Source of the DNA: Armatimonadota bacterium
Lineage (GTDB): Bacteria; Sysuimicrobiota; Sysuimicrobiia; Sysuimicrobiales; Humicultoraceae
DNA length: 64,000 nucleotides
Direction of reading: 5' to 3'
NCBI GenBank assembly: GCA_037443565.1
Contig: JBBIOB010000001.1
Coordinates: 97,774 to 161,773 of the forward strand
Shown: one piece after another, positions 1 to 64,000 of the stretch
How the letters are laid out: every line of letters begins with the position of its first letter
Position numbering within the stretch: position 1 is the stretch's first letter
Translations under genes and position numbers: made by a program
Notes under the pieces: generated by a model
Told to the model about the DNA's origin: nothing
Databases searched by the model: none
Seen by the model: the letters and a program-made list of their open reading frames with translations, nothing else

Positions 1-1
1 C

Positions 2-394
2 TCGGTGACGCTCGGGCTGGCGTCGTCGGCGCTGATCGCGCGCATGACCCGGAGCAGTCTGCTCGAAGTGCTGGGAGCGGACTACGTCCGGACCGCGCAC
101 GCGAAGGGCCTGGCGGAGCGTGTCGTTCTGCTGCGCCACGCGTTGCGCAACGCGCTCATCCCGGTGGTGACGGTCATCGGGTTGCAGCTCGGCGGACTGC
201 TCGGCGGTGCTGTGCTGACCGAGACGGTGTTCGCCTGGCCCGGCCTGGGCCGTCTGGCGGTGAACGCCATCTACAGCCGCGACATCCCGCTCGTGCAGGG
301 GACGATCCTCTTCACCGCGGTCGCCTTCGTGGTCATCAACCTGGCGGTCGACGCCCTCTACGCCCTGCTCGACCCGAGGGTGCGATATGACTAG
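2..394 (+). CDS. ABC transporter permease, C-terminal part (DppB/OppB-like); 5' end lies outside the window
   Basis: Open from the window edge. Translation shows the typical ABC inner-membrane permease tail (TETVFAWPGLGRL...ALLDPRVRY). It is followed by a second permease with ATGA start/stop overlap. Confidence 0.7.
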   Translation, partial: SVTLGLASSALIARMTRSSLLEVLGADYVRTAHAKGLAERVVLLRHALRNALIPVVTVIGLQLGGLLGGAVLTETVFAWPGLGRLAVNAIYSRDIPLVQGTILFTAVAFVVINLAVDALYALLDPRVRYD

Positions 395-1238
395 CGCAGG
401 CCGGCGGCGCCTGCGGCACCTGGCACGCCACCGGCCCGCGCTCGTCGGCCTGCTCGTGCTGCTGGCGACGGCCGCGGCCGCGACGCTGGCGCCCTGGGTC
501 TCGCCCTACGACCCCAACGTCCAGGTGTGGGAGCAGGCGCTCCAGGCGCCGTCGGGCCGCCACTGGCTCGGCACCGACGAGTTCGGCCGCGACGTGCTCA
601 CCCGTATCGTCTTCGGTGGCCGGATCTCGCTGGTGGTCGGTTTCCTGGCTGTGACCATCGCGGCCGGGGTGGGCGTGCCGCTCGGGCTCGTCAGCGGCTA
701 CGCCGGCGGCCGCACCGACGCCGTCATCATGCGGATCATGGACGTGCTGCTGGCGTTCCCGGCGATCCTGCTCGCGCTGGCCATCGTCGGTGCGCTGGGG
801 CCCGGCGTGCGGAACGCCATCATCGCCGTGGGGGTCGTCGCGATCCCGGCGTTTGCCCGCGTGGTGCGCGGGGCAACGCTGGTCGTGCGCGCCCAGGAGT
901 ACGTCGACGCGGCGCGCGCGCTGGGCGGCCGCGCGCCCCGCATCCTGGCCCGGCACGTCCTGCCCAACGCCGCGGCGCCGGTGATCGTGCAGGCGACGCT
1001 GGGGGTGGGCACGGCGATCCTGTCGTCGGCAGGACTCTCGTTCCTTGGATTGGGCGCGCAGCCGCCGACACCCGACTGGGGCGGGATGCTGGCCAGTGGC
1101 CGCGAATTCATGCTGCAGGCCTGGTGGATCGCGACGTTTCCGGGACTGGCGATCATGGTGACGGTGCTTGGGTTCAACCTGGTGGGCGACGCGCTGCGGG
1201 ACCTGCTCGATCCGCGGCTGCGGCCGCCGGGAGTGTGA
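387..1238 (+). CDS. ABC transporter permease (DppC/OppC-like)
   Basis: 283 aa. Has the N-terminal TM helix, the EAA-like loop region and the typical DppC C-terminus (NLVGDALRDLLDPRL). The ATG at 387 overlaps the upstream stop; the stop overlaps the next start (ATGA at 1235-1238). Confidence 0.75.
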   Translation: MTSAGRRRLRHLARHRPALVGLLVLLATAAAATLAPWVSPYDPNVQVWEQALQAPSGRHWLGTDEFGRDVLTRIVFGGRISLVVGFLAVTIAAGVGVPLGLVSGYAGGRTDAVIMRIMDVLLAFPAILLALAIVGALGPGVRNAIIAVGVVAIPAFARVVRGATLVVRAQEYVDAARALGGRAPRILARHVLPNAAAPVIVQATLGVGTAILSSAGLSFLGLGAQPPTPDWGGMLASGREFMLQAWWIATFPGLAIMVTVLGFNLVGDALRDLLDPRLRPPGV

Positions 1239-1969
1239 TGGGGAGGGCCATCATGACCGAAGCGCTCTACGTCCGAGACAGCTACCTCAAGGAATTCAAC
1301 GCCACTGTCACCGCCGTCGACGGGCAGGCGGTAGCGCTCGACCGCACGGCCTTCTACCCTGGCGGCGGCGGGTTGCCGCACGACACCGGGCGGCTCACCT
1401 GGGTGGGCAGGGAAGGCCGCGTCGTCGAGGTGAAGCGCGACGGTACCACGATCTGGCACGTCCTCGACGGCCCGGCCCCGGCCGACGGCACCGCGGTGCA
1501 CGGGACGATCGACTGGGACCGCCGGTACGGCGTCATGCGCCATCATACGGCGCTGCACGTGCTGGTCGGCGCGGTCTACAGGCTCTTCGGCGCGCTTGTC
1601 ACCGGCGGCCAGATCCATTCCGACCGCGCACGCATGGACTTCTCGCTCGCGGACCTCAGCAAGGAGCGCGTCGCCGCGATCGAGGCCGAGGCCAATCGGG
1701 TGATCGCCGAGGGGCACCGGGTGCTGGTCCGATTCGTCTCGCGCGAGGAGTACGAGCGTTCGGATCTTACCCGGCTGGCGAAGAACCTGCTGCCGCCCGA
1801 TATCACCGAGGTCCGCGTGGTCGAGATCGAGGGGTACGACGCGCAGGCCGACGGCGGCACGCATGTGGTCAGCACGGCAGAGATCGGCCGGCTGCGGGTG
1901 ACCAAGACCGAGAACAAGGGAAAGACGAACCGCAGGCTCGAGATCGCGCTAGAGAATCCAGGGGAGTAG
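1238..1969 (+). CDS. AlaX-like alanyl-tRNA editing protein (tRNA synthetase class II SAD domain)
   Basis: 243 aa starting at the ATG at 1238, in frame with the long spurious ORF 527..1969. HxxxH motif (RHHTALHVL) and GGTHV motif are present, but Asp replaces the usual Cys of CGGTH. An alternative start is the ATG at 1253. Confidence 0.55.
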   Translation: MGRAIMTEALYVRDSYLKEFNATVTAVDGQAVALDRTAFYPGGGGLPHDTGRLTWVGREGRVVEVKRDGTTIWHVLDGPAPADGTAVHGTIDWDRRYGVMRHHTALHVLVGAVYRLFGALVTGGQIHSDRARMDFSLADLSKERVAAIEAEANRVIAEGHRVLVRFVSREEYERSDLTRLAKNLLPPDITEVRVVEIEGYDAQADGGTHVVSTAEIGRLRVTKTENKGKTNRRLEIALENPGE

Positions 1970-2452
1970 GCGCCTGGTGCGCGCCCGGTAGCCGGCGTAC
2001 TCGGGGAACCGGGACTCGAGGTATCGCTCCTCGACCCGGGACTTGGCGGTTATGTAGGCGGCCAGGGCTCCGGCGAGGACCAGGTGCAGGGCGCTCGTCT
2101 TCCACAGCGCCCATCCGATCGCCGCGACGATCAGGCCGCCGTAGATCGGATGGCGCGCTCTCGCGTAGATGCCGCGTTGTACCAGAACGCCGTGCCGCCG
2201 CGGCTTCGGGAAAGCTGTGAGGTTTGGTCCCAGATCGAGGATGGCCCGCGCTGCCAGGCCGAGCCCGACGACGAGCAGCACCGTGCCGAGCCTGCCCCCC
2301 AGGGCGCCCCAGGGCGGCGGCCATGGCCATCTCGCGGGCGCGAATGCCAGGGCTGCCAGGAGGACACCCTGGCCGACGACCCACCACTCGCCGCGCGAGT
2401 TTCTCCACCAGGGGAGGCGGGGGTTGCTCATGCCTGACCTCATGGGGATCAC
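1949..2452 (-). CDS. Isoprenylcysteine carboxyl methyltransferase / phospholipid methyltransferase family membrane protein
   Basis: 167 aa. C-terminal RHPIYGG motif typical of the ICMT/PEMT family, several TM helices. The start may be an internal Met. Confidence 0.55.
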   Translation of the reverse strand: MIPMRSGMSNPRLPWWRNSRGEWWVVGQGVLLAALAFAPARWPWPPPWGALGGRLGTVLLVVGLGLAARAILDLGPNLTAFPKPRRHGVLVQRGIYARARHPIYGGLIVAAIGWALWKTSALHLVLAGALAAYITAKSRVEERYLESRFPEYAGYRARTRRLLPWIL

Positions 2453-2507
2453 AGGAAGAAACGCTCGGCCCCGGCGGGGGATTCCGCCGCGGCCTGGTCG
2501 TTCGCCG

Positions 2508-3638
2508 CTATCGCCGCGCCGGTTGCGGCTGCCGGCTCGCTCGGAACGCCTGGGTCACCATCCAGGCCACCACGCCGAGCCCGGCGACGAACAGGATCAG
2601 GAACAGCACCAGCGGGCTCCACTGGATGTTCAGCGGCGCGTCGGTCACGTCCACGAACCGCCGCAGTTCCGCGTTCTGCACGACCTGCCGGCTGATTCCG
2701 TTCAACGCGAGGACGGCGATCTGCGCCAGGGCGGTCATCAGCGCCGTCGCCTGCGTGATCCGGCCCCGCTGCGCGGCGAGGACCAGCCAGACCAGGCCGG
2801 GGCTGAGCGCCGTCAGCGCTGTCAGCACGACCAGCGGAGCGTTGAACATCAGGGCGCGGACCTCGGGAATCCAGGTCCCGAAGACATACCACGAGCCCGC
2901 GAGCGCGAACCAGAGGATGCCCAGAGAGTACAGCCGCAGGGCAAAGCCCGAGACCCACCGCCGGTAGGCCTCGGTCTCCCGCACTGCGAACATGCCGGCG
3001 TCCACCGCCGCGTAGGCCGCGGTGGTCGTCAGCGCCAGCCCGAACACCATGAGCCAGCGCGACCAGATCGCGGGCTCGCCCAGGAGCACCGCCGTTCCGC
3101 GGACCGCGCCGGCGACACTCGTCCGCTCCCAGAGCCCAGGCCAGACGTCCACGTTCGCCATCAACACGAAGGCGTGGGTGAAGACGAAGCCCATGGCGAT
3201 GAACAGGATCGCGGCGGTCCATCCAGAGGCGCGGCGCAGCGGGGTGAGCTTTCCCTCGCGCAGCCCGATGGCGTACAGGTACACGCCGTAGTACGCGATG
3301 ATCAAGAGGCCGACGATCGAGACCCAGGGCCACGCCATCAGGATCGTCGCCGGGTAGAAGACGCGGTGGTAGGCCACTTGGAGAAACAGCAGGGGCACGA
3401 TCCCGAAGTTGATCCCCAGCGCGATGATGATCGGCATCTGGTTCATCAGGCGGTCTGAGAACCGCCGCGCGTGCTCGCCGCGCGACCGCATCAGCATGGC
3501 GATCAGGATCCCCGCAAACCACAGGTTCATCGGCACAAGATGCAGCACGAAGCCCAGGACCTTGAGTACGGCCATGAACCAGTACGGGGCGGGGTATCCC
3601 AGCGGGCCCGGTGGCGCCAGCAGCTGGGTTACGTCCAT
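2508..3638 (-). CDS. Polytopic membrane protein of unknown function (possible partner subunit of the downstream bd-like oxidase)
   Basis: 376 aa, about 10 hydrophobic helices, no recognisable catalytic motif. It is co-directional with and 30 bp downstream of the CydA-like gene. Confidence 0.4.
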   Translation of the reverse strand: MDVTQLLAPPGPLGYPAPYWFMAVLKVLGFVLHLVPMNLWFAGILIAMLMRSRGEHARRFSDRLMNQMPIIIALGINFGIVPLLFLQVAYHRVFYPATILMAWPWVSIVGLLIIAYYGVYLYAIGLREGKLTPLRRASGWTAAILFIAMGFVFTHAFVLMANVDVWPGLWERTSVAGAVRGTAVLLGEPAIWSRWLMVFGLALTTTAAYAAVDAGMFAVRETEAYRRWVSGFALRLYSLGILWFALAGSWYVFGTWIPEVRALMFNAPLVVLTALTALSPGLVWLVLAAQRGRITQATALMTALAQIAVLALNGISRQVVQNAELRRFVDVTDAPLNIQWSPLVLFLILFVAGLGVVAWMVTQAFRASRQPQPARR

Positions 3639-3668
3639 GGCGGGCTCCTCCTCGGTCTGCTCATGCGG

Positions 3669-5045
3669 TCATCGGCCGAGCTCGGGCTCCATGCCCCGCG
3701 GCCGCGGGTGGGCGATCGAGGCCAGGTACCGGGCGAGGGCATCGGCCTCCTCGGGGGTACCCACCCAGGGCGGCATGAAGAACGTGGCTTCGTTGAGGTG
3801 GGCGAGCACGCTGCGGATGAGCTCGGGGGTCCAGCCCCGCGTGAGGTGGCTCACCGCCGAATAGCCCACGCGCGTGGCGTGGCAGTTGTTGCACTGGAAC
3901 TTGAAGATCGCCTCGCCGACGCGGCGCTGGTCGTCTTCGGGCAGCGCCGCGAGCCGGTCGGCCGCGACCTTTCCATCCTGCATCACCTGGGGGTACCGCG
4001 AAGCCACCCAGGCCTTCGTCCAGACCCCCGACTCCAGGAAGCCCCGCTGGTGGACGTCGCGCACCTCGTCCACGAGGAGCTGGTTGCCCATGACCACGTT
4101 GTAGACGATGTACGGCTTGCGCACCGCCTCGCGGATGAACTCGCCGGTCGAGAAGGCGGCCAGCCCGAACGCGAAGAGCAGGATCGCGAACCCCGGCGAC
4201 AGCCAGCCGGGGTGCCGGTACGGGCCGAAGTAGAGCATTACGAAGACCGCGATGGTGATGGCGAAGATGAGTACCATCATCACGTTCAGCGCCGCGGCCG
4301 CGGCCAGTGCCGCCCTCGCTGACTCCGGGAGGAACGCGTACCAGGTCAGGCCGCCCAGGACGATCAACACCGCGCCCAGCAGGGCCGGCCTGGCCGATCG
4401 CGCCGCGATGAGGTCGCGCAGCGCCGCCTCCTTCACCTTGAACGAGGCGTGCAGGTACACGTACAGCGACGCGAGCAGGAGCGCGCCGCCGGTCCTGGCC
4501 AGCGTCTGCGGCACGAACTGCGGGTTGAGAAACCCGGTCCAAAACGTCCGGTGCTCGGGCCAGGCGCCGGGGTGCAGCATGAACGCCGTGATGCCAGTGA
4601 TCAGGACCAGGCTCATCCACGCCGACCCCGCGTAGATCCAGCCGATGGTCGTGTGGATCTTCGGCGCGAGCCGGCCCCAGTAGTAGTAGAAGATGAACGC
4701 CGAGACGATCTCCAGCACGAAGAACACGTACTCCATCGCCCAGCCGAAGACGAAGGTGTGGATCAGGGTCTCAGTCGCCAGCGGGGAGGCCAGCCCGATC
4801 GTCCACCAGATGCCGACGCCCGTGATGGCGCCGAAGACCACGGTCAGCAGGATGAAGAACCAGGCATGCCCGCGCAGGTAGTCGAGATAGGCGCGGTTCT
4901 TGGTCCGGTAGGCGTACTGTGTCTCAAACGCGAGAAACAGGCCGCCGCCGACCGCGTAGTGTGCCACCAGCACGTGGACGACCGCAATGCCGGCGATGAG
5001 CATCGGCGCGGTGAGATAGGGCACATACCACCAGGGGTAGTGCAT
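3669..5045 (-). CDS. Cytochrome bd ubiquinol oxidase subunit I (CydA) homolog fused to a C-terminal monoheme cytochrome c domain
   Basis: 458 aa. The N-terminal 300 aa align by eye to CydA: HYAVGGGLFLAFETQY, TGVGIWWTIG, GWAMEYVFFVLEIVSAFIFYYYWGRL, and KIH at the CydA His186 position. The C-terminal soluble domain carries CNNCHA (a CXXCH heme c site). Confidence 0.55.
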   Translation of the reverse strand: MHYPWWYVPYLTAPMLIAGIAVVHVLVAHYAVGGGLFLAFETQYAYRTKNRAYLDYLRGHAWFFILLTVVFGAITGVGIWWTIGLASPLATETLIHTFVFGWAMEYVFFVLEIVSAFIFYYYWGRLAPKIHTTIGWIYAGSAWMSLVLITGITAFMLHPGAWPEHRTFWTGFLNPQFVPQTLARTGGALLLASLYVYLHASFKVKEAALRDLIAARSARPALLGAVLIVLGGLTWYAFLPESARAALAAAAALNVMMVLIFAITIAVFVMLYFGPYRHPGWLSPGFAILLFAFGLAAFSTGEFIREAVRKPYIVYNVVMGNQLLVDEVRDVHQRGFLESGVWTKAWVASRYPQVMQDGKVAADRLAALPEDDQRRVGEAIFKFQCNNCHATRVGYSAVSHLTRGWTPELIRSVLAHLNEATFFMPPWVGTPEEADALARYLASIAHPRPRGMEPELGR

Positions 5046-5165
5046 GGATCCCCCTCCGTCCCGGGGCTTTGCCCGTAGGATGCCACATCGGGGACCAGGA
5101 CCGCATCAGGTGGCCACCGGAGCAAGGGCAGGGCGGGCCGCCGGGAGCGCGAACTCCCTGACGCA

Positions 5166-5789
5166 GTGAGTCTCGCAGCCTTCTTCGTGCGCGGGCTGGT
5201 GATCGGATTCGCCATTGCGGCGCCCGTCGGCCCCATCGGGATCCTCTGCATCCGGCGGACCCTGGCCCACGGCCGGCTGGCCGGCTTCGTCTCGGGCCTG
5301 GGCGCGGCGACCGCCGACGCGGCCTACGGCGCGGTCTCCGGCTTCGGGCTGACGTTCGTCGCGGGATTCCTGATCGGTCAGCAAGACTGGCTGCGTCTTG
5401 TCGGCGGCGCATTCCTGCTCTATCTGGGCGTGCGGACCTTCGTCGCGCGGCCCACAGACCGATCGGCCGATGCGCAGGGCACCGGCCTGCTCGGCGCATA
5501 CGCCTCGACGCTGGCCTTGACCCTGACCAACCCCATGACGATCCTGTCATTCGCGGCGATCTTCGCCGGCCTTGGCCTGGCCGGCGCCGCGGGCAACTAC
5601 GCGTCGGCCAGCACGCTCGTGCTGGGCGTGTTTCTCGGCTCGGCGGCCTGGTGGTTCATCCTGAGCGCGGGCGCCGGCGCCGTGCGAGAGAGGATGACCC
5701 CTGCGGGGTTGCGGTGGGTGAACCGCGCCTCAGGCGCCATCATCGCGGGGTTCGGCCTGCTCGCGCTCGGGGGCCTCCTGCGCCCATGA
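5166..5789 (+). CDS. LysE/RhtB family amino-acid exporter
   Basis: 207 aa, six TM helices, N-terminal motif (FAIAAPVGPIG...RRTL) typical of LysE-type translocators. Confidence 0.75.
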   Translation: MSLAAFFVRGLVIGFAIAAPVGPIGILCIRRTLAHGRLAGFVSGLGAATADAAYGAVSGFGLTFVAGFLIGQQDWLRLVGGAFLLYLGVRTFVARPTDRSADAQGTGLLGAYASTLALTLTNPMTILSFAAIFAGLGLAGAAGNYASASTLVLGVFLGSAAWWFILSAGAGAVRERMTPAGLRWVNRASGAIIAGFGLLALGGLLRP

Positions 5790-5816
5790 TAGAGGGCAGC
5801 CGGTGGAGTAGCGGCG

Positions 5817-6719
5817 ATGACGATTGACGAGATCATCAACCGCATGGGCTGGGATCGACGCGATGATCTCCGCGTCGAGATGCTCCCCGGCGGTATCACC
5901 AACCTGAACTATCGGGTAGACGTGGGCGATGAGGCATATGTCGTCCGCATCCCCGGACAAGATAGCGAGCGGCTCGGCATCGACCGGTCCCGCGAGCACG
6001 GGTGCACGGTCGCGGCGCATCGGGCCGGGGTCGCCCCGGCCGTCATCGCCTACTTCGAGGAAGACGGCGTGCTGGTGACCCGATTCCTCCCGGGCCGAGG
6101 GCTTGCCGAGGACGAGATGCGCCGGCCGCGCATGCTCACCCGCGTGGCCGAGACCATGCGCCGCTACCATGAGGGCCCCGAGTTCCCTGGCGTGTTCTCG
6201 CCCTTCCAGACGGTCCGGGACTACCTGGCATTCGCCGCGCCACGCGGGGCGCCGCTGCCGGAGCGCTTCGACTGGATGCTGGCGCAGGCCGACCGTCTGG
6301 AGTCGGTCATGGGCGCGCCGGATCGGCTCCGGCCGTGCCACAACGACCTGTTGCTGGCCAACTGGATCGACGACGGCGCGCGCCTCTGGATCGTCGACTG
6401 GGAGTACGCGGCGATGGGCGGCATCTTCTTCGATCTCGGGAACTTCGCGGTGCACCTTCAGCTCGGCGATGCTGAAGAGGAGACGTTGCTGCGGGCCTAC
6501 TTCGGGCGACCGCTGCCCGCGGCCGCCGCGCGCCTGAAGCTCATGAAGATCATCTCGGACCTGCGCGAGGCGATGTGGGCCATGGTGCAGGTGACGATCT
6601 CGACGCTCGACTACGACTTCGCGGCCTACGGCAGGAAGCACTTCGACCGGTACACGGCGCAGCTGGGGGACCCGCGTCTGGACAGATGGCTGCGCGAGGC
6701 AGGCCGCGGCCAGGACTGA
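5817..6719 (+). CDS. Choline/ethanolamine kinase-like phosphotransferase (APH/ChoK family), paralog 1
   Basis: 300 aa. Brenner motif HNDLLLANWI and IVDWEYA (Mg-binding D) match the choline-kinase/aminoglycoside-phosphotransferase fold. It is a paralog of 16468..17376. Confidence 0.7.
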   Translation: MTIDEIINRMGWDRRDDLRVEMLPGGITNLNYRVDVGDEAYVVRIPGQDSERLGIDRSREHGCTVAAHRAGVAPAVIAYFEEDGVLVTRFLPGRGLAEDEMRRPRMLTRVAETMRRYHEGPEFPGVFSPFQTVRDYLAFAAPRGAPLPERFDWMLAQADRLESVMGAPDRLRPCHNDLLLANWIDDGARLWIVDWEYAAMGGIFFDLGNFAVHLQLGDAEEETLLRAYFGRPLPAAAARLKLMKIISDLREAMWAMVQVTISTLDYDFAAYGRKHFDRYTAQLGDPRLDRWLREAGRGQD

Positions 6720-6787
6720 TTGGGAGCTCGACGGCCCTATCCGCGGTGAAGCCTTCCCCTCGGTCGGCCACGCTGGCCGGTGCATAG

Positions 6788-7485
6788 TCACCGTCGTGCG
6801 ACGGAGCGAGTGAACCGCCGGACCTGAGCGTTGAACTCCGCCGGGGCTTCCGCATTCGCCAGATGACCCACGCCGGGAATCACGACGAGTGCAGCAGCGG
6901 GAATTCCAGCACGGAGATCCTCGGCGACGCGGAGCGGGGACCGCTCATCCAGTTCTCCATACAACAGAAGGGTGGGAACCTGTATCCGGTGGAGCACGTC
7001 ACGTAAGTCCGCCTCAGCCATTGAATACGCCATCGCGCGATATCCTCCGGGATGGCTGCTGCCGGCATTGTCCGCCGCGATGGCCACGATCTCCTGAACC
7101 AACTCAGGAGCAGCCGCGCTGCTCAGGACCAAGCCAGGATGAGGGATGCTGGAATGTGGGAATGCCGTCGGTAGAATTCCAGCGCGAGCGAGCTGCCCCA
7201 CGACAAGCCGAGAACGTGGGCGTGCTCCACGTGCACAGCATTGAGCCACGCTGCCAACGCATCGGCGTAGTCGGCCAACCGCCAGCTCTCCGGGACATCG
7301 GAGGATTGGCCGCATCCCGGCGCGTCCCAGGCGAGCACTGTGAACTCGTTCGCAAGACCGTCCAGCTGGCGCCGCCATGCGCGGCTGTCCTCCATCCCAC
7401 CATGAAGGAGCACAAGAGTCGGCCCCTGGCCGGCCTGCCGGTAGGTGATCCGAAGACCAGAAACGCTCACCTCTCTCATGTCCAC
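6788..7485 (-). pseudogene. Alpha/beta hydrolase disrupted by a single frameshift (or sequencing error)
   Basis: ORF 7123..7485 encodes the N-terminal half (HGG oxyanion motif, GLSWGS nucleophile elbow). ORF 6788..7378, in another frame, encodes the C-terminal half (catalytic D and H region, LYGELDE...PGVGHL). The frame switch lies near 7110-7150, around LILAWS* versus LVLSSAAAPE. Confidence 0.55.
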
Positions 7486-7512
7486 ACCCCGGCGGCCTGG
7501 GTCAAATACATC

Positions 7513-7800
7513 CTAATCCCGCGCATCGAGCGCAGCGGCACGGATCGCCTCGAACTGCGCCTCCAGCTCCGCCGCGACGGTCTCGGCGACGTCCCCGGGC
7601 GCGCCGGCGCGTGCCAGCACCGGTCCGGTTCGCCAGCCATCCAGATAGGCATCGGTGCCGGTCAGGCCCTGCCGCATCGCCGCAGCGTCGATCAGCTCCT
7701 GGAAACGCGGGCCCAGGAGGCGGCGGACCCGTTCGGGTCCCTCGAAGGCCTCCACCTGCGAAGGAATAGTCTGCCAGTAGGTGATCCGGTACTGCGCCAT
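7513..7800 (-). CDS. Small hypothetical protein (95 aa)
   Basis: In-frame Met (MAQYRITYW...) within the longer six-frame ORF. It sits directly downstream of the ALDH gene on the same strand. No recognised motif. Confidence 0.3.
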   Translation of the reverse strand: MAQYRITYWQTIPSQVEAFEGPERVRRLLGPRFQELIDAAAMRQGLTGTDAYLDGWRTGPVLARAGAPGDVAETVAAELEAQFEAIRAAALDARD

Positions 7801-7814
7801 CGCGGCCGACGGTC

Positions 7815-9281
7815 TTAGAACGCGATGAAGACGTTCTTGACCTCCGTGTAGAGGTCCAGCGCGTGCATCCCCAGCTCGCGGCCGAACCCGCTCATCTTGA
7901 CCCCGCCGAACGGCGCCTCCTGATGGACGCTGTGGTTGCTGTTGATGCTGAGCACGCCGGTGTGGATGGCCTTCGCCATGCGCAGTGCCCGGCCGACGTC
8001 GCGGGTCCACACCGACCCCGACAGGCCGTAGGGCGAGTCGTTGGCCATGCGGACCGCGTCGGCTTCATCGTCGAAGGGGATCAGGCAGGCTACCGGTCCG
8101 AAGATCTCTTCCTGCGCCACCTGCATCTCGTTGCGCACGCCGGCCAGCACCGTGGGGAGCAGGAAGGCGCCGGCGGCCAGCCGCGGATCATCGGGCGGCG
8201 CGCCGCCGAAGACGACCTCCGCGCCCTCATCCCGGCCGATGGCGACATAGCGCAGGATATGCTCACGCTGGCGGCCGGAGACGACCGGGCCCATCTCCGT
8301 GGCCCCGTCCATGGGATCGCCGACGCGGAGCCGGCGGGCCGCCTCGGTGAACAGGTGGGTGAAGTGCTCGTAGACCGGCCGCTGGACGAAGACCCGGCTC
8401 CGCGCGCAGCAGTCCTGTCCCGCGTTACCGTAGACCGCGCCGACCCCGCTCTGCGCCGCGCGCTCCAGGTCGGCGTCGGCGAAGATCACGTTCGGCGATT
8501 TGCCGCCCAGCTCCAGCGACACGCGTGTCATCCGATCGGCGGCCAGCTTCATGATCTGGATCCCGGTAGTCGTCTCGCCCGTCAGCGCCACCTTCCTGAC
8601 CGCCGGATGCGTGACGATCGCCGCGCCCACCGAGGCGCCCGGCCCAGTCACGACGTTGAGCACGCCCGGCGGCACGCCGGCCTCCAGCGCCAACGTCCCG
8701 AGCCGCAGGGCCGTCAGCGGCGTGTAGGACGCGGGCTTGAGGATGACGGTGTTCCCGGTCGCCAGCGCCGGCGCGACCTTCCACGAGGTGATGAGGAAGG
8801 GGAAGTTCCAGGGGACGATCAGCCCGACGACCCCGATCGGCTCGCGCAGCGTGAAGTCGAGCCCGCGGTCGGCCACAGGGATCGTGGCGCCGAAGACCTT
8901 GTTTGCGGCGCCCGCGTAGTATTCGAAGCATCCCGCGGCGGCCTCGACCTCCCCACGGGCGTCGCTGATGGTCTTGCCGCCCGAACGCACCTCGAGGGTG
9001 ACCAGTTCGTCGGCATGGGTTCGGATCGCGTCGGCCAGACGCAGGAGCACGCGGCCGCGCTCCGTGGCGCTCATCGCCGGCCAGGGGCCCCCATCGAAGG
9101 CGGCCCGCGCCGCCGTCGCGGCCCGGTCTACATCCTCCGGGCCCCCGCGCGGGACCTCGGCGATCACCTCGCCGTCGGCGGGGTTGACGACGTCGAACGT
9201 CTCGCCGCCCGCGGCGGGAACCTCCTCCCCCCCAATGCACATGCGGGCCTGCACGCGCTGTTCGGCCTGTCGTGGGTTCAT
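7815..9281 (-). CDS. NAD(P)-dependent aldehyde dehydrogenase
   Basis: 489 aa from the ATG at 9281 (MNPRQAE...). Motifs: VPWNFP, GNTVILKP, ELGGKSP, catalytic Cys in GQDCCA, EEIFGPV. The upstream part of the 815-aa six-frame ORF is non-coding read-through. Confidence 0.85.
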   Translation of the reverse strand: MNPRQAEQRVQARMCIGGEEVPAAGGETFDVVNPADGEVIAEVPRGGPEDVDRAATAARAAFDGGPWPAMSATERGRVLLRLADAIRTHADELVTLEVRSGGKTISDARGEVEAAAGCFEYYAGAANKVFGATIPVADRGLDFTLREPIGVVGLIVPWNFPFLITSWKVAPALATGNTVILKPASYTPLTALRLGTLALEAGVPPGVLNVVTGPGASVGAAIVTHPAVRKVALTGETTTGIQIMKLAADRMTRVSLELGGKSPNVIFADADLERAAQSGVGAVYGNAGQDCCARSRVFVQRPVYEHFTHLFTEAARRLRVGDPMDGATEMGPVVSGRQREHILRYVAIGRDEGAEVVFGGAPPDDPRLAAGAFLLPTVLAGVRNEMQVAQEEIFGPVACLIPFDDEADAVRMANDSPYGLSGSVWTRDVGRALRMAKAIHTGVLSINSNHSVHQEAPFGGVKMSGFGRELGMHALDLYTEVKNVFIAF

Positions 9282-9341
9282 GGGATCGCCTCCGGACGCA
9301 TCTGCACAGGATTTCCCTGCCTCGCGACGAACACCCTCCGC

Positions 9342-10205
9342 ATGCTGCTGCGATTCTGCGTCATCAACGGCTATCCCGCGAAGAACCGTGAGGTGCTGCT
9401 CGAGGCCGGCCACTGCAGCGCCGACCAGATGTACCTCTGGGTGTTCCGGAAGCTCCATCCCGACGCCCGGCTCGACGTGCTCTACCTCGCCGACCTCGAG
9501 GTGCCGGTACCCGATGACCGGTGGATCGAGAGGTACGACGCCTTCCTGTGGACGGGGTCCAACCTGACGATCTACGAGGACGATCCCCGCGTGATCCGTC
9601 AGATCGAGTTCTGCCGGCGAATCTTCGAGATCGGCCGGCCGCAGTGGGGGAGCTGCTGGGGTGTGCAGATGGCCGCGGTGGCCGCCGGCGGCGAGGTGCG
9701 CAAGAACCCGCGCGGCCGCGAGATGGCCTTCGCCCGCAGGATCCACCTGACGCCCGAAGGCCGTGCCCACCCGATGTACGACGGCAAGCCCGACGTCTTC
9801 GATGGGTTCATCTCCCACCTCGACGAGGTCACGCGGATTCCTGACGGCGGCGTGCTGCTGGCCACCAACGACCACACGCGCGTGCAGGCGCTTGAGGTCA
9901 GGTACAGGAACGGGACCTACTGGGCCACGCAGTACCATCCTGAGTACGACCTGCATCAGATGACCCGGCTGATCGTGGCCCGGGGCGAGGCGCTGATCAA
10001 GGAAGGCTTCTTCGCCGACCGGGCCGCCCTGGAGCATCGCGTGGCGCGGATGGAGGCGCTCGAGCGGGATCCGTCGCGCAAGGACCTGCGATGGGACCTG
10101 GCTATCGGTGACGACCTGCTGGACGAGCGCATCCGCTGGGTCGAGCTGCGAAACTGGCTGGAGAAGCTGGTGATCCCTGCCGCGCGGCGGTTGGAGCGCG
10201 TCTGA
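9342..10205 (+). CDS. Class I glutamine amidotransferase-like protein (PuuD/peptidase C26-like)
   Basis: 288 aa from the ATG at 9342. Nucleophile elbow GSCWGVQ and a His near the C-terminus (YHPEYD). The remainder of the 780-aa six-frame ORF is antisense to the ALDH gene and was rejected. Confidence 0.65.
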   Translation: MLLRFCVINGYPAKNREVLLEAGHCSADQMYLWVFRKLHPDARLDVLYLADLEVPVPDDRWIERYDAFLWTGSNLTIYEDDPRVIRQIEFCRRIFEIGRPQWGSCWGVQMAAVAAGGEVRKNPRGREMAFARRIHLTPEGRAHPMYDGKPDVFDGFISHLDEVTRIPDGGVLLATNDHTRVQALEVRYRNGTYWATQYHPEYDLHQMTRLIVARGEALIKEGFFADRAALEHRVARMEALERDPSRKDLRWDLAIGDDLLDERIRWVELRNWLEKLVIPAARRLERV

Positions 10206-10216
10206 CGCCAGGCGTG

Positions 10217-11368
10217 CTAGTCGGCCGGCAGCAGGTGCAGGACCTCCGGAAGCTCGACCCACACCCGCCGACCCCGAGGTAGCACCGCCGCGCGGGGATC
10301 TGGCAGGTCCACCAGGAGCTGCGAGGCGCTCAGCCGCACCACGTAGCGCACGATGGTGCCAAAGTACTCCGCGTCCTCAACGATGCCCTCCAGGGCCGAG
10401 GCTGGCCCTGCGCGTCGCGCCCCTGCCGCGGGGCCGTCAGCCGGTGCGGGAGCATCGGCGTCACGAATCCGCACCGCTTCCGGCCGCACCACCGCCAGCA
10501 CCCGCTGGCCCGTCTGCCAGGCCCGCCCGGTCCCGTGGACGTGCGCTTCGCCGTCAGGCAGGCGCAGCCGCAGCGTGCCGTCATCGACGGTGATCACTTC
10601 CGCCGGCAGCATGTTGACCTGTCCGACGAACCGGGCCACGAAGGGATCGGCCGGCCGCAGGTAGATCTCCTGCGGGGTCCCCACCTGGACCAGGCGGCCG
10701 TCGTGCATGACGGCCATGCGGTCGGAAATGCTCATGGCTTCCTGCTGGTCGTGGGTTACGAAGACCATGGTCAGATCGAGCTCGTCCTTGAGCCGGCGGA
10801 TCTCGGACCGCATCGCGATGCGCAGGTTGGCATCGAGGTTCGAGAGCGGCTCGTCCAGGAGCAGCACCCTGGGCCGCAGGACCAGCGCCCGGGCCAGCGC
10901 CACCCGCTGCTGCTGCCCGCCGGAGAGCTGATGGGGCCGGCGGCCTTCCAGCCCTTCGAGGCGGACGAGCCGGAGCGCATCGGCGACCCGCGCGCGGATC
11001 TCAGACGCAGGCCGCCGTCGCACCGAGAGGCCGTAGGCGACGTTCTCGAACACCGTCATGTGCGGGAACAGCGCGTAGTTCTGGAACACCATCGCGGTGG
11101 GGCGAAGGTTCGGCGGGACGCGGGTGATGTCGCGGTCCTCCAGGAGCACCGTCCCCTCGTCCGGCGTAGCGAAGCCGGCGATCACCCGCAGCAGCGTCGT
11201 CTTCCCACAGCCGCTCGGACCGATGAACGACGCGAGCTCACCGGCGGCAACAGACGCGGTCAGGCCGTCCACGGCGACCGTGGGGCCGAAGCGCTTGGTG
11301 ATCCCGCGGAGCTCCAGCGCGGGGCCGGGCGACCTCGGAGTCCGGGAATCGGGCGCGGATGGTATCAC
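10217..11368 (-). CDS. ABC transporter ATP-binding protein (PotA/FbpC family)
   Basis: Walker A GPSGCGKTT, signature LSGGQQQRV, Walker B LLLDEP, H-loop VTHD, plus a C-terminal TOBE-like regulatory domain. Confidence 0.85.
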   Translation of the reverse strand: MIPSAPDSRTPRSPGPALELRGITKRFGPTVAVDGLTASVAAGELASFIGPSGCGKTTLLRVIAGFATPDEGTVLLEDRDITRVPPNLRPTAMVFQNYALFPHMTVFENVAYGLSVRRRPASEIRARVADALRLVRLEGLEGRRPHQLSGGQQQRVALARALVLRPRVLLLDEPLSNLDANLRIAMRSEIRRLKDELDLTMVFVTHDQQEAMSISDRMAVMHDGRLVQVGTPQEIYLRPADPFVARFVGQVNMLPAEVITVDDGTLRLRLPDGEAHVHGTGRAWQTGQRVLAVVRPEAVRIRDADAPAPADGPAAGARRAGPASALEGIVEDAEYFGTIVRYVVRLSASQLLVDLPDPRAAVLPRGRRVWVELPEVLHLLPAD

Positions 11369-11369
11369 C

Positions 11370-13070
11370 CTACATCCCCAGCGCCTGGTCCCCGAACCTT
11401 CGGGCCACCAGGCGGATGATCAAGGTGCACGCCAGGACGATGGCGATCAGGATCACCGAGAGCGCGGCCGCCAGCCCGTACTCGCCCTGCTCGGCCAGGC
11501 TCAGCACGTACACCGCGGCCAGCCGGGTGCCGGGCGCGATCAGGAAGATCAACGAGCTGATGGTGATCATGCTGCTCATGAAGGCGTAGAGCAGCCCCAC
11601 CAGAAAGGCCGAGCCCAGCAGCGGGGCCACCACGCGCACAAACGTGGTCACCGGCGTGGCCCCGGCGTCCAGCGAGGCCTCTTCCAGCGACCGGTCGATC
11701 TGCTGCAGCCGGCTGATGCCGGCCTGCACCGCGACGCCCACGTAGCGGGCGACCAGGCTGATGACCAGGATGGCGGTAGTCCCGGTGAGCAGCAGGGGCG
11801 GGTGGTTAAAGGCCAGGATGTAGCCGATCCCCACGACGGTACCCGGGACCATGAGGCCGAACAGGGTCAGAAACTCAAGCGCGCCCCGGGCCGGCACTGG
11901 TTTGCGCGCGACCAGGTAGGCCAGCACGATGCCCGGAATGGCCGCGGCGAATCCGGCGGCCAGGGAGACCCGGAGGCTCGTGGCCAGCGCCCGCCATCCC
12001 ACCGGGCTCTCGAAGTGCTCGAGCGTGAAGGTGTAGTCCAGGCCGAAGACCCTGGTGAACGCCGTGGCCACGACCACGCCGAACGTGGAGACGATGACCA
12101 GCACGACCGCGAGGGCCAGCAGCACCAGCGGGATCAGCACCGCGGCGGGGAGCGGCCGCTCTTCGGACGCGACGCCGATCCCGCCGATGGTGGTGTACGC
12201 GCGCTCCTGCAGCAGGTAGCGGTGCACCACGAAGACCAGGAGCGCGGGCACGATCAGGAAGACGCTGAGGACCGCCGCGAGTTCCAGCTTCTGCTGTCCG
12301 ACGACCAGCAGGTAGGACTCGGTGGCCAGGAACGGCAGGCCCCGGCCGATCATCATGGGATTGGCGAAGTCGGCCAGGCACATCACGAAGACCAGCAGCG
12401 CTCCCTTGAGCACCCCGGGCATCGCCAGGGGAAGGGTGATCGTGCGCATCACCGTCCACGCGCCGGCGCCCAGGTCGGCGGCCGCGTCCTCGAGGGGCCG
12501 CCCCCGGGCACTCAGCACGTTCTCGCACATCATGTAGCCGACCGGAAAGAAGGCGATGGCCTGCGCCAGGATAACGCCGGTCCAGCCGTAGATGCTGAAC
12601 TCGATGTCCAGCGTCCGGGCGATGAGGCCCCGCCGCCCGCCCAGGATGATCAGCGCCAGCGAAAAGATGAAGGGGGGCGCCAGCAGCGGCAGCAGCGCGA
12701 CCAGGCGCAGCAGGCCGGTCCAGGCCCCCCGCATCCGCGTGACCAGCAGGGCGCAGGCCAGCCCGCCCACCATGATGATCGCGGTGGCCGCAGACGAGGT
12801 GACGAGGCTGTTGCGCAGCGCCCGCAGGTAGTAGCTCTGGGAGAAGAACTCCTGAAAGTGCCGCAGCGTCAGCCCGTCAGGCGTGCCCCACCCGAGGCTG
12901 CGGGCCAGGACCGCGGCGATCGGGAGGAAGATGAACACCACGACCCCGACGACGAGCGCCGCGGTGACGCCCACCAGCGGCGGTTCTGTCAGGAACGCGC
13001 GCAGCTCCTGCCGCCAGGTGGGCGCAGGCGCCGTCGGGGGTCGGGCCGCCGCCTGGAAGAGGTCTGCCAC
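11370..13070 (-). CDS. ABC transporter permease, fused two-domain type (FbpB/PhnUV-like)
   Basis: 566 aa with two repeats of the permease core (about 12 TM helices, two EAA-like loops). It lies directly upstream of the ATPase with a 1-bp gap. Confidence 0.8.
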   Translation of the reverse strand: MADLFQAAARPPTAPAPTWRQELRAFLTEPPLVGVTAALVVGVVVFIFLPIAAVLARSLGWGTPDGLTLRHFQEFFSQSYYLRALRNSLVTSSAATAIIMVGGLACALLVTRMRGAWTGLLRLVALLPLLAPPFIFSLALIILGGRRGLIARTLDIEFSIYGWTGVILAQAIAFFPVGYMMCENVLSARGRPLEDAAADLGAGAWTVMRTITLPLAMPGVLKGALLVFVMCLADFANPMMIGRGLPFLATESYLLVVGQQKLELAAVLSVFLIVPALLVFVVHRYLLQERAYTTIGGIGVASEERPLPAAVLIPLVLLALAVVLVIVSTFGVVVATAFTRVFGLDYTFTLEHFESPVGWRALATSLRVSLAAGFAAAIPGIVLAYLVARKPVPARGALEFLTLFGLMVPGTVVGIGYILAFNHPPLLLTGTTAILVISLVARYVGVAVQAGISRLQQIDRSLEEASLDAGATPVTTFVRVVAPLLGSAFLVGLLYAFMSSMITISSLIFLIAPGTRLAAVYVLSLAEQGEYGLAAALSVILIAIVLACTLIIRLVARRFGDQALGM

Positions 13071-13091
13071 TGTCAGGTGGCGCGCAGCCCC

Positions 13092-14117
13092 CTACTGCGC
13101 GAACCGCTCCCTCCAGGTACGCATGATCCGGTCGCGGTTGTCACCGGCCCAGACCGCGTCGTACTTGATGAGGTTCGGCTGGAACGGCACCAGCGACTGG
13201 ACGCCCGGCCGCGTGACCTTCGAGCGCATCTTGCCGGCCATGGCCTGGCCCGCGGGGGTGCCCAGGAAGTGCACCAGCCGCTTGGCGGCGTCGAGGTTGC
13301 GCGCGCCCTTGAAGATCCACACCACGTCGAGATCGAAGCCGACGCCTTCTTCGGGGATGATGGCCTCGATCGGAAAGCCGCGGTCCTTGCGAACGAAGAC
13401 CGCCTGGTCCCAGGTGACGGCCATGGCGTACTCGCCGCGCGCGACCATCTCCGCCGGGGCCGAGCCCGAGCTGGTGTACTGGGCAACGTTGCGGTGCAGC
13501 GCGGCCAGGTACTGCCACCCCCGGGTCTCGCCCATGATCTGCAGCACCGAGCTCACGGCCAGGTAGGCCGTGCCCGAGGTGCCGGGGTTGGGCATGACGA
13601 TCTCCCCGCGGTACTGTGGCTTGACTAGATCCTGCCAGGTCTTCGGCATCGGCAGGTTCTTCCGCCGCATGAGGTCGGTGTTGACCGCGATGACGTTGAA
13701 CCAGTAGGACCAGCCGTGCCAGCGACCTTCGGGATCTCTGAACTCGGCCGGGATGGCTTCCCACGACGGCGCCTTGTAGCGCTCCAGGAAGTCTTCCTTG
13801 ACGGCGAGCAGCGCCGTGCTGTGCAGCATGCCAAACACGACGTCGGCCCCGAAGCGCGGCTTCTCGGCCTGGACCCGGGCCCACAGCTCACCCGAGGACA
13901 TCCGAACGATCTCCATCCGGATGCCGGTGAGCTCCTCAACCGTCTTGACGAAGAACTCGTTCTCGCGCTCGTCGTTGTGCGTGTAGACGCGCAGCACCGC
14001 CCGGGCCTGCGCGTCCACCGGCGCCGTCGGCGCCGCTCCGATGACGAACCCGGCCACCAGCGTCAGGGTGGCCAGGCCTGCAGTGATCGTCCGTCCGATT
14101 GCTCTCATCGCGGGCAT
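13092..14117 (-). CDS. Periplasmic substrate-binding protein (Fe3+/2-aminoethylphosphonate/polyamine SBP family)
   Basis: 341 aa, N-terminal signal peptide (TAGLATLTLVAGFVIGAA). SBP_bac_8-like sequence. First gene of the ABC operon. Confidence 0.75.
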   Translation of the reverse strand: MPAMRAIGRTITAGLATLTLVAGFVIGAAPTAPVDAQARAVLRVYTHNDERENEFFVKTVEELTGIRMEIVRMSSGELWARVQAEKPRFGADVVFGMLHSTALLAVKEDFLERYKAPSWEAIPAEFRDPEGRWHGWSYWFNVIAVNTDLMRRKNLPMPKTWQDLVKPQYRGEIVMPNPGTSGTAYLAVSSVLQIMGETRGWQYLAALHRNVAQYTSSGSAPAEMVARGEYAMAVTWDQAVFVRKDRGFPIEAIIPEEGVGFDLDVVWIFKGARNLDAAKRLVHFLGTPAGQAMAGKMRSKVTRPGVQSLVPFQPNLIKYDAVWAGDNRDRIMRTWRERFAQ

Positions 14118-14323
14118 CCTCCTCTGTGATTCGGATCAAGAGGCGGGGTTGTGCCGTCCCTCGCCTCGGCCCAGGATCAACTCGACGGCGATGTGTCTCG
14201 GAGCCACCTCCGAAGGTCCTCAGAGTCCTGCGGTGTGCCTACTCCATTATGGGTGCGGGCAGTTCACTCCTTCCGGCGCCCGGTGGGCCTGGGTGCGAGG
14301 GGGCGATCGACAGGGCCGGCAGT

Positions 14324-15223
14324 CTACGGCAGGAAGTGCGGCTGCGTCCACGCGACGCCGCCGTTGGACGAGTACACTCTTGCGCGGACGTAGCCCTCGT
14401 CGCCCCGCGGTCGATAAGCCGGATCCAGCCCGCCGACCGTGGCCAGGATCCCGCCGCCTGAGCCGATGAAGTGCGTCGTGTAGCGGTAATTGTGCTCAGG
14501 GGCGATGTGGACCACGATGGCGCCGTCGCGGAACTCGATCTCGCGCAGCGTGACTTCGGTCGACGCGTAGAAGTCGCCGCGCTCCAACGCCCCCAGGACG
14601 GCCGCCGCCGTCTTCTCGCGGGCACGGACGACGACCCAGGCTCCGCCCGGCAGAGAGCGGTGTCCCCAGCAGTCGCCGCGGAAGTGATGCGCGTCGTCGG
14701 CGGCCACCGCCCACACGCGCTGCCCTCTCTCGAGCAGCCGGTCCCACATCTCCTCGACGCCCGGCCGTCCGTCGCCGCCGAAGTTGTTGCTCTCGGTGCT
14801 CGTGTTGAGGATCTCGAGCAGATAGGCGCCGCGCACGGCGCGCATCTCGGCGTCGCCAAACGCCCACCGGTAGTTGGGGTGGTTGACCTGGGGGATGCCT
14901 CCAGCGGCGCGCGCGGCCTCGACCTCGCGCTGCAGCAGCAGCGAGACGGTCTCTTCCCTCGGGAGCTCCGACCGGGCGGCGCTGCCCAGTGAGTTCACGT
15001 GTACCGGCTTCCCCTCGGCGAACAGGCTGATCTCGCACCCCGGGATCAGCAGCAGCGAGTGGTCCGCGCGGTTCCACGCCGTCACGTCCGTCACGGCGTT
15101 GTGGTCGGTGATGGCGAGGAAGTCATAGCCGCGCGCCTGGTACCAGCCCGCGACCTCCTCCAGCGGCGCGTCGCCGTCAGAATTGTTGGTGTGCGCGTGC
15201 GTGTTACCCTTGAGCCACATCAT
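14324..15223 (-). CDS. PHP-domain metal-dependent phosphoesterase
   Basis: About 300 aa from the in-frame Met (MMWLKGNTHAHTNNSDGD...). HxH N-terminal motif and DHN, typical of the polymerase/histidinol-phosphatase (PHP) fold. The long N-terminal extension of the six-frame ORF was rejected (it overlaps the MFS gene). Confidence 0.6.
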   Translation of the reverse strand: MMWLKGNTHAHTNNSDGDAPLEEVAGWYQARGYDFLAITDHNAVTDVTAWNRADHSLLLIPGCEISLFAEGKPVHVNSLGSAARSELPREETVSLLLQREVEAARAAGGIPQVNHPNYRWAFGDAEMRAVRGAYLLEILNTSTESNNFGGDGRPGVEEMWDRLLERGQRVWAVAADDAHHFRGDCWGHRSLPGGAWVVVRAREKTAAAVLGALERGDFYASTEVTLREIEFRDGAIVVHIAPEHNYRYTTHFIGSGGGILATVGGLDPAYRPRGDEGYVRARVYSSNGGVAWTQPHFLP

Positions 15224-16475
15224 TGCGCCGCTCCTGTGGTGGGCGCGCTCGCAGAGGACCCAGCGCCGCGATCCCGGCCAGCGGGCCCAGGGCCAGCAGG
15301 CCAAACGCCCAGCCCCACTGGCCCGAAGCACTGAACCCCAGCGTCTTGCCCAGATCCATCGCCAGGCCGGCCACCGCGGGCGACGCCGCGGTGGCCGCCC
15401 ATCCGAACAGCATCTGGACCGCAAACGCCCCGCCCAAGGAGCGGGGAGGCACCACCTCCATCAGCGCGGCAGTGTACGATGGGGAATCTGCCAGGCTGAC
15501 GGTACCGTAGGCCAGGGCGACCGCTGCGGTGAGCGCGATCGGCGCAGCCACAAGCCATCCAAAGGCCAGCGAGCAGACCAGGCTTGCGGTCAGCATGACG
15601 GTTGCCGCCCGCGCCCGGCCCAGGCGGTCCGAGAGCCGGCCGCCGGCAATCGCGCCGGTCGCGCCTCCCAGGCCAACCGCGCCCGCGGCCAGCAGGCCTC
15701 CCCACGCCAACGCGGCGCCTTCAGGATGCCCGTGGGCCGCGAGCGAGGCGACCATGAACGGTGCGAGCCAGCCCCATAGGCCGAACAACTCCCAGTTGTG
15801 GCCGGTATAGGCCACGATGACCCGACGCGCCGGGACATTCTTCAAGACATCGCCGAGATACCGCGAGAGGGTGGGCGGGCCCGCGGTCGCGGCTGCCGTC
15901 ACGCTGGGGACCCTCCAGGCCATGACGAGGGCGCCCAGTAACTCGAGCACGCCGATCGCGGCCATCGTGGCCCGCCAGCCGATCTGCGGCGCAAGCACGC
16001 CGACATAGAACAGCGGGATGGCGTACGCGGCGACGATTGTGGCGATGTAGATCCCGGTGGCCGCTCCCCGTCCTGCCGCGGGAACGGTGTCGGCAATCTG
16101 CTTCAGTGCCGGAAGGTAGAGGCCGCCGATGAGCACACCGACGAGCAGGCGCAATGCCAGTCCGGAGGCGAAGTCGCGCGCCGCCAGGGCGAAGAGGAGG
16201 TCGCCGAGCCCCACCAGCGCGGCCGACACCACCATGATCGGCTTGCTCCGCATCCGGTCGAGCAGGAAGCCCACGACCACATACGCGGCCAGCGTCCCCA
16301 GCTGAAAAGCCCCCAGGATGATCCCGGCCTGGCTGCTGCTCAGGTGCCACTCGGGCCCGACGACTGGGATGAGCACGGAGAAGGTGAGCCCGGTCTGGTG
16401 GGCCAGGAACTGTCCGATACAGAGGGTTACGAAGCCGGCGGTCCAGCCCCTCCGGCCCGCGGCGGCGTCAGCCAT
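15204..16475 (-). CDS. MFS transporter
   Basis: About 424 aa from the internal Met (MADAAAG...), 12 predicted TM helices, MFS motif region LLDRMRSKP. Its stop overlaps the PHP gene start; its start overlaps the kinase-like gene by 8 bp. Confidence 0.7.
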   Translation of the reverse strand: MADAAAGRRGWTAGFVTLCIGQFLAHQTGLTFSVLIPVVGPEWHLSSSQAGIILGAFQLGTLAAYVVVGFLLDRMRSKPIMVVSAALVGLGDLLFALAARDFASGLALRLLVGVLIGGLYLPALKQIADTVPAAGRGAATGIYIATIVAAYAIPLFYVGVLAPQIGWRATMAAIGVLELLGALVMAWRVPSVTAAATAGPPTLSRYLGDVLKNVPARRVIVAYTGHNWELFGLWGWLAPFMVASLAAHGHPEGAALAWGGLLAAGAVGLGGATGAIAGGRLSDRLGRARAATVMLTASLVCSLAFGWLVAAPIALTAAVALAYGTVSLADSPSYTAALMEVVPPRSLGGAFAVQMLFGWAATAASPAVAGLAMDLGKTLGFSASGQWGWAFGLLALGPLAGIAALGPLRARPPQERRNDVAQG

Positions 16476-17376
16476 TCCCGACCTGCACCAGGTACGCTCC
16501 CAGCCGGGGATCGCCGAGCGCGTCCCGGCAGCGGGCGAAGTGTACCGCGGCGTGCCCCGCGAACTCCGGGAGGGCCGCCGCCAGGTGTTGCGCCACAACG
16601 TACCACATCGCCTCGCGGAGCTCGGCGACGATCTTGAGGAGCCTCAGCCGGGCGAACGCGGCATCCGAGATCTCGCCGAAGTAGGTCCGCAGCAGCGCCT
16701 CATCGGTCTCGTCAGACGGCGAATGGTGAATGGCAAAGTTGGCCAGGTCGAAGAAGACGTCCCCATTCCCGGCGTACTCCCAGTCCACGATCCACGCCCG
16801 GCGGCCGTCATCGATCAGGTTGGGCCCCCAGAGATCGTTGTGACAGGGCCGGTGGGACACGCGGTCTGGGCGCATCGCCGACTCGATGCTGGACAGGGAC
16901 CGGTAGAGAGCGTCGATGTCTTGCGGGAGCGGGGTGTCGAGCCGGCGGGAGACCTCGCGATAGCCCTCCAGCGTCCTGAACGGCGAGAAGGATGTCTCGA
17001 AGGCCGCGCCCTGGTGGCACCGCCGGATCGCCCGGATCACGCGCTCGACCACCTCCGGTCCCGGCGTCTCGCCGGGCGCCAAGTGCCGACCATGGATGAA
17101 CCGCATGACCGACACTCCCAGCTCGGGCAGGAAGCAGACCACTTCCGGGCCGACGCCGGCCTGCCCGGCGGCCAGCGCGCAGCGGTACTCCCGATGGCGG
17201 TCGACGCCCAGCAGGGCGGCGTCCGCCGCGCAGATCCGGACGACGTACGCCTCACCGTCGACGTCGACCCGACAGCTGTAGTTGGTGATCCCGCCGGCCA
17301 GGGGCGAGATCGTCACCGCCTGGGCGTGCTTCCACAGCGGAATGTGGCTCAGCGCCTCGTCGATGGTGAGCGGCAT
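16468..17376 (-). CDS. Choline/ethanolamine kinase-like phosphotransferase, paralog 2
   Basis: 302 aa. HNDLWGPNLI (Brenner motif) and IVDWEYAGNGD. Alignable over the full length with 5817..6719 (LPGGITNLNYRV vs LAGGITNYSCRV; EAYVVRI in both). Confidence 0.7.
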   Translation of the reverse strand: MPLTIDEALSHIPLWKHAQAVTISPLAGGITNYSCRVDVDGEAYVVRICAADAALLGVDRHREYRCALAAGQAGVGPEVVCFLPELGVSVMRFIHGRHLAPGETPGPEVVERVIRAIRRCHQGAAFETSFSPFRTLEGYREVSRRLDTPLPQDIDALYRSLSSIESAMRPDRVSHRPCHNDLWGPNLIDDGRRAWIVDWEYAGNGDVFFDLANFAIHHSPSDETDEALLRTYFGEISDAAFARLRLLKIVAELREAMWYVVAQHLAAALPEFAGHAAVHFARCRDALGDPRLGAYLVQVGNG

Positions 17377-17402
17377 CGGCCGGATCGGGGCCGCGTCCGG
17401 GT

Positions 17403-18188
17403 TTACGTCCCTGCCCGCCGCCGGAGGAACTCGGTCGACATGCCCAGGGCCACGGTGAGGACGATGAAGACGACCGAGATGGCGTTGATGGTGGGCGAGA
17501 GGCCGAGCCTCACCGTGGTGTAGATCTGAATCGGGAGCGTCGTGTCGTTCCCGATGAGGAAGAACGTGGTGTTGAAGTTGTCAAAAGAGAGCAGGAACGC
17601 GACGACGCACGCGGCCACGATGGCGGGACGCAGGTACGGCAGGGTGATGAGGAGCACGGCGCGCAGGGGCGTAGCCCCCAGATCCTGTGCCGCCTCTTCG
17701 AGCGAGCGGTCGAACTTCTGGAGGCGTGCCGAGGCGATGAGCAAGACGAACGACGCGATGAACGATGTCTGACCCAGCACCGCCGTCGGCAGACCGGCCC
17801 GCAGGCCCAGGCTGTCGAAGAAGATCAGCATCGATACCCCCAGGATGACGCCCGGGGTGACCAGCGGCGAGAGTACGAGGGCATAGAGGAGTCCTTTGCC
17901 GGGGAACCGGTACCGCACCAGCAGGAACGCGGTCGTCACACCCAGCGGAATCGAGAGGGCGACCACCGCCAGTCCGACGAGGACGCTGTTGCCCACCGCG
18001 CGGAGCAGCAGCGGGTCCTGGACGATCGCGGCGAACCACTGCAGGGTGAGCCCGCGCCAGGGGAACTGCGGCATGGCGCTGTCGTTGAAGGCGAGCGCGG
18101 CGACCACCGCCAGCGGCACATAGAGATACAGGAGGAAGATGCCCACGTAGAGCAGGGTGGTCACCCGGGCGAGCCACCGCGCCGTCAT
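17403..18188 (-). CDS. ABC permease (PotC/PotI-like)
   Basis: 262 aa from the ATG at 18188 (MTARWLARV...). Six TM helices and an EAA motif region (SLEEAAQDLGATPLR). Confidence 0.8.
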   Translation of the reverse strand: MTARWLARVTTLLYVGIFLLYLYVPLAVVAALAFNDSAMPQFPWRGLTLQWFAAIVQDPLLLRAVGNSVLVGLAVVALSIPLGVTTAFLLVRYRFPGKGLLYALVLSPLVTPGVILGVSMLIFFDSLGLRAGLPTAVLGQTSFIASFVLLIASARLQKFDRSLEEAAQDLGATPLRAVLLITLPYLRPAIVAACVVAFLLSFDNFNTTFFLIGNDTTLPIQIYTTVRLGLSPTINAISVVFIVLTVALGMSTEFLRRRAGT

Positions 18189-19063
18189 GGCGACTGGATC
18201 ACCCTGCGGACCGACAGGCCGAACAGCCGCAGGAGGCCGACCACGAAGAGCAGCGACAGGGCAAGCAGGATGAACGCGAACGCCGAACCGAGATTCCAGT
18301 TCAGCGCGTCGTAGAAGCGACGATAGATGAGCTCGACGAACCAGACCGCCCCGCGGCCCCCCAGGAACGAGGGGACGACAAAGGTCCCGACGCTCAACAT
18401 GAACACCATGATGCCGCCGGCGACCGCCCCGGGCACCACGTGCGGGAGGATGATATGGCGCAGCACCCGCAGGTGGCTGGCCCCCAGATCCTGCGCCGCC
18501 TCGATGAGCGAGGTGTCCAGGCTCTCCAGCACCGCGTACAACGGGAAGATCATGAACAGCATGTACGCGTAGGTCATCCCCAGGATGACCGTCCCATCGC
18601 GGTAGAGGTACGACACCGGCTCGCCGATAAGGCCCAGGGTCCCCAGGATCTGGTTGAACACGCCCTGCTCGGTCAGGATCAGCAGCCAGGCGTAGGTGCG
18701 GACGATCTCGTTGACCCAGAAGGGGATGAGGATGAGGATCAGCAGCCGCCGGCGCCACGACGTCGCGGCCACCTTGGCCAGAATGTACGCGATCGGAAAT
18801 GCGGCCACGAAGGACACCACGGTGACGGCCACGGCCGCGTACAGCGTCTTCACAAAGACTTTCCAGTACAACGGCGTGGTGAAGAAGGCGTGGTAATGGG
18901 TCAGCGTGTGCACGTCCACGGCCGTGCCGACCTGATCGTAGGGCAGCATGAAGCGCAGCGAGAGGTCCAGCATCTTGAGCTGGGGGATGACGAGCAGCAG
19001 GAGGACCCACAGGAGCGCGGGGATGCTGAGCACCGCCACCGCAGCTGCCGTCCGGCCGGACAT
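18185..19063 (-). CDS. ABC permease (PotB/PotH-like)
   Basis: 292 aa. EAA loop LIEAAQDLGASHLRV. 4-bp overlap with the downstream permease. Confidence 0.8.
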   Translation of the reverse strand: MSGRTAAAVAVLSIPALLWVLLLLVIPQLKMLDLSLRFMLPYDQVGTAVDVHTLTHYHAFFTTPLYWKVFVKTLYAAVAVTVVSFVAAFPIAYILAKVAATSWRRRLLILILIPFWVNEIVRTYAWLLILTEQGVFNQILGTLGLIGEPVSYLYRDGTVILGMTYAYMLFMIFPLYAVLESLDTSLIEAAQDLGASHLRVLRHIILPHVVPGAVAGGIMVFMLSVGTFVVPSFLGGRGAVWFVELIYRRFYDALNWNLGSAFAFILLALSLLFVVGLLRLFGLSVRRVIQSP

Positions 19064-20181
19064 CAGGGCTCTCCCTCGGGCAGGGCATAGGCGTCCTCGC
19101 TGGAGAACGTGACCGTCGCCGGTCCCCCCACCGCGGGCAGGACGGTAGTGCCCACATTCGGAACGACTACCGCCATCTGACGGCCGCTGGCTAGCCGCAC
19201 GCGCATCCGAACCACCGGCCCCTCGTAGAAGACCTCCTCAAGCGTCCCCCGCAGGGCGTTGGCGCCTCCGGGGGTCTCGACGCCGGGCTCGTTCCCTGCG
19301 ACACACCGCAGCTTCTCGGGGCGGACGAACACCAGGCCCTGACGGCCGGCCTCGAGCCGTTCGGGGTTCCGGCAGACCAGCCGGCCTTCGGGGGTCTCCA
19401 CGACGACGCGCCCGTCCTCGACCGCGACGGTCCGGCCCGCGATGGCGTTGTTCTCGCCGACGAAGTACGCGACGAACTGCGTCTGCGGCTGCTCATAGAT
19501 CTCCGCCGGCGTGCCGATCTGCTCGATGCGGCCGCGGCTCATCACCGCGACCCGGTCCGACATCGCCAGGGCTTCACCCTGGTCGTGCGTAATGTAGATG
19601 AACGTTGTGCCCACGCGGTGCTGGATGGCCTTGAGCTCTTCCTTCATGTGCTCGCGCAGCTTGAGGTCCAGGGCGCCCAGCGGCTCGTCGAGCAGCAGCA
19701 CGGTCGGCTCGATGATGAGCGACCGGGCGATGGCCACCCGCTGCTTCTCGCCCCCCGACAGCTCATCGACGCGCTTGCTCCCATACCCGGGAAGGTTGAT
19801 GAGGTCGAGCTTGGCCGCCACGCGTGTGGCGATCTCACGCTCGGACACCCCGCGCATCCGCAGGCCGAAGGCGATGTTGTCGTACACGTTCATCAGCGGG
19901 AAGAGGGCGAGGTGCTGGAAGATCAGGCTGGTGGGCCGGCGGTTGGGTGGCACGCCCCGCATCGGCCGGCCGCCGATCAGGATCTCCCCTTCGTCGGGAT
20001 CGATGAATCCCGAGATCATGCGGAGGATGGTGGTCTTGCCGCACCCGCTGGGGCCGAGGATCGAGAAGAACTCGCCTCGGCCCACGTCGAGCGCGACGCC
20101 GGCGACCGCCGTGATATCGTGGTAGCGCTTGGTGACGTTGACGAGCTCGACGTCGACGTCGCGCCGGTGGGGATCGCTCAC
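19063..20181 (-). CDS. ABC transporter ATP-binding protein (PotA-like)
   Basis: Walker A GPSGCGKTT, LSGGEKQRV, LLLDEP, ITHDQ. C-terminal TOBE-like domain. Confidence 0.85.
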   Translation of the reverse strand: MSDPHRRDVDVELVNVTKRYHDITAVAGVALDVGRGEFFSILGPSGCGKTTILRMISGFIDPDEGEILIGGRPMRGVPPNRRPTSLIFQHLALFPLMNVYDNIAFGLRMRGVSEREIATRVAAKLDLINLPGYGSKRVDELSGGEKQRVAIARSLIIEPTVLLLDEPLGALDLKLREHMKEELKAIQHRVGTTFIYITHDQGEALAMSDRVAVMSRGRIEQIGTPAEIYEQPQTQFVAYFVGENNAIAGRTVAVEDGRVVVETPEGRLVCRNPERLEAGRQGLVFVRPEKLRCVAGNEPGVETPGGANALRGTLEEVFYEGPVVRMRVRLASGRQMAVVVPNVGTTVLPAVGGPATVTFSSEDAYALPEGEP

Positions 20182-20232
20182 AGGACACCGGATGGGAACC
20201 GGGGAGGCGGCGGAGCCGCCTCCCCGGTGATA

Positions 20233-21426
20233 CTAGGCCGCCTTCAGCCGGTCCACGTACCCGGCGAACATATTCAGCCACCAGGTGTGCTCGATGCCGT
20301 ACCACCAGAGGTTCCTGATGTCCTCGGGCGTGAACGACTCCTCGTACTGCTTCTTGATCGCCGGATCGAGGTGCGCCGCGGCGCCGTCGATAGCCGTGAA
20401 GTAGCCGCTCTCTTTCGTGAACAACGCCGCGTTGCTCGGATCGTACATGAAGTTCATCCACGCGTAGGCGGCGTCGAGGTTCGTCGCGCCCCTGGGGATG
20501 GCGAAACCGTCCATCCAGGTCATGGCGCCTTCCTTGGGAGCCACGAACTTGATGTCATGCCCGGCGCGGTCGAGCTTCCAGCCGGTGCCGTCCCAGGTCT
20601 GCGCGATCCACACCTCTTCCGTGGTGAGGAGCTTCTCGATCTCAGCGGCCGTGGCCCAGTAGGTCTTCACGTTCTTCTTCTTGCTGATGAGGAAGGCGAG
20701 AATCCGGTCGAGGATCGGCCGGGCCCTCTCCTCGCTCACGTAGACGTCGCGCATGCGGTTCCCCAGCCCCATCCACAGGCCGGTCGAGACGAACACGTGG
20801 AAGGTCGCCCGATAGGCCACCCGCCCGGCGAACTGATCCTGGTGGACCGAGCCGTACGAAGTCGGCCGGCGGGGAATCCTGAAGGTGTTGTGGGAGATCC
20901 CTTCGGTGCCCCAGTCGAAGGGGAGCCCGTACCGTCTGCCCCTCGACATGCCGCCGAGGTCCTCGGAGGCCTTGACCATGCTGGGAATCAGGTTCCTGAA
21001 GTTGGGGATTCGCCGTTCGTCAACCGTCTGGTAGAGGTTGAAGTCGAGCGCGGCCGGAATCAAGGTGACCGAGGGCTGGACCAGATCGTAGCCGGTGGCG
21101 CGCGTGGCCCTGAGCTTGCTGATCAGCTCGCCGTTACTGGCGTAGTAGGTGACCCGCACACTGTAGCCGGTCTCCTGCTCGAACTTCCTGACCAGGGGGG
21201 TCGGCGCGTAGCCTTCCCAGGTGAACAGGTTCAGCGTCCTGGCCGGCGCGGACTGCACCCGCTCCGGCCACGCGAGCGTTCGGCCCAGCACCGCCGCCGC
21301 GCCCGAGGCCAGGCCGGCCTTGAGCACGGTCCGCCGGGAGAGCTTGGCTTCCAGAGATCTGGAGCCATAGATGCCATCGGACATGATCCCACCCCATTCC
21401 CGGATGAGCTGCCGTGCACCTGTCAA
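20233..21426 (-). CDS. Periplasmic polyamine/amine-binding protein (PotD/PotF family) with a Tat-type signal
   Basis: 397 aa; SRRTVLKAGLASGAAAVLG is twin-arginine-like; PotD/PotF-like fold length and composition. The true start may be the internal Met at about 21384. Confidence 0.7.
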   Translation of the reverse strand: MTGARQLIREWGGIMSDGIYGSRSLEAKLSRRTVLKAGLASGAAAVLGRTLAWPERVQSAPARTLNLFTWEGYAPTPLVRKFEQETGYSVRVTYYASNGELISKLRATRATGYDLVQPSVTLIPAALDFNLYQTVDERRIPNFRNLIPSMVKASEDLGGMSRGRRYGLPFDWGTEGISHNTFRIPRRPTSYGSVHQDQFAGRVAYRATFHVFVSTGLWMGLGNRMRDVYVSEERARPILDRILAFLISKKKNVKTYWATAAEIEKLLTTEEVWIAQTWDGTGWKLDRAGHDIKFVAPKEGAMTWMDGFAIPRGATNLDAAYAWMNFMYDPSNAALFTKESGYFTAIDGAAAHLDPAIKKQYEESFTPEDIRNLWWYGIEHTWWLNMFAGYVDRLKAA

Positions 21427-21483
21427 CGCAGGTTCCTTCTTCGCGTTCTGCCATGATGCTCCTTCACCAGGCCGACGGGGCGG

Positions 21484-22158
21484 CTAGGCGCGGCCGGCCG
21501 CGCGCATCTGTTCGACGAACTGGATGGCCAGGTTTACCCCGTCCTGTGCCGTCTCGCCGTAGCCATCCGCCTGGATCTTCCGGCAGTAGGCCTCTGTGAC
21601 CGGCCCGCCACCGACCATGATCGTGTGTGTCTCGCGTATGCCGCGGGCATCGAAGAACTCGATCACCTCGCGCATCGACGGCATGGTCGTGGTCATGAGG
21701 GCTGAGAGCCCCACGATCTGGGCGCCGGTCTCCTCGGCCTTCTCCACGAACTTCCCGGGGTGCACGTTCACCCCAAGGTTGTGGACCTCGAAGCCCGCGA
21801 CCTTGAGCAGCGTCCCGAACAGGTCCTTGCCGATCGAGTGGACGTCGCCCTTGACGGTGCCGATCACGGCCACGCCGCGCTTCAGCCGGCCTTCACCCAT
21901 GGCCATGATGGCCGGTTCCAGGACCTTCATCGCCTCCAGGAAGACCTTGGCGGCCATCATCAGCTCGGGCAGAAAGATCTCCATCGCCTGGAACTTCTGG
22001 CCGATGATCGCGATGCCGCGCGACAGGCCGTCGTCGATGAGTTTCAGGGGAGGAATGCCCGCGTCCAGGCCCTTCTGGACCAGGCGCGCGCCCGCCTCGG
22101 CGTCGTAGTCGAGGACCGCCTCTCTCAGACCTTCGAGGATCGCTGCTTCATCACTCAT
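21484..22158 (-). CDS. Corrinoid (cobalamin)-binding protein of a methyltransferase system (MtmC/MttC/MetH B12-domain-like)
   Basis: 225 aa from the ATG at 22158. N-terminal four-helix cap plus a Rossmann B12-binding domain with a DxHxxG His-ligand motif (GDVHSIGKD) and GxxG loops. Confidence 0.75.
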   Translation of the reverse strand: MSDEAAILEGLREAVLDYDAEAGARLVQKGLDAGIPPLKLIDDGLSRGIAIIGQKFQAMEIFLPELMMAAKVFLEAMKVLEPAIMAMGEGRLKRGVAVIGTVKGDVHSIGKDLFGTLLKVAGFEVHNLGVNVHPGKFVEKAEETGAQIVGLSALMTTTMPSMREVIEFFDARGIRETHTIMVGGGPVTEAYCRKIQADGYGETAQDGVNLAIQFVEQMRAAGRA

Positions 22159-22175
22159 GGTCTCCTCCACGGCTG

Positions 22176-23549
22176 TTACCGGAGCGGCAGCCCGAGCCGT
22201 CGCAGATCTTCCTTGGCCTCGGCGTAGACAGCGTAGTGCTGCGGCGTAGGAGTCAGCGTGTCCAGATTGTAGCAGTCCTGGAACCGGTACCCTTCGGGCG
22301 GGTTGTCCAGGTGCGACTCGTACCGGGCGAGCAGCGTTGTGACGATCTCGTTGGCCTCCCGCCGGCCGAGCCCCGCGGCCGCGTGGGCTACCTCGCAGGC
22401 GAACCGCATCTCCATGGGGCTGTAGTTGTCCAACAGGACGCCCTTCGCCGGATGGACCGTCTCGATGTTGGCGCCCGAGACGACGTCGGTGATGATGCGG
22501 GCCGCGGTCTCGTCGTAGAGCTGCGGCGTGGCGGTGCCCGCGGCGGCGTACCCCAGGTCGAAGTACGGGAACCGCATGTTGCGGCTCACGGCCTGGCAAC
22601 CCAGGGCCACGCTGGTCAGCATCTCGCGCGCCGTGGAGTTGGACTGCTGGATGTGGAGCGAGTACAGTAGGTGGTAGGTGGCGCCGACCAACAGCGGCCC
22701 GGCCATGATGTACGCGGCATTGAGCACCGCCGAGCCGATCACCCCTCCGGCGAACCCGCCGTAGATGGCGCCGGCGGCGAACCCCACGTTGCCGCCGAAC
22801 GACAGGACGGCGGCCGTCTTGTTCATCACGTTGTAGTCCAGTTTCATCTCCGACAGTGACACGATCAACCATCCGTCGGAGGGGCGCAGGCCGTATTCGG
22901 AATTCGTGACGGCGAGCACCCCCATCGGCGAGGCCGAGCTGGAGAGCAGGTTGATGATCGGCAGGCCCGGCCTACCGGCGCGGCGCATGGACTCCCGCCC
23001 CAGGCGCACCGACTGGATGGCGGCGTAGATCTCCGACGGCGCGCCCGCCTGCACTGGCATCCCGCGAATCTGGGTCAGCGCCGGGATGCTCATGGAGTCG
23101 GCGTGCGGGATCCGCGCGTAGCCTTCCACCACGGCCGAGGCGATCTCGTCCGACGACACCGGGATGCCGCCGCCGACATGACACCAGGGAATCTGGGAGT
23201 CCTCGGGCCGGCGGGGCCGCATGAACTTCGCCTCTTTGCCTTCGCCCAGCGGACACTGCGTCGGCGCCAGGTGGATCGCCTCGTCGAGCTCTTCCCGCGA
23301 GAAGGTGATGACCCGGTTGGTGTCCGGGCAGTATGCGCCCGTCTCCACCAGGAAGTCGCCGGCGGCCAGAAAGATCCGATCGGCCAGATCGTCGTCCCAG
23401 GGGATGACGACATCCCTGGGTGGCGCGGTGAGCCCATGCTTCTTGATCGCCTTCTGGAGGTTTGGGACGAACCGCTGCATGTCGAAATCGTCGGGTGCGA
23501 CGATCGGTCCCATCGCCGCGCGCCGGCAGATCTCCAGGAAGCTCACCAT
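22176..23549 (-). CDS. MtmB-family methyltransferase (monomethylamine methyltransferase homolog) WITHOUT the pyrrolysine codon
   Basis: 457 aa, length matches archaeal MtmB (458 aa). Aligns by eye over the full length to M. barkeri MtmB: YCPDTNRVITFSREELDEAI vs YCTDTHRIVKYTEDEIWDAI; RRAGRPG vs AMAGRPG; C-terminus YRFQDCYNLDTLTPTPQHYAVYAEAKEDLRRLGL vs KTFQECYDVKTVTPTEEYMQVYDGARKKLEDLGL. At the Pyl position (MGV-O-GPE in MtmB) this protein reads LPIINLL with no in-frame TAG. RBS AAAGGAG lies 7 nt before the ATG at 23549. Confidence 0.8.
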   Translation of the reverse strand: MVSFLEICRRAAMGPIVAPDDFDMQRFVPNLQKAIKKHGLTAPPRDVVIPWDDDLADRIFLAAGDFLVETGAYCPDTNRVITFSREELDEAIHLAPTQCPLGEGKEAKFMRPRRPEDSQIPWCHVGGGIPVSSDEIASAVVEGYARIPHADSMSIPALTQIRGMPVQAGAPSEIYAAIQSVRLGRESMRRAGRPGLPIINLLSSSASPMGVLAVTNSEYGLRPSDGWLIVSLSEMKLDYNVMNKTAAVLSFGGNVGFAAGAIYGGFAGGVIGSAVLNAAYIMAGPLLVGATYHLLYSLHIQQSNSTAREMLTSVALGCQAVSRNMRFPYFDLGYAAAGTATPQLYDETAARIITDVVSGANIETVHPAKGVLLDNYSPMEMRFACEVAHAAAGLGRREANEIVTTLLARYESHLDNPPEGYRFQDCYNLDTLTPTPQHYAVYAEAKEDLRRLGLPLR

Positions 23550-23570
23550 GGCTGGCTCCTTTCGTCTCTG

Positions 23571-24503
23571 TCAGGTGCGACGCCTGCGCACCGCCGCGGC
23601 GATGAGCCGGATGTGCTCGGGCGTGCTGCCGCAGCAGGCACCGACGATGTTGGCCCCGGCGTCGAGGATCGCGGGATACGCCCCTGCCATCGCCTGAGGC
23701 GACAGGTCGTACACGGTGCGATCGTCCACGATCTTGGGCATCCCGGCGTTGGGATACGCCGCCAGCCGGCCGGAGGTTACCCCCCGCATCTCCCGGATGA
23801 TGACCGCGGCGCGGACCGGACCGCCCTCCCCGCAGTTGCAGCCCACGATGTCCGCGCCCGCGTCGAACAGCAGCCGTGCGACGTCCGTCGGCGTCGAGCC
23901 CCACAGCGTCCGGTCTATGCCCTTCCGGGCGCTATACTGGAAGAACATCGTGGCCATCACGGGCAGGTCGGCGGCGGACTTCGCGGCCTTGATGGCGGTC
24001 ACGACCTCATCGGGGACCATCATCGTCTCCACGGCGAAGAGGTCTACGCCGCCCTCGGCCAGCGCAACGGCCTGCTCGGTGAAGTTGGCGCGCATCTCGT
24101 CCAGCGAGGTGTCGCCCATTGCCGCGAGCGTGTCGGGGAGATGCCCTGTCGGTCCGATCGACCCTGCCACGTACTTCCCCGGTGGGCAGACGGCGCGCGC
24201 CAGGCGCGCGGCCATGATGCTCAGGTCGCGCGCCCGTCCCTGCAGCTCGTAGGGCGCCAGCTTGAGGCGTGTGCCGCCGAACGTATTCGTCTCGACGATG
24301 TCGGCGCCGGCGTCGAAGTAGGCCCGGTGAATGCCGGAGACCACCTCGGGGTGGGTTTCGTTCCACAGCTCCGGGCAGGCGCCATCGACGAGGCCGGCCT
24401 CGAACAGCATCGTGCCCATGGCGCCGTCGAGGACCAGCACCTCGGAGGTCAACCGGTCGAGCAGCTCGCGCCCTCTCGGATGCATATCCCGTCCCTCACT
24501 CAA
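23571..24503 (-). CDS. Homocysteine/thiol S-methyltransferase domain protein (MetH Hcy-binding module as a separate protein)
   Basis: 310 aa. N-terminal VLVLDGAMGTML, zinc-ligand motifs GCNCG and GACCGSTPEHI as in the MetH/BHMT Hcy-binding barrel. Confidence 0.75.
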   Translation of the reverse strand: MSEGRDMHPRGRELLDRLTSEVLVLDGAMGTMLFEAGLVDGACPELWNETHPEVVSGIHRAYFDAGADIVETNTFGGTRLKLAPYELQGRARDLSIMAARLARAVCPPGKYVAGSIGPTGHLPDTLAAMGDTSLDEMRANFTEQAVALAEGGVDLFAVETMMVPDEVVTAIKAAKSAADLPVMATMFFQYSARKGIDRTLWGSTPTDVARLLFDAGADIVGCNCGEGGPVRAAVIIREMRGVTSGRLAAYPNAGMPKIVDDRTVYDLSPQAMAGAYPAILDAGANIVGACCGSTPEHIRLIAAAVRRRRT

Positions 24504-26355
24504 ACCGTAACGCCGTCAGAAACGCGTCCTGGAACTCAGGATGCGTTGCCAGCGAAACGTGTCTGATCTGTCCGGCCAGCGCGTCGGCGCGCCGGCGCTC
24601 GGTCTCGGAGACCAGGGCCATCTGCGCGCCCAGGCCCGCGGCGTTGCCGACGTAGCTCACGCGGTCGGCCGGCATCCGCGGGATGAGGCCGATTCGAATC
24701 GCGCTGCGGATGTTCAGGTAGTTGCCGAATCCGCCGGCCAGCATCAGCTCCGCGAGGTGATCCGCGGGTGTGCCGCTCAGGCGCTGCAGCATCGCGAGCC
24801 CGCTTCGGATCGCGCCCTTGGCGAGCTGCACCTGGCGGATGTCCGCCTGCGTCAGGACGATGTCCCTGCCCGTGGCGCTCTGGGACCCGGGCGCCAGGAC
24901 AAACGCTGGGAGCCCGTCGGGCAATGTGATGATGCGGCGGCGCAGCGCGTCAGGCACGGCTCCGGACGGCTCGGGGTGCAGCCGGCCTGTGGCGTCCACG
25001 ACCCCCGCGTCGAGCAGGCCGGCGATCGCATCGAGGATCCCCGAGCCACACACCCCCAGGGGTGATCCCGCGCCGATCACGTGGGAATCCACATCCTGCT
25101 CGATGCGGACCTGATCGATGGCGCCCCGGGCGGCGCGCATGCCGCACTGGAGCTGTGCACCTTCCAGCGCGGGTCCCGCAGGAGCCGAGCAGGCCGTCAG
25201 GCCGTCCGTGGACGCGAGGACCATCTCGCCGTTCGTGCCGATGTCCACGGCGATCCGGGGTTCGCGGCTCTCGTCGAGCCGGGTGGACAGGACCATGCCC
25301 ACGGCATCCGCGCCCACGAAGCCCGCCACGATGGGCAGCAGGAAGATGGGCGTCGGCGGACGCAGGCGCAGCCCCACCTCGGCGGCGGTGACTTTGACGC
25401 TCCGCCGGACGGCGGGCGCATACGGCGCCTGACCGACATAGGTGGGGTCGATGCCCAGGAAGAGGTGATGCATCACCGTGTTCCCCACGACGACGCCCTT
25501 GTAGATACGATCGCGATCGACGCCGGCCCTGGCGCACGCGTCCTCGATCTGCTCGTTCAGCATCCGGATGATACGGGTGTGGAGCTGACGAACGTTCGAT
25601 GGGCCTTCCTGCGCGAAGGCGATCCGTGACATCAGGTCGCCGCCGAAGGCCGCCTGAGCGTTGAGGCCGGATGCGGTGGCCGCCACGACCCCGCTCGCCA
25701 GATCCACCAGATACCCGACAACCGTCGTCGTGCCGATGTCAAAGGCGATGCCGTAGGCCTCGGCACGAGTGTCCCCGGGTTCGGCGGCCAGCAGCGTGCG
25801 GTTGAAGCGCGCCAGGGTGAAGCCGGCGGGCTGCGATCGCAGCAGCAACGGGATGCGCCGGAGCGCCTCGAGGGACGCGTCGGCCACCTCCCCCTCGAGG
25901 CGGCGCAGCACCGCTTCCAGGTCCGAGTCGGGGCGATCCTCGTCGGACGGTGGCAACGCGGTGACGAACATCTTGTGCACACCTGAATCCAGGGTGAACC
26001 CCGCCGCCGAGCGCAGCGTCCGGGTCTCGGCCAGGATCTGAAACGCGGTCTCTTCGAAGATCGGCGCGGCCGCGACCGTCAGATCGCCCCAGGCTTCGGT
26101 CTGGCAGGCCAGGCGGTAGCGCTCTCTTACCTCGTCGTCGCCGAGTTGGATCCGGTCGGCCAGCCCGGCCGGCGGCGGGTTTCCGGCGACGATCTGCACC
26201 CGGCAGCTCCGGCAGCGGCCGCGCGCCCCGCAGGTCGCCACGATCTCGCACCCAGCCTGCTGCGCCGCCTGGAGGATCGTCGTGCCCACGGGCACATGCA
26301 CCCGGTATCCGTTGGGCGCAAACACGACGGTGACCGTGGTGCCGGTCATGGCCAT
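24496..26355 (-). CDS. RamA/RACo-like reductive activator of corrinoid proteins (N-terminal 2Fe-2S ferredoxin plus ASKHA ATPase domain)
   Basis: 619 aa. N-terminal plant-type ferredoxin motif CGARGRCRSCRV, then a large actin-like ATPase region (DIGTTTV..., DIGTNGE...) as in COG3894 activators. Confidence 0.7.
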   Translation of the reverse strand: MAMTGTTVTVVFAPNGYRVHVPVGTTILQAAQQAGCEIVATCGARGRCRSCRVQIVAGNPPPAGLADRIQLGDDEVRERYRLACQTEAWGDLTVAAAPIFEETAFQILAETRTLRSAAGFTLDSGVHKMFVTALPPSDEDRPDSDLEAVLRRLEGEVADASLEALRRIPLLLRSQPAGFTLARFNRTLLAAEPGDTRAEAYGIAFDIGTTTVVGYLVDLASGVVAATASGLNAQAAFGGDLMSRIAFAQEGPSNVRQLHTRIIRMLNEQIEDACARAGVDRDRIYKGVVVGNTVMHHLFLGIDPTYVGQAPYAPAVRRSVKVTAAEVGLRLRPPTPIFLLPIVAGFVGADAVGMVLSTRLDESREPRIAVDIGTNGEMVLASTDGLTACSAPAGPALEGAQLQCGMRAARGAIDQVRIEQDVDSHVIGAGSPLGVCGSGILDAIAGLLDAGVVDATGRLHPEPSGAVPDALRRRIITLPDGLPAFVLAPGSQSATGRDIVLTQADIRQVQLAKGAIRSGLAMLQRLSGTPADHLAELMLAGGFGNYLNIRSAIRIGLIPRMPADRVSYVGNAAGLGAQMALVSETERRRADALAGQIRHVSLATHPEFQDAFLTALRFE

Positions 26356-26379
26356 CGACTCGGGAGGATCATGGATCGG

Positions 26380-27009
26380 TCAGGCATCAGCACGGGAGGC
26401 CGGGATCAGGCCGTAGATCCCGGTGATGGACTTCCGCGGCAGCATCACACATGACTCGGTCAGGTGCACCGACAGGTCGCCGCCTGCAAACGTCGAGAAC
26501 AACACTCGCTGCTGGTCCAGGGGCCAGTCCGCAAAGCCCGGCGCTGTGCGCCCGGTCAGGCGTAGCCCGCGTGCGGCGGCCTCGGCCCGCAGCCTGTCCC
26601 GCAGCTGCCCGGTCAGCGCCTCCAGCGCGACCCATCCCGCTGTGTCGAGCAGTAGCCCGTCGGCGAATTGTTCCTCCGCAATCAACGCCTGTACGCGGCC
26701 TTCCAGCGCCGGTCCAATGGTCAGGATGACGAGCACGGCCTCAGTGGCGTCATGGAGGAGCCGTGCCAGGGCGCGGCTGGTGAACTCGGTCCCGTCGGCC
26801 AGGCGCACGCAGCCGTCGGGTTCGGCGCGGCTCACCGGTTCCCGCCGCATCCACCCGCGCGGCACCACCAGCGCCTCGGCCAGCGATGCCATCCGGCGCG
26901 CCGTCTCACTGACGACCGGGGCGATCCTGTCAAGATCCCGGTACTTCTGCAGCCGCAGGATGAGATCCGGATCCACGCGCGGCCGTTGGAGGTCCAGATT
27001 CTCGACCAT
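26380..27009 (-). CDS. Methionine synthase reactivation (AdoMet-binding) domain homolog, standalone
   Basis: 209 aa. C-terminal APGFADWPLDQQRVLF...LTESCVMLPRKSITGIYGL parallels E. coli MetH RPAPGYPACPEH...LTESFAMWPGASVSGWYF. Confidence 0.6.
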   Translation of the reverse strand: MVENLDLQRPRVDPDLILRLQKYRDLDRIAPVVSETARRMASLAEALVVPRGWMRREPVSRAEPDGCVRLADGTEFTSRALARLLHDATEAVLVILTIGPALEGRVQALIAEEQFADGLLLDTAGWVALEALTGQLRDRLRAEAAARGLRLTGRTAPGFADWPLDQQRVLFSTFAGGDLSVHLTESCVMLPRKSITGIYGLIPASRADA

Positions 27010-27012
27010 GGC

Positions 27013-27888
27013 TCAGCCTGACGACCGCGGGCCTCCTCCTGCCGCTCTGGCCGCCGGCGGCGTCTTCATGAAGTCTAACGTCCCGGCGCGCACGCCGGCC
27101 AGGTAGCGGCGGCAGAACTCGTCCTGCCCTAGCAGCATCTGGGCCGTGGTCAGGTTGGCCATCAGCCTCCGGTCGAGCGGATCGAGGATGAACGCGTCCA
27201 TGCCGTGCGCCATACACAGGACGAGGAACACCTGATTGATCTGGGCGCGATAGGGCAGCCCGAACGAGACGTTGCTGAGCCCGCAGATCGTCCGCACCTC
27301 GGGAAACCGCGCCTTGATCAGGTCCAGCGCCCCCAGGAAGACCACGGCAGACCGGCTGTCCGTCGCGATGGGGAACAGCAGCGGGTCGACGAGGATGTCG
27401 TGCGGCGGCACCCCGACCGCGGTGAGGCCATCGATCAGCCTGGACGCGAACTCCAGCTTGCCCGCGGCCGTGGACGGAATCCCCTGGTCGTCCATGCACA
27501 GGGCCACGACCTCCGGCTGGAACTCCTGGATCACCGGCAGGAGGGCCGCCCACCGGTCCTGCTCCAGGTTGATCGAGTCCAGCAGGGCCTTGCCCCGGTG
27601 CACCTCGAGGCCCCGGCGCAGCGCGATCGGGTTGGGGCTGTCGATGCTGATCCGCACGTCGAGGGCGTCCTGGATGGTCCGCACGGCCCACTCCATGCAC
27701 GCGACCTCGTCCTCCATCAACGTCGCGCAGTTGACATCCACCAGGTGCGCGCCGGCCTCGACCTGCCGCCGGGCGAGATCGACGATGGCTGCGGCATCGC
27801 GGGCTTCCAGCAGCGGCTGGATCTGCTTGCGGGTGGAGTTGATGAGCTCGCCGACGATCAGCGTGGCCGGTCCTCCGGATGTCTTCCA
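27013..27888 (-). CDS. Methyltetrahydrofolate:corrinoid methyltransferase (pterin-binding MeTr/MtrH/MetH folate module); start codon unresolved
   Basis: TLIVGELINSTRKQIQ...EAGAHLVDVN is the canonical pterin-binding (DHPS-like) barrel N-terminus. No ATG/GTG/TTG lies in frame between the upstream gene stop (27858) and the domain start. The only in-frame starts are over 150 nt upstream, inside the MetF-MetV gene. GGAGGA plus a 9-nt spacer precedes a CTG at about 27864. Confidence 0.6.
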   Translation of the reverse strand, partial: WKTSGGPATLIVGELINSTRKQIQPLLEARDAAAIVDLARRQVEAGAHLVDVNCATLMEDEVACMEWAVRTIQDALDVRISIDSPNPIALRRGLEVHRGKALLDSINLEQDRWAALLPVIQEFQPEVVALCMDDQGIPSTAAGKLEFASRLIDGLTAVGVPPHDILVDPLLFPIATDSRSAVVFLGALDLIKARFPEVRTICGLSNVSFGLPYRAQINQVFLVLCMAHGMDAFILDPLDRRLMANLTTAQMLLGQDEFCRRYLAGVRAGTLDFMKTPPAARAAGGGPRSSG

Positions 27889-29444
27889 GACACCATTTCC
27901 AACCTCACCAGTCGCATGCCTCCTCCTTGGAAGTGGGTGACCCAGGAGCAGGTGTTCCGGCTCTCTTCGGGGACCGGAGGGATCAAGACCTCTTCCAGGT
28001 CGGCCAGCCGGCCGGCCTTCCTGGACAGACGGTAGATCCCGTTGTGGATGCACTCCCGATCGCCGAACTCGCAGATGCCGTCGTGCGTGCCGCCGCACGG
28101 TCCGTTCGCCAGTCCCTTCGGACAGGTCTCCGGGCAGACGTACGCGGTGGCCGGGAGCCGGCAGGAGCCGCACCCCCGGCAGCCGACCAGCGGGCGTTTG
28201 ATCGCCAGCTCAAGCATGAGCAGGAACCCGTCCGACCCGAACCGGGCGCCGAGCCCCCGGACCAAAGGCCCCACCACGCGCGCGCCCGGTGAGCCGTCGT
28301 GGAAGGCGAGACGGTCGACCAGGTCCAGCGCGCGGAACCGCAGCGACTCGCCGAGTCTTGGGCCGATATTGCCGTCGAGCGTGCCCGCATCCAGGTACAG
28401 ACCGTGCTCGGGCGCGACCTGCGCCTGCCGGTCATCGGCGAATGTCAGCGCCCGCCGCCAGGCCCTCTGCCAGTCCTCGAGGGTCGGGCATTCCGTCGCG
28501 ACGCCGTCGACCGTGTCGAGCAGCCGGGCGACCTTCGAATAGGTGTGAAGGCCGCTGATCTGCGCCCCGGCATAGCCCATCAGACGCGCGCCCACCACCT
28601 GCAGCGCCAGACGTCGGTACGCCGCATCCCGGCCACTGTCGGGCGCGCGCGACTCTTCCTCGAGCTTCTCGGCCAGGTCATTGGTGATCGTCACGCCGGG
28701 CAGGCCCACCTGACGGATGCGACGGCACCGGCCGGGCGTGAGGAAGAGCAATCCCGCCAGTAGCGGGGCGGGATATCCCCGGCCGGCGAGGACCCGGCGC
28801 GCCTCCTCAAGCTTGCACATGTCCCAGCCGATCTGCGTGACCAGGAAGTCGGCGCCCGCCCGCAGCTTCTTGCCTGCCTTGAGGTACTGATTCAGCAGGT
28901 CTTCTTCACGGTACTTGAATGGACAGACCGCCGCGGCCAGAAGACAGGCGCCGGAGTGCTGTCGGGCGGCCCGAAGGGCGTGCACCGAGTCCAGATACCG
29001 CACCGGCCGGTCGGCGGGCGGCGCCTTCAGGCCGTCTCCGGTGACGAGCAGGAACGTGTCGAGCCCCAGCGCTCCGGCCCGCCGCAGGTGCTCCTCCAGG
29101 TTGTGCAGGCTGCGATCCTTGCCGGCCAGGTGGACGATCGGCATCGCACCGGAGACCTCCAGGACCCTGTGGCCGATCGCGACCGGATCGTGGTCGTGGT
29201 CGGATCGGCTGCGGTCGGTCAGGGCGAGCGCGGCGATCCTGGGGTCACCTCGGATCGCCTTTGCCAGGGCAAGGATGGGCGCCACGGCGCCGTCGAAGGG
29301 CTCGCTCGCCACCGGCGACGCGTACTCGATCGTGATCGCGAACCGGCCGGCGGCCAGCGCCGCGCACAAGCGGTGGGTGCCCGCCTGCCGGAGCACGTCG
29401 CTCATCTGGGACGTAACGTACGGAGGGGGCGATACCCGGGGCAA
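27858..29444 (-). CDS. Methylenetetrahydrofolate reductase MetF domain fused to an MTHFR C-terminal (MetV-like, Cys-rich) domain
   Basis: 528 aa. N-terminal FAITIEYASP and the MTHFR barrel. C-terminal CRGCGSCRLPATAYVCPETCPKGLANGPCGG is the MetV-type zinc-ribbon domain. The start may be the internal Met at 29402. Confidence 0.7.
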   Translation of the reverse strand: MPRVSPPPYVTSQMSDVLRQAGTHRLCAALAAGRFAITIEYASPVASEPFDGAVAPILALAKAIRGDPRIAALALTDRSRSDHDHDPVAIGHRVLEVSGAMPIVHLAGKDRSLHNLEEHLRRAGALGLDTFLLVTGDGLKAPPADRPVRYLDSVHALRAARQHSGACLLAAAVCPFKYREEDLLNQYLKAGKKLRAGADFLVTQIGWDMCKLEEARRVLAGRGYPAPLLAGLLFLTPGRCRRIRQVGLPGVTITNDLAEKLEEESRAPDSGRDAAYRRLALQVVGARLMGYAGAQISGLHTYSKVARLLDTVDGVATECPTLEDWQRAWRRALTFADDRQAQVAPEHGLYLDAGTLDGNIGPRLGESLRFRALDLVDRLAFHDGSPGARVVGPLVRGLGARFGSDGFLLMLELAIKRPLVGCRGCGSCRLPATAYVCPETCPKGLANGPCGGTHDGICEFGDRECIHNGIYRLSRKAGRLADLEEVLIPPVPEESRNTCSWVTHFQGGGMRLVRLEMVSGRHPEDRPR

Positions 29445-29474
29445 TAGCCCGTCCTGGGGGGATCGCGGTCCGCG

Positions 29475-30725
29475 TTACTTCTGGAGGTACCGGACCGCCG
29501 CTTCTGTGCGCGTGTGGACCTGGAGCTTGTCGAAGATGCTCCGCAGATGGCCGTGAACCGTCCAGGCACTGATCCCGAGCCGCTGGGCGATCTCCTTGTC
29601 CACATATCCCTTGCTCAGGGCCTCGAGAATCTCTTGCTCGCGGGGCGTCAGTTGGGCCATGGTGCGAGTCTCGTCCCCGGCCGGCGCGTCGAAGAGGCTC
29701 TGGAAGTAACGACGGATGCGCTGGGAGACCTGCACCATCCGCATCGTCGGCGCCAAAGGAAGCCCCAGGGGTTCCAGCAGCAGCCCGGGCGGTCGTCGGC
29801 GGAGGATGTACCCGGCGCGCACGCCGCCGAAGGAGAGGAACAGGCGATCGCTGTCGCTGTACGTGCCGTAGGTGAACACGGGAAGGTCTGGATGCCGGGT
29901 GCGCAGTCCCTCGGCGCACGCGCTTGCGCCGATGCCTGGAAGGTCTCGGTTGAGCAGCACAAGCGCAGGTCTGACGTCCGAGGTGAGTCGAAGCGCCTCT
30001 TCAGCGGCGGCCAGGATCGCGACGGTCAATCCCGGAGGGTGGCGTTCGACGCACGAGGCCAGCGTGCGGCCCACACCCGGGTCAGCCTCCACGATCCAGA
30101 CCACGCCTTCACGTGTCGGCTCGGTGCGCCTGCTCAGGCCGTCCGGATTCCCTTCGGGAGTCGTGACGAGGGTTCCGTAGGTGCAGGCCAGGGGGTCCAT
30201 CGCCCAGAGGACGGCGACGGTGAGCTCCCGCGGAAACCGCTCCCTGGCCGCCGACCACCCGGCCGTCAGGATGGTGCGGTAGATCGTGGCCGCCCGCCGC
30301 GCCGCGTCTGTTCGCGTTGCGGTCCCCAAAGCGAAGTAGTGGCCTTCACCGTCATGCTCAATCCGCGCCGAAAACTCGCCTGGGTGCGCGGGCCTGAGGC
30401 CCTCGGTGTACCGGCGCACCAGGAGCCGGCGACTCCAGTACCTGGCCTGATCCCTCACGGCGGCAGGAGGCGCCGGCGCGATACGCGGCCGGGATTGCGC
30501 GATCGCGGCATCCCATCCCCGGGTGAGGATGGCGCGGAAGAGCGCACGTGCGCGCCTCGCCGCCTCGATGCGCGGCCCCGCGCCGAGCGAGACGGTATGC
30601 CGCCGTCCCTGATGCTGGATCTTGACCGACCAGCCCCGCACGCGGAGCAGTCGGCCGCCCCGGGTGTACGAGTTCCTGAACACCCGTCGGGTCCAGTAGC
30701 CGATGCTTGGACTCTGCTTGGACAT
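29475..30725 (-). CDS. LuxR-family transcription regulator: two tandem AP2-like DNA-binding domains, a degenerate receiver domain and a LuxR HTH
   Basis: C-terminal LTPREQEILEALSKGYVDKEIAQRLGISAWTVHGHLRSIFDKL is a LuxR HTH. The central REC-like fold has N at the phospho-acceptor position (LVLLNRDLPG). Two N-terminal repeats (YWTRR...FSVKIQHQGRRHTVSLGAG...AARRA...ILTRGW and YWSRR...FSARIEHDGEGHYFALGTA...AARRA...ILTAGW) resemble AP2/integrase-type domains. Confidence 0.65.
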   Translation of the reverse strand: MSKQSPSIGYWTRRVFRNSYTRGGRLLRVRGWSVKIQHQGRRHTVSLGAGPRIEAARRARALFRAILTRGWDAAIAQSRPRIAPAPPAAVRDQARYWSRRLLVRRYTEGLRPAHPGEFSARIEHDGEGHYFALGTATRTDAARRAATIYRTILTAGWSAARERFPRELTVAVLWAMDPLACTYGTLVTTPEGNPDGLSRRTEPTREGVVWIVEADPGVGRTLASCVERHPPGLTVAILAAAEEALRLTSDVRPALVLLNRDLPGIGASACAEGLRTRHPDLPVFTYGTYSDSDRLFLSFGGVRAGYILRRRPPGLLLEPLGLPLAPTMRMVQVSQRIRRYFQSLFDAPAGDETRTMAQLTPREQEILEALSKGYVDKEIAQRLGISAWTVHGHLRSIFDKLQVHTRTEAAVRYLQK

Positions 30726-30880
30726 GAACTGGCAGCATCGTACCACATCTCCGCGCCCATCTGCCCGGCCCGGGGACACCTGGCGGCGCCCCCGGTCCCT
30801 TGGACGGGCTATTGTTGCGGCGCGCGGCCTCCCTGTACAGTGGGGTGGGTCGAAGGAGTAGACGACGCAGAGGAGGATCC

Positions 30881-33328
30881 GTGAAGTCTGAGGCGCAGGC
30901 GGTCATCATCGGTGGCGGGGTCTATGGGTGCAGCATCGCGTATCACCTCACCCGGATGGGGTGGCGCGACGTCGTGCTGGTGGAGAAAGGTGGGCTGACG
31001 GGCGGCGCCACCTTTCACGCCGCCGGCCTGGTCGGGCAGCTCCGCGGCTCGGTGACGCTCACACGGATGATCATGTACAGCGTGGAGCTCTACCGCGCGC
31101 TGCTGGCGGAGACCGGCCACGATCCCGACTGGCGCGAGACCGGGAGCCTGCGGCTCGCGTCGACCCCTGAACGCATGATCGAGCTCAAGCGCCACGCGGC
31201 CACGGCCCGGACCTTCGGCCTGCCCATGGAGCTGCTGACGCCGAAGGAGGCGGTCGACCTCTTCCCGGTGATGAGCCCCGAGGGGCTGCTGGGCGCGGCA
31301 TATCTCCCCACGGACGGCAGCGTCGACCCCAATGGTCTGACCTTTGCCTTCGCCAGGGGTGCGAGGAACTACGGTGCGGAGATCTCCACCGAGACCGAGG
31401 TCACCGGGATCACCGTGCGGGACGGCCGGGTCCGGGGCGTCGTCACGAACCGCGGGACGATTCGGACCGACGTGGTGGTGAACTGCGCGGGAATCTGGGC
31501 GGCGACCATCGGAGCCATGGCGGGCGTCACGGTCCCGGTCGTCGGCATCGAGCACCAGTACCTCCTCACCGGCCCGGTCGAGGGGACGCACCGCCGCATG
31601 CCGGTGGTGCGCGATCCGGACCTGCTCATCTACTTCCGCGAAGAGGTCCGCGGGCTGTGCATCGGTGGCTACGAGGCCAACCCGATTCCCTTCGGGCTCG
31701 ATGGGATCCCTGACGACTTCCACCACCGTCTGCTCGCGCCCAACTGGGAGCAGTTCGAGCAGCTCGCGAAGAACGCCGCGATCCGCATTCCCGCCGTGGA
31801 GAAGGCCGGTGTGCACAAGCTTATCAACGGGCCCGACGGATTCACCCCTGACGGCGACCTGATCCTGGGCGAGGCCCCGGAGGTGCGAGGCTTCTTCGTG
31901 GCCGGAGGCTCTCCGGGCATCGCGTGCGGGGGCGGGGTCGGCAAGGTCATGGCCGAGTGGATCGTCGAGGGCGCGCCCGGTATGGACATGTGGCGCATGG
32001 ACGTCCGGCGCTTCCAGGCGCACTACGCGGACCGGCGCTACGCGGCCGCGCGGGCGCTGGAAACCTACGAGAAGAACTACCTCCTGCATCCGCCATATGA
32101 GGAGCGGGAGTCCGCGCGCGGGCTGCGCCTGAGCCCGCCGCATCCGCGCCTGCGGGCGCTTGGCGCAGCCTTCGGCGAGAAGGCGGGCTGGGAGCGGCCG
32201 AACTGGTTTGCCAGCAACGAACCGGCGCAGGCCGCGGGCACCCCCCACACTCCTGCGCCGGCAGACTGGGCGCCGGCCGGATGGGCACGGCTCAACTGGT
32301 CGCCGGCGATCGGTGTCGAGCACCGGGCGGTGCGGGAAGCGGCCGGCCTGTTCGACTTCACCTCGTTCAGCAAGTTCGAGATGGAGGGACCGGGTGCGCT
32401 CAAGACCCTGCAGTGGCTGACCGACAATCAGATGGACAAGCCGCCCGGCAGCGTGATCTACACTCAGATGCTCAATGCGCGCGGCGGGATCGAGTGCGAC
32501 CTGACCGTCACCCGCCTTTCGGCCGAGCGCTTCATGATCGTCACCGGGAGCGGTTTTGGGGTGCACGATCTCGACTGGATCCGGCGGCACCTGCCGGACG
32601 ACGGCTCGGCGGCGATCCGTGAGGTCACGGCGGAGCTGTCCTGCATCGGCGTGTGGGGGCCGAACGCGCGGGAGATTCTGCGGCGGGTATGCGACGACGA
32701 CGTTTCGAATGCGGCGTTTCCGTACATGACGTGCAGGGAGATTCAGATCGTCGGTGTGCCCGTGCGCGCTCAGCGCGTGACCTACGTGGGCGAGCTGGGC
32801 TGGGAGCTGTATGTGCCGATCGGAGATGGCCTGAAAGTCTGGGACGCGCTGTGGGAGGCGGGACGGCCGTTTGGGCTTCGGCCCATTGGCTATCGCGCCG
32901 TCGACTCGCTGCGGCTGGAGAAGGCATACCGCTACTGGAGCGTCGACATCACCCCCGAGTACACGCCCTATGACTCCGGCCAGGCGTTCTGCGTCAGGCT
33001 CGACAAGGGCGACTTCCAGGGCCGCGGGGCGCTGCTGCGGCAGAAGGCCGACGGGCTGACGCAGCGGCTCTGCTGCCTGGTGCTGGCCGACCCCCGAATC
33101 GTTGCGCTCGGGAACGAGCCGGTGTACGAGGCCGAGCGGGTGGTCAGCCGGGTGACGAGCGGTGGATACGGGTACACGGTCGGCGAGAGTATCGCCTACG
33201 CGTACCTACCGGTCGGCCTGTCGGCCGTCGGCACGGGGTTGGCTGTCAGCATCGACGGTGAACGTGTTCCGGCCACGGTGGCGCGCGAGCCGCGCTACGA
33301 TCCCGCGAACAGCCGGATCAAGGCCTGA
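30881..33328 (+). CDS. Dimethylglycine/sarcosine dehydrogenase family protein (FAD DAO domain plus GcvT-like folate-binding domain), paralog 1
   Basis: 815 aa from the GTG at 30881 (AGGAGG 4 nt upstream). GGGVYGCSIAYHL dinucleotide fold, FHAAGL (covalent-FAD His motif), C-terminal aminomethyltransferase fold. About 65% identity to paralog 2. Confidence 0.8.
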   Translation: MKSEAQAVIIGGGVYGCSIAYHLTRMGWRDVVLVEKGGLTGGATFHAAGLVGQLRGSVTLTRMIMYSVELYRALLAETGHDPDWRETGSLRLASTPERMIELKRHAATARTFGLPMELLTPKEAVDLFPVMSPEGLLGAAYLPTDGSVDPNGLTFAFARGARNYGAEISTETEVTGITVRDGRVRGVVTNRGTIRTDVVVNCAGIWAATIGAMAGVTVPVVGIEHQYLLTGPVEGTHRRMPVVRDPDLLIYFREEVRGLCIGGYEANPIPFGLDGIPDDFHHRLLAPNWEQFEQLAKNAAIRIPAVEKAGVHKLINGPDGFTPDGDLILGEAPEVRGFFVAGGSPGIACGGGVGKVMAEWIVEGAPGMDMWRMDVRRFQAHYADRRYAAARALETYEKNYLLHPPYEERESARGLRLSPPHPRLRALGAAFGEKAGWERPNWFASNEPAQAAGTPHTPAPADWAPAGWARLNWSPAIGVEHRAVREAAGLFDFTSFSKFEMEGPGALKTLQWLTDNQMDKPPGSVIYTQMLNARGGIECDLTVTRLSAERFMIVTGSGFGVHDLDWIRRHLPDDGSAAIREVTAELSCIGVWGPNAREILRRVCDDDVSNAAFPYMTCREIQIVGVPVRAQRVTYVGELGWELYVPIGDGLKVWDALWEAGRPFGLRPIGYRAVDSLRLEKAYRYWSVDITPEYTPYDSGQAFCVRLDKGDFQGRGALLRQKADGLTQRLCCLVLADPRIVALGNEPVYEAERVVSRVTSGGYGYTVGESIAYAYLPVGLSAVGTGLAVSIDGERVPATVAREPRYDPANSRIKA

Positions 33329-33334
33329 CGGTCC

Positions 33335-34657
33335 GTGCCGGCGCCCTCCGAGCCAACGCCCGCCGAACGCGCCCTGGTTGTCTTCCCGGCAGGCTCCCCG
33401 GGCGAGTACAACCTCCCACCCAACCTGGTGACCGTCCTGGTTCGTGGGGAAGGCGCGTCGGTGTGGGACGCGCAGGGGCGCCGGTTCACCGACTTCACCA
33501 TGGGCTGGGGCTCGGTGCTGCTCGGCCACGCGCATCCCGCGGTGGTTGGCGCGGTCCGCGATCGCGCCGGCGACGGATCCAACTTCGCCTATGTGAGCGA
33601 GCCAGCGCTCAAGCTCGCGGAGGAGCTGGTCCGGGCGGTGCCCTGCGCCGAGCGCGTCCGGTTCTGCGCGTCCGGAACCGAAGCGACCGCCTACGCCGTC
33701 CGGCTGGCGCGTGCCGCTACCGGGCGGCCGAAAGTGCTGAAGTTCGAGGGCGCCTACCACGGCGCGAACGAGGTCGGGACCGCCAGTCTGTTTCCGACCC
33801 GCATGCTGGAGTTTCCGCAGGCCGAGCCCACGTCGGCCGGCCTGCCCCCGGGGGCCGTCGCCAACATCCTGGTCGGGCCGTACAACGATCTCGAGACGAC
33901 CGCGCGCATCACTGCGGCGTACCGGCGTGAGCTGGCCGCGATCATCGTGGAACCGCTCCACCGATGCACGCCGCCGCGCTCCGGCTTCCTCCAGGGGTTG
34001 CGCGACCTGGCCACCGAGGCCGGCGCGCTATTGGTGTTCGACGAGGTGGTGACCGGGTTTCGCCTGGCTTACGGTGGCGCGCAGGAGTACTACGGCGTGC
34101 GCCCCGACCTCGCGGCGCTGGGAAAGGCGCTCGGCGGCGGATATCCGATCGGCGCGGTCGCCGGACGTGCGGACATCCTCGACCTGGTGCGCGAGGATCG
34201 GCTGGGTCGGGACGACTACGTGTGGTTCGCATCATCCCTGGGCGGGAATCCCATCTCCACCGCGGCCGGGCTGGCGACGCTGGCCGAGCTGCGGAAGCCC
34301 GGCACCTACGATCGCCTCTTCGCGCTGGGGACGGGGCTACGCGACGGGCTGCGGTCGGTGCTGGAGGATGAAGGGATAACGGCCCATGTGCAGGGCGACG
34401 GTCCGCTGGCCGCGGTAGTGTTCACCGATCAGGAGGTCACCGACTACCGCGCGGCCGCGCGCGCAGACCGGCGGCGCGGCCGCGCGTTCCTCCTGGGCCT
34501 CTTTCGCCGCGGGATCTTCCTGAATCCCATGTCCACCAAGCTCTACCTTTCGCTCGCCCACACCGAGGCCGACATCGCGCGGCTCCTGGAGGCCGCGCGC
34601 GCGACCTTACGGGAGGAGATCAAGATCGCATCGCCTGGAGGTCACGATGAAGTCTGA
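33335..34657 (+). CDS. Class III (PLP-dependent) aminotransferase, glutamate-1-semialdehyde aminomutase-like
   Basis: 440 aa starting at the GTG at 33335. AT-III fold (GWGSVLLGHAHP, ASGTEA, EVVTGFR, PLP-Lys region); sits between the two DMGDH paralogs. Confidence 0.75.
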   Translation: MPAPSEPTPAERALVVFPAGSPGEYNLPPNLVTVLVRGEGASVWDAQGRRFTDFTMGWGSVLLGHAHPAVVGAVRDRAGDGSNFAYVSEPALKLAEELVRAVPCAERVRFCASGTEATAYAVRLARAATGRPKVLKFEGAYHGANEVGTASLFPTRMLEFPQAEPTSAGLPPGAVANILVGPYNDLETTARITAAYRRELAAIIVEPLHRCTPPRSGFLQGLRDLATEAGALLVFDEVVTGFRLAYGGAQEYYGVRPDLAALGKALGGGYPIGAVAGRADILDLVREDRLGRDDYVWFASSLGGNPISTAAGLATLAELRKPGTYDRLFALGTGLRDGLRSVLEDEGITAHVQGDGPLAAVVFTDQEVTDYRAAARADRRRGRAFLLGLFRRGIFLNPMSTKLYLSLAHTEADIARLLEAARATLREEIKIASPGGHDEV

Positions 34658-37109
34658 GGCACAGGCCGTCGTCATCGGCGGCGGGATCGTCGGCTGCAGC
34701 ATCGTCTACCACCTGTCGTTCATGGGATGGCGCGACGTCGTGCTCGTGGACAAGGCCGATCTCACCAGCGGATCCACCTGGCATGCCGCCGGGCTCGTGG
34801 GACAGCTGCGGGGCTCGCTCAGCCTGACGCGCATCATGATGTTCAGCGTCGAGCTGTATGCGCGCCTCGCCCAGGAGACCGGGCAGGAGACGGACTGGCG
34901 CCAGTGCGGCAGCCTGCGGCTGGCCTCGACGCCCCTGCGCATGGAAGAGAACCTGCGCCAGGCCGCGCTGGCGCGGACATTCGGGCTGCCCGTCGAGGTG
35001 CTGAGCGCCCACGAGGCGGTAGGGCTGTTCCCGCTGCTGAGTGAGACGGACCTCGTCGGCGCGGTCTACATGCCGACGGACGGCCGCGTGGACGGCAGCG
35101 GTGTGACGTTTGCAATGGCGCGCGGCGCGCGGAGCCGGGGCGTGGACATCTATACCAATACGACGGTGCAGCAGATCCAACTCAAGAACGGTCACGTGGA
35201 CGCGGTGGTCACCGACCGGGGAACCATCCGGACGCCGGTCGTGGTCAACGCCGCGGGCATGTGGGCCGACCAGATCGGCCGGATGGCCGGTGTGCGCGTG
35301 CCGATCGTCCCAATGCAGCACCAGTACCTGCTGACCGAGCCGATCGACGGCATGCGGCCCGAGTTCCCGGTGGTGCGCGATCCCGACCTGCGCGTGTACG
35401 CGCGCGAGGAGGTCCGGGGTCTCGTCGTCGGCGGGTTCGAGGCGCAGCCCGAGCCGTGGTCGACCGACGGTGTGCCCAACGAGTTCGTCCACCGGCTGCT
35501 GCCGACCAACTGGCCGATCTTCGAGCCGGTGGTCCGCAACGCGGCAAAGCGCATCCCGGCGTTCGAGCACGCCGAGATCTCGAAGGTCATCAACGGGCCC
35601 GAGGCGTTCACGCCCGACGGGGAGTTCATGATGGGCGAGGCGCCCGGCGTCCGGGGGTTCTTCGTCGCCGCGGGTTTCAACGCGTACGGGATCGCGGCCG
35701 GCGGCGGCGTGGGCCGCGTGCTTGCCGAGTGGATCGTCGACGGCCAGCCGAGCCTGGACGTATGGCGGATGGACATCCGGCGGTTCGGGCCGCAGTACGC
35801 GCACGCGTCGCACACGATAAGCCGGTCGGTGGAGGCATACACGCGCCGGTACGGCGCCGTGAGCCTGCCGTTCGAGGAATGGGACACCGCCCGCCGCTTC
35901 CGGTTGAGCCCGGTCTATCCGCGCCTAGTGGACCTGCGTGCGGCATTCGGCGAGAAGGGCGGATGGGAGCGGCCGAACTGGTTTGCCAGCAATGAGCCTG
36001 CCGGCGGCGGCACGGGCGCCGGGACCGTGGCGGCCCCTGCGGGGAGCTGGACCCCGCTGGGCTGGGCGCGGCACAACTGGTCGCCGGCCATGGCTGCGGA
36101 GCACCTGGCCGCGCGAGAGGCGGCAGGCCTCTTCGACTTCACGTCGTTCAGCAAGCTCGAGGTCAAAGGCGCGGGGGCGCTGGCGGCGTTGCAGTGGCTG
36201 ACGGACAACGAGATGGACAGGCCGCCGGGCAGCGTGACCTACACGCAGATGCTGAACGCCCGGGGCGGTATCGAGTGCGACCTGACGGTCACGCGACTGG
36301 GCCCGGACAGGTTCATGATCGTCACCGGCAGCGCCTTCGGCCCCCATGACCTGGACTGGATCCGCAAGCACCTGCCGGCCGACGGTTCGGTGACGGCAAC
36401 GGACATCACGACGGACCTCGCCTGCATCGGGCTATGGGGCCCCCGCGCCCGCGACGTCCTGCGGCGGGTGTGCGAGGAAGACCTGTCCGAGGCCGCGTTC
36501 CCCTACATGACGTGGCAGGAGATCCGTGCGGCAGGGGTTCCGGTGCGCGCGCTGCGCGTGACGTACGTCGGCGAGCTCGGCTGGGAGCTGTACGTGCGCC
36601 CCGACGATGCCCTGCGCCTCTGGGACGCGCTGTGGGAAGCGGGACGGCCGCTGGGCCTGCGGCCGGTCGGCTACCGCGCGGTGGACTCGCTGCGACTCGA
36701 GAAGGGCTACCGGTACTGGAGCGCGGACATCACGCCGGACTACACACCGTACGAGTCCGGCCAGGCGTTCTGCGTCAAGCTCGACAAGGGCGACTTCCAG
36801 GGCCGCGGCGCGCTGCTGCGGCAGAAGGCTGAAGGATTGACGCGGATGCTGTGCTGTCTGGTGCTGGCCGACCCGCAGCGGGTCGTGCTCGGCAACGAGC
36901 CGGTGTTCGAGGACGATCGGCTGGTGAGTCGCGTCACAAGCGGCGGATACGGCTACTACGTGGGCGAGAGCATCGCCTACGCGTACCTGCCGGTGCGCCT
37001 GGCGACGCTGGGTGCCGAGGTGAGCATCGAGGTCGACGGGATGCGCATCCCGGCGACGGTCCAGCGCGACCCGCGCCACGACCCGACCGGCAGCCGCATC
37101 AAGGCATAG
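34647..37109 (+). CDS. Dimethylglycine/sarcosine dehydrogenase family protein, paralog 2
   Basis: 820 aa, ATG at 34647 overlapping the aminotransferase stop by 11 bp. GGGIVGCSIVYHL, STWHAAGL (covalent FAD His), GcvT-like C-terminal domain. Confidence 0.8.
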   Translation: MKSEAQAVVIGGGIVGCSIVYHLSFMGWRDVVLVDKADLTSGSTWHAAGLVGQLRGSLSLTRIMMFSVELYARLAQETGQETDWRQCGSLRLASTPLRMEENLRQAALARTFGLPVEVLSAHEAVGLFPLLSETDLVGAVYMPTDGRVDGSGVTFAMARGARSRGVDIYTNTTVQQIQLKNGHVDAVVTDRGTIRTPVVVNAAGMWADQIGRMAGVRVPIVPMQHQYLLTEPIDGMRPEFPVVRDPDLRVYAREEVRGLVVGGFEAQPEPWSTDGVPNEFVHRLLPTNWPIFEPVVRNAAKRIPAFEHAEISKVINGPEAFTPDGEFMMGEAPGVRGFFVAAGFNAYGIAAGGGVGRVLAEWIVDGQPSLDVWRMDIRRFGPQYAHASHTISRSVEAYTRRYGAVSLPFEEWDTARRFRLSPVYPRLVDLRAAFGEKGGWERPNWFASNEPAGGGTGAGTVAAPAGSWTPLGWARHNWSPAMAAEHLAAREAAGLFDFTSFSKLEVKGAGALAALQWLTDNEMDRPPGSVTYTQMLNARGGIECDLTVTRLGPDRFMIVTGSAFGPHDLDWIRKHLPADGSVTATDITTDLACIGLWGPRARDVLRRVCEEDLSEAAFPYMTWQEIRAAGVPVRALRVTYVGELGWELYVRPDDALRLWDALWEAGRPLGLRPVGYRAVDSLRLEKGYRYWSADITPDYTPYESGQAFCVKLDKGDFQGRGALLRQKAEGLTRMLCCLVLADPQRVVLGNEPVFEDDRLVSRVTSGGYGYYVGESIAYAYLPVRLATLGAEVSIEVDGMRIPATVQRDPRHDPTGSRIKA

Positions 37110-37156
37110 CTGCGCAGGGTGATGGGAAACCGCTTACGCGGGACCCATCTAGTGTG

Positions 37157-37162
37157 TATAAT
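37157..37162 (+). promoter_or_regulatory. Candidate -10 element (TATAAT) inside an AT-rich TGTGTA-repeat operator-like sequence upstream of vapBC
   Basis: TAGTGTGTATAATTGTGTGTAG is the only strongly AT-rich patch in the 37110-37190 intergenic region, about 30 nt upstream of the vapB start. Confidence 0.3.
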
Positions 37163-37192
37163 TGTGTGTAGAAGTGACCTCATGTGAGGGCG

Positions 37193-37459
37193 ATGCGCAT
37201 TAACGTTGTTCTACCCGTCGACCTCCTGCGGGAGATCGACCGCGTCGCGGGTGCGCGCCGGCGCAGCCGTTTTCTCGCAGACGCGGCGCAGGAGAAGCTG
37301 GCGCGGCTGCGGTTCGAGCGGGCCGCCGCGGCAGCCTTTGGCGCCTGGAAGGACCACGACCATCCCGACCTGATGACCAGCGCCGACATGCGGCGGTTCC
37401 GCCGGCGTATTCGAGGCCCTGCCGATCGACGGCTGCGGCGGCGACTGGTCCGTGGGTAG
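37193..37459 (+). CDS. vapB: VapB-type antitoxin (ribbon-helix-helix)
   Basis: MRINVVLPVDLLREIDRV is a classic RHH beta-strand/helix start. Overlaps the vapC start by 8 bp. The GTG at 37184 is an alternative start. Confidence 0.6.
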   Translation: MRINVVLPVDLLREIDRVAGARRRSRFLADAAQEKLARLRFERAAAAAFGAWKDHDHPDLMTSADMRRFRRRIRGPADRRLRRRLVRG

Positions 37460-37847
37460 GGCGCTGCTGGACACCGATGTCATCATCTGGCATCTGCGCG
37501 GGCGGGAACACACACGGCGCTGGATCGGCGAACTACAAGCGGACGGCGTGCCCGCCTGCTCGGCCCTGTCGATAACCGAAGTCGTCGTGGGGATGCGGCC
37601 CAGAGAGGTGGGGGTGACCCGTGCGTTTCTGGAAGCCCTCGACGTCATCCCGGTGGATCGCGAGATCGCCTGGTTGGCAGGTGAGCTGATTCAAACCTAC
37701 GGCCGCCGTGGGATTACCCTGGACTTCGTGGACGCCACCGTTGCCGCGACATGCCTCGTCGAGCGTCTGGCCCTTGCCACCTACAACATCGGGCACTATC
37801 CTATGCCGGATCTTCACCGCGCCAACGTTCCTTTGTACGAAGGCTAA
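37452..37847 (+). CDS. vapC: VapC PIN-domain toxin
   Basis: 131 aa. LLDTDVIIW (first acidic residue), then conserved E and D positions of the PIN fold (SITEVV..., FVDATVAA). Confidence 0.7.
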   Translation: MGRALLDTDVIIWHLRGREHTRRWIGELQADGVPACSALSITEVVVGMRPREVGVTRAFLEALDVIPVDREIAWLAGELIQTYGRRGITLDFVDATVAATCLVERLALATYNIGHYPMPDLHRANVPLYEG

Positions 37848-37887
37848 GACTCCCCGGTTGGTTCCGTCTCGGCGCCTTTAGTTTTAG

Positions 37888-39015
37888 TCAGCCTGCCGCC
37901 GGTACCGGGACCCCGATCCCCATCTCCTCTAACACCTCTCGAATCGCCGCCAGGGCGCCGCGTATGTCGTCTTCGGTGAGCCGGCCGATGCAGCCGATGC
38001 GGAAGGAGTCGGTCACCGTCAGCTTGCCCGGATAGATCAGGTAGCCCCGCTGCGCGAGCCGGTCGTAGAACGTCTTGAATTCGAACCGGGGGTCGGCGGG
38101 CGTGTGGAAGGTGACGATGATGGGCGCCTGAAGCGCATCCGGCAGCAGCGGCCTGAAGCCCATCGCCCGCATGCCGTCGACCAGCACCCGGCAGTTGCGC
38201 CGGTAGCGCGCGCCGCGGGCCTCGACGCCCCCCTCGGCCGCGTGCTCGTCCAGGGCCCGATCGAATGCCGCAAGCACGTGCGTCGGCGGCGTGAAGCGCC
38301 ACTGACCGGTCCGCTCCATGTAGGTCCACTGGTCGTGGAGGTCCAGTGAGACCGAATGGGCGTTGCCGGCAGCGGCCTCGAGGGCCTGTCTGCGGCAGAT
38401 GACAAACGCCGCCCCGGGCACTCCTTCGATGCACTTGTTGAACGACGACGCCAGCGCGTCGAACGGGACCTCGCGCGTGTCGCAGCGCAGCGCGCCGAAC
38501 GCGCTCATCGCGTCGATCAGGAGCCGCCGCCCGGCCCGGGCGACGGCCGCGGCCACCTCCGCCAGCGGGTTGAGGATGCCCGAGGTCGTCTCGCAATGCA
38601 CCACGGCCACATGCGTGATCGCGGGATCGGCCGCCAGCCTCGTGGCCACGGCCCCGGGATCCACCGCGGCGTCTTCGGGCCACTCCAGGGGTGTGTGCGG
38701 ACGCCCGATGACACCGCAGATCCGCGCCATCCGCTGGCCGTAGGCGCCGTTGATCAGGATCAGCACGTTGCCGTCGCGGGGCACGAAGGTTCCGAGCATC
38801 GCCTCGACCGCGAACGTGCCCGATCCCTGGAGCAGGACGGCCACGTGCGAGCCGGCCCCGCCCACCATCGCGACCAATCGCTCGCGCACCCTGGCGTTCA
38901 TAGCGATGAACGTGCCGTCGCGCGACCCCCAGTCACGGAGCATCGCCTCTTTGGTCGTCCGCGACGTCGTCAGCGGTCCGGGTGTGAGCAGCAGGGGGTC
39001 GGCGTGGTGCGCCAT
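37888..39015 (-). CDS. phnW: 2-aminoethylphosphonate:pyruvate aminotransferase (PhnW), class V aminotransferase
   Basis: 376 aa from the ATG at 39015. [27 protein letters not shown] matches the PhnW N-terminal signature (Salmonella [20 protein letters not shown]). Similarity continues over the full length ([18 protein letters not shown]). Confidence 0.85.
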   Translation of the reverse strand: [375 protein letters not shown]

Positions 39016-39023
39016 CGAGCGCT

Positions 39024-40730
39024 TCACCTCTTCCTCCAGGCCTGCGTGCGGCGGTCCAGGTACCGCGACAGCAGCACGTGCAGCAGCTTGACCGTCGCCG
39101 ACGTGTAGGCGATCATCATCGCCATGGCCGCGGCCGCGCCCTGCTGGCCCGTCTCGTCCATGTAGACCACGGCGATCGACGCCACCCGGGTCTCGGGGAC
39201 CCACAGGAAGATCAGCGCAGAGACCGTGGTCATCGCATTCACGAAGAAGTAGACCGCGATGTCGAGGATCGCCGGCAGGCACACCGGCACCGTCACCTTC
39301 CAAAAGGTCCGGTAGAACGGCGCCCGCAGCGACGCGGAGACCGCCTCGAACTCGCTGTCGAGCTGCTTGAGCGCCGTCGTGGCCGTGAGATGGCTCACGG
39401 TATAGAAGTGGGCAATGGTGTTGATGACCATGATCGCCAGCGTGCCATAGAAGAAGCCCAACGGGTTCCTCGGATGATTGAAGAAGAAGATGTAGCTGAG
39501 ACCCAGCACCAGCCCCGGCACGGCGAGCGGCAGCATGGCGAAGAGCTGGGTGATCGAGCGCAGCGTGGGGTTCCCGCGGATCTTCTCCTGGAAGTAGGCT
39601 CCGGTGAACACGACGGCCGTGCCGATCAACGCGGCCAATCCCGCCAGGCGCAGCGAGTTGAAGTACGGAAGCCAGCCCGCGGTCTCAAAGCGCGCGAACT
39701 CGTAGTTCCGCAAGCCCAGCGTCAGGTTGTACGGCCAGAACCGGATGAACGAGCCCCAGGCCGCAGTGGCCAGGAGCCCGACGACAGGAACAACGATGAG
39801 CGCGCACATCGCGAAGAAGGGCCAGTCCGTCAGTGGCCGAGGGCGGGGCTCCAGCGGCACCGCCTGCGCCGTGAGCGCGGCCATCTGCCTGCGCCGCACG
39901 AAGCGCTCGGCCGCGAACGATAGCAGGGCCGGGACGAGCAGCACCATGCTCACCACCGCGCCCATCTCGAAGTTCTGCCGGCCGTAGACCTGCTTGTAGA
40001 TGTCGGTGGCTAGAACGTTGAACTGGCCGCCGATGACCTTGGGGATGCCGAAGTCGGTAATGACCAGGGTGAAGACGACGAAGGCGGCGCTGATGATCCC
40101 ATACCGGGCCCCGGGCAGCGTGACTGTGAAGAACACCCGCCGCGGCGAGGCGCCCAGCGCCGCCGCCGACTCGTAGAGCCGCGCATCCGAGGTCCGCAGC
40201 GCGGTAACCAGGATCATCAGCGCGTGCGGGAAACAGTAAATCGACTCAGCGAGGATGATCCCGATCGGGCCGTAGATCGAGTGGCCGAACAGCCAGCTTC
40301 GCAGGAACCCCTGGTTTCCGAACAGGTAGACCAGGGCGAGGGCCTGCAGGAACGAAGGCGCGAGAATCGGGATGAGGGCCAGGGCGCCGAACAACCCCTT
40401 GGCCCGCATGGACGTCCTGGTCAGCGCGTAGGCGTAGAGGAACGAGCCCGGAAGCACCAGCGCCGTGGCCACGGCGGCGATCATGAGGCTGTTCCAGAGC
40501 GACGAGAGGAGGGCCGGGTTGGAGAAGTACTCGGCGTAGTTGGCCAGCCCGACGAACTGTCCCTGACGGTCCAGGACGCTCTTGGAGAGCAGCGCCCACA
40601 GCGGGAGGGCCACGGTGATCAGCAGCCACAGGGTCAGGGCCGCAAGGCCCGCGCGGGCCAGCCACTCGTCGCGGGCGAGCTTCTGCCGGACCGGAGCCGC
40701 CGCCGCTGTCGCGGTCGCCATGGCGCTCAC
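39024..40730 (-). CDS. Fused two-domain ABC permease (PhnU/PhnV-like)
   Basis: 568 aa, two permease repeats. 4-bp overlap with the upstream ATPase gene. Confidence 0.8.
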   Translation of the reverse strand: MSAMATATAAAAPVRQKLARDEWLARAGLAALTLWLLITVALPLWALLSKSVLDRQGQFVGLANYAEYFSNPALLSSLWNSLMIAAVATALVLPGSFLYAYALTRTSMRAKGLFGALALIPILAPSFLQALALVYLFGNQGFLRSWLFGHSIYGPIGIILAESIYCFPHALMILVTALRTSDARLYESAAALGASPRRVFFTVTLPGARYGIISAAFVVFTLVITDFGIPKVIGGQFNVLATDIYKQVYGRQNFEMGAVVSMVLLVPALLSFAAERFVRRRQMAALTAQAVPLEPRPRPLTDWPFFAMCALIVVPVVGLLATAAWGSFIRFWPYNLTLGLRNYEFARFETAGWLPYFNSLRLAGLAALIGTAVVFTGAYFQEKIRGNPTLRSITQLFAMLPLAVPGLVLGLSYIFFFNHPRNPLGFFYGTLAIMVINTIAHFYTVSHLTATTALKQLDSEFEAVSASLRAPFYRTFWKVTVPVCLPAILDIAVYFFVNAMTTVSALIFLWVPETRVASIAVVYMDETGQQGAAAAMAMMIAYTSATVKLLHVLLSRYLDRRTQAWRKR

Positions 40731-41857
40731 CCCCTGGCGAACACGCGGATGCGATCGGCCGGGAGCGACACGGTGATGGTCTTCCCTGGGGCCAGGTCGC
40801 CTTCACGCTGGAGGTGGATGGGCACGTCGGCCCGGACCTCCGCCGTGCCCGCGGCCGCGGGCCGCAGCGTCGCGCGATAAAACGATCCCAGGAAATCCAG
40901 GGCGACAATCTCCACCGGCATGGCATTGACGGCGGGGGCGCCCGCGTTTCGGACATCCACATCCTCGGGCCGGAAACACACCCGAACCAGGGCGCCCGGG
41001 GACAGTCCGTCCGTGGTGTCGCACCGCAGCTCCGTGGTCCCCACGCGGATCACGTCAGGGCCCATCAGCACGCCGTCCAGGAAGTTCATCTCTCCCACGA
41101 AGTCGGCGACGAACGGCGTCGCGGGATTCCGGTAGATCTCGATCGGCGTGCCGATCTGCTCCACGACCCCATGGTTCATGACGACGATGCGGTCGGCCAT
41201 CGTCAGCGCCTCTTCCTGGTCGTGGGTGACCAGGACCGTCGTGATGCCGAGCCGGCGCTGGAGGCTGCGAATCTCGTGCCGGAGGCGGATGCGCAGCCGG
41301 GCGTCGAGGGCCGAGAGCGGTTCGTCGAGGAGCAGCAGGCCCGGCGACGGCGCCAGTGCCCGCGCGAGCGCCACCCGCTGCTGCTGCCCGCCGGAGAGCT
41401 GCGCCGGATACTTGCGCGCCGCATCGGGCATGCCGATGAGCGCCAGGAGCTCACCCACCCGCGCGGCGATCTGCTCGCGCCTCATCCTCCGGCTGTGCAG
41501 CCCGTACGCGACGTTGTCGAAGACCGTCAGGTTCGGAAAGAGCGCGTACGACTGAAACACGATGCCGAAGTCGCGCTGCGCGGGCGGCAGAGCGGAGATG
41601 TCGCGATCCTGATGCAGGATCCGGCCCTGCGTCTGGACCTCCAGGCCCATGATGATCCGCAGCAGCGTCGTCTTGCCGCACCCCGAGGGGCCGAGCAGGC
41701 AGACGAACGCGCCGTGCTCGATGTCGAACGAGACGTCCATCAGCGCGGTGAAGGTTCCAAACCGCTTCCAGATGGACTCGATGCGCAGATAGGCCGCCGC
41801 GGTGTGGCCTGCTGCAGTGTGCTGTGCGCCGGCGGCGCCGGAGTGCACGCGATTCAT
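40727..41857 (-). CDS. ABC ATP-binding protein (PhnT/PotA-like)
   Basis: Walker A GPSGCGKTT, LSGGQQQRV, LLLDEP, VTHDQ. The start is assigned to MNRVH...; an upstream Met at 41914 is possible. Confidence 0.8.
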   Translation of the reverse strand: MNRVHSGAAGAQHTAAGHTAAAYLRIESIWKRFGTFTALMDVSFDIEHGAFVCLLGPSGCGKTTLLRIIMGLEVQTQGRILHQDRDISALPPAQRDFGIVFQSYALFPNLTVFDNVAYGLHSRRMRREQIAARVGELLALIGMPDAARKYPAQLSGGQQQRVALARALAPSPGLLLLDEPLSALDARLRIRLRHEIRSLQRRLGITTVLVTHDQEEALTMADRIVVMNHGVVEQIGTPIEIYRNPATPFVADFVGEMNFLDGVLMGPDVIRVGTTELRCDTTDGLSPGALVRVCFRPEDVDVRNAGAPAVNAMPVEIVALDFLGSFYRATLRPAAAGTAEVRADVPIHLQREGDLAPGKTITVSLPADRIRVFARG

Positions 41858-41935
41858 GGTAAAGGCGCCAGCCCCCGTCCTGACGACACCCGAGACGGGG
41901 GCTGGCCGGTGCATCTCACCCGACTGCCCGGTCGA

Positions 41936-42988
41936 TCAGCGCCGAGCCGACTTGCCGTCGTAGCGCCGCGTCCACTCTTTGAGAATGCGGTCGCGGTTCT
42001 TCGCCATCCAGGCGAAGTCGTTCTTGATCATCGAGGTTTCACCCTGAGGGGGGTAGAAGGGAGGAACGTTGGTGATGCCTGGATAGGCGACCACCGCGTA
42101 CCACTGGTTGTACATCTCATTGGCCTTGCGGGTGACCGACCAGTCGGCCAACCGCTGGGCCGCCGCCAGGTTGCGCGTCCCGCGGTGGATGGCCGTGGCC
42201 TCCATCTCCCAGCCGGAGCCTTCTCGCATGACCAGGACGTCGATCGGTGCGCCTTCCTGCTTCAGCCGGGCGCCGCGCATGTCGAACCCGATGCCCAGCG
42301 TGAACTCGCCACGGGCCGCCTGCACGCAGGGCGCCGACCCCGAGTGCAGATAGACGGCGACGTTCTCGTGGAGCTGGTTCATGAAGTTCCAGCCGTCCTG
42401 CTCGCCGAAGAGCTGCAGCCAGGCCGCGATAGTCAGGAATCCGGTCCCCGACGACGCCGGGTTCGGCATGACGATCTGCCCCTTGTAGAGGGGGTTGGCC
42501 AGGTCCTTCCAGGACCGAGGCTGGCGGATGTTGCGCCTGGCGGCCTCGCGCGTGTTGAAGCACACCACGGAGAGGTAGGCGTCCATGCCGGTCCAGGTCA
42601 TGGGGTTCCTGGAGCTGCGGAACTGCGGCTTGAGCTGATCGGCCCCTCTGGGCGTGTAAGGCTGGATCATGTTGAGTTCTTCGAAGACGAGGACGCTGGA
42701 GGCAGACAGGCCCCAGATGATGTCGGCCCGGGGGTTGTCCTTCTCCGCGATGAGGCGCGAGGTGACGGTGCCGGTCGAGTCGCGGACCCACGAGATGGTG
42801 ATGCCGGGGTTATCGGCCTCGAACATCTCCTTGTAGGGTCCCATCTGGTCGTTTTCGATCGCGGTGTAGACCGTCAACCGGACCGGCGCCTGAGCGAGAG
42901 CCTCGCCCGCTAGACCTGCGGCGAGAGCCAGGAGCACCACGAGCACTGCTGCCCGCATGAGCACACTACCAATCGCGACTCGCGGCAT
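41936..42988 (-). CDS. Periplasmic substrate-binding protein (PhnS/FbpA family)
   Basis: 350 aa. Sec signal peptide (AAVLVVLLALAAGLAGEALA), SBP_bac_8-like. Confidence 0.75.
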   Translation of the reverse strand: MPRVAIGSVLMRAAVLVVLLALAAGLAGEALAQAPVRLTVYTAIENDQMGPYKEMFEADNPGITISWVRDSTGTVTSRLIAEKDNPRADIIWGLSASSVLVFEELNMIQPYTPRGADQLKPQFRSSRNPMTWTGMDAYLSVVCFNTREAARRNIRQPRSWKDLANPLYKGQIVMPNPASSGTGFLTIAAWLQLFGEQDGWNFMNQLHENVAVYLHSGSAPCVQAARGEFTLGIGFDMRGARLKQEGAPIDVLVMREGSGWEMEATAIHRGTRNLAAAQRLADWSVTRKANEMYNQWYAVVAYPGITNVPPFYPPQGETSMIKNDFAWMAKNRDRILKEWTRRYDGKSARR

Positions 42989-43105
42989 AGATACCCTCCC
43001 CCTCTGGATCGAGCCGTCTGGCGATTGCAGTAGCCGGTAGTATTCATCAGGATCCTGTCGAGTCCTTGTGCACCTTTCCCGCCGCCCGGCACCCCAGGCC
43101 GGCGG

Positions 43106-44572
43106 CTACGTGCCCAGCCGCATCCGGATGCTCTTGATCTGGGTGTAACTCAACATTTCCTCCAGGCATTCCTCTCTGCCGATCCCGCTCTGCTTGATGC
43201 CGCCGTAGGGCAGCCCCAGCGCGTGGCCGCCGGGGATGTTCACCCAGATGTACCCGGCCTCGAGCCGCCTCGCGACCCGCTGGGCGCGCGCGTGGTCCCG
43301 CGTGTAGATCGCCGCGCTCAGGCCGTAGATGACCCCGTTGGCCTGTCGGATCATTTCGTCCTCGTCGTCCCACGTCAGCACAGCCATCACCGGTCCGAAG
43401 ATCTCTTCCTGCGCGATGCGCATCTCGGGGCGCACGCCGCCGAACACCGTGGGTTCGACGAAGTAGCCGTGCCGGAGTGCCGGATCGTCTGGCGGCCCGC
43501 CACCGCACAGCAGGCGGGCGCCCTCGCGGCGGCCGGCCTCGATGTAGGTCATCACCTTCTCGTACTGCTCCTTTGAGATCAGGCACCCCACCTGGCTCTC
43601 CTCGGCCTCGGGTAGGCCCAGGCGCAGATCCCGCAGGCGGGCGAGGAGTGCCTCGATGAACGCGGCGTGCAGGCTGTTGTGCACGAAGATGCGCGAGGTG
43701 CTGCTGCACGACTGACCGGCCCGGTTGAGATTCATGGCCCCCACCGCGGCGTCGGCGGCCTCGCTAGGGTCCACGTCGGGGAAGAGGATCAGCGGGTTCT
43801 TGCCGCCCAGTTCGAGGGTGACCGTCTTCAACCCGTCGCTGGCCGCGCGCATGACGGCCCGCCCGGCCTCCACCGACCCGATCAGGGCGATGCGCCGCAC
43901 GAGCGGGTGGCGGACCAGCGCCGCGCCGGTCGTCGGCCCGTCTCCCGTGACGATGTTGACCACGCCCGGCGGGAAGATCTCTTGAATCAGGGATCCGAGC
44001 ACCAGCGACGACAGGGGCGCCTGCTCGGGCGGCTTGAGGACCACGGTGTTCCCGGCGGCCAGAGGCGCCGCCAGCTTCTCCGCCGCAAAGCGCAGCGGGT
44101 GGTTGTAGGGATTGATCTTCGCGACCACGCCGAACGGCTCGCGGAGCGTGTAGGCGAGCGTGGCAGCGTCGGTCGGCAGCACCTCGCCCTTGATCTCCGG
44201 GATGAGGCCCGCGAAGTAGTCGAGCGAGTCCGCGGCCCAGTCCACATCGCGCCGCATGCCGGTGATGACGTTGCCGGAGTTAAGGGCATCCAGCCGCGCC
44301 AGGTCCTCGCCGTGCCCGCGCAATGCGGCCGCCAGCGCCCGCAGGCGCGCTCCCCGCTCGGGCCCGGGGGTCTCGGCCCACGACGGGAACGCATCGGCCG
44401 CGGCGCGGACCGCCCGGTCGACGTCTGCCTCGTCGGCCAGCGGCACCCGGCCGAGCGCCGCGCGCGTGGCGGGGTTGTACGTCGTGATCATGCGGTCTGA
44501 ACGGCTGTCCTCCCACCGCCCGCCGATGAACAGCCGGCCCTGCGGGATCTGCTCAAGGAGCGCCGGGCCCAT
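43106..44572 (-). CDS. Aldehyde dehydrogenase (candidate phosphonoacetaldehyde dehydrogenase PhnY-like)
   Basis: 488 aa. GNTVVLKP, ELGGKNP, catalytic Cys (GQSCSS), EEIFGPV. The function is inferred from the phnW/ABC context only. Confidence 0.7.
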   Translation of the reverse strand: MGPALLEQIPQGRLFIGGRWEDSRSDRMITTYNPATRAALGRVPLADEADVDRAVRAAADAFPSWAETPGPERGARLRALAAALRGHGEDLARLDALNSGNVITGMRRDVDWAADSLDYFAGLIPEIKGEVLPTDAATLAYTLREPFGVVAKINPYNHPLRFAAEKLAAPLAAGNTVVLKPPEQAPLSSLVLGSLIQEIFPPGVVNIVTGDGPTTGAALVRHPLVRRIALIGSVEAGRAVMRAASDGLKTVTLELGGKNPLILFPDVDPSEAADAAVGAMNLNRAGQSCSSTSRIFVHNSLHAAFIEALLARLRDLRLGLPEAEESQVGCLISKEQYEKVMTYIEAGRREGARLLCGGGPPDDPALRHGYFVEPTVFGGVRPEMRIAQEEIFGPVMAVLTWDDEDEMIRQANGVIYGLSAAIYTRDHARAQRVARRLEAGYIWVNIPGGHALGLPYGGIKQSGIGREECLEEMLSYTQIKSIRMRLGT

Positions 44573-44575
44573 GGC

Positions 44576-45433
44576 TTAGCGCGCTCCTTCCTGCCGTCGG
44601 GAGAAGGGACGATCCGGGGGGCCATCGTAGAACTCCGGCTTCTGCAGCGACAGGTCCAGTGGCTGCACGATCGAGGCGTTGGTCGATGCCCGCCAGCCCC
44701 GCTCGCGGTGCAGCTCTTCGTAGGTATGGGCGATCAGCGATACGGTGCGCGACAGCAGGTACACGCCCTTGATCAGGTCCAGATCGAATCCCATGTCCAT
44801 GCAGATTGCGCCCACCGCGCCGGGACCGTTCAGGTAGATGCGCCGCCCCCAGAACTCCTCGGTGGCCGACTCGATGGCCCTTGCCATCTCCACGTGGCGG
44901 GCGGCGACGCCGTATTCATCCGCCAGCTCGAGGAGGCGCGCCGTGCGCGGGTCGATGATGTGCTGCGCGTGATGGTACCCCGGCAGCCGCCGGCCTTCGC
45001 GCCTGGCCTCGCCCGCAGTCCGGCGGGCGGCATCTCCGAGGGAGAGTCCATCGCGATCCATCAGGGCGACCGCGTCTCTGAAGAGCTCGGCTGGGCGGTC
45101 GGCTGTGCCGTGCAGTGACCCCAGGGTCATGATCCCGCCGGCCACGCCGACGTTCAGCGGAACCCCGCCGGAGGTGACGAACCGGCAGGCCGCCGACGAG
45201 GGGGAGAACGCGTGCTCGGCCTGGTTGACCAGGATGGCGTCGAGCATGCGCGCGTGATGTTCGGGCGGCAGCTCCCCCCGCCAGACGAGATAGGCCATCT
45301 CGGTGAACGAGATGTTGCCGGTCAGGTCGTTGATGTTGTAGCCGCGGACGACCACGCGGTCCCTGGTCTTGTACGCGATCGCCGTCCGCCAGTGAAACGG
45401 CTCGCGCTCCTTGACCGCCGCAGAATCCATCAT
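44576..45433 (-). CDS. Citrate synthase-family small protein (citryl-CoA lyase-like)
   Basis: 285 aa. PGYHHAQHIIDPRTARL parallels the citrate synthase GFGHRVYK..DPRA catalytic His loop. Its size matches citryl-CoA lyase-type short homologs. Confidence 0.5.
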   Translation of the reverse strand: MMDSAAVKEREPFHWRTAIAYKTRDRVVVRGYNINDLTGNISFTEMAYLVWRGELPPEHHARMLDAILVNQAEHAFSPSSAACRFVTSGGVPLNVGVAGGIMTLGSLHGTADRPAELFRDAVALMDRDGLSLGDAARRTAGEARREGRRLPGYHHAQHIIDPRTARLLELADEYGVAARHVEMARAIESATEEFWGRRIYLNGPGAVGAICMDMGFDLDLIKGVYLLSRTVSLIAHTYEELHRERGWRASTNASIVQPLDLSLQKPEFYDGPPDRPFSRRQEGAR

Positions 45434-46251
45434 GCCCTCCTTGAAGACGCTGCCTCTTCGGCCTTCAGATAGAGCCGCCCGGGATCCAGCTCGTCACGCA
45501 GCACGCGGAGGTCATCCGACGCCGGCGGCGCCACCGCGCGCAGATCCGGTGCCACCTCCGGTCGAAACCCCGTCTCCGCCAGCACCTCCTCGACCCGGAC
45601 ACCGGGCATGAGCGCGGTCACGCGGAGGGCGCAGGTCTCGGGGTCGTTCTCCATGACCGCCAGGTCGGTCACCACGGCGACTGAGAAATCCGGGTTCAAT
45701 CCGGCCCGCTGCCGGCCGCCGGGGCCGTCCAAGAATCCGGGGCTCGTGATGTAGTCGCAGCGTTCGGGAAACCTCCGGCGCTCGTGATGCGTGATGATCA
45801 GCAGGCGCCTGCAGTGGGAAGCCATGTCGTTGGCCCCGCCGCTGCCCGGCAGCCGGCGAATGCCGTGTGGACGAGCGATCTGGGTCGAGTTGATGTTGGC
45901 GTACCGGTCGATCTGGGCGCCCCCGAGAAAGCCGACGTCGATGAGGCCCCGCTGGAGCAGGCCGCCCAGGACCTCGCGCAGCGTCCCGAGCCGCACCGCC
46001 CTATACATGGCCTTCGGGTCCGACACCGAGATGGGGGTGGGGCGGACCTGCGGCGCGATCACGCCGCTCTCGATGACCATGACGATGTGGGGCGCGTGGG
46101 TGCGCTGGGCCAGCGTGGTCGCCAGCAGCGGCAGTCCCGTGCCGACGAACACCACCTCGCCGTCCCGAAGCCGCCTGGCGGCCTCGATGACCATCAACTC
46201 CTGGCGCGAGGCTCCTGCGCCGACGGCGGGTGTGTCGCCGGAAGGCATCAC
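45430..46251 (-). CDS. CoA-transferase subunit B (3-oxoacid/glutaconate CoA-transferase family)
   Basis: 273 aa. VNLGIG-like region (VGTGLP) and the glutamate-containing C-terminal region of family I CoA transferases. 4-bp overlaps on both sides. Confidence 0.65.
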   Translation of the reverse strand: MMPSGDTPAVGAGASRQELMVIEAARRLRDGEVVFVGTGLPLLATTLAQRTHAPHIVMVIESGVIAPQVRPTPISVSDPKAMYRAVRLGTLREVLGGLLQRGLIDVGFLGGAQIDRYANINSTQIARPHGIRRLPGSGGANDMASHCRRLLIITHHERRRFPERCDYITSPGFLDGPGGRQRAGLNPDFSVAVVTDLAVMENDPETCALRVTALMPGVRVEEVLAETGFRPEVAPDLRAVAPPASDDLRVLRDELDPGRLYLKAEEAASSRRA

Positions 46252-47162
46252 GTTATCTCCCGCATGGCCTCGGCCAGCGCTTCGAGGTGCGGCGGGCCCG
46301 CGGCCCGCATCAGGTAGCCGTCGAAGGTGCCGTGTGCCCAGACGTTCGCCGCGAGGTAGGCCTCAACGGCCGGACCGCCGGCGCGCGCGGCCTCCTGGTA
46401 GGCGGACACTTCGTCGGCATCGTAGTCGTAGAAGCCATAGGTGGACGTGGGGTAGGCGCCGCAGGGCTGCACTACCACGGCGTCCACATACAGGAACGGC
46501 ACCGTCGTGCGCTCGGGATGGGCCCGGACCTCGTCGGTCGTGATGAGCGTCTCGCAGCTGACGATGACGTGCCGCGAGGCGCGGATCATCTCGGGCTCGT
46601 GCGTCGCAAACCCCTCGATGATGATGTTGCCGAGGGGGTCGGCGCGCTGCACGTGCACGATCGAGACGTCCGGCTGGAGGGCGGGAACCAGCACCACCGG
46701 CTCGGCCGGACTCCACGGGTTCTCGGTAACGACGGCTTTCCCCGGCCGGCCGCCGTCTGGTGGCGGCAACAGGTCTGAGCCCAGCAGGCTCCGGACCGGC
46801 ATGAACGGCACGCCCATCTCGCCCGCGAGGAAGCGGCTCACCATCGCCAGATGGCTGTAGTCTTCCACCTCAAGGGTGCCGTCCTCGATGCCGCGCCGCC
46901 AGCAGAACGTGGTGCCAAACCGCTCTAGATTGCCGGAGCCGCTCTCGCACCGCCTCACGAGCCCGGCGCCTACGAGCTGGTCCATCCCGATCGACAGGTT
47001 GCAGCCCACGACGGTCAGGCCGCCGATCCGCTGGCGGATGATCTCATGGGTCAGGGCCATCGGCACCCGGCCGATGTTCTGCCCGCCCATGCCGAGTACG
47101 GCGCCGGGGCGTACGAACCGCGCCACGGCCTCGGCCGCGCTCATGACCTTGTCCGCGTACAT
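46248..47162 (-). CDS. CoA-transferase subunit A
   Basis: 304 aa. Family I CoA-transferase A subunit fold (VLGMGGQNIG... , VDYSHLA...). First gene of the minus-strand operon. Confidence 0.65.
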   Translation of the reverse strand: MYADKVMSAAEAVARFVRPGAVLGMGGQNIGRVPMALTHEIIRQRIGGLTVVGCNLSIGMDQLVGAGLVRRCESGSGNLERFGTTFCWRRGIEDGTLEVEDYSHLAMVSRFLAGEMGVPFMPVRSLLGSDLLPPPDGGRPGKAVVTENPWSPAEPVVLVPALQPDVSIVHVQRADPLGNIIIEGFATHEPEMIRASRHVIVSCETLITTDEVRAHPERTTVPFLYVDAVVVQPCGAYPTSTYGFYDYDADEVSAYQEAARAGGPAVEAYLAANVWAHGTFDGYLMRAAGPPHLEALAEAMREIT

Positions 47163-47224
47163 GCTTGCAGTGGATTATCGGCCCCGCCGACAAATAAAGT
47201 CAAATAAGGAGATTTGCTCATCCT

Positions 47225-47239
47225 ATAAGTGGCACTTAT
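47225..47239. promoter_or_regulatory. Perfect 15-bp palindrome ATAAGTG-G-CACTTAT (a T-N11-A LysR box) in the divergent promoter
   Basis: Read directly from the sequence. It lies between the CoA-transferase operon start (47162) and the LysR gene, preceded by the AT-rich direct repeat CAAATAAAGTCAAATAAGGAG. Confidence 0.45.
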
Positions 47240-47357
47240 GAAAGGCCCGCGGCAGGCTGGAGGGATTCGCCGGCCCGAGGTTCAATCATCTCCTGACAAC
47301 GGCATGGGACGTTCTCCCTTTCGCACCCCGTCGGGATCGACACTCGCCGCGGGACAG

Positions 47358-48320
47358 ATGGGCGGCGGCATCCCGCTGGCGCCGTTGAGGACTTTTCACC
47401 TTGCGGCGATGCATCAGAGTTTCAACCGGGCCGCCCGGCATCTGGGCGTCACGCAGCCGGCGGTGACGCAGCAGATCCGCCGGCTGGAGCAGGCCGTCGG
47501 GCTCCGGCTGTTCCACCGGGAGGGCCGGCGCCTGGCGTTGACCGACGCGGGGCACACCCTTCGCACCTTTACCGGCCGCATCTTCCATCTCGTCGAGGCC
47601 GCGCGTGAAGCCCTCGAGGGCGCCTCGGCGCTGCAGACCGGCCACCTGCGGGTGGGAGCCAGCCGCACCGCCGGTGCTTATTACATCGCCGCCCTGATCG
47701 ACCGGTTCAAGCGGCGCTATCCCGGGGTGAAGGTGAGCCTCTCGGTCGGCAACTCTCAGATGATCGTGGCCGGCGTCCTGGACTTCAGCCTGCACGCGGG
47801 GCTGGTTGCCGGCCGGCCCGACGACCCTCACCTGGTCGCGCTGCCGCTCATCCGAGACCGGATGCTGGTCGTGCTCCCGCCCGACCACCGCCTCGCGCGC
47901 AAGTCCGCGCTCTCCATTGAGGATCTCCGCGGATCCCCCCTGGCGATGCGCGAGCCCGGCTCCACGACCCGGCACCTGATCGAGCAGGCGTTCGCGGCGT
48001 CCGGGTTGACCGTGGATCCTTCCATGGAGCTCGAGAGCAACGAAGCGATCAAGAGCGCGGTGGCCGATGGCATCGTGGTGGCGATCATGGCCCACGCCGC
48101 GGTGGCGGACGACCTGGCCGCGGGGCGCCTTGTCGGCCGCCGGCTGCGCCGACCGCTCTGGATCGACTTCGCGCTGGTTTACCACCGCGACCGCATCCTC
48201 TCACCTGTGCTTGCTTCGTTCCTGGCCCTGCTGCCGCGCCGTCAGCCGCCGGCGCGGCCGCGGCAGACATCGAGCGGGACGGCCCGACGCGGGCCGGCCG
48301 GACATCTGGAGGTCTCGTGA
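47358..48320 (+). CDS. LysR-family transcriptional regulator
   Basis: HTH LRTFHLAAMHQSFNRAARHLGVTQPAVTQQIRRLE plus a LysR substrate-binding domain. The start is assigned to the Met immediately before the HTH; the six-frame ORF extends upstream to 47229. Confidence 0.75.
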   Translation: MGGGIPLAPLRTFHLAAMHQSFNRAARHLGVTQPAVTQQIRRLEQAVGLRLFHREGRRLALTDAGHTLRTFTGRIFHLVEAAREALEGASALQTGHLRVGASRTAGAYYIAALIDRFKRRYPGVKVSLSVGNSQMIVAGVLDFSLHAGLVAGRPDDPHLVALPLIRDRMLVVLPPDHRLARKSALSIEDLRGSPLAMREPGSTTRHLIEQAFAASGLTVDPSMELESNEAIKSAVADGIVVAIMAHAAVADDLAAGRLVGRRLRRPLWIDFALVYHRDRILSPVLASFLALLPRRQPPARPRQTSSGTARRGPAGHLEVS

Positions 48321-49696
48321 TGGATGCGATGATGCCCGACCGGTCGGAAGGCGACATCAACCTGACGTCGCTACGCACGGCCTGGCAGGCGGAGGCCCTC
48401 GACGCGCAGACGCGGGCGCTGCTCGATGAGGACGCCCGCTACTTCCTGCACCAGTCGCTGTCCACCCCCTGCCTGAACGCGCTGCGGCGTGCGGACGGCA
48501 TCTACCTCGAGGACCTCCAGGGCCGGCGCTACATGGACTTCCACGGAAACAGCGTCCACCAGGTCGGCTTCGCGAATCCCGCGGTGATCGCCGCGGTCAA
48601 GGCGCAGCTCGATGACTTGAGCTTCTGTCCTCGCCGCTACACGAACCGGACCGCGGTGGCCCTGGCGCGGAAGCTCGCCGCGCTCGCGCCCGACGACCTC
48701 AACAAGGTGCTGCTCTGCCCGAGCGGGACCGGCGCGATCGGCATCGCGCTCAAGCTCGCCCGGGTGGTCACCGGCCGCCACAAGACCATCTCAATGTGGG
48801 ATTCGTTCCACGGCGCCTCGCTCGATGCCATTTCGGTCGGCGGGGAGGCGCTCTTCCGGCGCGGGATTGGCCCCCTCCTGCCAGGGGCGGCGCATGTGCC
48901 GCCGCCCGATCCCTACCGCTGCGCCTGGGACTGCGGCGGCCGCGGCGGGTGCGATCTGCAGTGCGCCCGACACATCGAGTACGTGCTGGAGAAGGAAGGC
49001 GATGTGGCCGCCGTGATGGCCGAGACCGTACGCAGCCTTCCGGTGATCCCGGCCCCCGACTTCTGGCGGACCGTCCGGCGCGCCTGCGACCGCCACGGCG
49101 CGCTGCTGATCCTCGACGAGATCCCCAACGGCCTCGGCCGCACCGGCGCGATGTTCGCCTGCGAGCACTTCGGCGTCACGCCCGACGTGCTCGTGCTCGG
49201 GAAGGGGCTGGGCGGCGGGATCCTTCCGATGGCCGCGGTCATCACGCGCGATCGCTTCAACGTCGCGGGGGACCTCGCGCTCGGCCACTACACGCACGAG
49301 AAGAACCCGGTGGCCTGCGCGGCCGCGCTCGCGACGATCCGGTACATCGAGGAGCACGGGCTGATCGCGCACGCGCGGGACCTCGGGCGGTCCGCGATGA
49401 GGCGGCTGTCGGCGATGCAGGCGCGCCATCCGCTGGTCGGCGATGTCCGCGGCCTGGGGCTGCTGATGGGGGTCGAGCTCGTGACCGACCGCGCGTCGCG
49501 GACCCGCGCCGTGGCCGAGGCCGAGGCGGTCATGTACCGCGCGCTCACCAGGGGGCTGAGCTTCAAGTTGACGATGGGCAACATCATCACGCTCAGCCCG
49601 CCGTTGACGATCACCCGCGAGGAGATGGATCGGGCCCTCGACATCCTGGACGCCTGCCTGACCGAGGTCGAATCTCTCAAGGAGAGGCGCGGATGA
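48317..49696 (+). CDS. Class III aminotransferase (omega-amino acid/ taurine-pyruvate aminotransferase-like)
   Basis: 459 aa. The AT-III fold with GNSVHQVGFANP, DEIPNGLGRTG, PLP-Lys region (VLGKGLGGG). Start overlaps the LysR stop. Confidence 0.8.
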   Translation: MMDAMMPDRSEGDINLTSLRTAWQAEALDAQTRALLDEDARYFLHQSLSTPCLNALRRADGIYLEDLQGRRYMDFHGNSVHQVGFANPAVIAAVKAQLDDLSFCPRRYTNRTAVALARKLAALAPDDLNKVLLCPSGTGAIGIALKLARVVTGRHKTISMWDSFHGASLDAISVGGEALFRRGIGPLLPGAAHVPPPDPYRCAWDCGGRGGCDLQCARHIEYVLEKEGDVAAVMAETVRSLPVIPAPDFWRTVRRACDRHGALLILDEIPNGLGRTGAMFACEHFGVTPDVLVLGKGLGGGILPMAAVITRDRFNVAGDLALGHYTHEKNPVACAAALATIRYIEEHGLIAHARDLGRSAMRRLSAMQARHPLVGDVRGLGLLMGVELVTDRASRTRAVAEAEAVMYRALTRGLSFKLTMGNIITLSPPLTITREEMDRALDILDACLTEVESLKERRG

Positions 49697-50352
49697 TCGA
49701 TCAACCGGAGTGTGCCCCCGGCCAGACCCTGCTCTACACGCTGCGGCACGGGCTGACCGAGCTCAACCGGTCGAAGCGGACCGGCGGCCGGCTGGATGCT
49801 CCCCTCATCGACGTGGGACGACAGCAGGCCCAGGAGGCCCGCGCCAACTTCAATGGGACGCCGCTGGACGTGGTCATCGCCTCCAGCCTGCGGCGCGCCG
49901 TCGAGACGGCGGAGATCGTGACCGGGTGGCCGCGCGAGCGCATCATCATCGACGACCTGGCCATCGAGCGGTCGTTCGGCGAGATGGAAGGGCTGACGCA
50001 GGACGAGATCCGCGTCCGCTTTCCCCAGGTGATCTACGTGCCGATCGAGCACGTCCGGTACTCGCTCAATCCGCCGAGTGGCGAGTCGTTCGAGGCCCTG
50101 CGGGCGCGGGCCCGGGCGTTTCTGGAGAAGACCCTCGGCGCCCATCGCGGCAGGAGGGTCCTCGTCTCGTCGCACCAGAACTTCATGCAGCAGCTCCACG
50201 CCGAGTTGCGCGGACTGGACCCGTACGCCGCGCTGCGGTACGACATCCTGAACCTGGAGCTCAACCAGTTCCACCTCGACACCGACGGCCGGCTGCTTGG
50301 CCACCGCGTCTACTACCTCTGTCCGGACGCCTCGAAATACCCTTCATTCTGA
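49693..50352 (+). CDS. Histidine phosphatase (phosphoglycerate-mutase-like) family protein
   Basis: 219 aa. RHG catalytic motif (LRHGLTELN) and a later H (SSHQNF). ATGA overlap with the upstream stop. Confidence 0.6.
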   Translation: MIDQPECAPGQTLLYTLRHGLTELNRSKRTGGRLDAPLIDVGRQQAQEARANFNGTPLDVVIASSLRRAVETAEIVTGWPRERIIIDDLAIERSFGEMEGLTQDEIRVRFPQVIYVPIEHVRYSLNPPSGESFEALRARARAFLEKTLGAHRGRRVLVSSHQNFMQQLHAELRGLDPYAALRYDILNLELNQFHLDTDGRLLGHRVYYLCPDASKYPSF

Positions 50353-50365
50353 GGCGGCGCGCGTC

Positions 50366-51661
50366 GTGACGGTGTCTCGAGCGTTGCGCGTGCCGGTCCC
50401 GGCCGCCATTGAAGCTCTGGCCGACCAGTATGGTCGCCGTTTCCCGCCGGCGCTGCGCGGCATGCGCCGGATCGGCCGCGAGGCGGAGTTCCCGCTCGTC
50501 TGGCCCGATGGGCGCGCCGGCGACGCCTCGCTGTTGTGGGAACCGCTGCTGGCCGAGGGCGGCGGTCGGGTGGCCTACGATGATGCCGCCGGCGGGAGCA
50601 TGATCGTGAGGGTGGACTTCGGCGCCGTGGGCTACGAGATCGAGATGGGACGCGCGACGGTGGAGGTCGTCCTCCCGCCGGCCGACGATCTCCACCAACT
50701 CGCGGCAATCTCGGAGGTGGCGGTCGGACGTCTGGTGCGCGCGGCGACGTCCCGGGGGATGGTTGTGATGGGGTATGGCATCCAGCCCCGCACCCCGGGT
50801 CTTGCGGCGTTGATGACGCCGAAGCGGCGCTACATCGCCCTGCACCGCGCCGTCGGACGGCACTGGTTGCACTTCACCACCACTGCCAGCGACCAGACGC
50901 AGGTCGACGTTGCCAGGTCCGAGCTCGTCGACGTCACCAACGTGATGAACCTCCTGGCCGGACCGATCATCGCGCTCACGGCAAATTCCTCGGTGTATGC
51001 GGGCCGGGTCGGCCGCTTCGTCTCCGGACGAGAGGGGTTGCTGGGCACGTTAGGCCGTCACCGCCACGGCATGACTCCCCGCAGGTTCACCTCTCTTGAG
51101 GACTGGCTCGCGTTCATCTGCGGGCAGACCTGTCACGTGTTGCCGCGGGGCAGGCGCTTCGTGCCGTACGGCCGGCCGTTCGCGGCGTATCTGGCGACCC
51201 ACGGTCCGGACCTCAAGGCATACCTGTGGCATGAGCACTACGTCTGGCACAGCGCGCGCCTGCGCGCGCACCATGCGACCATCGAGATCCGGCCGGCCTG
51301 CCAGCAGCCGCCGGACCAGCCGTTGGCCGCCGCGGCGCTGTCGCTGGGGCTGGTCGAAGCCTGGCCGAGCCTATGGGCGCTCGTACGCGATCGGCTCGGC
51401 CCCGATCCATGGCCGGCCATGAAGATCTATCGTGCCGGAGCGATACGCCGCGGGCTTCGGGCCCGCGAGCCCGCGCCCGGCTTCCTCGCCGAACTGGTGG
51501 CCCTCTGCGAGGAGGCGTTGCGGCGCCGGGGCCGCGGTGAGGAAACGTTCCTGCAGCCGATCCACCACCGCCTGGAGATGCGCCAGGTGCCGGCGGATCG
51601 TGCCGCGCGGCTGTTCCGCTCCGGCGGCATCCTGGCGCTGATCGACGGCATGAAGTTCTGA
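50366..51661 (+). CDS. Glutamate-cysteine ligase family 2 (GCS2/YbdK-type carboxylate-amine ligase)
   Basis: About 431 aa from the GTG at 50366. EAEFPLV..., the GCS2 central fold, and length all fit YbdK/EgtA-type ligases. Confidence 0.55.
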   Translation: MTVSRALRVPVPAAIEALADQYGRRFPPALRGMRRIGREAEFPLVWPDGRAGDASLLWEPLLAEGGGRVAYDDAAGGSMIVRVDFGAVGYEIEMGRATVEVVLPPADDLHQLAAISEVAVGRLVRAATSRGMVVMGYGIQPRTPGLAALMTPKRRYIALHRAVGRHWLHFTTTASDQTQVDVARSELVDVTNVMNLLAGPIIALTANSSVYAGRVGRFVSGREGLLGTLGRHRHGMTPRRFTSLEDWLAFICGQTCHVLPRGRRFVPYGRPFAAYLATHGPDLKAYLWHEHYVWHSARLRAHHATIEIRPACQQPPDQPLAAAALSLGLVEAWPSLWALVRDRLGPDPWPAMKIYRAGAIRRGLRAREPAPGFLAELVALCEEALRRRGRGEETFLQPIHHRLEMRQVPADRAARLFRSGGILALIDGMKF

Positions 51662-51689
51662 GCGCAGCGCACCACACATCCACGGAGGG

Positions 51690-52466
51690 ATGACGATGGG
51701 ACGCCTGGACGGTAAGGTCGTACTGATCACCGGAGCCGGCAGCGGCATGGGCCGGCTGGCCTCAGAGCTGTTCGCGCGGGAGGGCGCGCGGATCGTCGTG
51801 AGCGAGATCGTCGAGGCGGCGGGCCAGGAGACGGTCGCGCGGGTGCGCGCAGCGGGCGGTGAGACCGTCTTCGTCCGCACCGACGTGTCCCGGGAGGCCG
51901 ATGTCGCCGAGGCGGTGCGTGCCGGCGAGGCCGCGTTCGGCAGGATCGACGTGCTCTACAACAACGCGGGTATCTTCCCGGCCGAGGATGGATCGGTCGT
52001 GGATCTCGACGAGGCCGTGTGGGACCGCGTCATGAGCATCAACCTCAAGGGCATCTACCTGGTCTGCAAGCACGGCGTCCCGGCGCTGCTGCGGGCCGGG
52101 GGCGGATCGATCATCAACATCGCGTCGTTCGTGGCGCTCGTCGGCTGCACGGTGCCCCAGGACGCCTACACGGCCAGCAAGGGTGCGGTGATCGCGCTGA
52201 CCAAGTCGCTGGCCGTGCAGTTCGGGCCGAAGGGGATCCGCAGCAATGCGATCTGTCCCGGACCGATCGAGACGCCGCTGCTGACCGAGTGGCTGCTTAC
52301 CAACCCCGAGGCCAAGCGCGTCCGGCTGGCCCGGATTCCGATGGGGCGCTTCGGCCGATCCGAGGACATCGTCTACCTGGCCATGTACCTGGCCTCCGAC
52401 GAGTCGAGCTGGACCAACGGCGCGGTGCTGGTGGCGGACGGAGGCATCACGTCCAACTACTTTTAG
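51690..52466 (+). CDS. Short-chain dehydrogenase/reductase (SDR)
   Basis: TGAGSGMGR (TGxxxGxG), NNAG, YxxxK (YTASKGAV), PG motif. Confidence 0.85.
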   Translation: MTMGRLDGKVVLITGAGSGMGRLASELFAREGARIVVSEIVEAAGQETVARVRAAGGETVFVRTDVSREADVAEAVRAGEAAFGRIDVLYNNAGIFPAEDGSVVDLDEAVWDRVMSINLKGIYLVCKHGVPALLRAGGGSIINIASFVALVGCTVPQDAYTASKGAVIALTKSLAVQFGPKGIRSNAICPGPIETPLLTEWLLTNPEAKRVRLARIPMGRFGRSEDIVYLAMYLASDESSWTNGAVLVADGGITSNYF

Positions 52467-53317
52467 ACCGGCTGCCCCAGCGGTTCCACCTGCCAGGCGC
52501 CGTTGCGCAGCACTGCCAGCGCAACGCAGCCCACCTCGCGAAGCCGCGCCAGGGCCTCATCGTGGAAGCCCGTGACGCCGCGCGGCGCGTGGGCGTCCGT
52601 CGTGACCACGAGGGGTATCTTCAACTCGAGTGCCCGGCGCAGGATCCAGGGGCTGGGATAGGCGTTCCGGACGGCGTTGCCCCAGCCGATCGTGTTGAGT
52701 TCAACGATGAGCCCCGCGCGGGCGCAGGCCGCCAGCGCCGCCTCGACCTCGCCCCGGTACCAGCTCTCATCTTCTTTGAAGTACCGGCCGCCAGTGTTCC
52801 ACTTCTTGATGCGGTCGAGGTGCCCGACAATGACCGCGCGGCCCCAGGACGCCAGGCCGCGGACGCGCTCGTAGTACGCGCCGACCAGCCGGCGGATGTC
52901 GCCGCCGAAGTACCGGTGGAGGCCGGCCTCGAACCCGCGCCGGCTGAGATCGAAGGCCCACGGCACGCCGTCCTCCGTCTCGCCGATGAAGTGCACCGAG
53001 CCGATGAGGTACTCGAAGGGATAGGGCTCGACCAGAGCCCACAGCTGCGCATGACGCTCAGGGATATAGTCGAACTCCAGGCTGAGGTGCACCCGCAGGC
53101 GGTCGCGGTTGGCCTCGCGCAGCCCGGCGACCTCGGCGCAGTAGGCCGGCAGGTGCTCGGCGCGCATCGCCGCCTCGTCGGGAAAGGTAAGCGGCGAATG
53201 GCTGGAGATGCCCAGCGCGTCCAGCCCCGCGGCCGCGGCGGCCTCCACGTACTCGGCGATCTCGCCCCTGCCGTCACAGTAGCGGTTGTGTGTGTGATAG
53301 CTCGTGCGGATCCTCAT
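52463..53317 (-). CDS. PHP-family histidinol-phosphatase-like phosphoesterase
   Basis: 285 aa from the ATG at 53317 (GGAGGAG RBS). MRIRTSYHTHNRYCDGRGE (HxH), GSVHF, TDAH motifs of HisK-type PHP enzymes. The longer six-frame extension was rejected. Confidence 0.65.
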   Translation of the reverse strand: MRIRTSYHTHNRYCDGRGEIAEYVEAAAAAGLDALGISSHSPLTFPDEAAMRAEHLPAYCAEVAGLREANRDRLRVHLSLEFDYIPERHAQLWALVEPYPFEYLIGSVHFIGETEDGVPWAFDLSRRGFEAGLHRYFGGDIRRLVGAYYERVRGLASWGRAVIVGHLDRIKKWNTGGRYFKEDESWYRGEVEAALAACARAGLIVELNTIGWGNAVRNAYPSPWILRRALELKIPLVVTTDAHAPRGVTGFHDEALARLREVGCVALAVLRNGAWQVEPLGQPV

Positions 53318-54552
53318 CGGCGCTCCTCCGGAGGCCGGATGTTGCGGAACATCCCGAACAACAACAGATCGTAGACGATCTTCAACCCGCCACCCAGGAA
53401 GAACGGCACGCCCAGGCCCACGACCTGCATCGAGGCTCCGGCGACGACCGGCGTGATGGCCTGGGCGACGTTCCGGGCGATGTTCGTGACGCCGGCGGCG
53501 GCGACACGCTCCCCGGGATCGACGACCGCGACGATGTACGACTGGCGCGTCGGCACGTCCATTTGCGAGAGCGCGTGGCGCGCGAGCAGCAGGCCGATGG
53601 CCCAGGGCAGCGAGGGCGCCAGGGGAATCGCCATGAGCAGTACATTGGAGGGCAGATGCGTGAAGACCATGGTGTTGATGAGGCCGATGCGCTCGGCCAG
53701 GCGGCCGGCCGCCCAGAACGAGCCGGCCTGGAGCAGGCCGACCCACAGGAAGATCGGGCCCAGCAGCTCAGGCCCGGTCGCCCACCGCAAGTGGAAGTAG
53801 AACGCGATCAGACTCTGGACCACGAAGCCGCCGGCCAGCGAGTCGAGGCTGAACAGCCCGGCCAGGCGTAGGACGACGGACCGCGAGCGGCCCAGGCCTG
53901 AGGTGGCGGCGCCGGAAGGCGCCGCCTCGACCCCGTCACTCATCCCGCGGAACAGCGCCCAGGCTGCGACCGCGCACACCGCGTACCCTGCGAACATCAC
54001 CCGGAACGATGCGTCGGGATCCAGCCCCGGCCAGCGCTGCAGCAGCGCCGGAGTCCCGGCGGCCAGCGCGCCGACCGAGCCGGAGACGGCGCCGACGAGG
54101 TTGTAGAGCGAGAACAGACGGGTGCGCCGCTCGGCCGCGACGGTCTGCGGGATGATGGCCTGTTCGAGCGTGAGAAATGGGCCGACCTCGCCCGAGGTGG
54201 CGCCGACCGTACCGGTCAGCGACGCCAGAATCAGGAGCGGGTACGACGTGGTGAGAGCGAACGCGGCGCCGCTGCCTGCCATGAACAGGGCCGAGAGCCG
54301 CAGCATGCGGCGGCGTCCGTACCGGTCGGCGGTCGCGGCGAACAGCGCGGTGAGCGCGGCCGAGCCCAGCAGGGTGGCGGTGAGCACGGCGCCGACCTGC
54401 CACGGCGCGAATCCGACCTGCCCCAGGTAGATCCCTAGCAGGACGGACTGGAACCCGTAGGCGAAGGTGCGTACGCCACGGGCGGCCAGGATCCGCCGGC
54501 CGTCCGGGCTGACCCAGGAGGGATCTCCGCGCGCTCTCGAAGAACCAGGCAC
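53314..54552 (-). CDS. MFS transporter
   Basis: 412 aa, 12 TM helices, MFS loop motif (ADRYGRRRML). 4-bp overlap with the PHP gene. Confidence 0.7.
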   Translation of the reverse strand: MPGSSRARGDPSWVSPDGRRILAARGVRTFAYGFQSVLLGIYLGQVGFAPWQVGAVLTATLLGSAALTALFAATADRYGRRRMLRLSALFMAGSGAAFALTTSYPLLILASLTGTVGATSGEVGPFLTLEQAIIPQTVAAERRTRLFSLYNLVGAVSGSVGALAAGTPALLQRWPGLDPDASFRVMFAGYAVCAVAAWALFRGMSDGVEAAPSGAATSGLGRSRSVVLRLAGLFSLDSLAGGFVVQSLIAFYFHLRWATGPELLGPIFLWVGLLQAGSFWAAGRLAERIGLINTMVFTHLPSNVLLMAIPLAPSLPWAIGLLLARHALSQMDVPTRQSYIVAVVDPGERVAAAGVTNIARNVAQAITPVVAGASMQVVGLGVPFFLGGGLKIVYDLLLFGMFRNIRPPEERR

Positions 54553-54749
54553 GCTCGATCATTCGGCGGGTGGCGGCGGCGCCCTTTGCGCCGCGCCGCC
54601 GGGCGCAGAAAGGGCTTTGGTGCCGCCAGCGGACCGGCGCTGCGTGAAGGCTGGCACGGGGGGAAGGTATCAGCAGAGGACAGAACTCTGTGGTGAGTGT
54701 TCCGCGGTGGCGGTCTACGACCGGCCGCGGGCTGAGGGGGTGGACTATC

Positions 54750-56351
54750 GTGGCCATCGAAGAGGGCGTGCGCAGCCGTCTCGGACTCGAGGCACACGGC
54801 ATTCAGGCCGAGGCCGTCGCGTGGAACCTGTCGGTGCCGGCGCTGTACGAGCACTCGGTGCGCCGACGCGAAGGCCTGATCGCCCAGGCGGGCCCGCTGG
54901 TCGTCCACACCGGGCACCACACCGGCCGCTCGCCGCGGGACAAGTTCATCGTGAAGGAGCCGTCGAGCGAGGAGCGGATCTGGTGGGGCCAGCACAACCG
55001 GCCGTTCGACGCCGAGAGGTTCGACCGGATTCACCGTCGGCTGCAGGCCTACCTGCAGGGCAAGGAGGTGTTCGTCCAGGACGTGTTCGTCGGCGCCGAC
55101 GAACGCTACCGCAAGAACGTCCGGGTGATCACCGAGTACGCCTGGCACAGCCTGTTCGCCCGCACGATGTTCATCGTGCCGGATCGGGAGGCGCTGGCGA
55201 CGCACGACCCAGAGTTTACGATCATCGACGTGCCCCGGTTCCACGCTGAGCCCGAGGTCGACAGCACGCGCACCGAGGTCTTCGTGCTGATGCACCTGGC
55301 GAGGAAGCTCGTGCTCATCGGCGGGACCTCGTATGCCGGCGAGATCAAGAAATCGGTCTTCACGCTCATGAACTACCTGCTGCCGTTGGAAGACGTACTG
55401 CCGATGCACTGCTCGGCCACCGTCGGTCGCGAGGGAGACACCGCGCTCTTCTTCGGCCTCTCCGGCACCGGGAAGACGACGCTGTCGTCCGACCCGGAGC
55501 GGACGCTGATCGGTGACGACGAGCACGGATGGTCGGATGCGGGGATCTTCAACTTCGAGGGCGGCTGCTACGCGAAGACGATCCGGCTCTCGCCCGAGGG
55601 CGAGCCCGAGATCTATGCCACGACCCGCATGTTCGGCACCGTGCTCGAGAACGTGGCGATCGATCCCGTCTCGCGGCACCTCGACCTGGACGATGACTCC
55701 CTGACCGAGAACACCCGCGGCGCGTATCCGCTGCGCTTCATTCCCAACGCGTCCGAGACCGGCCTGGCGGACCACCCGCGCACCGTGGTGTTCCTGACGG
55801 CCGACGCGTTCGGCGTCATGCCACCCATCGCGCGCCTGACCCCCGATCAGGCCATGTACCACTTCCTGTCCGGCTACACCGCGAAAGTGGCCGGTACCGA
55901 GAAGGGGGTGACCGAGCCCCAGGCCACCTTCAGCCCCTGCTTCGGCGCGCCGTTCATGGTGCAGCAGCCCTGCCTCTACGCCGAGATGCTGGGTCGGCGC
56001 ATCGCGCAGCACGGCACGAAGGTGTGGCTCATCAACACCGGCTGGACCGGCGGTCCGCACGGCGTCGGCCATCGGATGAAGCTGGCCTACACGCGTGCGA
56101 TGGTGCGCGAAGCCCTTGCCGGGGCGCTGGACGACGTCCCGACAACACCCGACCCGATCTTCGGCGTGCAGGTGCCCAGGCAGGTGCGCGGCGTCCCGTC
56201 CGAGATTCTCGTCCCGCGTAACACGTGGAGTGATCCGGCAGCTTACGACGCCACCGCCCAGAAGCTTGCCCGCATGTTCGTGGAGGCGTTCGCTGAGTTC
56301 ATCCCGTGTGTCCCGGAGTCTGTCAGCGCGGCAGGGCCCAAGCCTGACTGA
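54750..56351 (+). CDS. pckA: Phosphoenolpyruvate carboxykinase (ATP)
   Basis: PEPCK-ATP motifs: HTGRSPRDKF, kinase-1a GLSGTGKTTLS, NTGWTGG. The GTG at 54750 follows a GAGGGGG RBS; the ATG at 54690 is an alternative. Confidence 0.85.
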   Translation: MAIEEGVRSRLGLEAHGIQAEAVAWNLSVPALYEHSVRRREGLIAQAGPLVVHTGHHTGRSPRDKFIVKEPSSEERIWWGQHNRPFDAERFDRIHRRLQAYLQGKEVFVQDVFVGADERYRKNVRVITEYAWHSLFARTMFIVPDREALATHDPEFTIIDVPRFHAEPEVDSTRTEVFVLMHLARKLVLIGGTSYAGEIKKSVFTLMNYLLPLEDVLPMHCSATVGREGDTALFFGLSGTGKTTLSSDPERTLIGDDEHGWSDAGIFNFEGGCYAKTIRLSPEGEPEIYATTRMFGTVLENVAIDPVSRHLDLDDDSLTENTRGAYPLRFIPNASETGLADHPRTVVFLTADAFGVMPPIARLTPDQAMYHFLSGYTAKVAGTEKGVTEPQATFSPCFGAPFMVQQPCLYAEMLGRRIAQHGTKVWLINTGWTGGPHGVGHRMKLAYTRAMVREALAGALDDVPTTPDPIFGVQVPRQVRGVPSEILVPRNTWSDPAAYDATAQKLARMFVEAFAEFIPCVPESVSAAGPKPD

Positions 56352-56468
56352 TCGCGATGAGCGACGAACGCTGAACTTGCGCGGGCAGCACCCTCAGCAT
56401 ACTCTGATAACGAAGCAGCGCTTGCCTGCAGCACGACAACGACACGGCGAGCGGAAAGGGAGAGACTG

Positions 56469-57494
56469 ATGCACATCGGCGTGCTGACCGGCGGCGGGGA
56501 CGCGCCCGGTCTGAATGCAGCCATCCGGGCGATCGTCCGTCGAGCCCTCGAAGGGACACACGAGGTCACGGGTATCCGCAATGGCTGGCTCGGGTTGCTC
56601 GAAGGGGATGTCATCCCGCTGACGCGCGACAGCGTGTCGGGCATCCTGCACCGGGGGGGGACGATCCTCGGTACCTCGCGGACGAATCCATTCAAGAATC
56701 CCGACGGCGGCGAGCGCCTGCTGGAGGCGCTCGAGCGTCTGGGCATCAACGCGCTGATTCCCATCGGCGGCGACGACACGCTCAGCGTGGCGCTGAAGCT
56801 CTCGCAGATGGGCGTGCGGGTGGTGGGGGTTCCTAAGACGATGGACAACGATGTGCCCGGGACCGACTACACGATCGGCTTCGACACGGCCGTGAATACC
56901 GTCATGGACGCGTGCGACAAGCTCCACACCACGGCCGAGGCGCATCACCGGGTCATGATCGTCGAGGTGATGGGCCGCGACGCGGGATGGGTGGCCGGTA
57001 TCGGCGGTCTGGCCGGCGGGGCCGATGTGGTCCTCGTGCCCGAGGTGCCCTTCACCATCGACGAGGTCTGCGAGATCGTCCGGCGGCGCCGGGAGCGGAC
57101 CCGGACGTTCAGTATCGTCGTGGTGTCCGAGGGGGCCAAGCCCAGCGACTTCGGGGTGCAGATCACGCAGGACGCGCGCGTCGACGAGTTCGGACACGTG
57201 CGCCTGGGCGGCGTCGGGTCCCTGCTGGCGCGAGAGATCGAGGCCCGCACCGGCTACGAGACGCGCGTGACGGTGCTGGGACACCTGCAGCGCGGCGGCG
57301 CGCCGACGGTCTTCGACCGCGTGCTCGCCACGCGCTACGGTGTGGCCGCGGTGGAAGCGCTGGAGGCCGGCCAGTCGGGCGTGATGGTCGCGGCGCAGGG
57401 GACGAAGATCATCTCGGTCAGCCTCGAGGAGGCGCTCTCGGGCTCAAACAAGCTCGATTTGCAGCTCTACCGGCTTACGAGGCTGTTTCATTGA
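56469..57494 (+). CDS. pfp: 6-phosphofructokinase, probably pyrophosphate-dependent type
   Basis: GGGDAPGLNAAIRA, GGDDT (Asp instead of Gly) and PKTMDND (Lys) match the PPi-PFK signature positions; MGR motif present. Confidence 0.8.
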   Translation: MHIGVLTGGGDAPGLNAAIRAIVRRALEGTHEVTGIRNGWLGLLEGDVIPLTRDSVSGILHRGGTILGTSRTNPFKNPDGGERLLEALERLGINALIPIGGDDTLSVALKLSQMGVRVVGVPKTMDNDVPGTDYTIGFDTAVNTVMDACDKLHTTAEAHHRVMIVEVMGRDAGWVAGIGGLAGGADVVLVPEVPFTIDEVCEIVRRRRERTRTFSIVVVSEGAKPSDFGVQITQDARVDEFGHVRLGGVGSLLAREIEARTGYETRVTVLGHLQRGGAPTVFDRVLATRYGVAAVEALEAGQSGVMVAAQGTKIISVSLEEALSGSNKLDLQLYRLTRLFH

Positions 57495-57550
57495 ATGCGT
57501 TCTTTCAAGGAGGCTACACCGCTACATCGAACTCTTCCACAAGTACGTCC

Positions 57551-57596
57551 TAACCCGGCGGAGCCGGAACCAAACAGGGCCGGCTCCGCCGGGTTA
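57551..57596 (+). terminator. GC-rich perfect hairpin (17-bp stem, 12-nt loop) downstream of pfp; likely factor-independent terminator lacking a U-tract
   Basis: TAACCCGGCGGAGCCGG / loop AACCAAACAGGG / CCGGCTCCGCCGGGTTA. It abuts the IS left end. Confidence 0.45.
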
Positions 57597-57621
57597 GTCC
57601 CTTACGAGTCAGATCGTGCGC
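57594..57621. repeat. IS left terminal inverted repeat (28 bp)
   Basis: Exact reverse complement of 59195-59222. Confidence 0.8.
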
Positions 57622-57651
57622 CGCACGAGCTGGTGAGCGACAATAGGGAGC

Positions 57652-59187
57652 ATGAACACATTCCTCGAACGGCACGCGCAGAGGATTGCGGGGACCCTCT
57701 CCTGCTTTGACCGGGTGGTGATCCCCGGCACACTCCCGGAGATCTGCCACGCCGAGGCCGTGGCCCGGCACCTGACCGCAAAGGGGGTTCGCTTCTTCGA
57801 CTACCCCCGGTGGGCCGAACCGTTCCGCGAGGCCCTCCGCGCCCACGCCGAGCGGTTGGCCCAGGAGCACGGCCTGGAGATCGAGTTCATCCGGCGCAAG
57901 AACTTCCGGAAGGAGGAGCGCATCAAGGAGATCGTTGCCACACGCGGAGACCACGAAGGGCTCGTCCACATCTTCTCGGCGATGGAGCCGTGCCCCTCGT
58001 TCCGCCCCTGGCATGACAAGGCCACCGGCAAGACCTTCCTCCGCCCCACGGAGGCCAAGTGCCTCCACTACTACTTCTACTTCATCGACCGGGAGCTGGG
58101 GCTCTGCTACCTGCGGGTGCCGACCTGGGCCCCGTTCCGTCTGCAGTTCTACTTCAACGGCGACAACGCCCTGGCCCGTAAGCTCCAGCGGGCCGGCATT
58201 CGCTACACCCTGCGCGACAACGCCTTTGTGGAGTGCGCCGACTACCTCCGGGCGCAGGCCTTGGCCGATGCCCTGGATGTCCACCGCCTGCACCGGCACC
58301 TGAACCGGCTGGCGGCCCGCTACTGCCCGGTAGTCCGGCACTTTCCTGCGGGCTACCACTGGAGCCTGATGCAGGTCGAGTACGCCACCGACGTGGTGTT
58401 CCGGCGCCAGGCCGACTTCCAGCCGCTCTACGCGGCGCTCACGTACACCGCCATCCACGCCATCAAGCCCGAGCACGTGGCCACCTTCCTCGGGCGCCGG
58501 CTGACTGATGCCTACCAAGGAGAAGCCGGCAACGCCTTCGACACCCGCATCCTGGGGACGCGGATCAAGCACCACCTGGGGCCCGTGGCGATCAAGCTCT
58601 ACGACAAGTGCGGCCTGCTCGGCCGCGTCGAGTGTACCGCCAATGATGTCAGCTTCTTCAAACACCACCGCACGGTGGAACACCGCGACGGGACCGCAGA
58701 GGTCAAGCTGGCCCCGGTGCGCAAGTCGATCTACAGCCTGCCGGTCCTGCGGGACCTCATGCGGGCGGCCACCCGTCGCTACCTGGACTTCCTGGCGGCC
58801 ATCGACGACCCCACGCCGGGGCTGCGCACCCTGGAGAAGATCGCGGCACCCGTCCGCGAGGGCGAGCGCAGCTACCGGGGGTTCAACCTGTTTCATGGCG
58901 CGGACCTCGACCTATTCCAGGCCATCCTGCGAGGGGAATTCACGATCAGCGGATTCCAAGCGCGCCAGCTCCGTGCCATCCTGCCCGGGCTCTCCAGTGC
59001 CCAGTTGTCGCGCCTGCTCAAGCGGCTCCGCCTCCACGGGCTCATCAAGAAGATCGGCAAGCGCTACAAGTACTATCTCACGACCATGGGCCGTACCATC
59101 GCCACTGCGGCGCTGAAACTGCGCGAGCTCGTGATCATCCCAGCCCTTAATCACCCGATCTCCACTCCCGCAGGGCGAACTTCATGA
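57652..59187 (+). CDS. IS transposase (511 aa) with a C-terminal winged-helix-like segment
   Basis: Single long ORF filling the element between the IRs. C-terminal LSSAQLSRLLKRLRLHGLIKKIGKRYKYYLTTMG resembles a wHTH. Acidic-residue-rich central region consistent with a DDE transposase. Family not determined from memory. Confidence 0.65.
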   Translation: MNTFLERHAQRIAGTLSCFDRVVIPGTLPEICHAEAVARHLTAKGVRFFDYPRWAEPFREALRAHAERLAQEHGLEIEFIRRKNFRKEERIKEIVATRGDHEGLVHIFSAMEPCPSFRPWHDKATGKTFLRPTEAKCLHYYFYFIDRELGLCYLRVPTWAPFRLQFYFNGDNALARKLQRAGIRYTLRDNAFVECADYLRAQALADALDVHRLHRHLNRLAARYCPVVRHFPAGYHWSLMQVEYATDVVFRRQADFQPLYAALTYTAIHAIKPEHVATFLGRRLTDAYQGEAGNAFDTRILGTRIKHHLGPVAIKLYDKCGLLGRVECTANDVSFFKHHRTVEHRDGTAEVKLAPVRKSIYSLPVLRDLMRAATRRYLDFLAAIDDPTPGLRTLEKIAAPVREGERSYRGFNLFHGADLDLFQAILRGEFTISGFQARQLRAILPGLSSAQLSRLLKRLRLHGLIKKIGKRYKYYLTTMGRTIATAALKLRELVIIPALNHPISTPAGRTS

Positions 59188-59194
59188 CCACCTT

Positions 59195-59222
59195 GCGCAC
59201 GATCTGACTCGTAAGGGACTAA
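59195..59222. repeat. IS right terminal inverted repeat (28 bp)
   Basis: Exact reverse complement of 57594-57621. Confidence 0.8.
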
Positions 59223-59303
59223 GGGGTTGAATGCTGCCTGGGTCGGAAAGACTGCCTGCCTGACTTCCTCCAGCACCTCCGGATCCATCCGGGAGGGTCC
59301 GCG

Positions 59304-60242
59304 GTGGGCCGTATTGCGCGCGAACTGGGCATCAGCCGGCAGCACGTCTACAGGCTGCGCGACCGCGTGCGGGAGATCTACGGGATCTGGGTGGACGACG
59401 CCTCATCAGACCCTCTCGTCCCACGGGGCTATCTGAGGATCCGAGCCCGCGAGACCTCCGGTGTAGCCGTCACGCTCAGCGCGCAGGAGGCGGGGGCGCT
59501 GCTCACCGCTGCCGCGCGCATCGAGAACCTGCCTCCCCCAGTGAGGCAAGCCCTCCGGCGTATCGTCCAAGGGACCCCGGTTGCGTCGGAAGCGGAGCGC
59601 GGCCCCATCGTTTACTCCCCCTTGGCGGACGAGTATGCCCCCGGACTCTACGAGAAGGTCGCAGAGGCGATTCGCGGGCGACGCACCGCGCGGATCACCT
59701 ACCGCAATGCCAGGGGCGAGGAGAAGACCTACCGGTTCGACCCCTACATCCTGATCGCCCGCGACCCCCACCTCTACCTGGTGGGCGCCAACCACAACAG
59801 CCGGGCCGCGGGTCACGACCCGGTCCACGAACTGCGACTGGACCAGATTGTCGAGTTCCGCCTTCTGCGGGACCGTTTTCCCCTTCCGGACTTCGACGTG
59901 CGGGCCTACTGCCGGGGAAGGTTCCGATGGTTTCCCGGCGAGGGTAAACCCATCCGAGTCCGGGTGCGTTTCAGCCCTCAGAAGGCAGGCTTCATCCGCC
60001 GCATGCGCCACCATCCCACGCAGACCCTCACCGAGGAATTGGACGGAAGCGTGGTGTGGGAAGTGCGAGTCCCCTTCTGCGAAGACCTCGTACACTGGAT
60101 AGTGGGCTACGGCCCCCACGCCACCGTCATCGAGCCCTACGACCTCAGGCGCAGGGTAGTGGAGTGGGCAAGAGGTGCCGCGGAAGCCAACTTGTCGCCC
60201 GAGGGTGCGACAGTCGAGGCGTATCCTGGGATGAGAAGGTGA
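59304..60242 (+). CDS. WYL-domain transcriptional regulator (wHTH - WYL - WCX), CRISPR-Cas/defence-associated type
   Basis: HTH IARELGISRQHVYRLRD, WYL domain ITYRNARGEEKTYRFDPYILIARDPHLYLVGANH...HELRLDQIVEF, C-terminal WCX-like region. The annotated GTG start lies 81 nt from the IS right end. The reading frame stays open back to the stop inside the IS IRR. Confidence 0.75.
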   Translation: MGRIARELGISRQHVYRLRDRVREIYGIWVDDASSDPLVPRGYLRIRARETSGVAVTLSAQEAGALLTAAARIENLPPPVRQALRRIVQGTPVASEAERGPIVYSPLADEYAPGLYEKVAEAIRGRRTARITYRNARGEEKTYRFDPYILIARDPHLYLVGANHNSRAAGHDPVHELRLDQIVEFRLLRDRFPLPDFDVRAYCRGRFRWFPGEGKPIRVRVRFSPQKAGFIRRMRHHPTQTLTEELDGSVVWEVRVPFCEDLVHWIVGYGPHATVIEPYDLRRRVVEWARGAAEANLSPEGATVEAYPGMRR

Positions 60243-60338
60243 AGAGGGGGTACCATCACCGCTTTCGCGGCACCCCCGATGAATTGGACATGGACGGCAG
60301 GTGACACGGGGCAGGATCCGATGGCTCGCCAGGAGGCA

Positions 60339-60512
60339 ATGAGGGTGCGGGATTTCAAGACCTTCTTCAGGATGGCGACGGGTAAGGATCCGTTCCCCTA
60401 CCAGACGTCGCTCGCCGAGGGCAAGGCGTTCCCTGAGCTCGTCCGCATTCCCGCGCGAGCAGGAAAGACCGCAGGGGCGATCCTGGCGCGGTGTGCGAAG
60501 AGAGTCGCATGA
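60339..60512 (+). other. Small ORF mimicking the Cas3 N-terminal Q-motif and Walker A (cas3 5' duplicate or remnant), ATGA-coupled to cas3
   Basis: FFRMATGKDPFPYQTSL...IPARAGKTAGAIL parallels cas3 FWSLTGFSPMNWQCRL...IPTGLGKTSVIVI. The ORF stops right after the Walker A. Its stop TGA (60510-12) overlaps the cas3 ATG (60509-11). Upstream in-frame ATGs at 60279 and 60321. Confidence 0.4.
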
Positions 60513-63220
60513 ACAGCAGCTTCGAGGAGCGCTTCTGGAGTCTGACGGGGTTCTCACCCATGAACTGGCAGTGCCGGTTGTTCAAGCGCTTTGTCGCGGA
60601 CGACCTGCCAGATGCCTGCGATATCCCGACCGGTCTAGGGAAAACCTCTGTTATTGTCATCTGGCTACTTGCACTCGTCCGGCAAGCCGAGGACGGCAGG
60701 GTGAACCTGCCGCGACGCCTTGTCTACATCGTCAACCGACGCACCGTGGTCGATCAGGCGACAGAGACGGTGGAGCGCTTGCGGAGCCGTCTCCTGGAGC
60801 CAGGAGCCCAGGAATGGCAAGACCACGCCGATACGCTGTCCGAAATCGCGGAGGCCCTGGACTGTCTGCGTGCCTCCGACGGGGCCCCGCTGGGAGTTAG
60901 CACGCTGCGCGGAGAGCTTGCGGACAATGAAGAGTGGAAAGCCGATCCCGCACGGCCGGCGATCGTTGTCGGCACCATTGACATGATTGGCAGCAAGCTT
61001 CTCTTCAGCGGCTACGGCGACGGACGCTACGGACGTGCGCATCATGCTGGCCTAATCGGGCAGGACGCGCTAGTTGTCCATGACGAGGCACACCTCACGC
61101 CCGCCTTCAGCGATCTTCTCCATGCTATTGCTCAAGAACAGGCCCGAGAAAGCGCGCGCAGCGCCTGCTTCGGGCATCCCGTCCGCGTGATCGAGCTATC
61201 GGCGACGACGCGACCGAGCGAAGGAGGGCCCCATTTCGACAAGATCTTCACGTTGGAATCGGAGGACGAAAAGGACGGGATCGCCCGCGACCGCCTGACG
61301 GCGGCGAAGCGACTGCAGGTTCACCCGGCTCCAGAGGACTCGGTCACGAACAAGATGGTCGAGCTCAGCAAGGCGCATGAGGGGGAGAGAGCCAAGATCT
61401 TGATATATGTCCGCTCTCCCGAACAGGCTGGACAGGTTGCCTCGGCTCTCGCGAAGTCCCTGGGGAAGGGCGCCGAGGAACGAGTCGCCCTTCTCACCGG
61501 CACGATCCGCGGGCACGAGCGCGATGGGCTCCTCAAGACAAACCTGGTCTATCGCGCGTTGCTGGATCCTGATTGTCGCGTTGAGAGAACGGTGTATCTG
61601 GTCAGCACTTCCGCTGGCGAGGTCGGGATTGATCTGGATGCCGATCACCTGGTCTGCGACCTGACGACGCTCGATGCGCTGATTCAGCGGGTGGGGCGTG
61701 TCAACCGTCGCGGCGGCAAGGGGCGCGAAGCGCGTGTGCACGTCGTCGGGGACGCTCCGGGCAAGGATAGGCCGTCCAAGGTCGATATGGCCGTCGCGAC
61801 CACGCTCAGACTTCTGCGGCGATGGGACGAAGCATCAGAAGGGGGCGTTGACGTCAGTCCCGGAAACCTCCTGAGGCTTCTCGGAGCCGCGAAGCCTCAG
61901 GATATCGAGAAAGCCTTCTCGCCAAGACCGGAAGGCCCGCCGTTAACCGATATCCTGCTGGACTCCTGGTCGCTGACGAGCATCCAGAAGATGCCGGGCC
62001 GGCCAGAGGTGGCGGCATTTCTCCACGGACTCACGCACGATCCGCCGGACACGTTTGTCGCCTGGCGGCGGGAGATTTCCATTCTCGAGAAGGCCACGGT
62101 CGACGAACCCTCCCTCCGTGACTGGTTTGGTGCCTGTCGCGTCAATGCTCGGGAGCGGCTGCGGGACCGAACGGATCGCGTAAAGGCGTCGCTGGCCCGA
62201 TTGCTCAAGGTCCACCGGGACACCGACAAACACTTCGACTTCTCCGTTGTCCTGCTCGACGAGCGCGGCGATGCTCGGTGGTCCAAGCTGTCGGAGATCG
62301 TGAAAGAGGACGTCAACCTGGACTATCGCACGGTGGTACTCCCGGTGGAAGCAGGCGGTCTCGACCGGAACGGGATGCTCGACCCTACGGCTGTGAAGAT
62401 CCCCGATGGAGTCTCCCCTGATGTGGCCGAGGAGGGCTCGACCGATGACCGCCGGGAGCGGTGGCTGCATCGCCGGTCGGTGGACGGCGAGCGATACGAA
62501 CGGTTGCTTACGCGGGAGATCTTCGACGCCCCACCGGCAGAGCTGCGAGAGAAGGAACGGATTTCGCTGCACCAGCCGGAAGAAGCGGAGGAGGACGAGG
62601 AAGCCGAAACGGTCGAGCTTGTGCTTCTGGTATCGCCCGCGCAGTCGGCGCTGGTGGACCCAGAGACGGCCAGTGGCCGGCAGACCCTGGCGGATCACAC
62701 CGGGGCGATCGCAGCACAGATGTCCGCAATCGCCGAACGATTGGGCCTCGCTGAGCCAATCCGAGTCGCGCTGGTTACAGCTGCGCGCTGGCATGACAGA
62801 GGCAAAGACCGTTCGGTCTGGCAGCGCTATGCGCACAACGATCGCGGCAGTGAGCCTCTGGCGAAGTCCGTGAGATACTTGCATCCCCGCGTCCTCGGAG
62901 GCTATCGTCATGAGTTCGGTTCGCTGCTCGACGCGGTAGCTAGCGACGATCTTCAGCAGTGTACGGAACCTGACTTGGTACTCCACCTAATCGCAGCGCA
63001 TCATGGCTGGGCCCGGCCGCATTTCGAGCCACGATCGCACGACAACACCCACACGACCGCGGCGAACGACAAGGCAGCTTTGCAGGTGATGCGCCGGTTC
63101 GGGCAATTGCAGCAGCGCTTCGGGCGCTGGGGGCTGGCGTGGTTGGAATCATTGCTGCGTTGTGCCGACATCGCGGCTTCCACCGCCACCCCTTCCGGTA
63201 CCGAGACGGCGGGGAGGTGA
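60509..63220 (+). CDS. cas3: Cas3 helicase-nuclease with C-terminal HD domain (type I-G / I-U architecture)
   Basis: N-terminal Q motif/Walker A (PMNWQ, PTGLGKT), DEAH box (VVHDEAH), helicase C motifs. C-terminal HD nuclease motifs LADHTGA, ARWHDRGK, YRHEFGS, IAAHHGW, CADIAAS. HD at the C-terminus is the type I-G arrangement. The GTG at 60491 is an alternative start. Confidence 0.8.
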   Translation: MNSSFEERFWSLTGFSPMNWQCRLFKRFVADDLPDACDIPTGLGKTSVIVIWLLALVRQAEDGRVNLPRRLVYIVNRRTVVDQATETVERLRSRLLEPGAQEWQDHADTLSEIAEALDCLRASDGAPLGVSTLRGELADNEEWKADPARPAIVVGTIDMIGSKLLFSGYGDGRYGRAHHAGLIGQDALVVHDEAHLTPAFSDLLHAIAQEQARESARSACFGHPVRVIELSATTRPSEGGPHFDKIFTLESEDEKDGIARDRLTAAKRLQVHPAPEDSVTNKMVELSKAHEGERAKILIYVRSPEQAGQVASALAKSLGKGAEERVALLTGTIRGHERDGLLKTNLVYRALLDPDCRVERTVYLVSTSAGEVGIDLDADHLVCDLTTLDALIQRVGRVNRRGGKGREARVHVVGDAPGKDRPSKVDMAVATTLRLLRRWDEASEGGVDVSPGNLLRLLGAAKPQDIEKAFSPRPEGPPLTDILLDSWSLTSIQKMPGRPEVAAFLHGLTHDPPDTFVAWRREISILEKATVDEPSLRDWFGACRVNARERLRDRTDRVKASLARLLKVHRDTDKHFDFSVVLLDERGDARWSKLSEIVKEDVNLDYRTVVLPVEAGGLDRNGMLDPTAVKIPDGVSPDVAEEGSTDDRRERWLHRRSVDGERYERLLTREIFDAPPAELREKERISLHQPEEAEEDEEAETVELVLLVSPAQSALVDPETASGRQTLADHTGAIAAQMSAIAERLGLAEPIRVALVTAARWHDRGKDRSVWQRYAHNDRGSEPLAKSVRYLHPRVLGGYRHEFGSLLDAVASDDLQQCTEPDLVLHLIAAHHGWARPHFEPRSHDNTHTTAANDKAALQVMRRFGQLQQRFGRWGLAWLESLLRCADIAASTATPSGTETAGR

Positions 63221-63227
63221 CGGCCGA

Positions 63228-64000
63228 GTGAACCCGCCGAAGCCGAGTGCCGTCGTGCGTCTGGACCCCAGGAATCCAGGCCAGGTCTTGGCGTGTTGCG
63301 GGCTACTGGAGCTTGCGCACCGGCTGTGGCCCGGTGTGGAAGGATGGTTCGGTAGTGAAAGCTTCGCGTTCGGTAATCCGGACCCAGGCGTCGGGGTGGA
63401 CCTAGCTGAGCTCGTACGCAGACTCGCGACCTGCACGCTCTCGACCCTGACGGCGGCGGAGCGCGACGAGCGCGAAGACCTGGAGAAGCGGCGGCGCGAT
63501 CTTAGGAAGGAAAGCAAGCGACTTCCTACTCAAGAGGCGCAGCGTTTGAAGGAACTTGGGAGGCAGGCTCGCGCAGGAGGCCTCCGCATAGAAGCGCCCT
63601 TCAACCTCGTGATTGACTGGTTCGAGGCGGGCGAGGGAGCGGTTGTCCGGGGAACCCCGAAGACGTGGGCGGGCCAGCAAGAACCGCACAAAATCGCGCG
63701 AGCCGCCCAGGATGCGCTTTCGAGCATCAGAGATCTTTCGACCCTGCTGGACTATGGCTGTGTACTGCGCGTCCCCGCCGAGTACCGTAAGGGGAAATCC
63801 CGCGACCAACAGAAGGTCGAGCCATTCTACTTCGATGCTAGGCGTTCCGCCCACGCTTTAGATGCTGGCTTTTCCGCCGATACGCAGGAGATGGAGGTCG
63901 TCGCATACCCGGCGGTTGAGTTACTCTGCCTGGTTGGCCTTCAACGCTTCCGGCCAGTTGTCATGAATGAGAAATGGGTCTTCAACTATTGGATATGGTC
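63228..64000 (+). CDS. Partial CDS directly downstream of cas3; candidate Cas8u2/Csx17-type large subunit. The 3' end lies beyond the window
   Basis: GTG at 63228, 8 nt after the cas3 stop, with a GGGGAGG RBS. The open frame continues to the window end (VNPPKPSAVVRLDPRNPGQVLACCGLLELAHRLW...). Family assigned by position only. Not in the provided ORF track because it has no stop inside the window. Confidence 0.35.
   Translation, partial: MNPPKPSAVVRLDPRNPGQVLACCGLLELAHRLWPGVEGWFGSESFAFGNPDPGVGVDLAELVRRLATCTLSTLTAAERDEREDLEKRRRDLRKESKRLPTQEAQRLKELGRQARAGGLRIEAPFNLVIDWFEAGEGAVVRGTPKTWAGQQEPHKIARAAQDALSSIRDLSTLLDYGCVLRVPAEYRKGKSRDQQKVEPFYFDARRSAHALDAGFSADTQEMEVVAYPAVELLCLVGLQRFRPVVMNEKWVFNYWIW

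Follow-up and report, generated by a model that had tools for sequence, protein, structure and literature searches.

The 64-kb window, by which we mean the whole stretch of DNA that was analysed, very probably carries at 57554–59222 (+ strand) a single 1669-bp insertion sequence of a very large, phylum-spanning family, inserted in the same orientation as a wHTH-WYL-WCX regulator gene and 15 nt before its ancestral GTG start; this gene stands at the head of a type I-G-like cas operon. The locus begins with a phosphofructokinase gene (pfk, named pfp in the initial annotation; 56469–57494, +; Pfam PFK, E 2.5e-114) and continues beyond the element with the regulator gene (59238–60242, +) and cas3 (60491–63220, +; Pfam Cas3-like_C_2, DEAD and Helicase_C). 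The latter opens a cas operon resembling type I-G (formerly I-U), and it is the only gene of this operon within the window because the window ends at 64000. That a mobile element lies directly 5' of the wHTH-WYL-WCX gene preceding cas3 had been proposed in the initial annotation, and is borne out by copies of the element and by orthologous loci. The picture of the locus changes, nevertheless, to that of a CRISPR-linked regulator apparently cut off from its promoter region, not split.

Boundaries and target of the element

The sole perfect long inverted repeat within the 64-kb window has 28-nt arms at 57594–57621 and 59195–59222, which are 100% complementary, as initially described; no match of this kind arose in 100 shuffles. 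The trinucleotide GGG is found at 57591–57593 and again at 59223–59225. From these features the locus had been read as a classical 1629-bp insertion sequence with 28-bp terminal inverted repeats and a 3-bp GGG duplication, lying in frame near the 5' end of the WYL coding sequence, which would originally have begun at ATG 57495. The arithmetic behind this reading is correct (1629 + 3 = 1632 = 3 × 544), and removing 57594–59225 does join the WYL frame, without a stop, to ATG 57495, so that the empty site would read ...CCGGCTCCGCCGGGGTTGAATG... We nonetheless consider it extremely unlikely, since the boundaries on which it depends are contradicted by comparison with approximately 80 relatives of the element, with two sister copies and with two orthologous loci that are uninterrupted.

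The comparison with uninterrupted related loci was made with L001 and L002, and the DNA that the window has in excess of both is 57554–59222 (equivalently 57550–59218). Similarity within six sets of multi-copy elements from long-read MAGs breaks off precisely at C-CTAA|CCCGG (left side) and ...ACTAA| (right side). The flanks of two sister elements (L096 and L097, 83% amino acid identity, at two different sites) likewise diverge exactly upstream of C-CTAA-CCCGG. Copy homology and the ortholog indel thus reach 40–44 bp past the presumed left repeat, to 57554/57550, and the left boundary at 57594 has to be abandoned. The inverted repeat is also missing from the rest of the element family. With the real boundaries at 57554 and 59222, the frame neutrality and the GGG 'duplication' become coincidences: the true insert of 1669 bp is no multiple of three, and the left GGG, although its letters are present, lies inside the element. 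Under these boundaries, the stretch CCCGGCGGAGCCGGAACCAAACAGGGCCGGCTCCGCCGGG is not expected in an empty-site allele.

These comparisons place the mobile unit at 57554–59222, with the tetranucleotide CTAA (57550–57553, +) directly before its left end and a C at 57549. Of 77 distinct left flanks, 74 have a C at position −1, and the tetranucleotide reads C[T/C]AA. One family member splits hsdR, and the reading frame of that gene is restored only by removing the body of the element plus one tetranucleotide (1656 bp), which gives one tetranucleotide per unit; in two further loci (L015 and L017), a right end is joined head-to-tail to a left end via a single CTAA. Flanks compared across the family contain no repeat besides the tetranucleotide. 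These comparisons give C-CTAA as the target, without further duplication; either the left or the right CTAA may travel with the element. GC content shows no contrast between the element and its flanks, and an Rfam scan of 57400–59400 returned no match.

Element ends and the internal inverted copy

Across the family, the aligned ends are asymmetric and lack terminal inverted repeats: the left end consists of a small hairpin followed by AACCAAA, and the right end finishes in ...GTAAGGGACTAA. In the window, the right end (59195–59222, +) corresponds to the right arm of the 28-bp repeat and closes with this motif, the consensus of 65 distinct right ends. Complementarity between left and right ends equals the shuffled null across the family outside the sub-lineage of the window, and a family-wide subterminal inverted repeat was rejected on the same ground.

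The left-end hairpin (CCCGGCGGAGCCGG at 57554–57567, +; 5-bp stem and 3-nt loop) is conserved in the family as CCCGGnnnAGCCGG, with compensatory changes. Of 34 distinct left ends, 31 have CG and 3 have GC at pair 6–18, while 29 have CG and 5 have UA at pair 7–17; one-sided changes were absent, and none of 500 shuffles reached the observed covariation score. It is followed by the motif AACCAAACAGGG (57568–57579, +), in which A20, C21, C22 and A23 are invariant over the same number of left ends, drawn from many phyla, and A19, A24 and A25 are conserved in at least 90%.

The window also forms a larger hairpin, with an 18-bp stem (57550–57567 paired with 57580–57597) and a DNA fold z of −8. It had been noted as a 17-bp-stem hairpin abutting the insertion sequence; such a hairpin does exist, with a right arm that runs into the 'left repeat' by 4 nt (TTAG, the first of that repeat). 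Direct reading of the sequence reveals its origin: the junction of a right end with a left end is present as an inverted 42-bp copy on the minus strand (57580–57621; GCGCACGATCTGACTCGTAAGGGACTAA + CCCGGCGGAGCCGG), 30 nt inside the left end, and this copy contains both the 'left repeat' 57594–57621 and the right arm of the hairpin. It accounts for the perfect 28-bp repeat and the 18-bp hairpin alike. It recurs in diverged form in the sisters L096 and L097 and is absent elsewhere in the family. The larger hairpin is therefore the left end of the element paired with an internal inverted copy, and not, as previously suggested, the pfk terminator or the insertion target; a terminator and a REP-like target were both rejected, given that the arm does not occur above chance elsewhere in the window and is part of the element.

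The 511-aa protein and its family

The element contains a single intact ORF (57652–59187, +) encoding a presumed transposase of 511 aa with an unrecognised core and a C-terminal winged helix. Sequence searches of Pfam, NCBIfam, PHROGs, PADLOC and PDB yielded no match to a catalytic domain, and the IS-family HMMs of NCBIfam or Pfam (DDE, HUH, serine, tyrosine and DEDD) left the protein unmatched. The C-terminal wHTH is its sole recognisable domain in Pfam and NCBIfam, below or near the cut-offs, and a PDB profile search recovered only a MarR-type wHTH. The AF2 model is of high quality (pLDDT 95.3); Foldseek found no PDB match to it at E ≤ 1e-3, with the core left unmatched, and its fold resemblance is confined to weak TBP-like matches. 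Conservation extends to about 430 residues beyond the wHTH, with invariant acidic, tyrosine and lysine residues among them. Seven positions are invariant in the family (D20, E112, Y141, Y143, E243, K315 and E327), and we would guess, from their invariance, that these might be the catalytic residues.

The family is large, with 7335 cluster representatives at E ≤ 1e-3; its cultured carriers include Desulfocicer vacuolatum DSM 3385 and Paraburkholderia phytofirmans OLGA172. Representative genomes contained 556 relatives of the element, with 3–5 near-identical copies per MAG in differing flanks, and members from many phyla each consist of one gene of approximately 500 aa per ~1.65-kb unit. Thus, broad characteristics of insertion sequences are present, namely multiple contexts, fixed ends, one gene and the interruption of a gene. 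One apparent case of multiple copies (P0084, on 24 contigs) was rejected, as it represents a single locus recovered from many samples.

From this organization we infer that the 511-aa protein acts as the recombinase of the element. An ordinary MarR/ArsR-type transcription factor, with the repeats being incidental or the gene a mere cargo, would fit the winged helix as the only recognisable domain and the names given to homologues in source databases (MarR or ArsR regulator, or hypothetical protein). This alternative is very unlikely, as such a role does not sit well with a gene that is the only one in a unit with hyper-conserved ends, that recurs at unrelated sites, with 3–5 identical copies to a genome, and across many phyla, and whose homologues lie for the most part on ~1.6–2-kb assembly fragments; the precise interruption of hsdR and the extensive conservation beyond the wHTH also speak against it. 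As the recombinase, the 511-aa protein would bind specifically to the end with the hairpin, and CTAA would be where it cuts and joins the DNA.

More tentatively, and with somewhat more doubt than confidence, the ~500-aa protein may be the founder of an undescribed class of transposases or recombinases, with a predicted double beta-sheet core of faint TBP-saddle likeness and a C-terminal winged helix, that would move ~1.65-kb elements by means of a terminal hairpin and C-CTAA cut-and-join, in a family of >7,000 clusters (50% identity) that extends over most bacterial phyla. Exact-protein look-ups returned no record for the 511-aa protein, nor for the 312-aa WYL protein, and literature queries on the end motifs, ISDol1, the CTAA target and a TBP-like transposase, some of which were too broad, recovered no description of the family. 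The element is abundant, yet overlooked by Pfam, NCBIfam, PHROGs, PADLOC, PDB and PGAP naming; if this proposal is true, genome annotation lacks a major insertion sequence family. Should the family be truly undescribed, thousands of genomes would contain mobile-element genes mis-annotated as MarR/ArsR regulators, and a new site-specific DNA cut-and-join enzyme would be open to study.

Comparison with known insertion sequences

In its ends, the element invites comparison with the IS200/IS605 elements (IS608, ISDra2), which move by single-strand 'peel and paste'. Both lack terminal inverted repeats and target duplication, both have an end hairpin, a fixed tetra- or pentanucleotide at the left end and a right end lying in its own short cleavage motif, and in both a right end joined to a left end has a single copy of the motif between them. 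Family-wide, the features observed are the covarying hairpin (at the left end), C-CTAA and one tetranucleotide per unit. Unlike in IS200/IS605, the hairpin of the window element adjoins CTAA directly, there is a single gene without a TnpB-like second gene, and the protein is of ~500 aa without a Y1 HUH (Y1_Tnp) signal; neither Y1_Tnp nor NF033573 matched the window protein or 66 family members at E ≤ 0.1.

The IS110/IS1111 elements, with their DEDD enzymes and bridge or seeker RNA (bioRxiv 10.1101/2024.04.26.591405), are similarly site-specific without classical inverted repeats, have a short core on both sides and non-coding sequence between the left end and the gene, and the subterminal inverted repeats of the IS1111 group resemble the internal inverted copy of the window sub-lineage. 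In contrast to them, the element family has C-CTAA as its target in every lineage rather than a lineage-programmed one, the non-coding left region of the window element is just ~85–100 nt long and without an Rfam match, and no DEDD or Transposase_20 match (PF01548, PF02371, NF033542) was obtained. The protein may act in a hairpin-plus-tetranucleotide manner, as in IS200/IS605, or in a core-site manner, as in IS110, in either case being unrelated to the enzymes of those elements. The IS5 group of the IS5 family shares the preference for a CTAA/YTAR tetranucleotide (PMC5493358, PMC11677980); its DDE_Tnp_1 enzyme, its terminal inverted repeats and its genuine duplication of 4 bp are, by contrast, all absent here.

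Insertion in the 5' leader of the WYL regulator gene

The regulator scores well above the Pfam cut-offs for WYL (47.1 bits, cut-off 21.8) and WCX (68.7 bits, cut-off 23.9) and matches the PADLOC WYL profile at E 2e-40. Its HTH matches are sub-threshold (22.6 vs 28.1), and the helix-turn-helix region is conserved in all homologues. The database annotation begins at GTG 59304, which gives the 312-aa form (P0121). All 11 aligned homologues, by contrast, begin within 2 residues of window 59238, and L001 and L002, whose WYL proteins are 88% identical to that of the window, have GTG at this very position. The segment LPDFLQHLRIHPGG upstream of GTG 59304 is coding and forms wHTH helix 1, as had been suggested, and is conserved in 11/11 aligned homologues; residues F15, L19, P23 and G25 (alignment numbering), invariant in 12/12, are lost if translation starts at 59304. 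The window itself has CTG at the ancestral start position 59238, and so does an independent Logan contig (L004).

A start as far upstream as ATG 57495 is contradicted by stop codons in frame: L002 has a TGA 9 nt before its WYL start, and the reconstructed empty site of the window has a TAA 18 nt before 59238; the peptide MRSFKEATPLHRTLPQVRPNPAEPEPNRAGSAG that such a start would add has no counterpart in any homologue. Between the element and the start position, a 15-nt remnant leader with a Shine-Dalgarno-like GGGG (59223–59237, +) aligns with AAGGGGGCTTACGGCTGC-GTG in L001 and GGGTTTGAGGTTAC-GTG in L002. On the other side of the element, 57501–57549 (+) shows ~60% identity to a ~55-bp block that both loci conserve immediately before the WYL start, and we regard it as the displaced native upstream region of the gene, a putative promoter/operator. 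Given the GTG of the orthologues at 59238 and the in-frame stop upstream, these alignments locate the insertion to the 5' leader, with the conserved upstream block on one side of it and the ribosome-binding site on the other, and leave the coding sequence unsplit. Of the two outcomes first envisaged, a hit in the promoter or leader was essentially right, and a split N-terminus was not.

No empty-site allele of the species was found (ACAAGTACGTCC-N0-12-GTTGAATGCTGCC, 0 matches in JGI metagenome contigs, where any allele of the WYL 5' end also gave 0 matches), so the pre-insertion sequence was reconstructed from L001 and L002, with 88% identical WYL and an upstream block of only ~60% identity. 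Insertion sequences often mis-join metagenome assemblies, and the locus apparently derives from one source NCBI contig of 166,734 bp; a repeat-induced chimera joining pfk to WYL-cas3 in the MAG is nonetheless hardly conceivable, considering that the pfk-WYL-cas3 order is common to the two independent related loci and that an independent Logan contig reproduces both junctions with one mismatch over 1629 bp. Downstream, L001 and L002 encode Cas_GSU0053, Cas_GSU0054 and a Cas4-Cas1 fusion. No CRISPR array was found within the 64-kb window.

Possible consequences for the regulator

CTG, as a start codon both rare and weak, can initiate translation at a low rate, so that some of the regulator may still be produced. 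The element would separate the WYL gene from its own promoter, such that transcription might depend entirely on read-through from the element or from pfk, and translation would start either at the weak CTG or at GTG 59304, with loss of the conserved helix 1 of the DNA-binding domain. On this reading, the output of the regulator is probably reduced.

An insertion without regulatory effect, in which the WYL gene is read through from pfk or the element and translated sufficiently from CTG 59238 or GTG 59304, is rather unlikely, though a serious alternative. It agrees with the location of the element, pfk and WYL on one strand, with the absence of terminator-like sites from the ORF stop at 59187 to 59238 (the scan gave one weak site, inside the 3' end of pfk), with the retained Shine-Dalgarno-like GGGG and with an intact remaining ORF as similar to its orthologues as stated above. 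Against it stand the 1669 bp between the gene and the ortholog-conserved upstream block, the nature of CTG as a start codon and the loss of the 12/12-invariant residues from the shorter product. A promoter scan in and around the element detected no promoter-like site.

As to the effect of a reduced output, a repressor role has been described for wHTH-WYL-WCX proteins (PMC11662680, PMC9122601, PMC9122589). Like CapW, BrxR and CRISPR-linked WYL proteins, the window regulator combines wHTH, WYL and WCX and is encoded on the same strand immediately upstream of a defence operon; by analogy with CapW/BrxR-type repressors of the same architecture, a lower level of it would derepress the adjacent cas genes. 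It is distinguished from CapW/BrxR by the insertion sequence upstream and the CTG at the start position, and this combination of promoter separation and CTG start is plausible as a natural knock-down of a defence regulator.

Boundaries of the insertion upstream of the WYL regulator

Alignment of the window with two orthologous pfk–WYL–cas3 loci lacking the element (L001 and L002) showed that the extra DNA comprises 57554-59222, between pfk (56469-57494) and the WYL regulator gene (59238-60242, plus strand). Window positions 57501-57553 align (~60%) with a ~55-bp block conserved in both loci directly 5' of the WYL start, and from 59223 onwards the window aligns with their Shine-Dalgarno/start region. 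These limits, with which the family and sister copies agree, differ from those of the initial annotation, which described a frame-neutral IS of 1629 bp delimited by 28-bp inverted repeats. The sequence features it listed are all present. The 28-nt arms at 57594-57621 (TTAGTCCCTTACGAGTCAGATCGTGCGC) and 59195-59222 show 100% complementarity and are the only perfect long inverted repeats within the 64-kb window; their arm-pair pattern is unique, with 0 matches in 100 shuffles. GGG precedes the left repeat and follows the right one, 1629 plus 3 is a multiple of three, and a 511-aa ORF (57652-59187) lies between the repeats. Removing 57594-59225 in silico places ATG 57495 in an open frame with the WYL frame, but this frame depends entirely on removing the wrong segment: excision of 57554-59222 leaves an in-frame TAA (57551-57553) 18 nt upstream of 59238.

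The perfect 18-bp stem of a hairpin at 57550-57567/57580-57597 (DNA fold z = -8), whose right arm shares the first four bases of the supposed left repeat, had been read as a possible insertion target or pfk terminator; it is instead the true left end paired with an internal inverted copy. The segment 57580-57621 matches exactly the reverse complement of the right end (28 nt) when that end is joined by one CTAA to the first 14 nt of the left end. It is an inverted copy of a right-end/left-end junction and lies 30 nt inside the left end; by pairing with the true left end it forms the hairpin, and by pairing with the right end the apparent inverted repeat. The left GGG is the end of this inverted copy and the right GGG is host DNA, rather than a target duplication. 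Since a diverged form of this segment is also present in the sister elements L096 and L097 (P0003, 83% aa identity), at two different sites, and their flanks diverge upstream of C-CTAA-CCCGG and not at the 'inverted repeat', the segment is an inherited internal feature of this sub-lineage and not a transposition end. Speculatively, it might serve as a binding site for the element's protein close to the promoter of the element gene.

The L001 locus (from JGI) has two PFK genes in tandem and a 371-aa NTP_transf_2 nucleotidyltransferase gene (5459-6574) between pfk and the WYL gene; the latter is absent from L002, which makes the pfk–WYL spacer a site of variation in this lineage. The same insertion as in the window was found in an independent 1680-bp Logan contig (L004, SRR11582161), with a left flank of exactly 30 nt (k-1, k = 31) and a right flank of 21 nt. 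These lengths may indicate a branch of the assembly graph at the junction, in which case element-carrying and element-free alleles could be present together in the sample.

Start of the WYL gene and probable consequences for the cas genes

Homologues of the WYL protein were searched using window 59223-60242 as the query, which matched the annotated 312-aa form (P0121), 334-aa homologues with 88% identity (P0122 and P0123) and more distant homologues in Thermus, Calidithermus and others. All 11 aligned homologues start at most two residues from one column, corresponding to window codon 59238, and share a conserved DFLQxLRxHPxG stretch in which F15, L19, P23 and G25 are invariant. Given these common starts and this conserved stretch, LPDFLQHLRIHPGG is the missing first helix of the wHTH, as initially proposed, and the frame 5' of the annotated GTG 59304 is coding. 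The database annotation begins at that GTG, with the loss of 22 conserved residues. The codon at the 59238 column is GTG in L001 (JGI 3300025525) and L002/L003 (Logan), and CTG in the window (59238-59240) and in L004. The proposed fusion of ATG 57495 to the WYL gene is not supported. In L002, 131 bp lie between the end of pfk and the WYL GTG, an in-frame TGA stands only 9 nt before that GTG, and there is no N-terminal extension. What remains of the initial annotation is an IS located 5' of the WYL gene and a first helix upstream of the annotated start, whereas its boundaries, duplication, frame neutrality, fusion and hairpin role are not supported.

Oriented like pfk and the WYL gene, the element lies 15 nt upstream of the ancestral WYL start, between the gene and its conserved upstream block, with the GGGG ribosome-binding motif kept. 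A promoter/terminator scan detected neither promoter-like nor terminator-like sites in its right end, so read-through transcription into the WYL gene is possible. Translation would begin at CTG 59238 or GTG 59304, and in the latter case the conserved first helix would be lost. The protein has a wHTH-WYL-WCX architecture (Pfam; PADLOC WYL), which it shares with CapW and BrxR, repressors of adjacent defence operons (PMC11662680, PMC9122601, PMC9122589; as general background, PMC4012209). By analogy with these repressors, the most likely outcome of a reduced or crippled regulator would be derepression of cas3 (60491-63220) and of the type I-G genes, which lie downstream of cas3 in L001 and L002.

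Ends and target of the element family

An IS in the leader of a regulator is ordinary, and the interest of this locus lies in the element itself. In copies aligned within six genomes, similarity extends from C-CTAA-CCCGGnnnAGCCGGAACCAA to ...GTAAGGnACTAA, with unrelated flanks and no duplication at them. The tetranucleotide is C[T/C]AA, preceded by C at position -1 in 74 of 77 distinct left flanks; right flanks are random. Upstream of C-CTAA, G is strongly depleted at positions -2 to -6 (4-9 out of 77; loci L005-L098), a hint of a broader target preference or of strand bias. The unit length is given by a type I restriction hsdR gene split by an element, the two gene pieces being called independently: its frame is restored only if 1656 bp are removed, made up of the body and exactly one tetranucleotide. 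This related element (P0013, 79% aa identity) sits precisely inside the 3' part of hsdR (L092 1410-3070; also L090, L091 and L093-L095), and in contigs of the locus from sister samples the left and right flanks occur in differing combinations, pointing to several copies or to recombination between copies. In L015 (about 170-190) and L017 (about 60-80), a right end directly abuts the next left end, head-to-tail with one shared CTAA, as expected if the CTAA of the right end acts as a target, or if the sequences represent junctions of circles.

Two compensatory changes, independent of each other, occur in the 5-bp hairpin at the left end (C-G to G-C in 3/34, C-G to T-A in 5/34), where one-sided changes are absent; this covariation was reached in 0 of 500 shuffles. 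In the family as a whole, the left and right ends are as complementary to each other as shuffled sequences are, the window and its sister elements being the exceptions.

The element protein and its distribution

Sequence and profile searches with the window protein and 66 diverse family members against Pfam, NCBIfam (which includes models of established IS families), PHROGs, PADLOC and PDB returned nothing beyond a weak winged helix of the MarR/HxlR/ArsR type at the C-terminus. Family proteins are named hypothetical, MarR regulator or ArsR regulator at source; none is named transposase, including those of cultured Desulfocicer vacuolatum and Paraburkholderia phytofirmans. A confident AlphaFold2 model (66-sequence alignment; pLDDT 95.3, pTM 0.86) shows two modules of long antiparallel strands and a helical wHTH tail. 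In Foldseek, no PDB structure matched at E<=1e-3; TATA-binding proteins ranked highest, with low TM scores, and the same weak signal came from BFVD. D20, R21, E112, Y141, Y143, N169, N190, E243, K315, R325 and E327 are invariant and lie mostly on strands of the model; they are active-site candidates.

The ORF has about 8,000 close homologues, and at E<=1e-3 it matches 7,335 cluster representatives (50% identity). Most homologues are on 1.6-2-kb contigs, the signature of assembly-breaking repeats, and long-read MAGs contain 3-5 copies each. A scan of species-representative genomes identified 556 relatives, in Rokubacteria, Planctomycetota, Gamma- and Deltaproteobacteria, Acidobacteriota, Actinomycetes, Bacteroidota and others. 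One member (P0343) is assigned to a MAG of the Asgard archaeon Candidatus Helarchaeota, reflecting either genuine archaeal carriage or bin contamination. On P. phytofirmans pOLGA1 (L098, 252808-254322), a homologue with 49% identity, annotated 'ArsR family transcriptional regulator', lies between two cytochrome c genes and carries the family left-end motif (GCCGGACGAGCCGG). A sister group with about 24-26% identity, annotated hypothetical, occurs in 1-4 copies on megaplasmids of Burkholderia, Rhodococcus and Mycobacterium, and the superfamily may include further mobile lineages with different ends.

Elsewhere in the window, diverged direct repeats of 60-78% identity (10607-10906, 19441-19740, 41078-41377 and 30882-36346) have the appearance of paralogues encoding transporters or ATPases and of a tandem gene duplication of ~3.8 kb, with no relation to the element.
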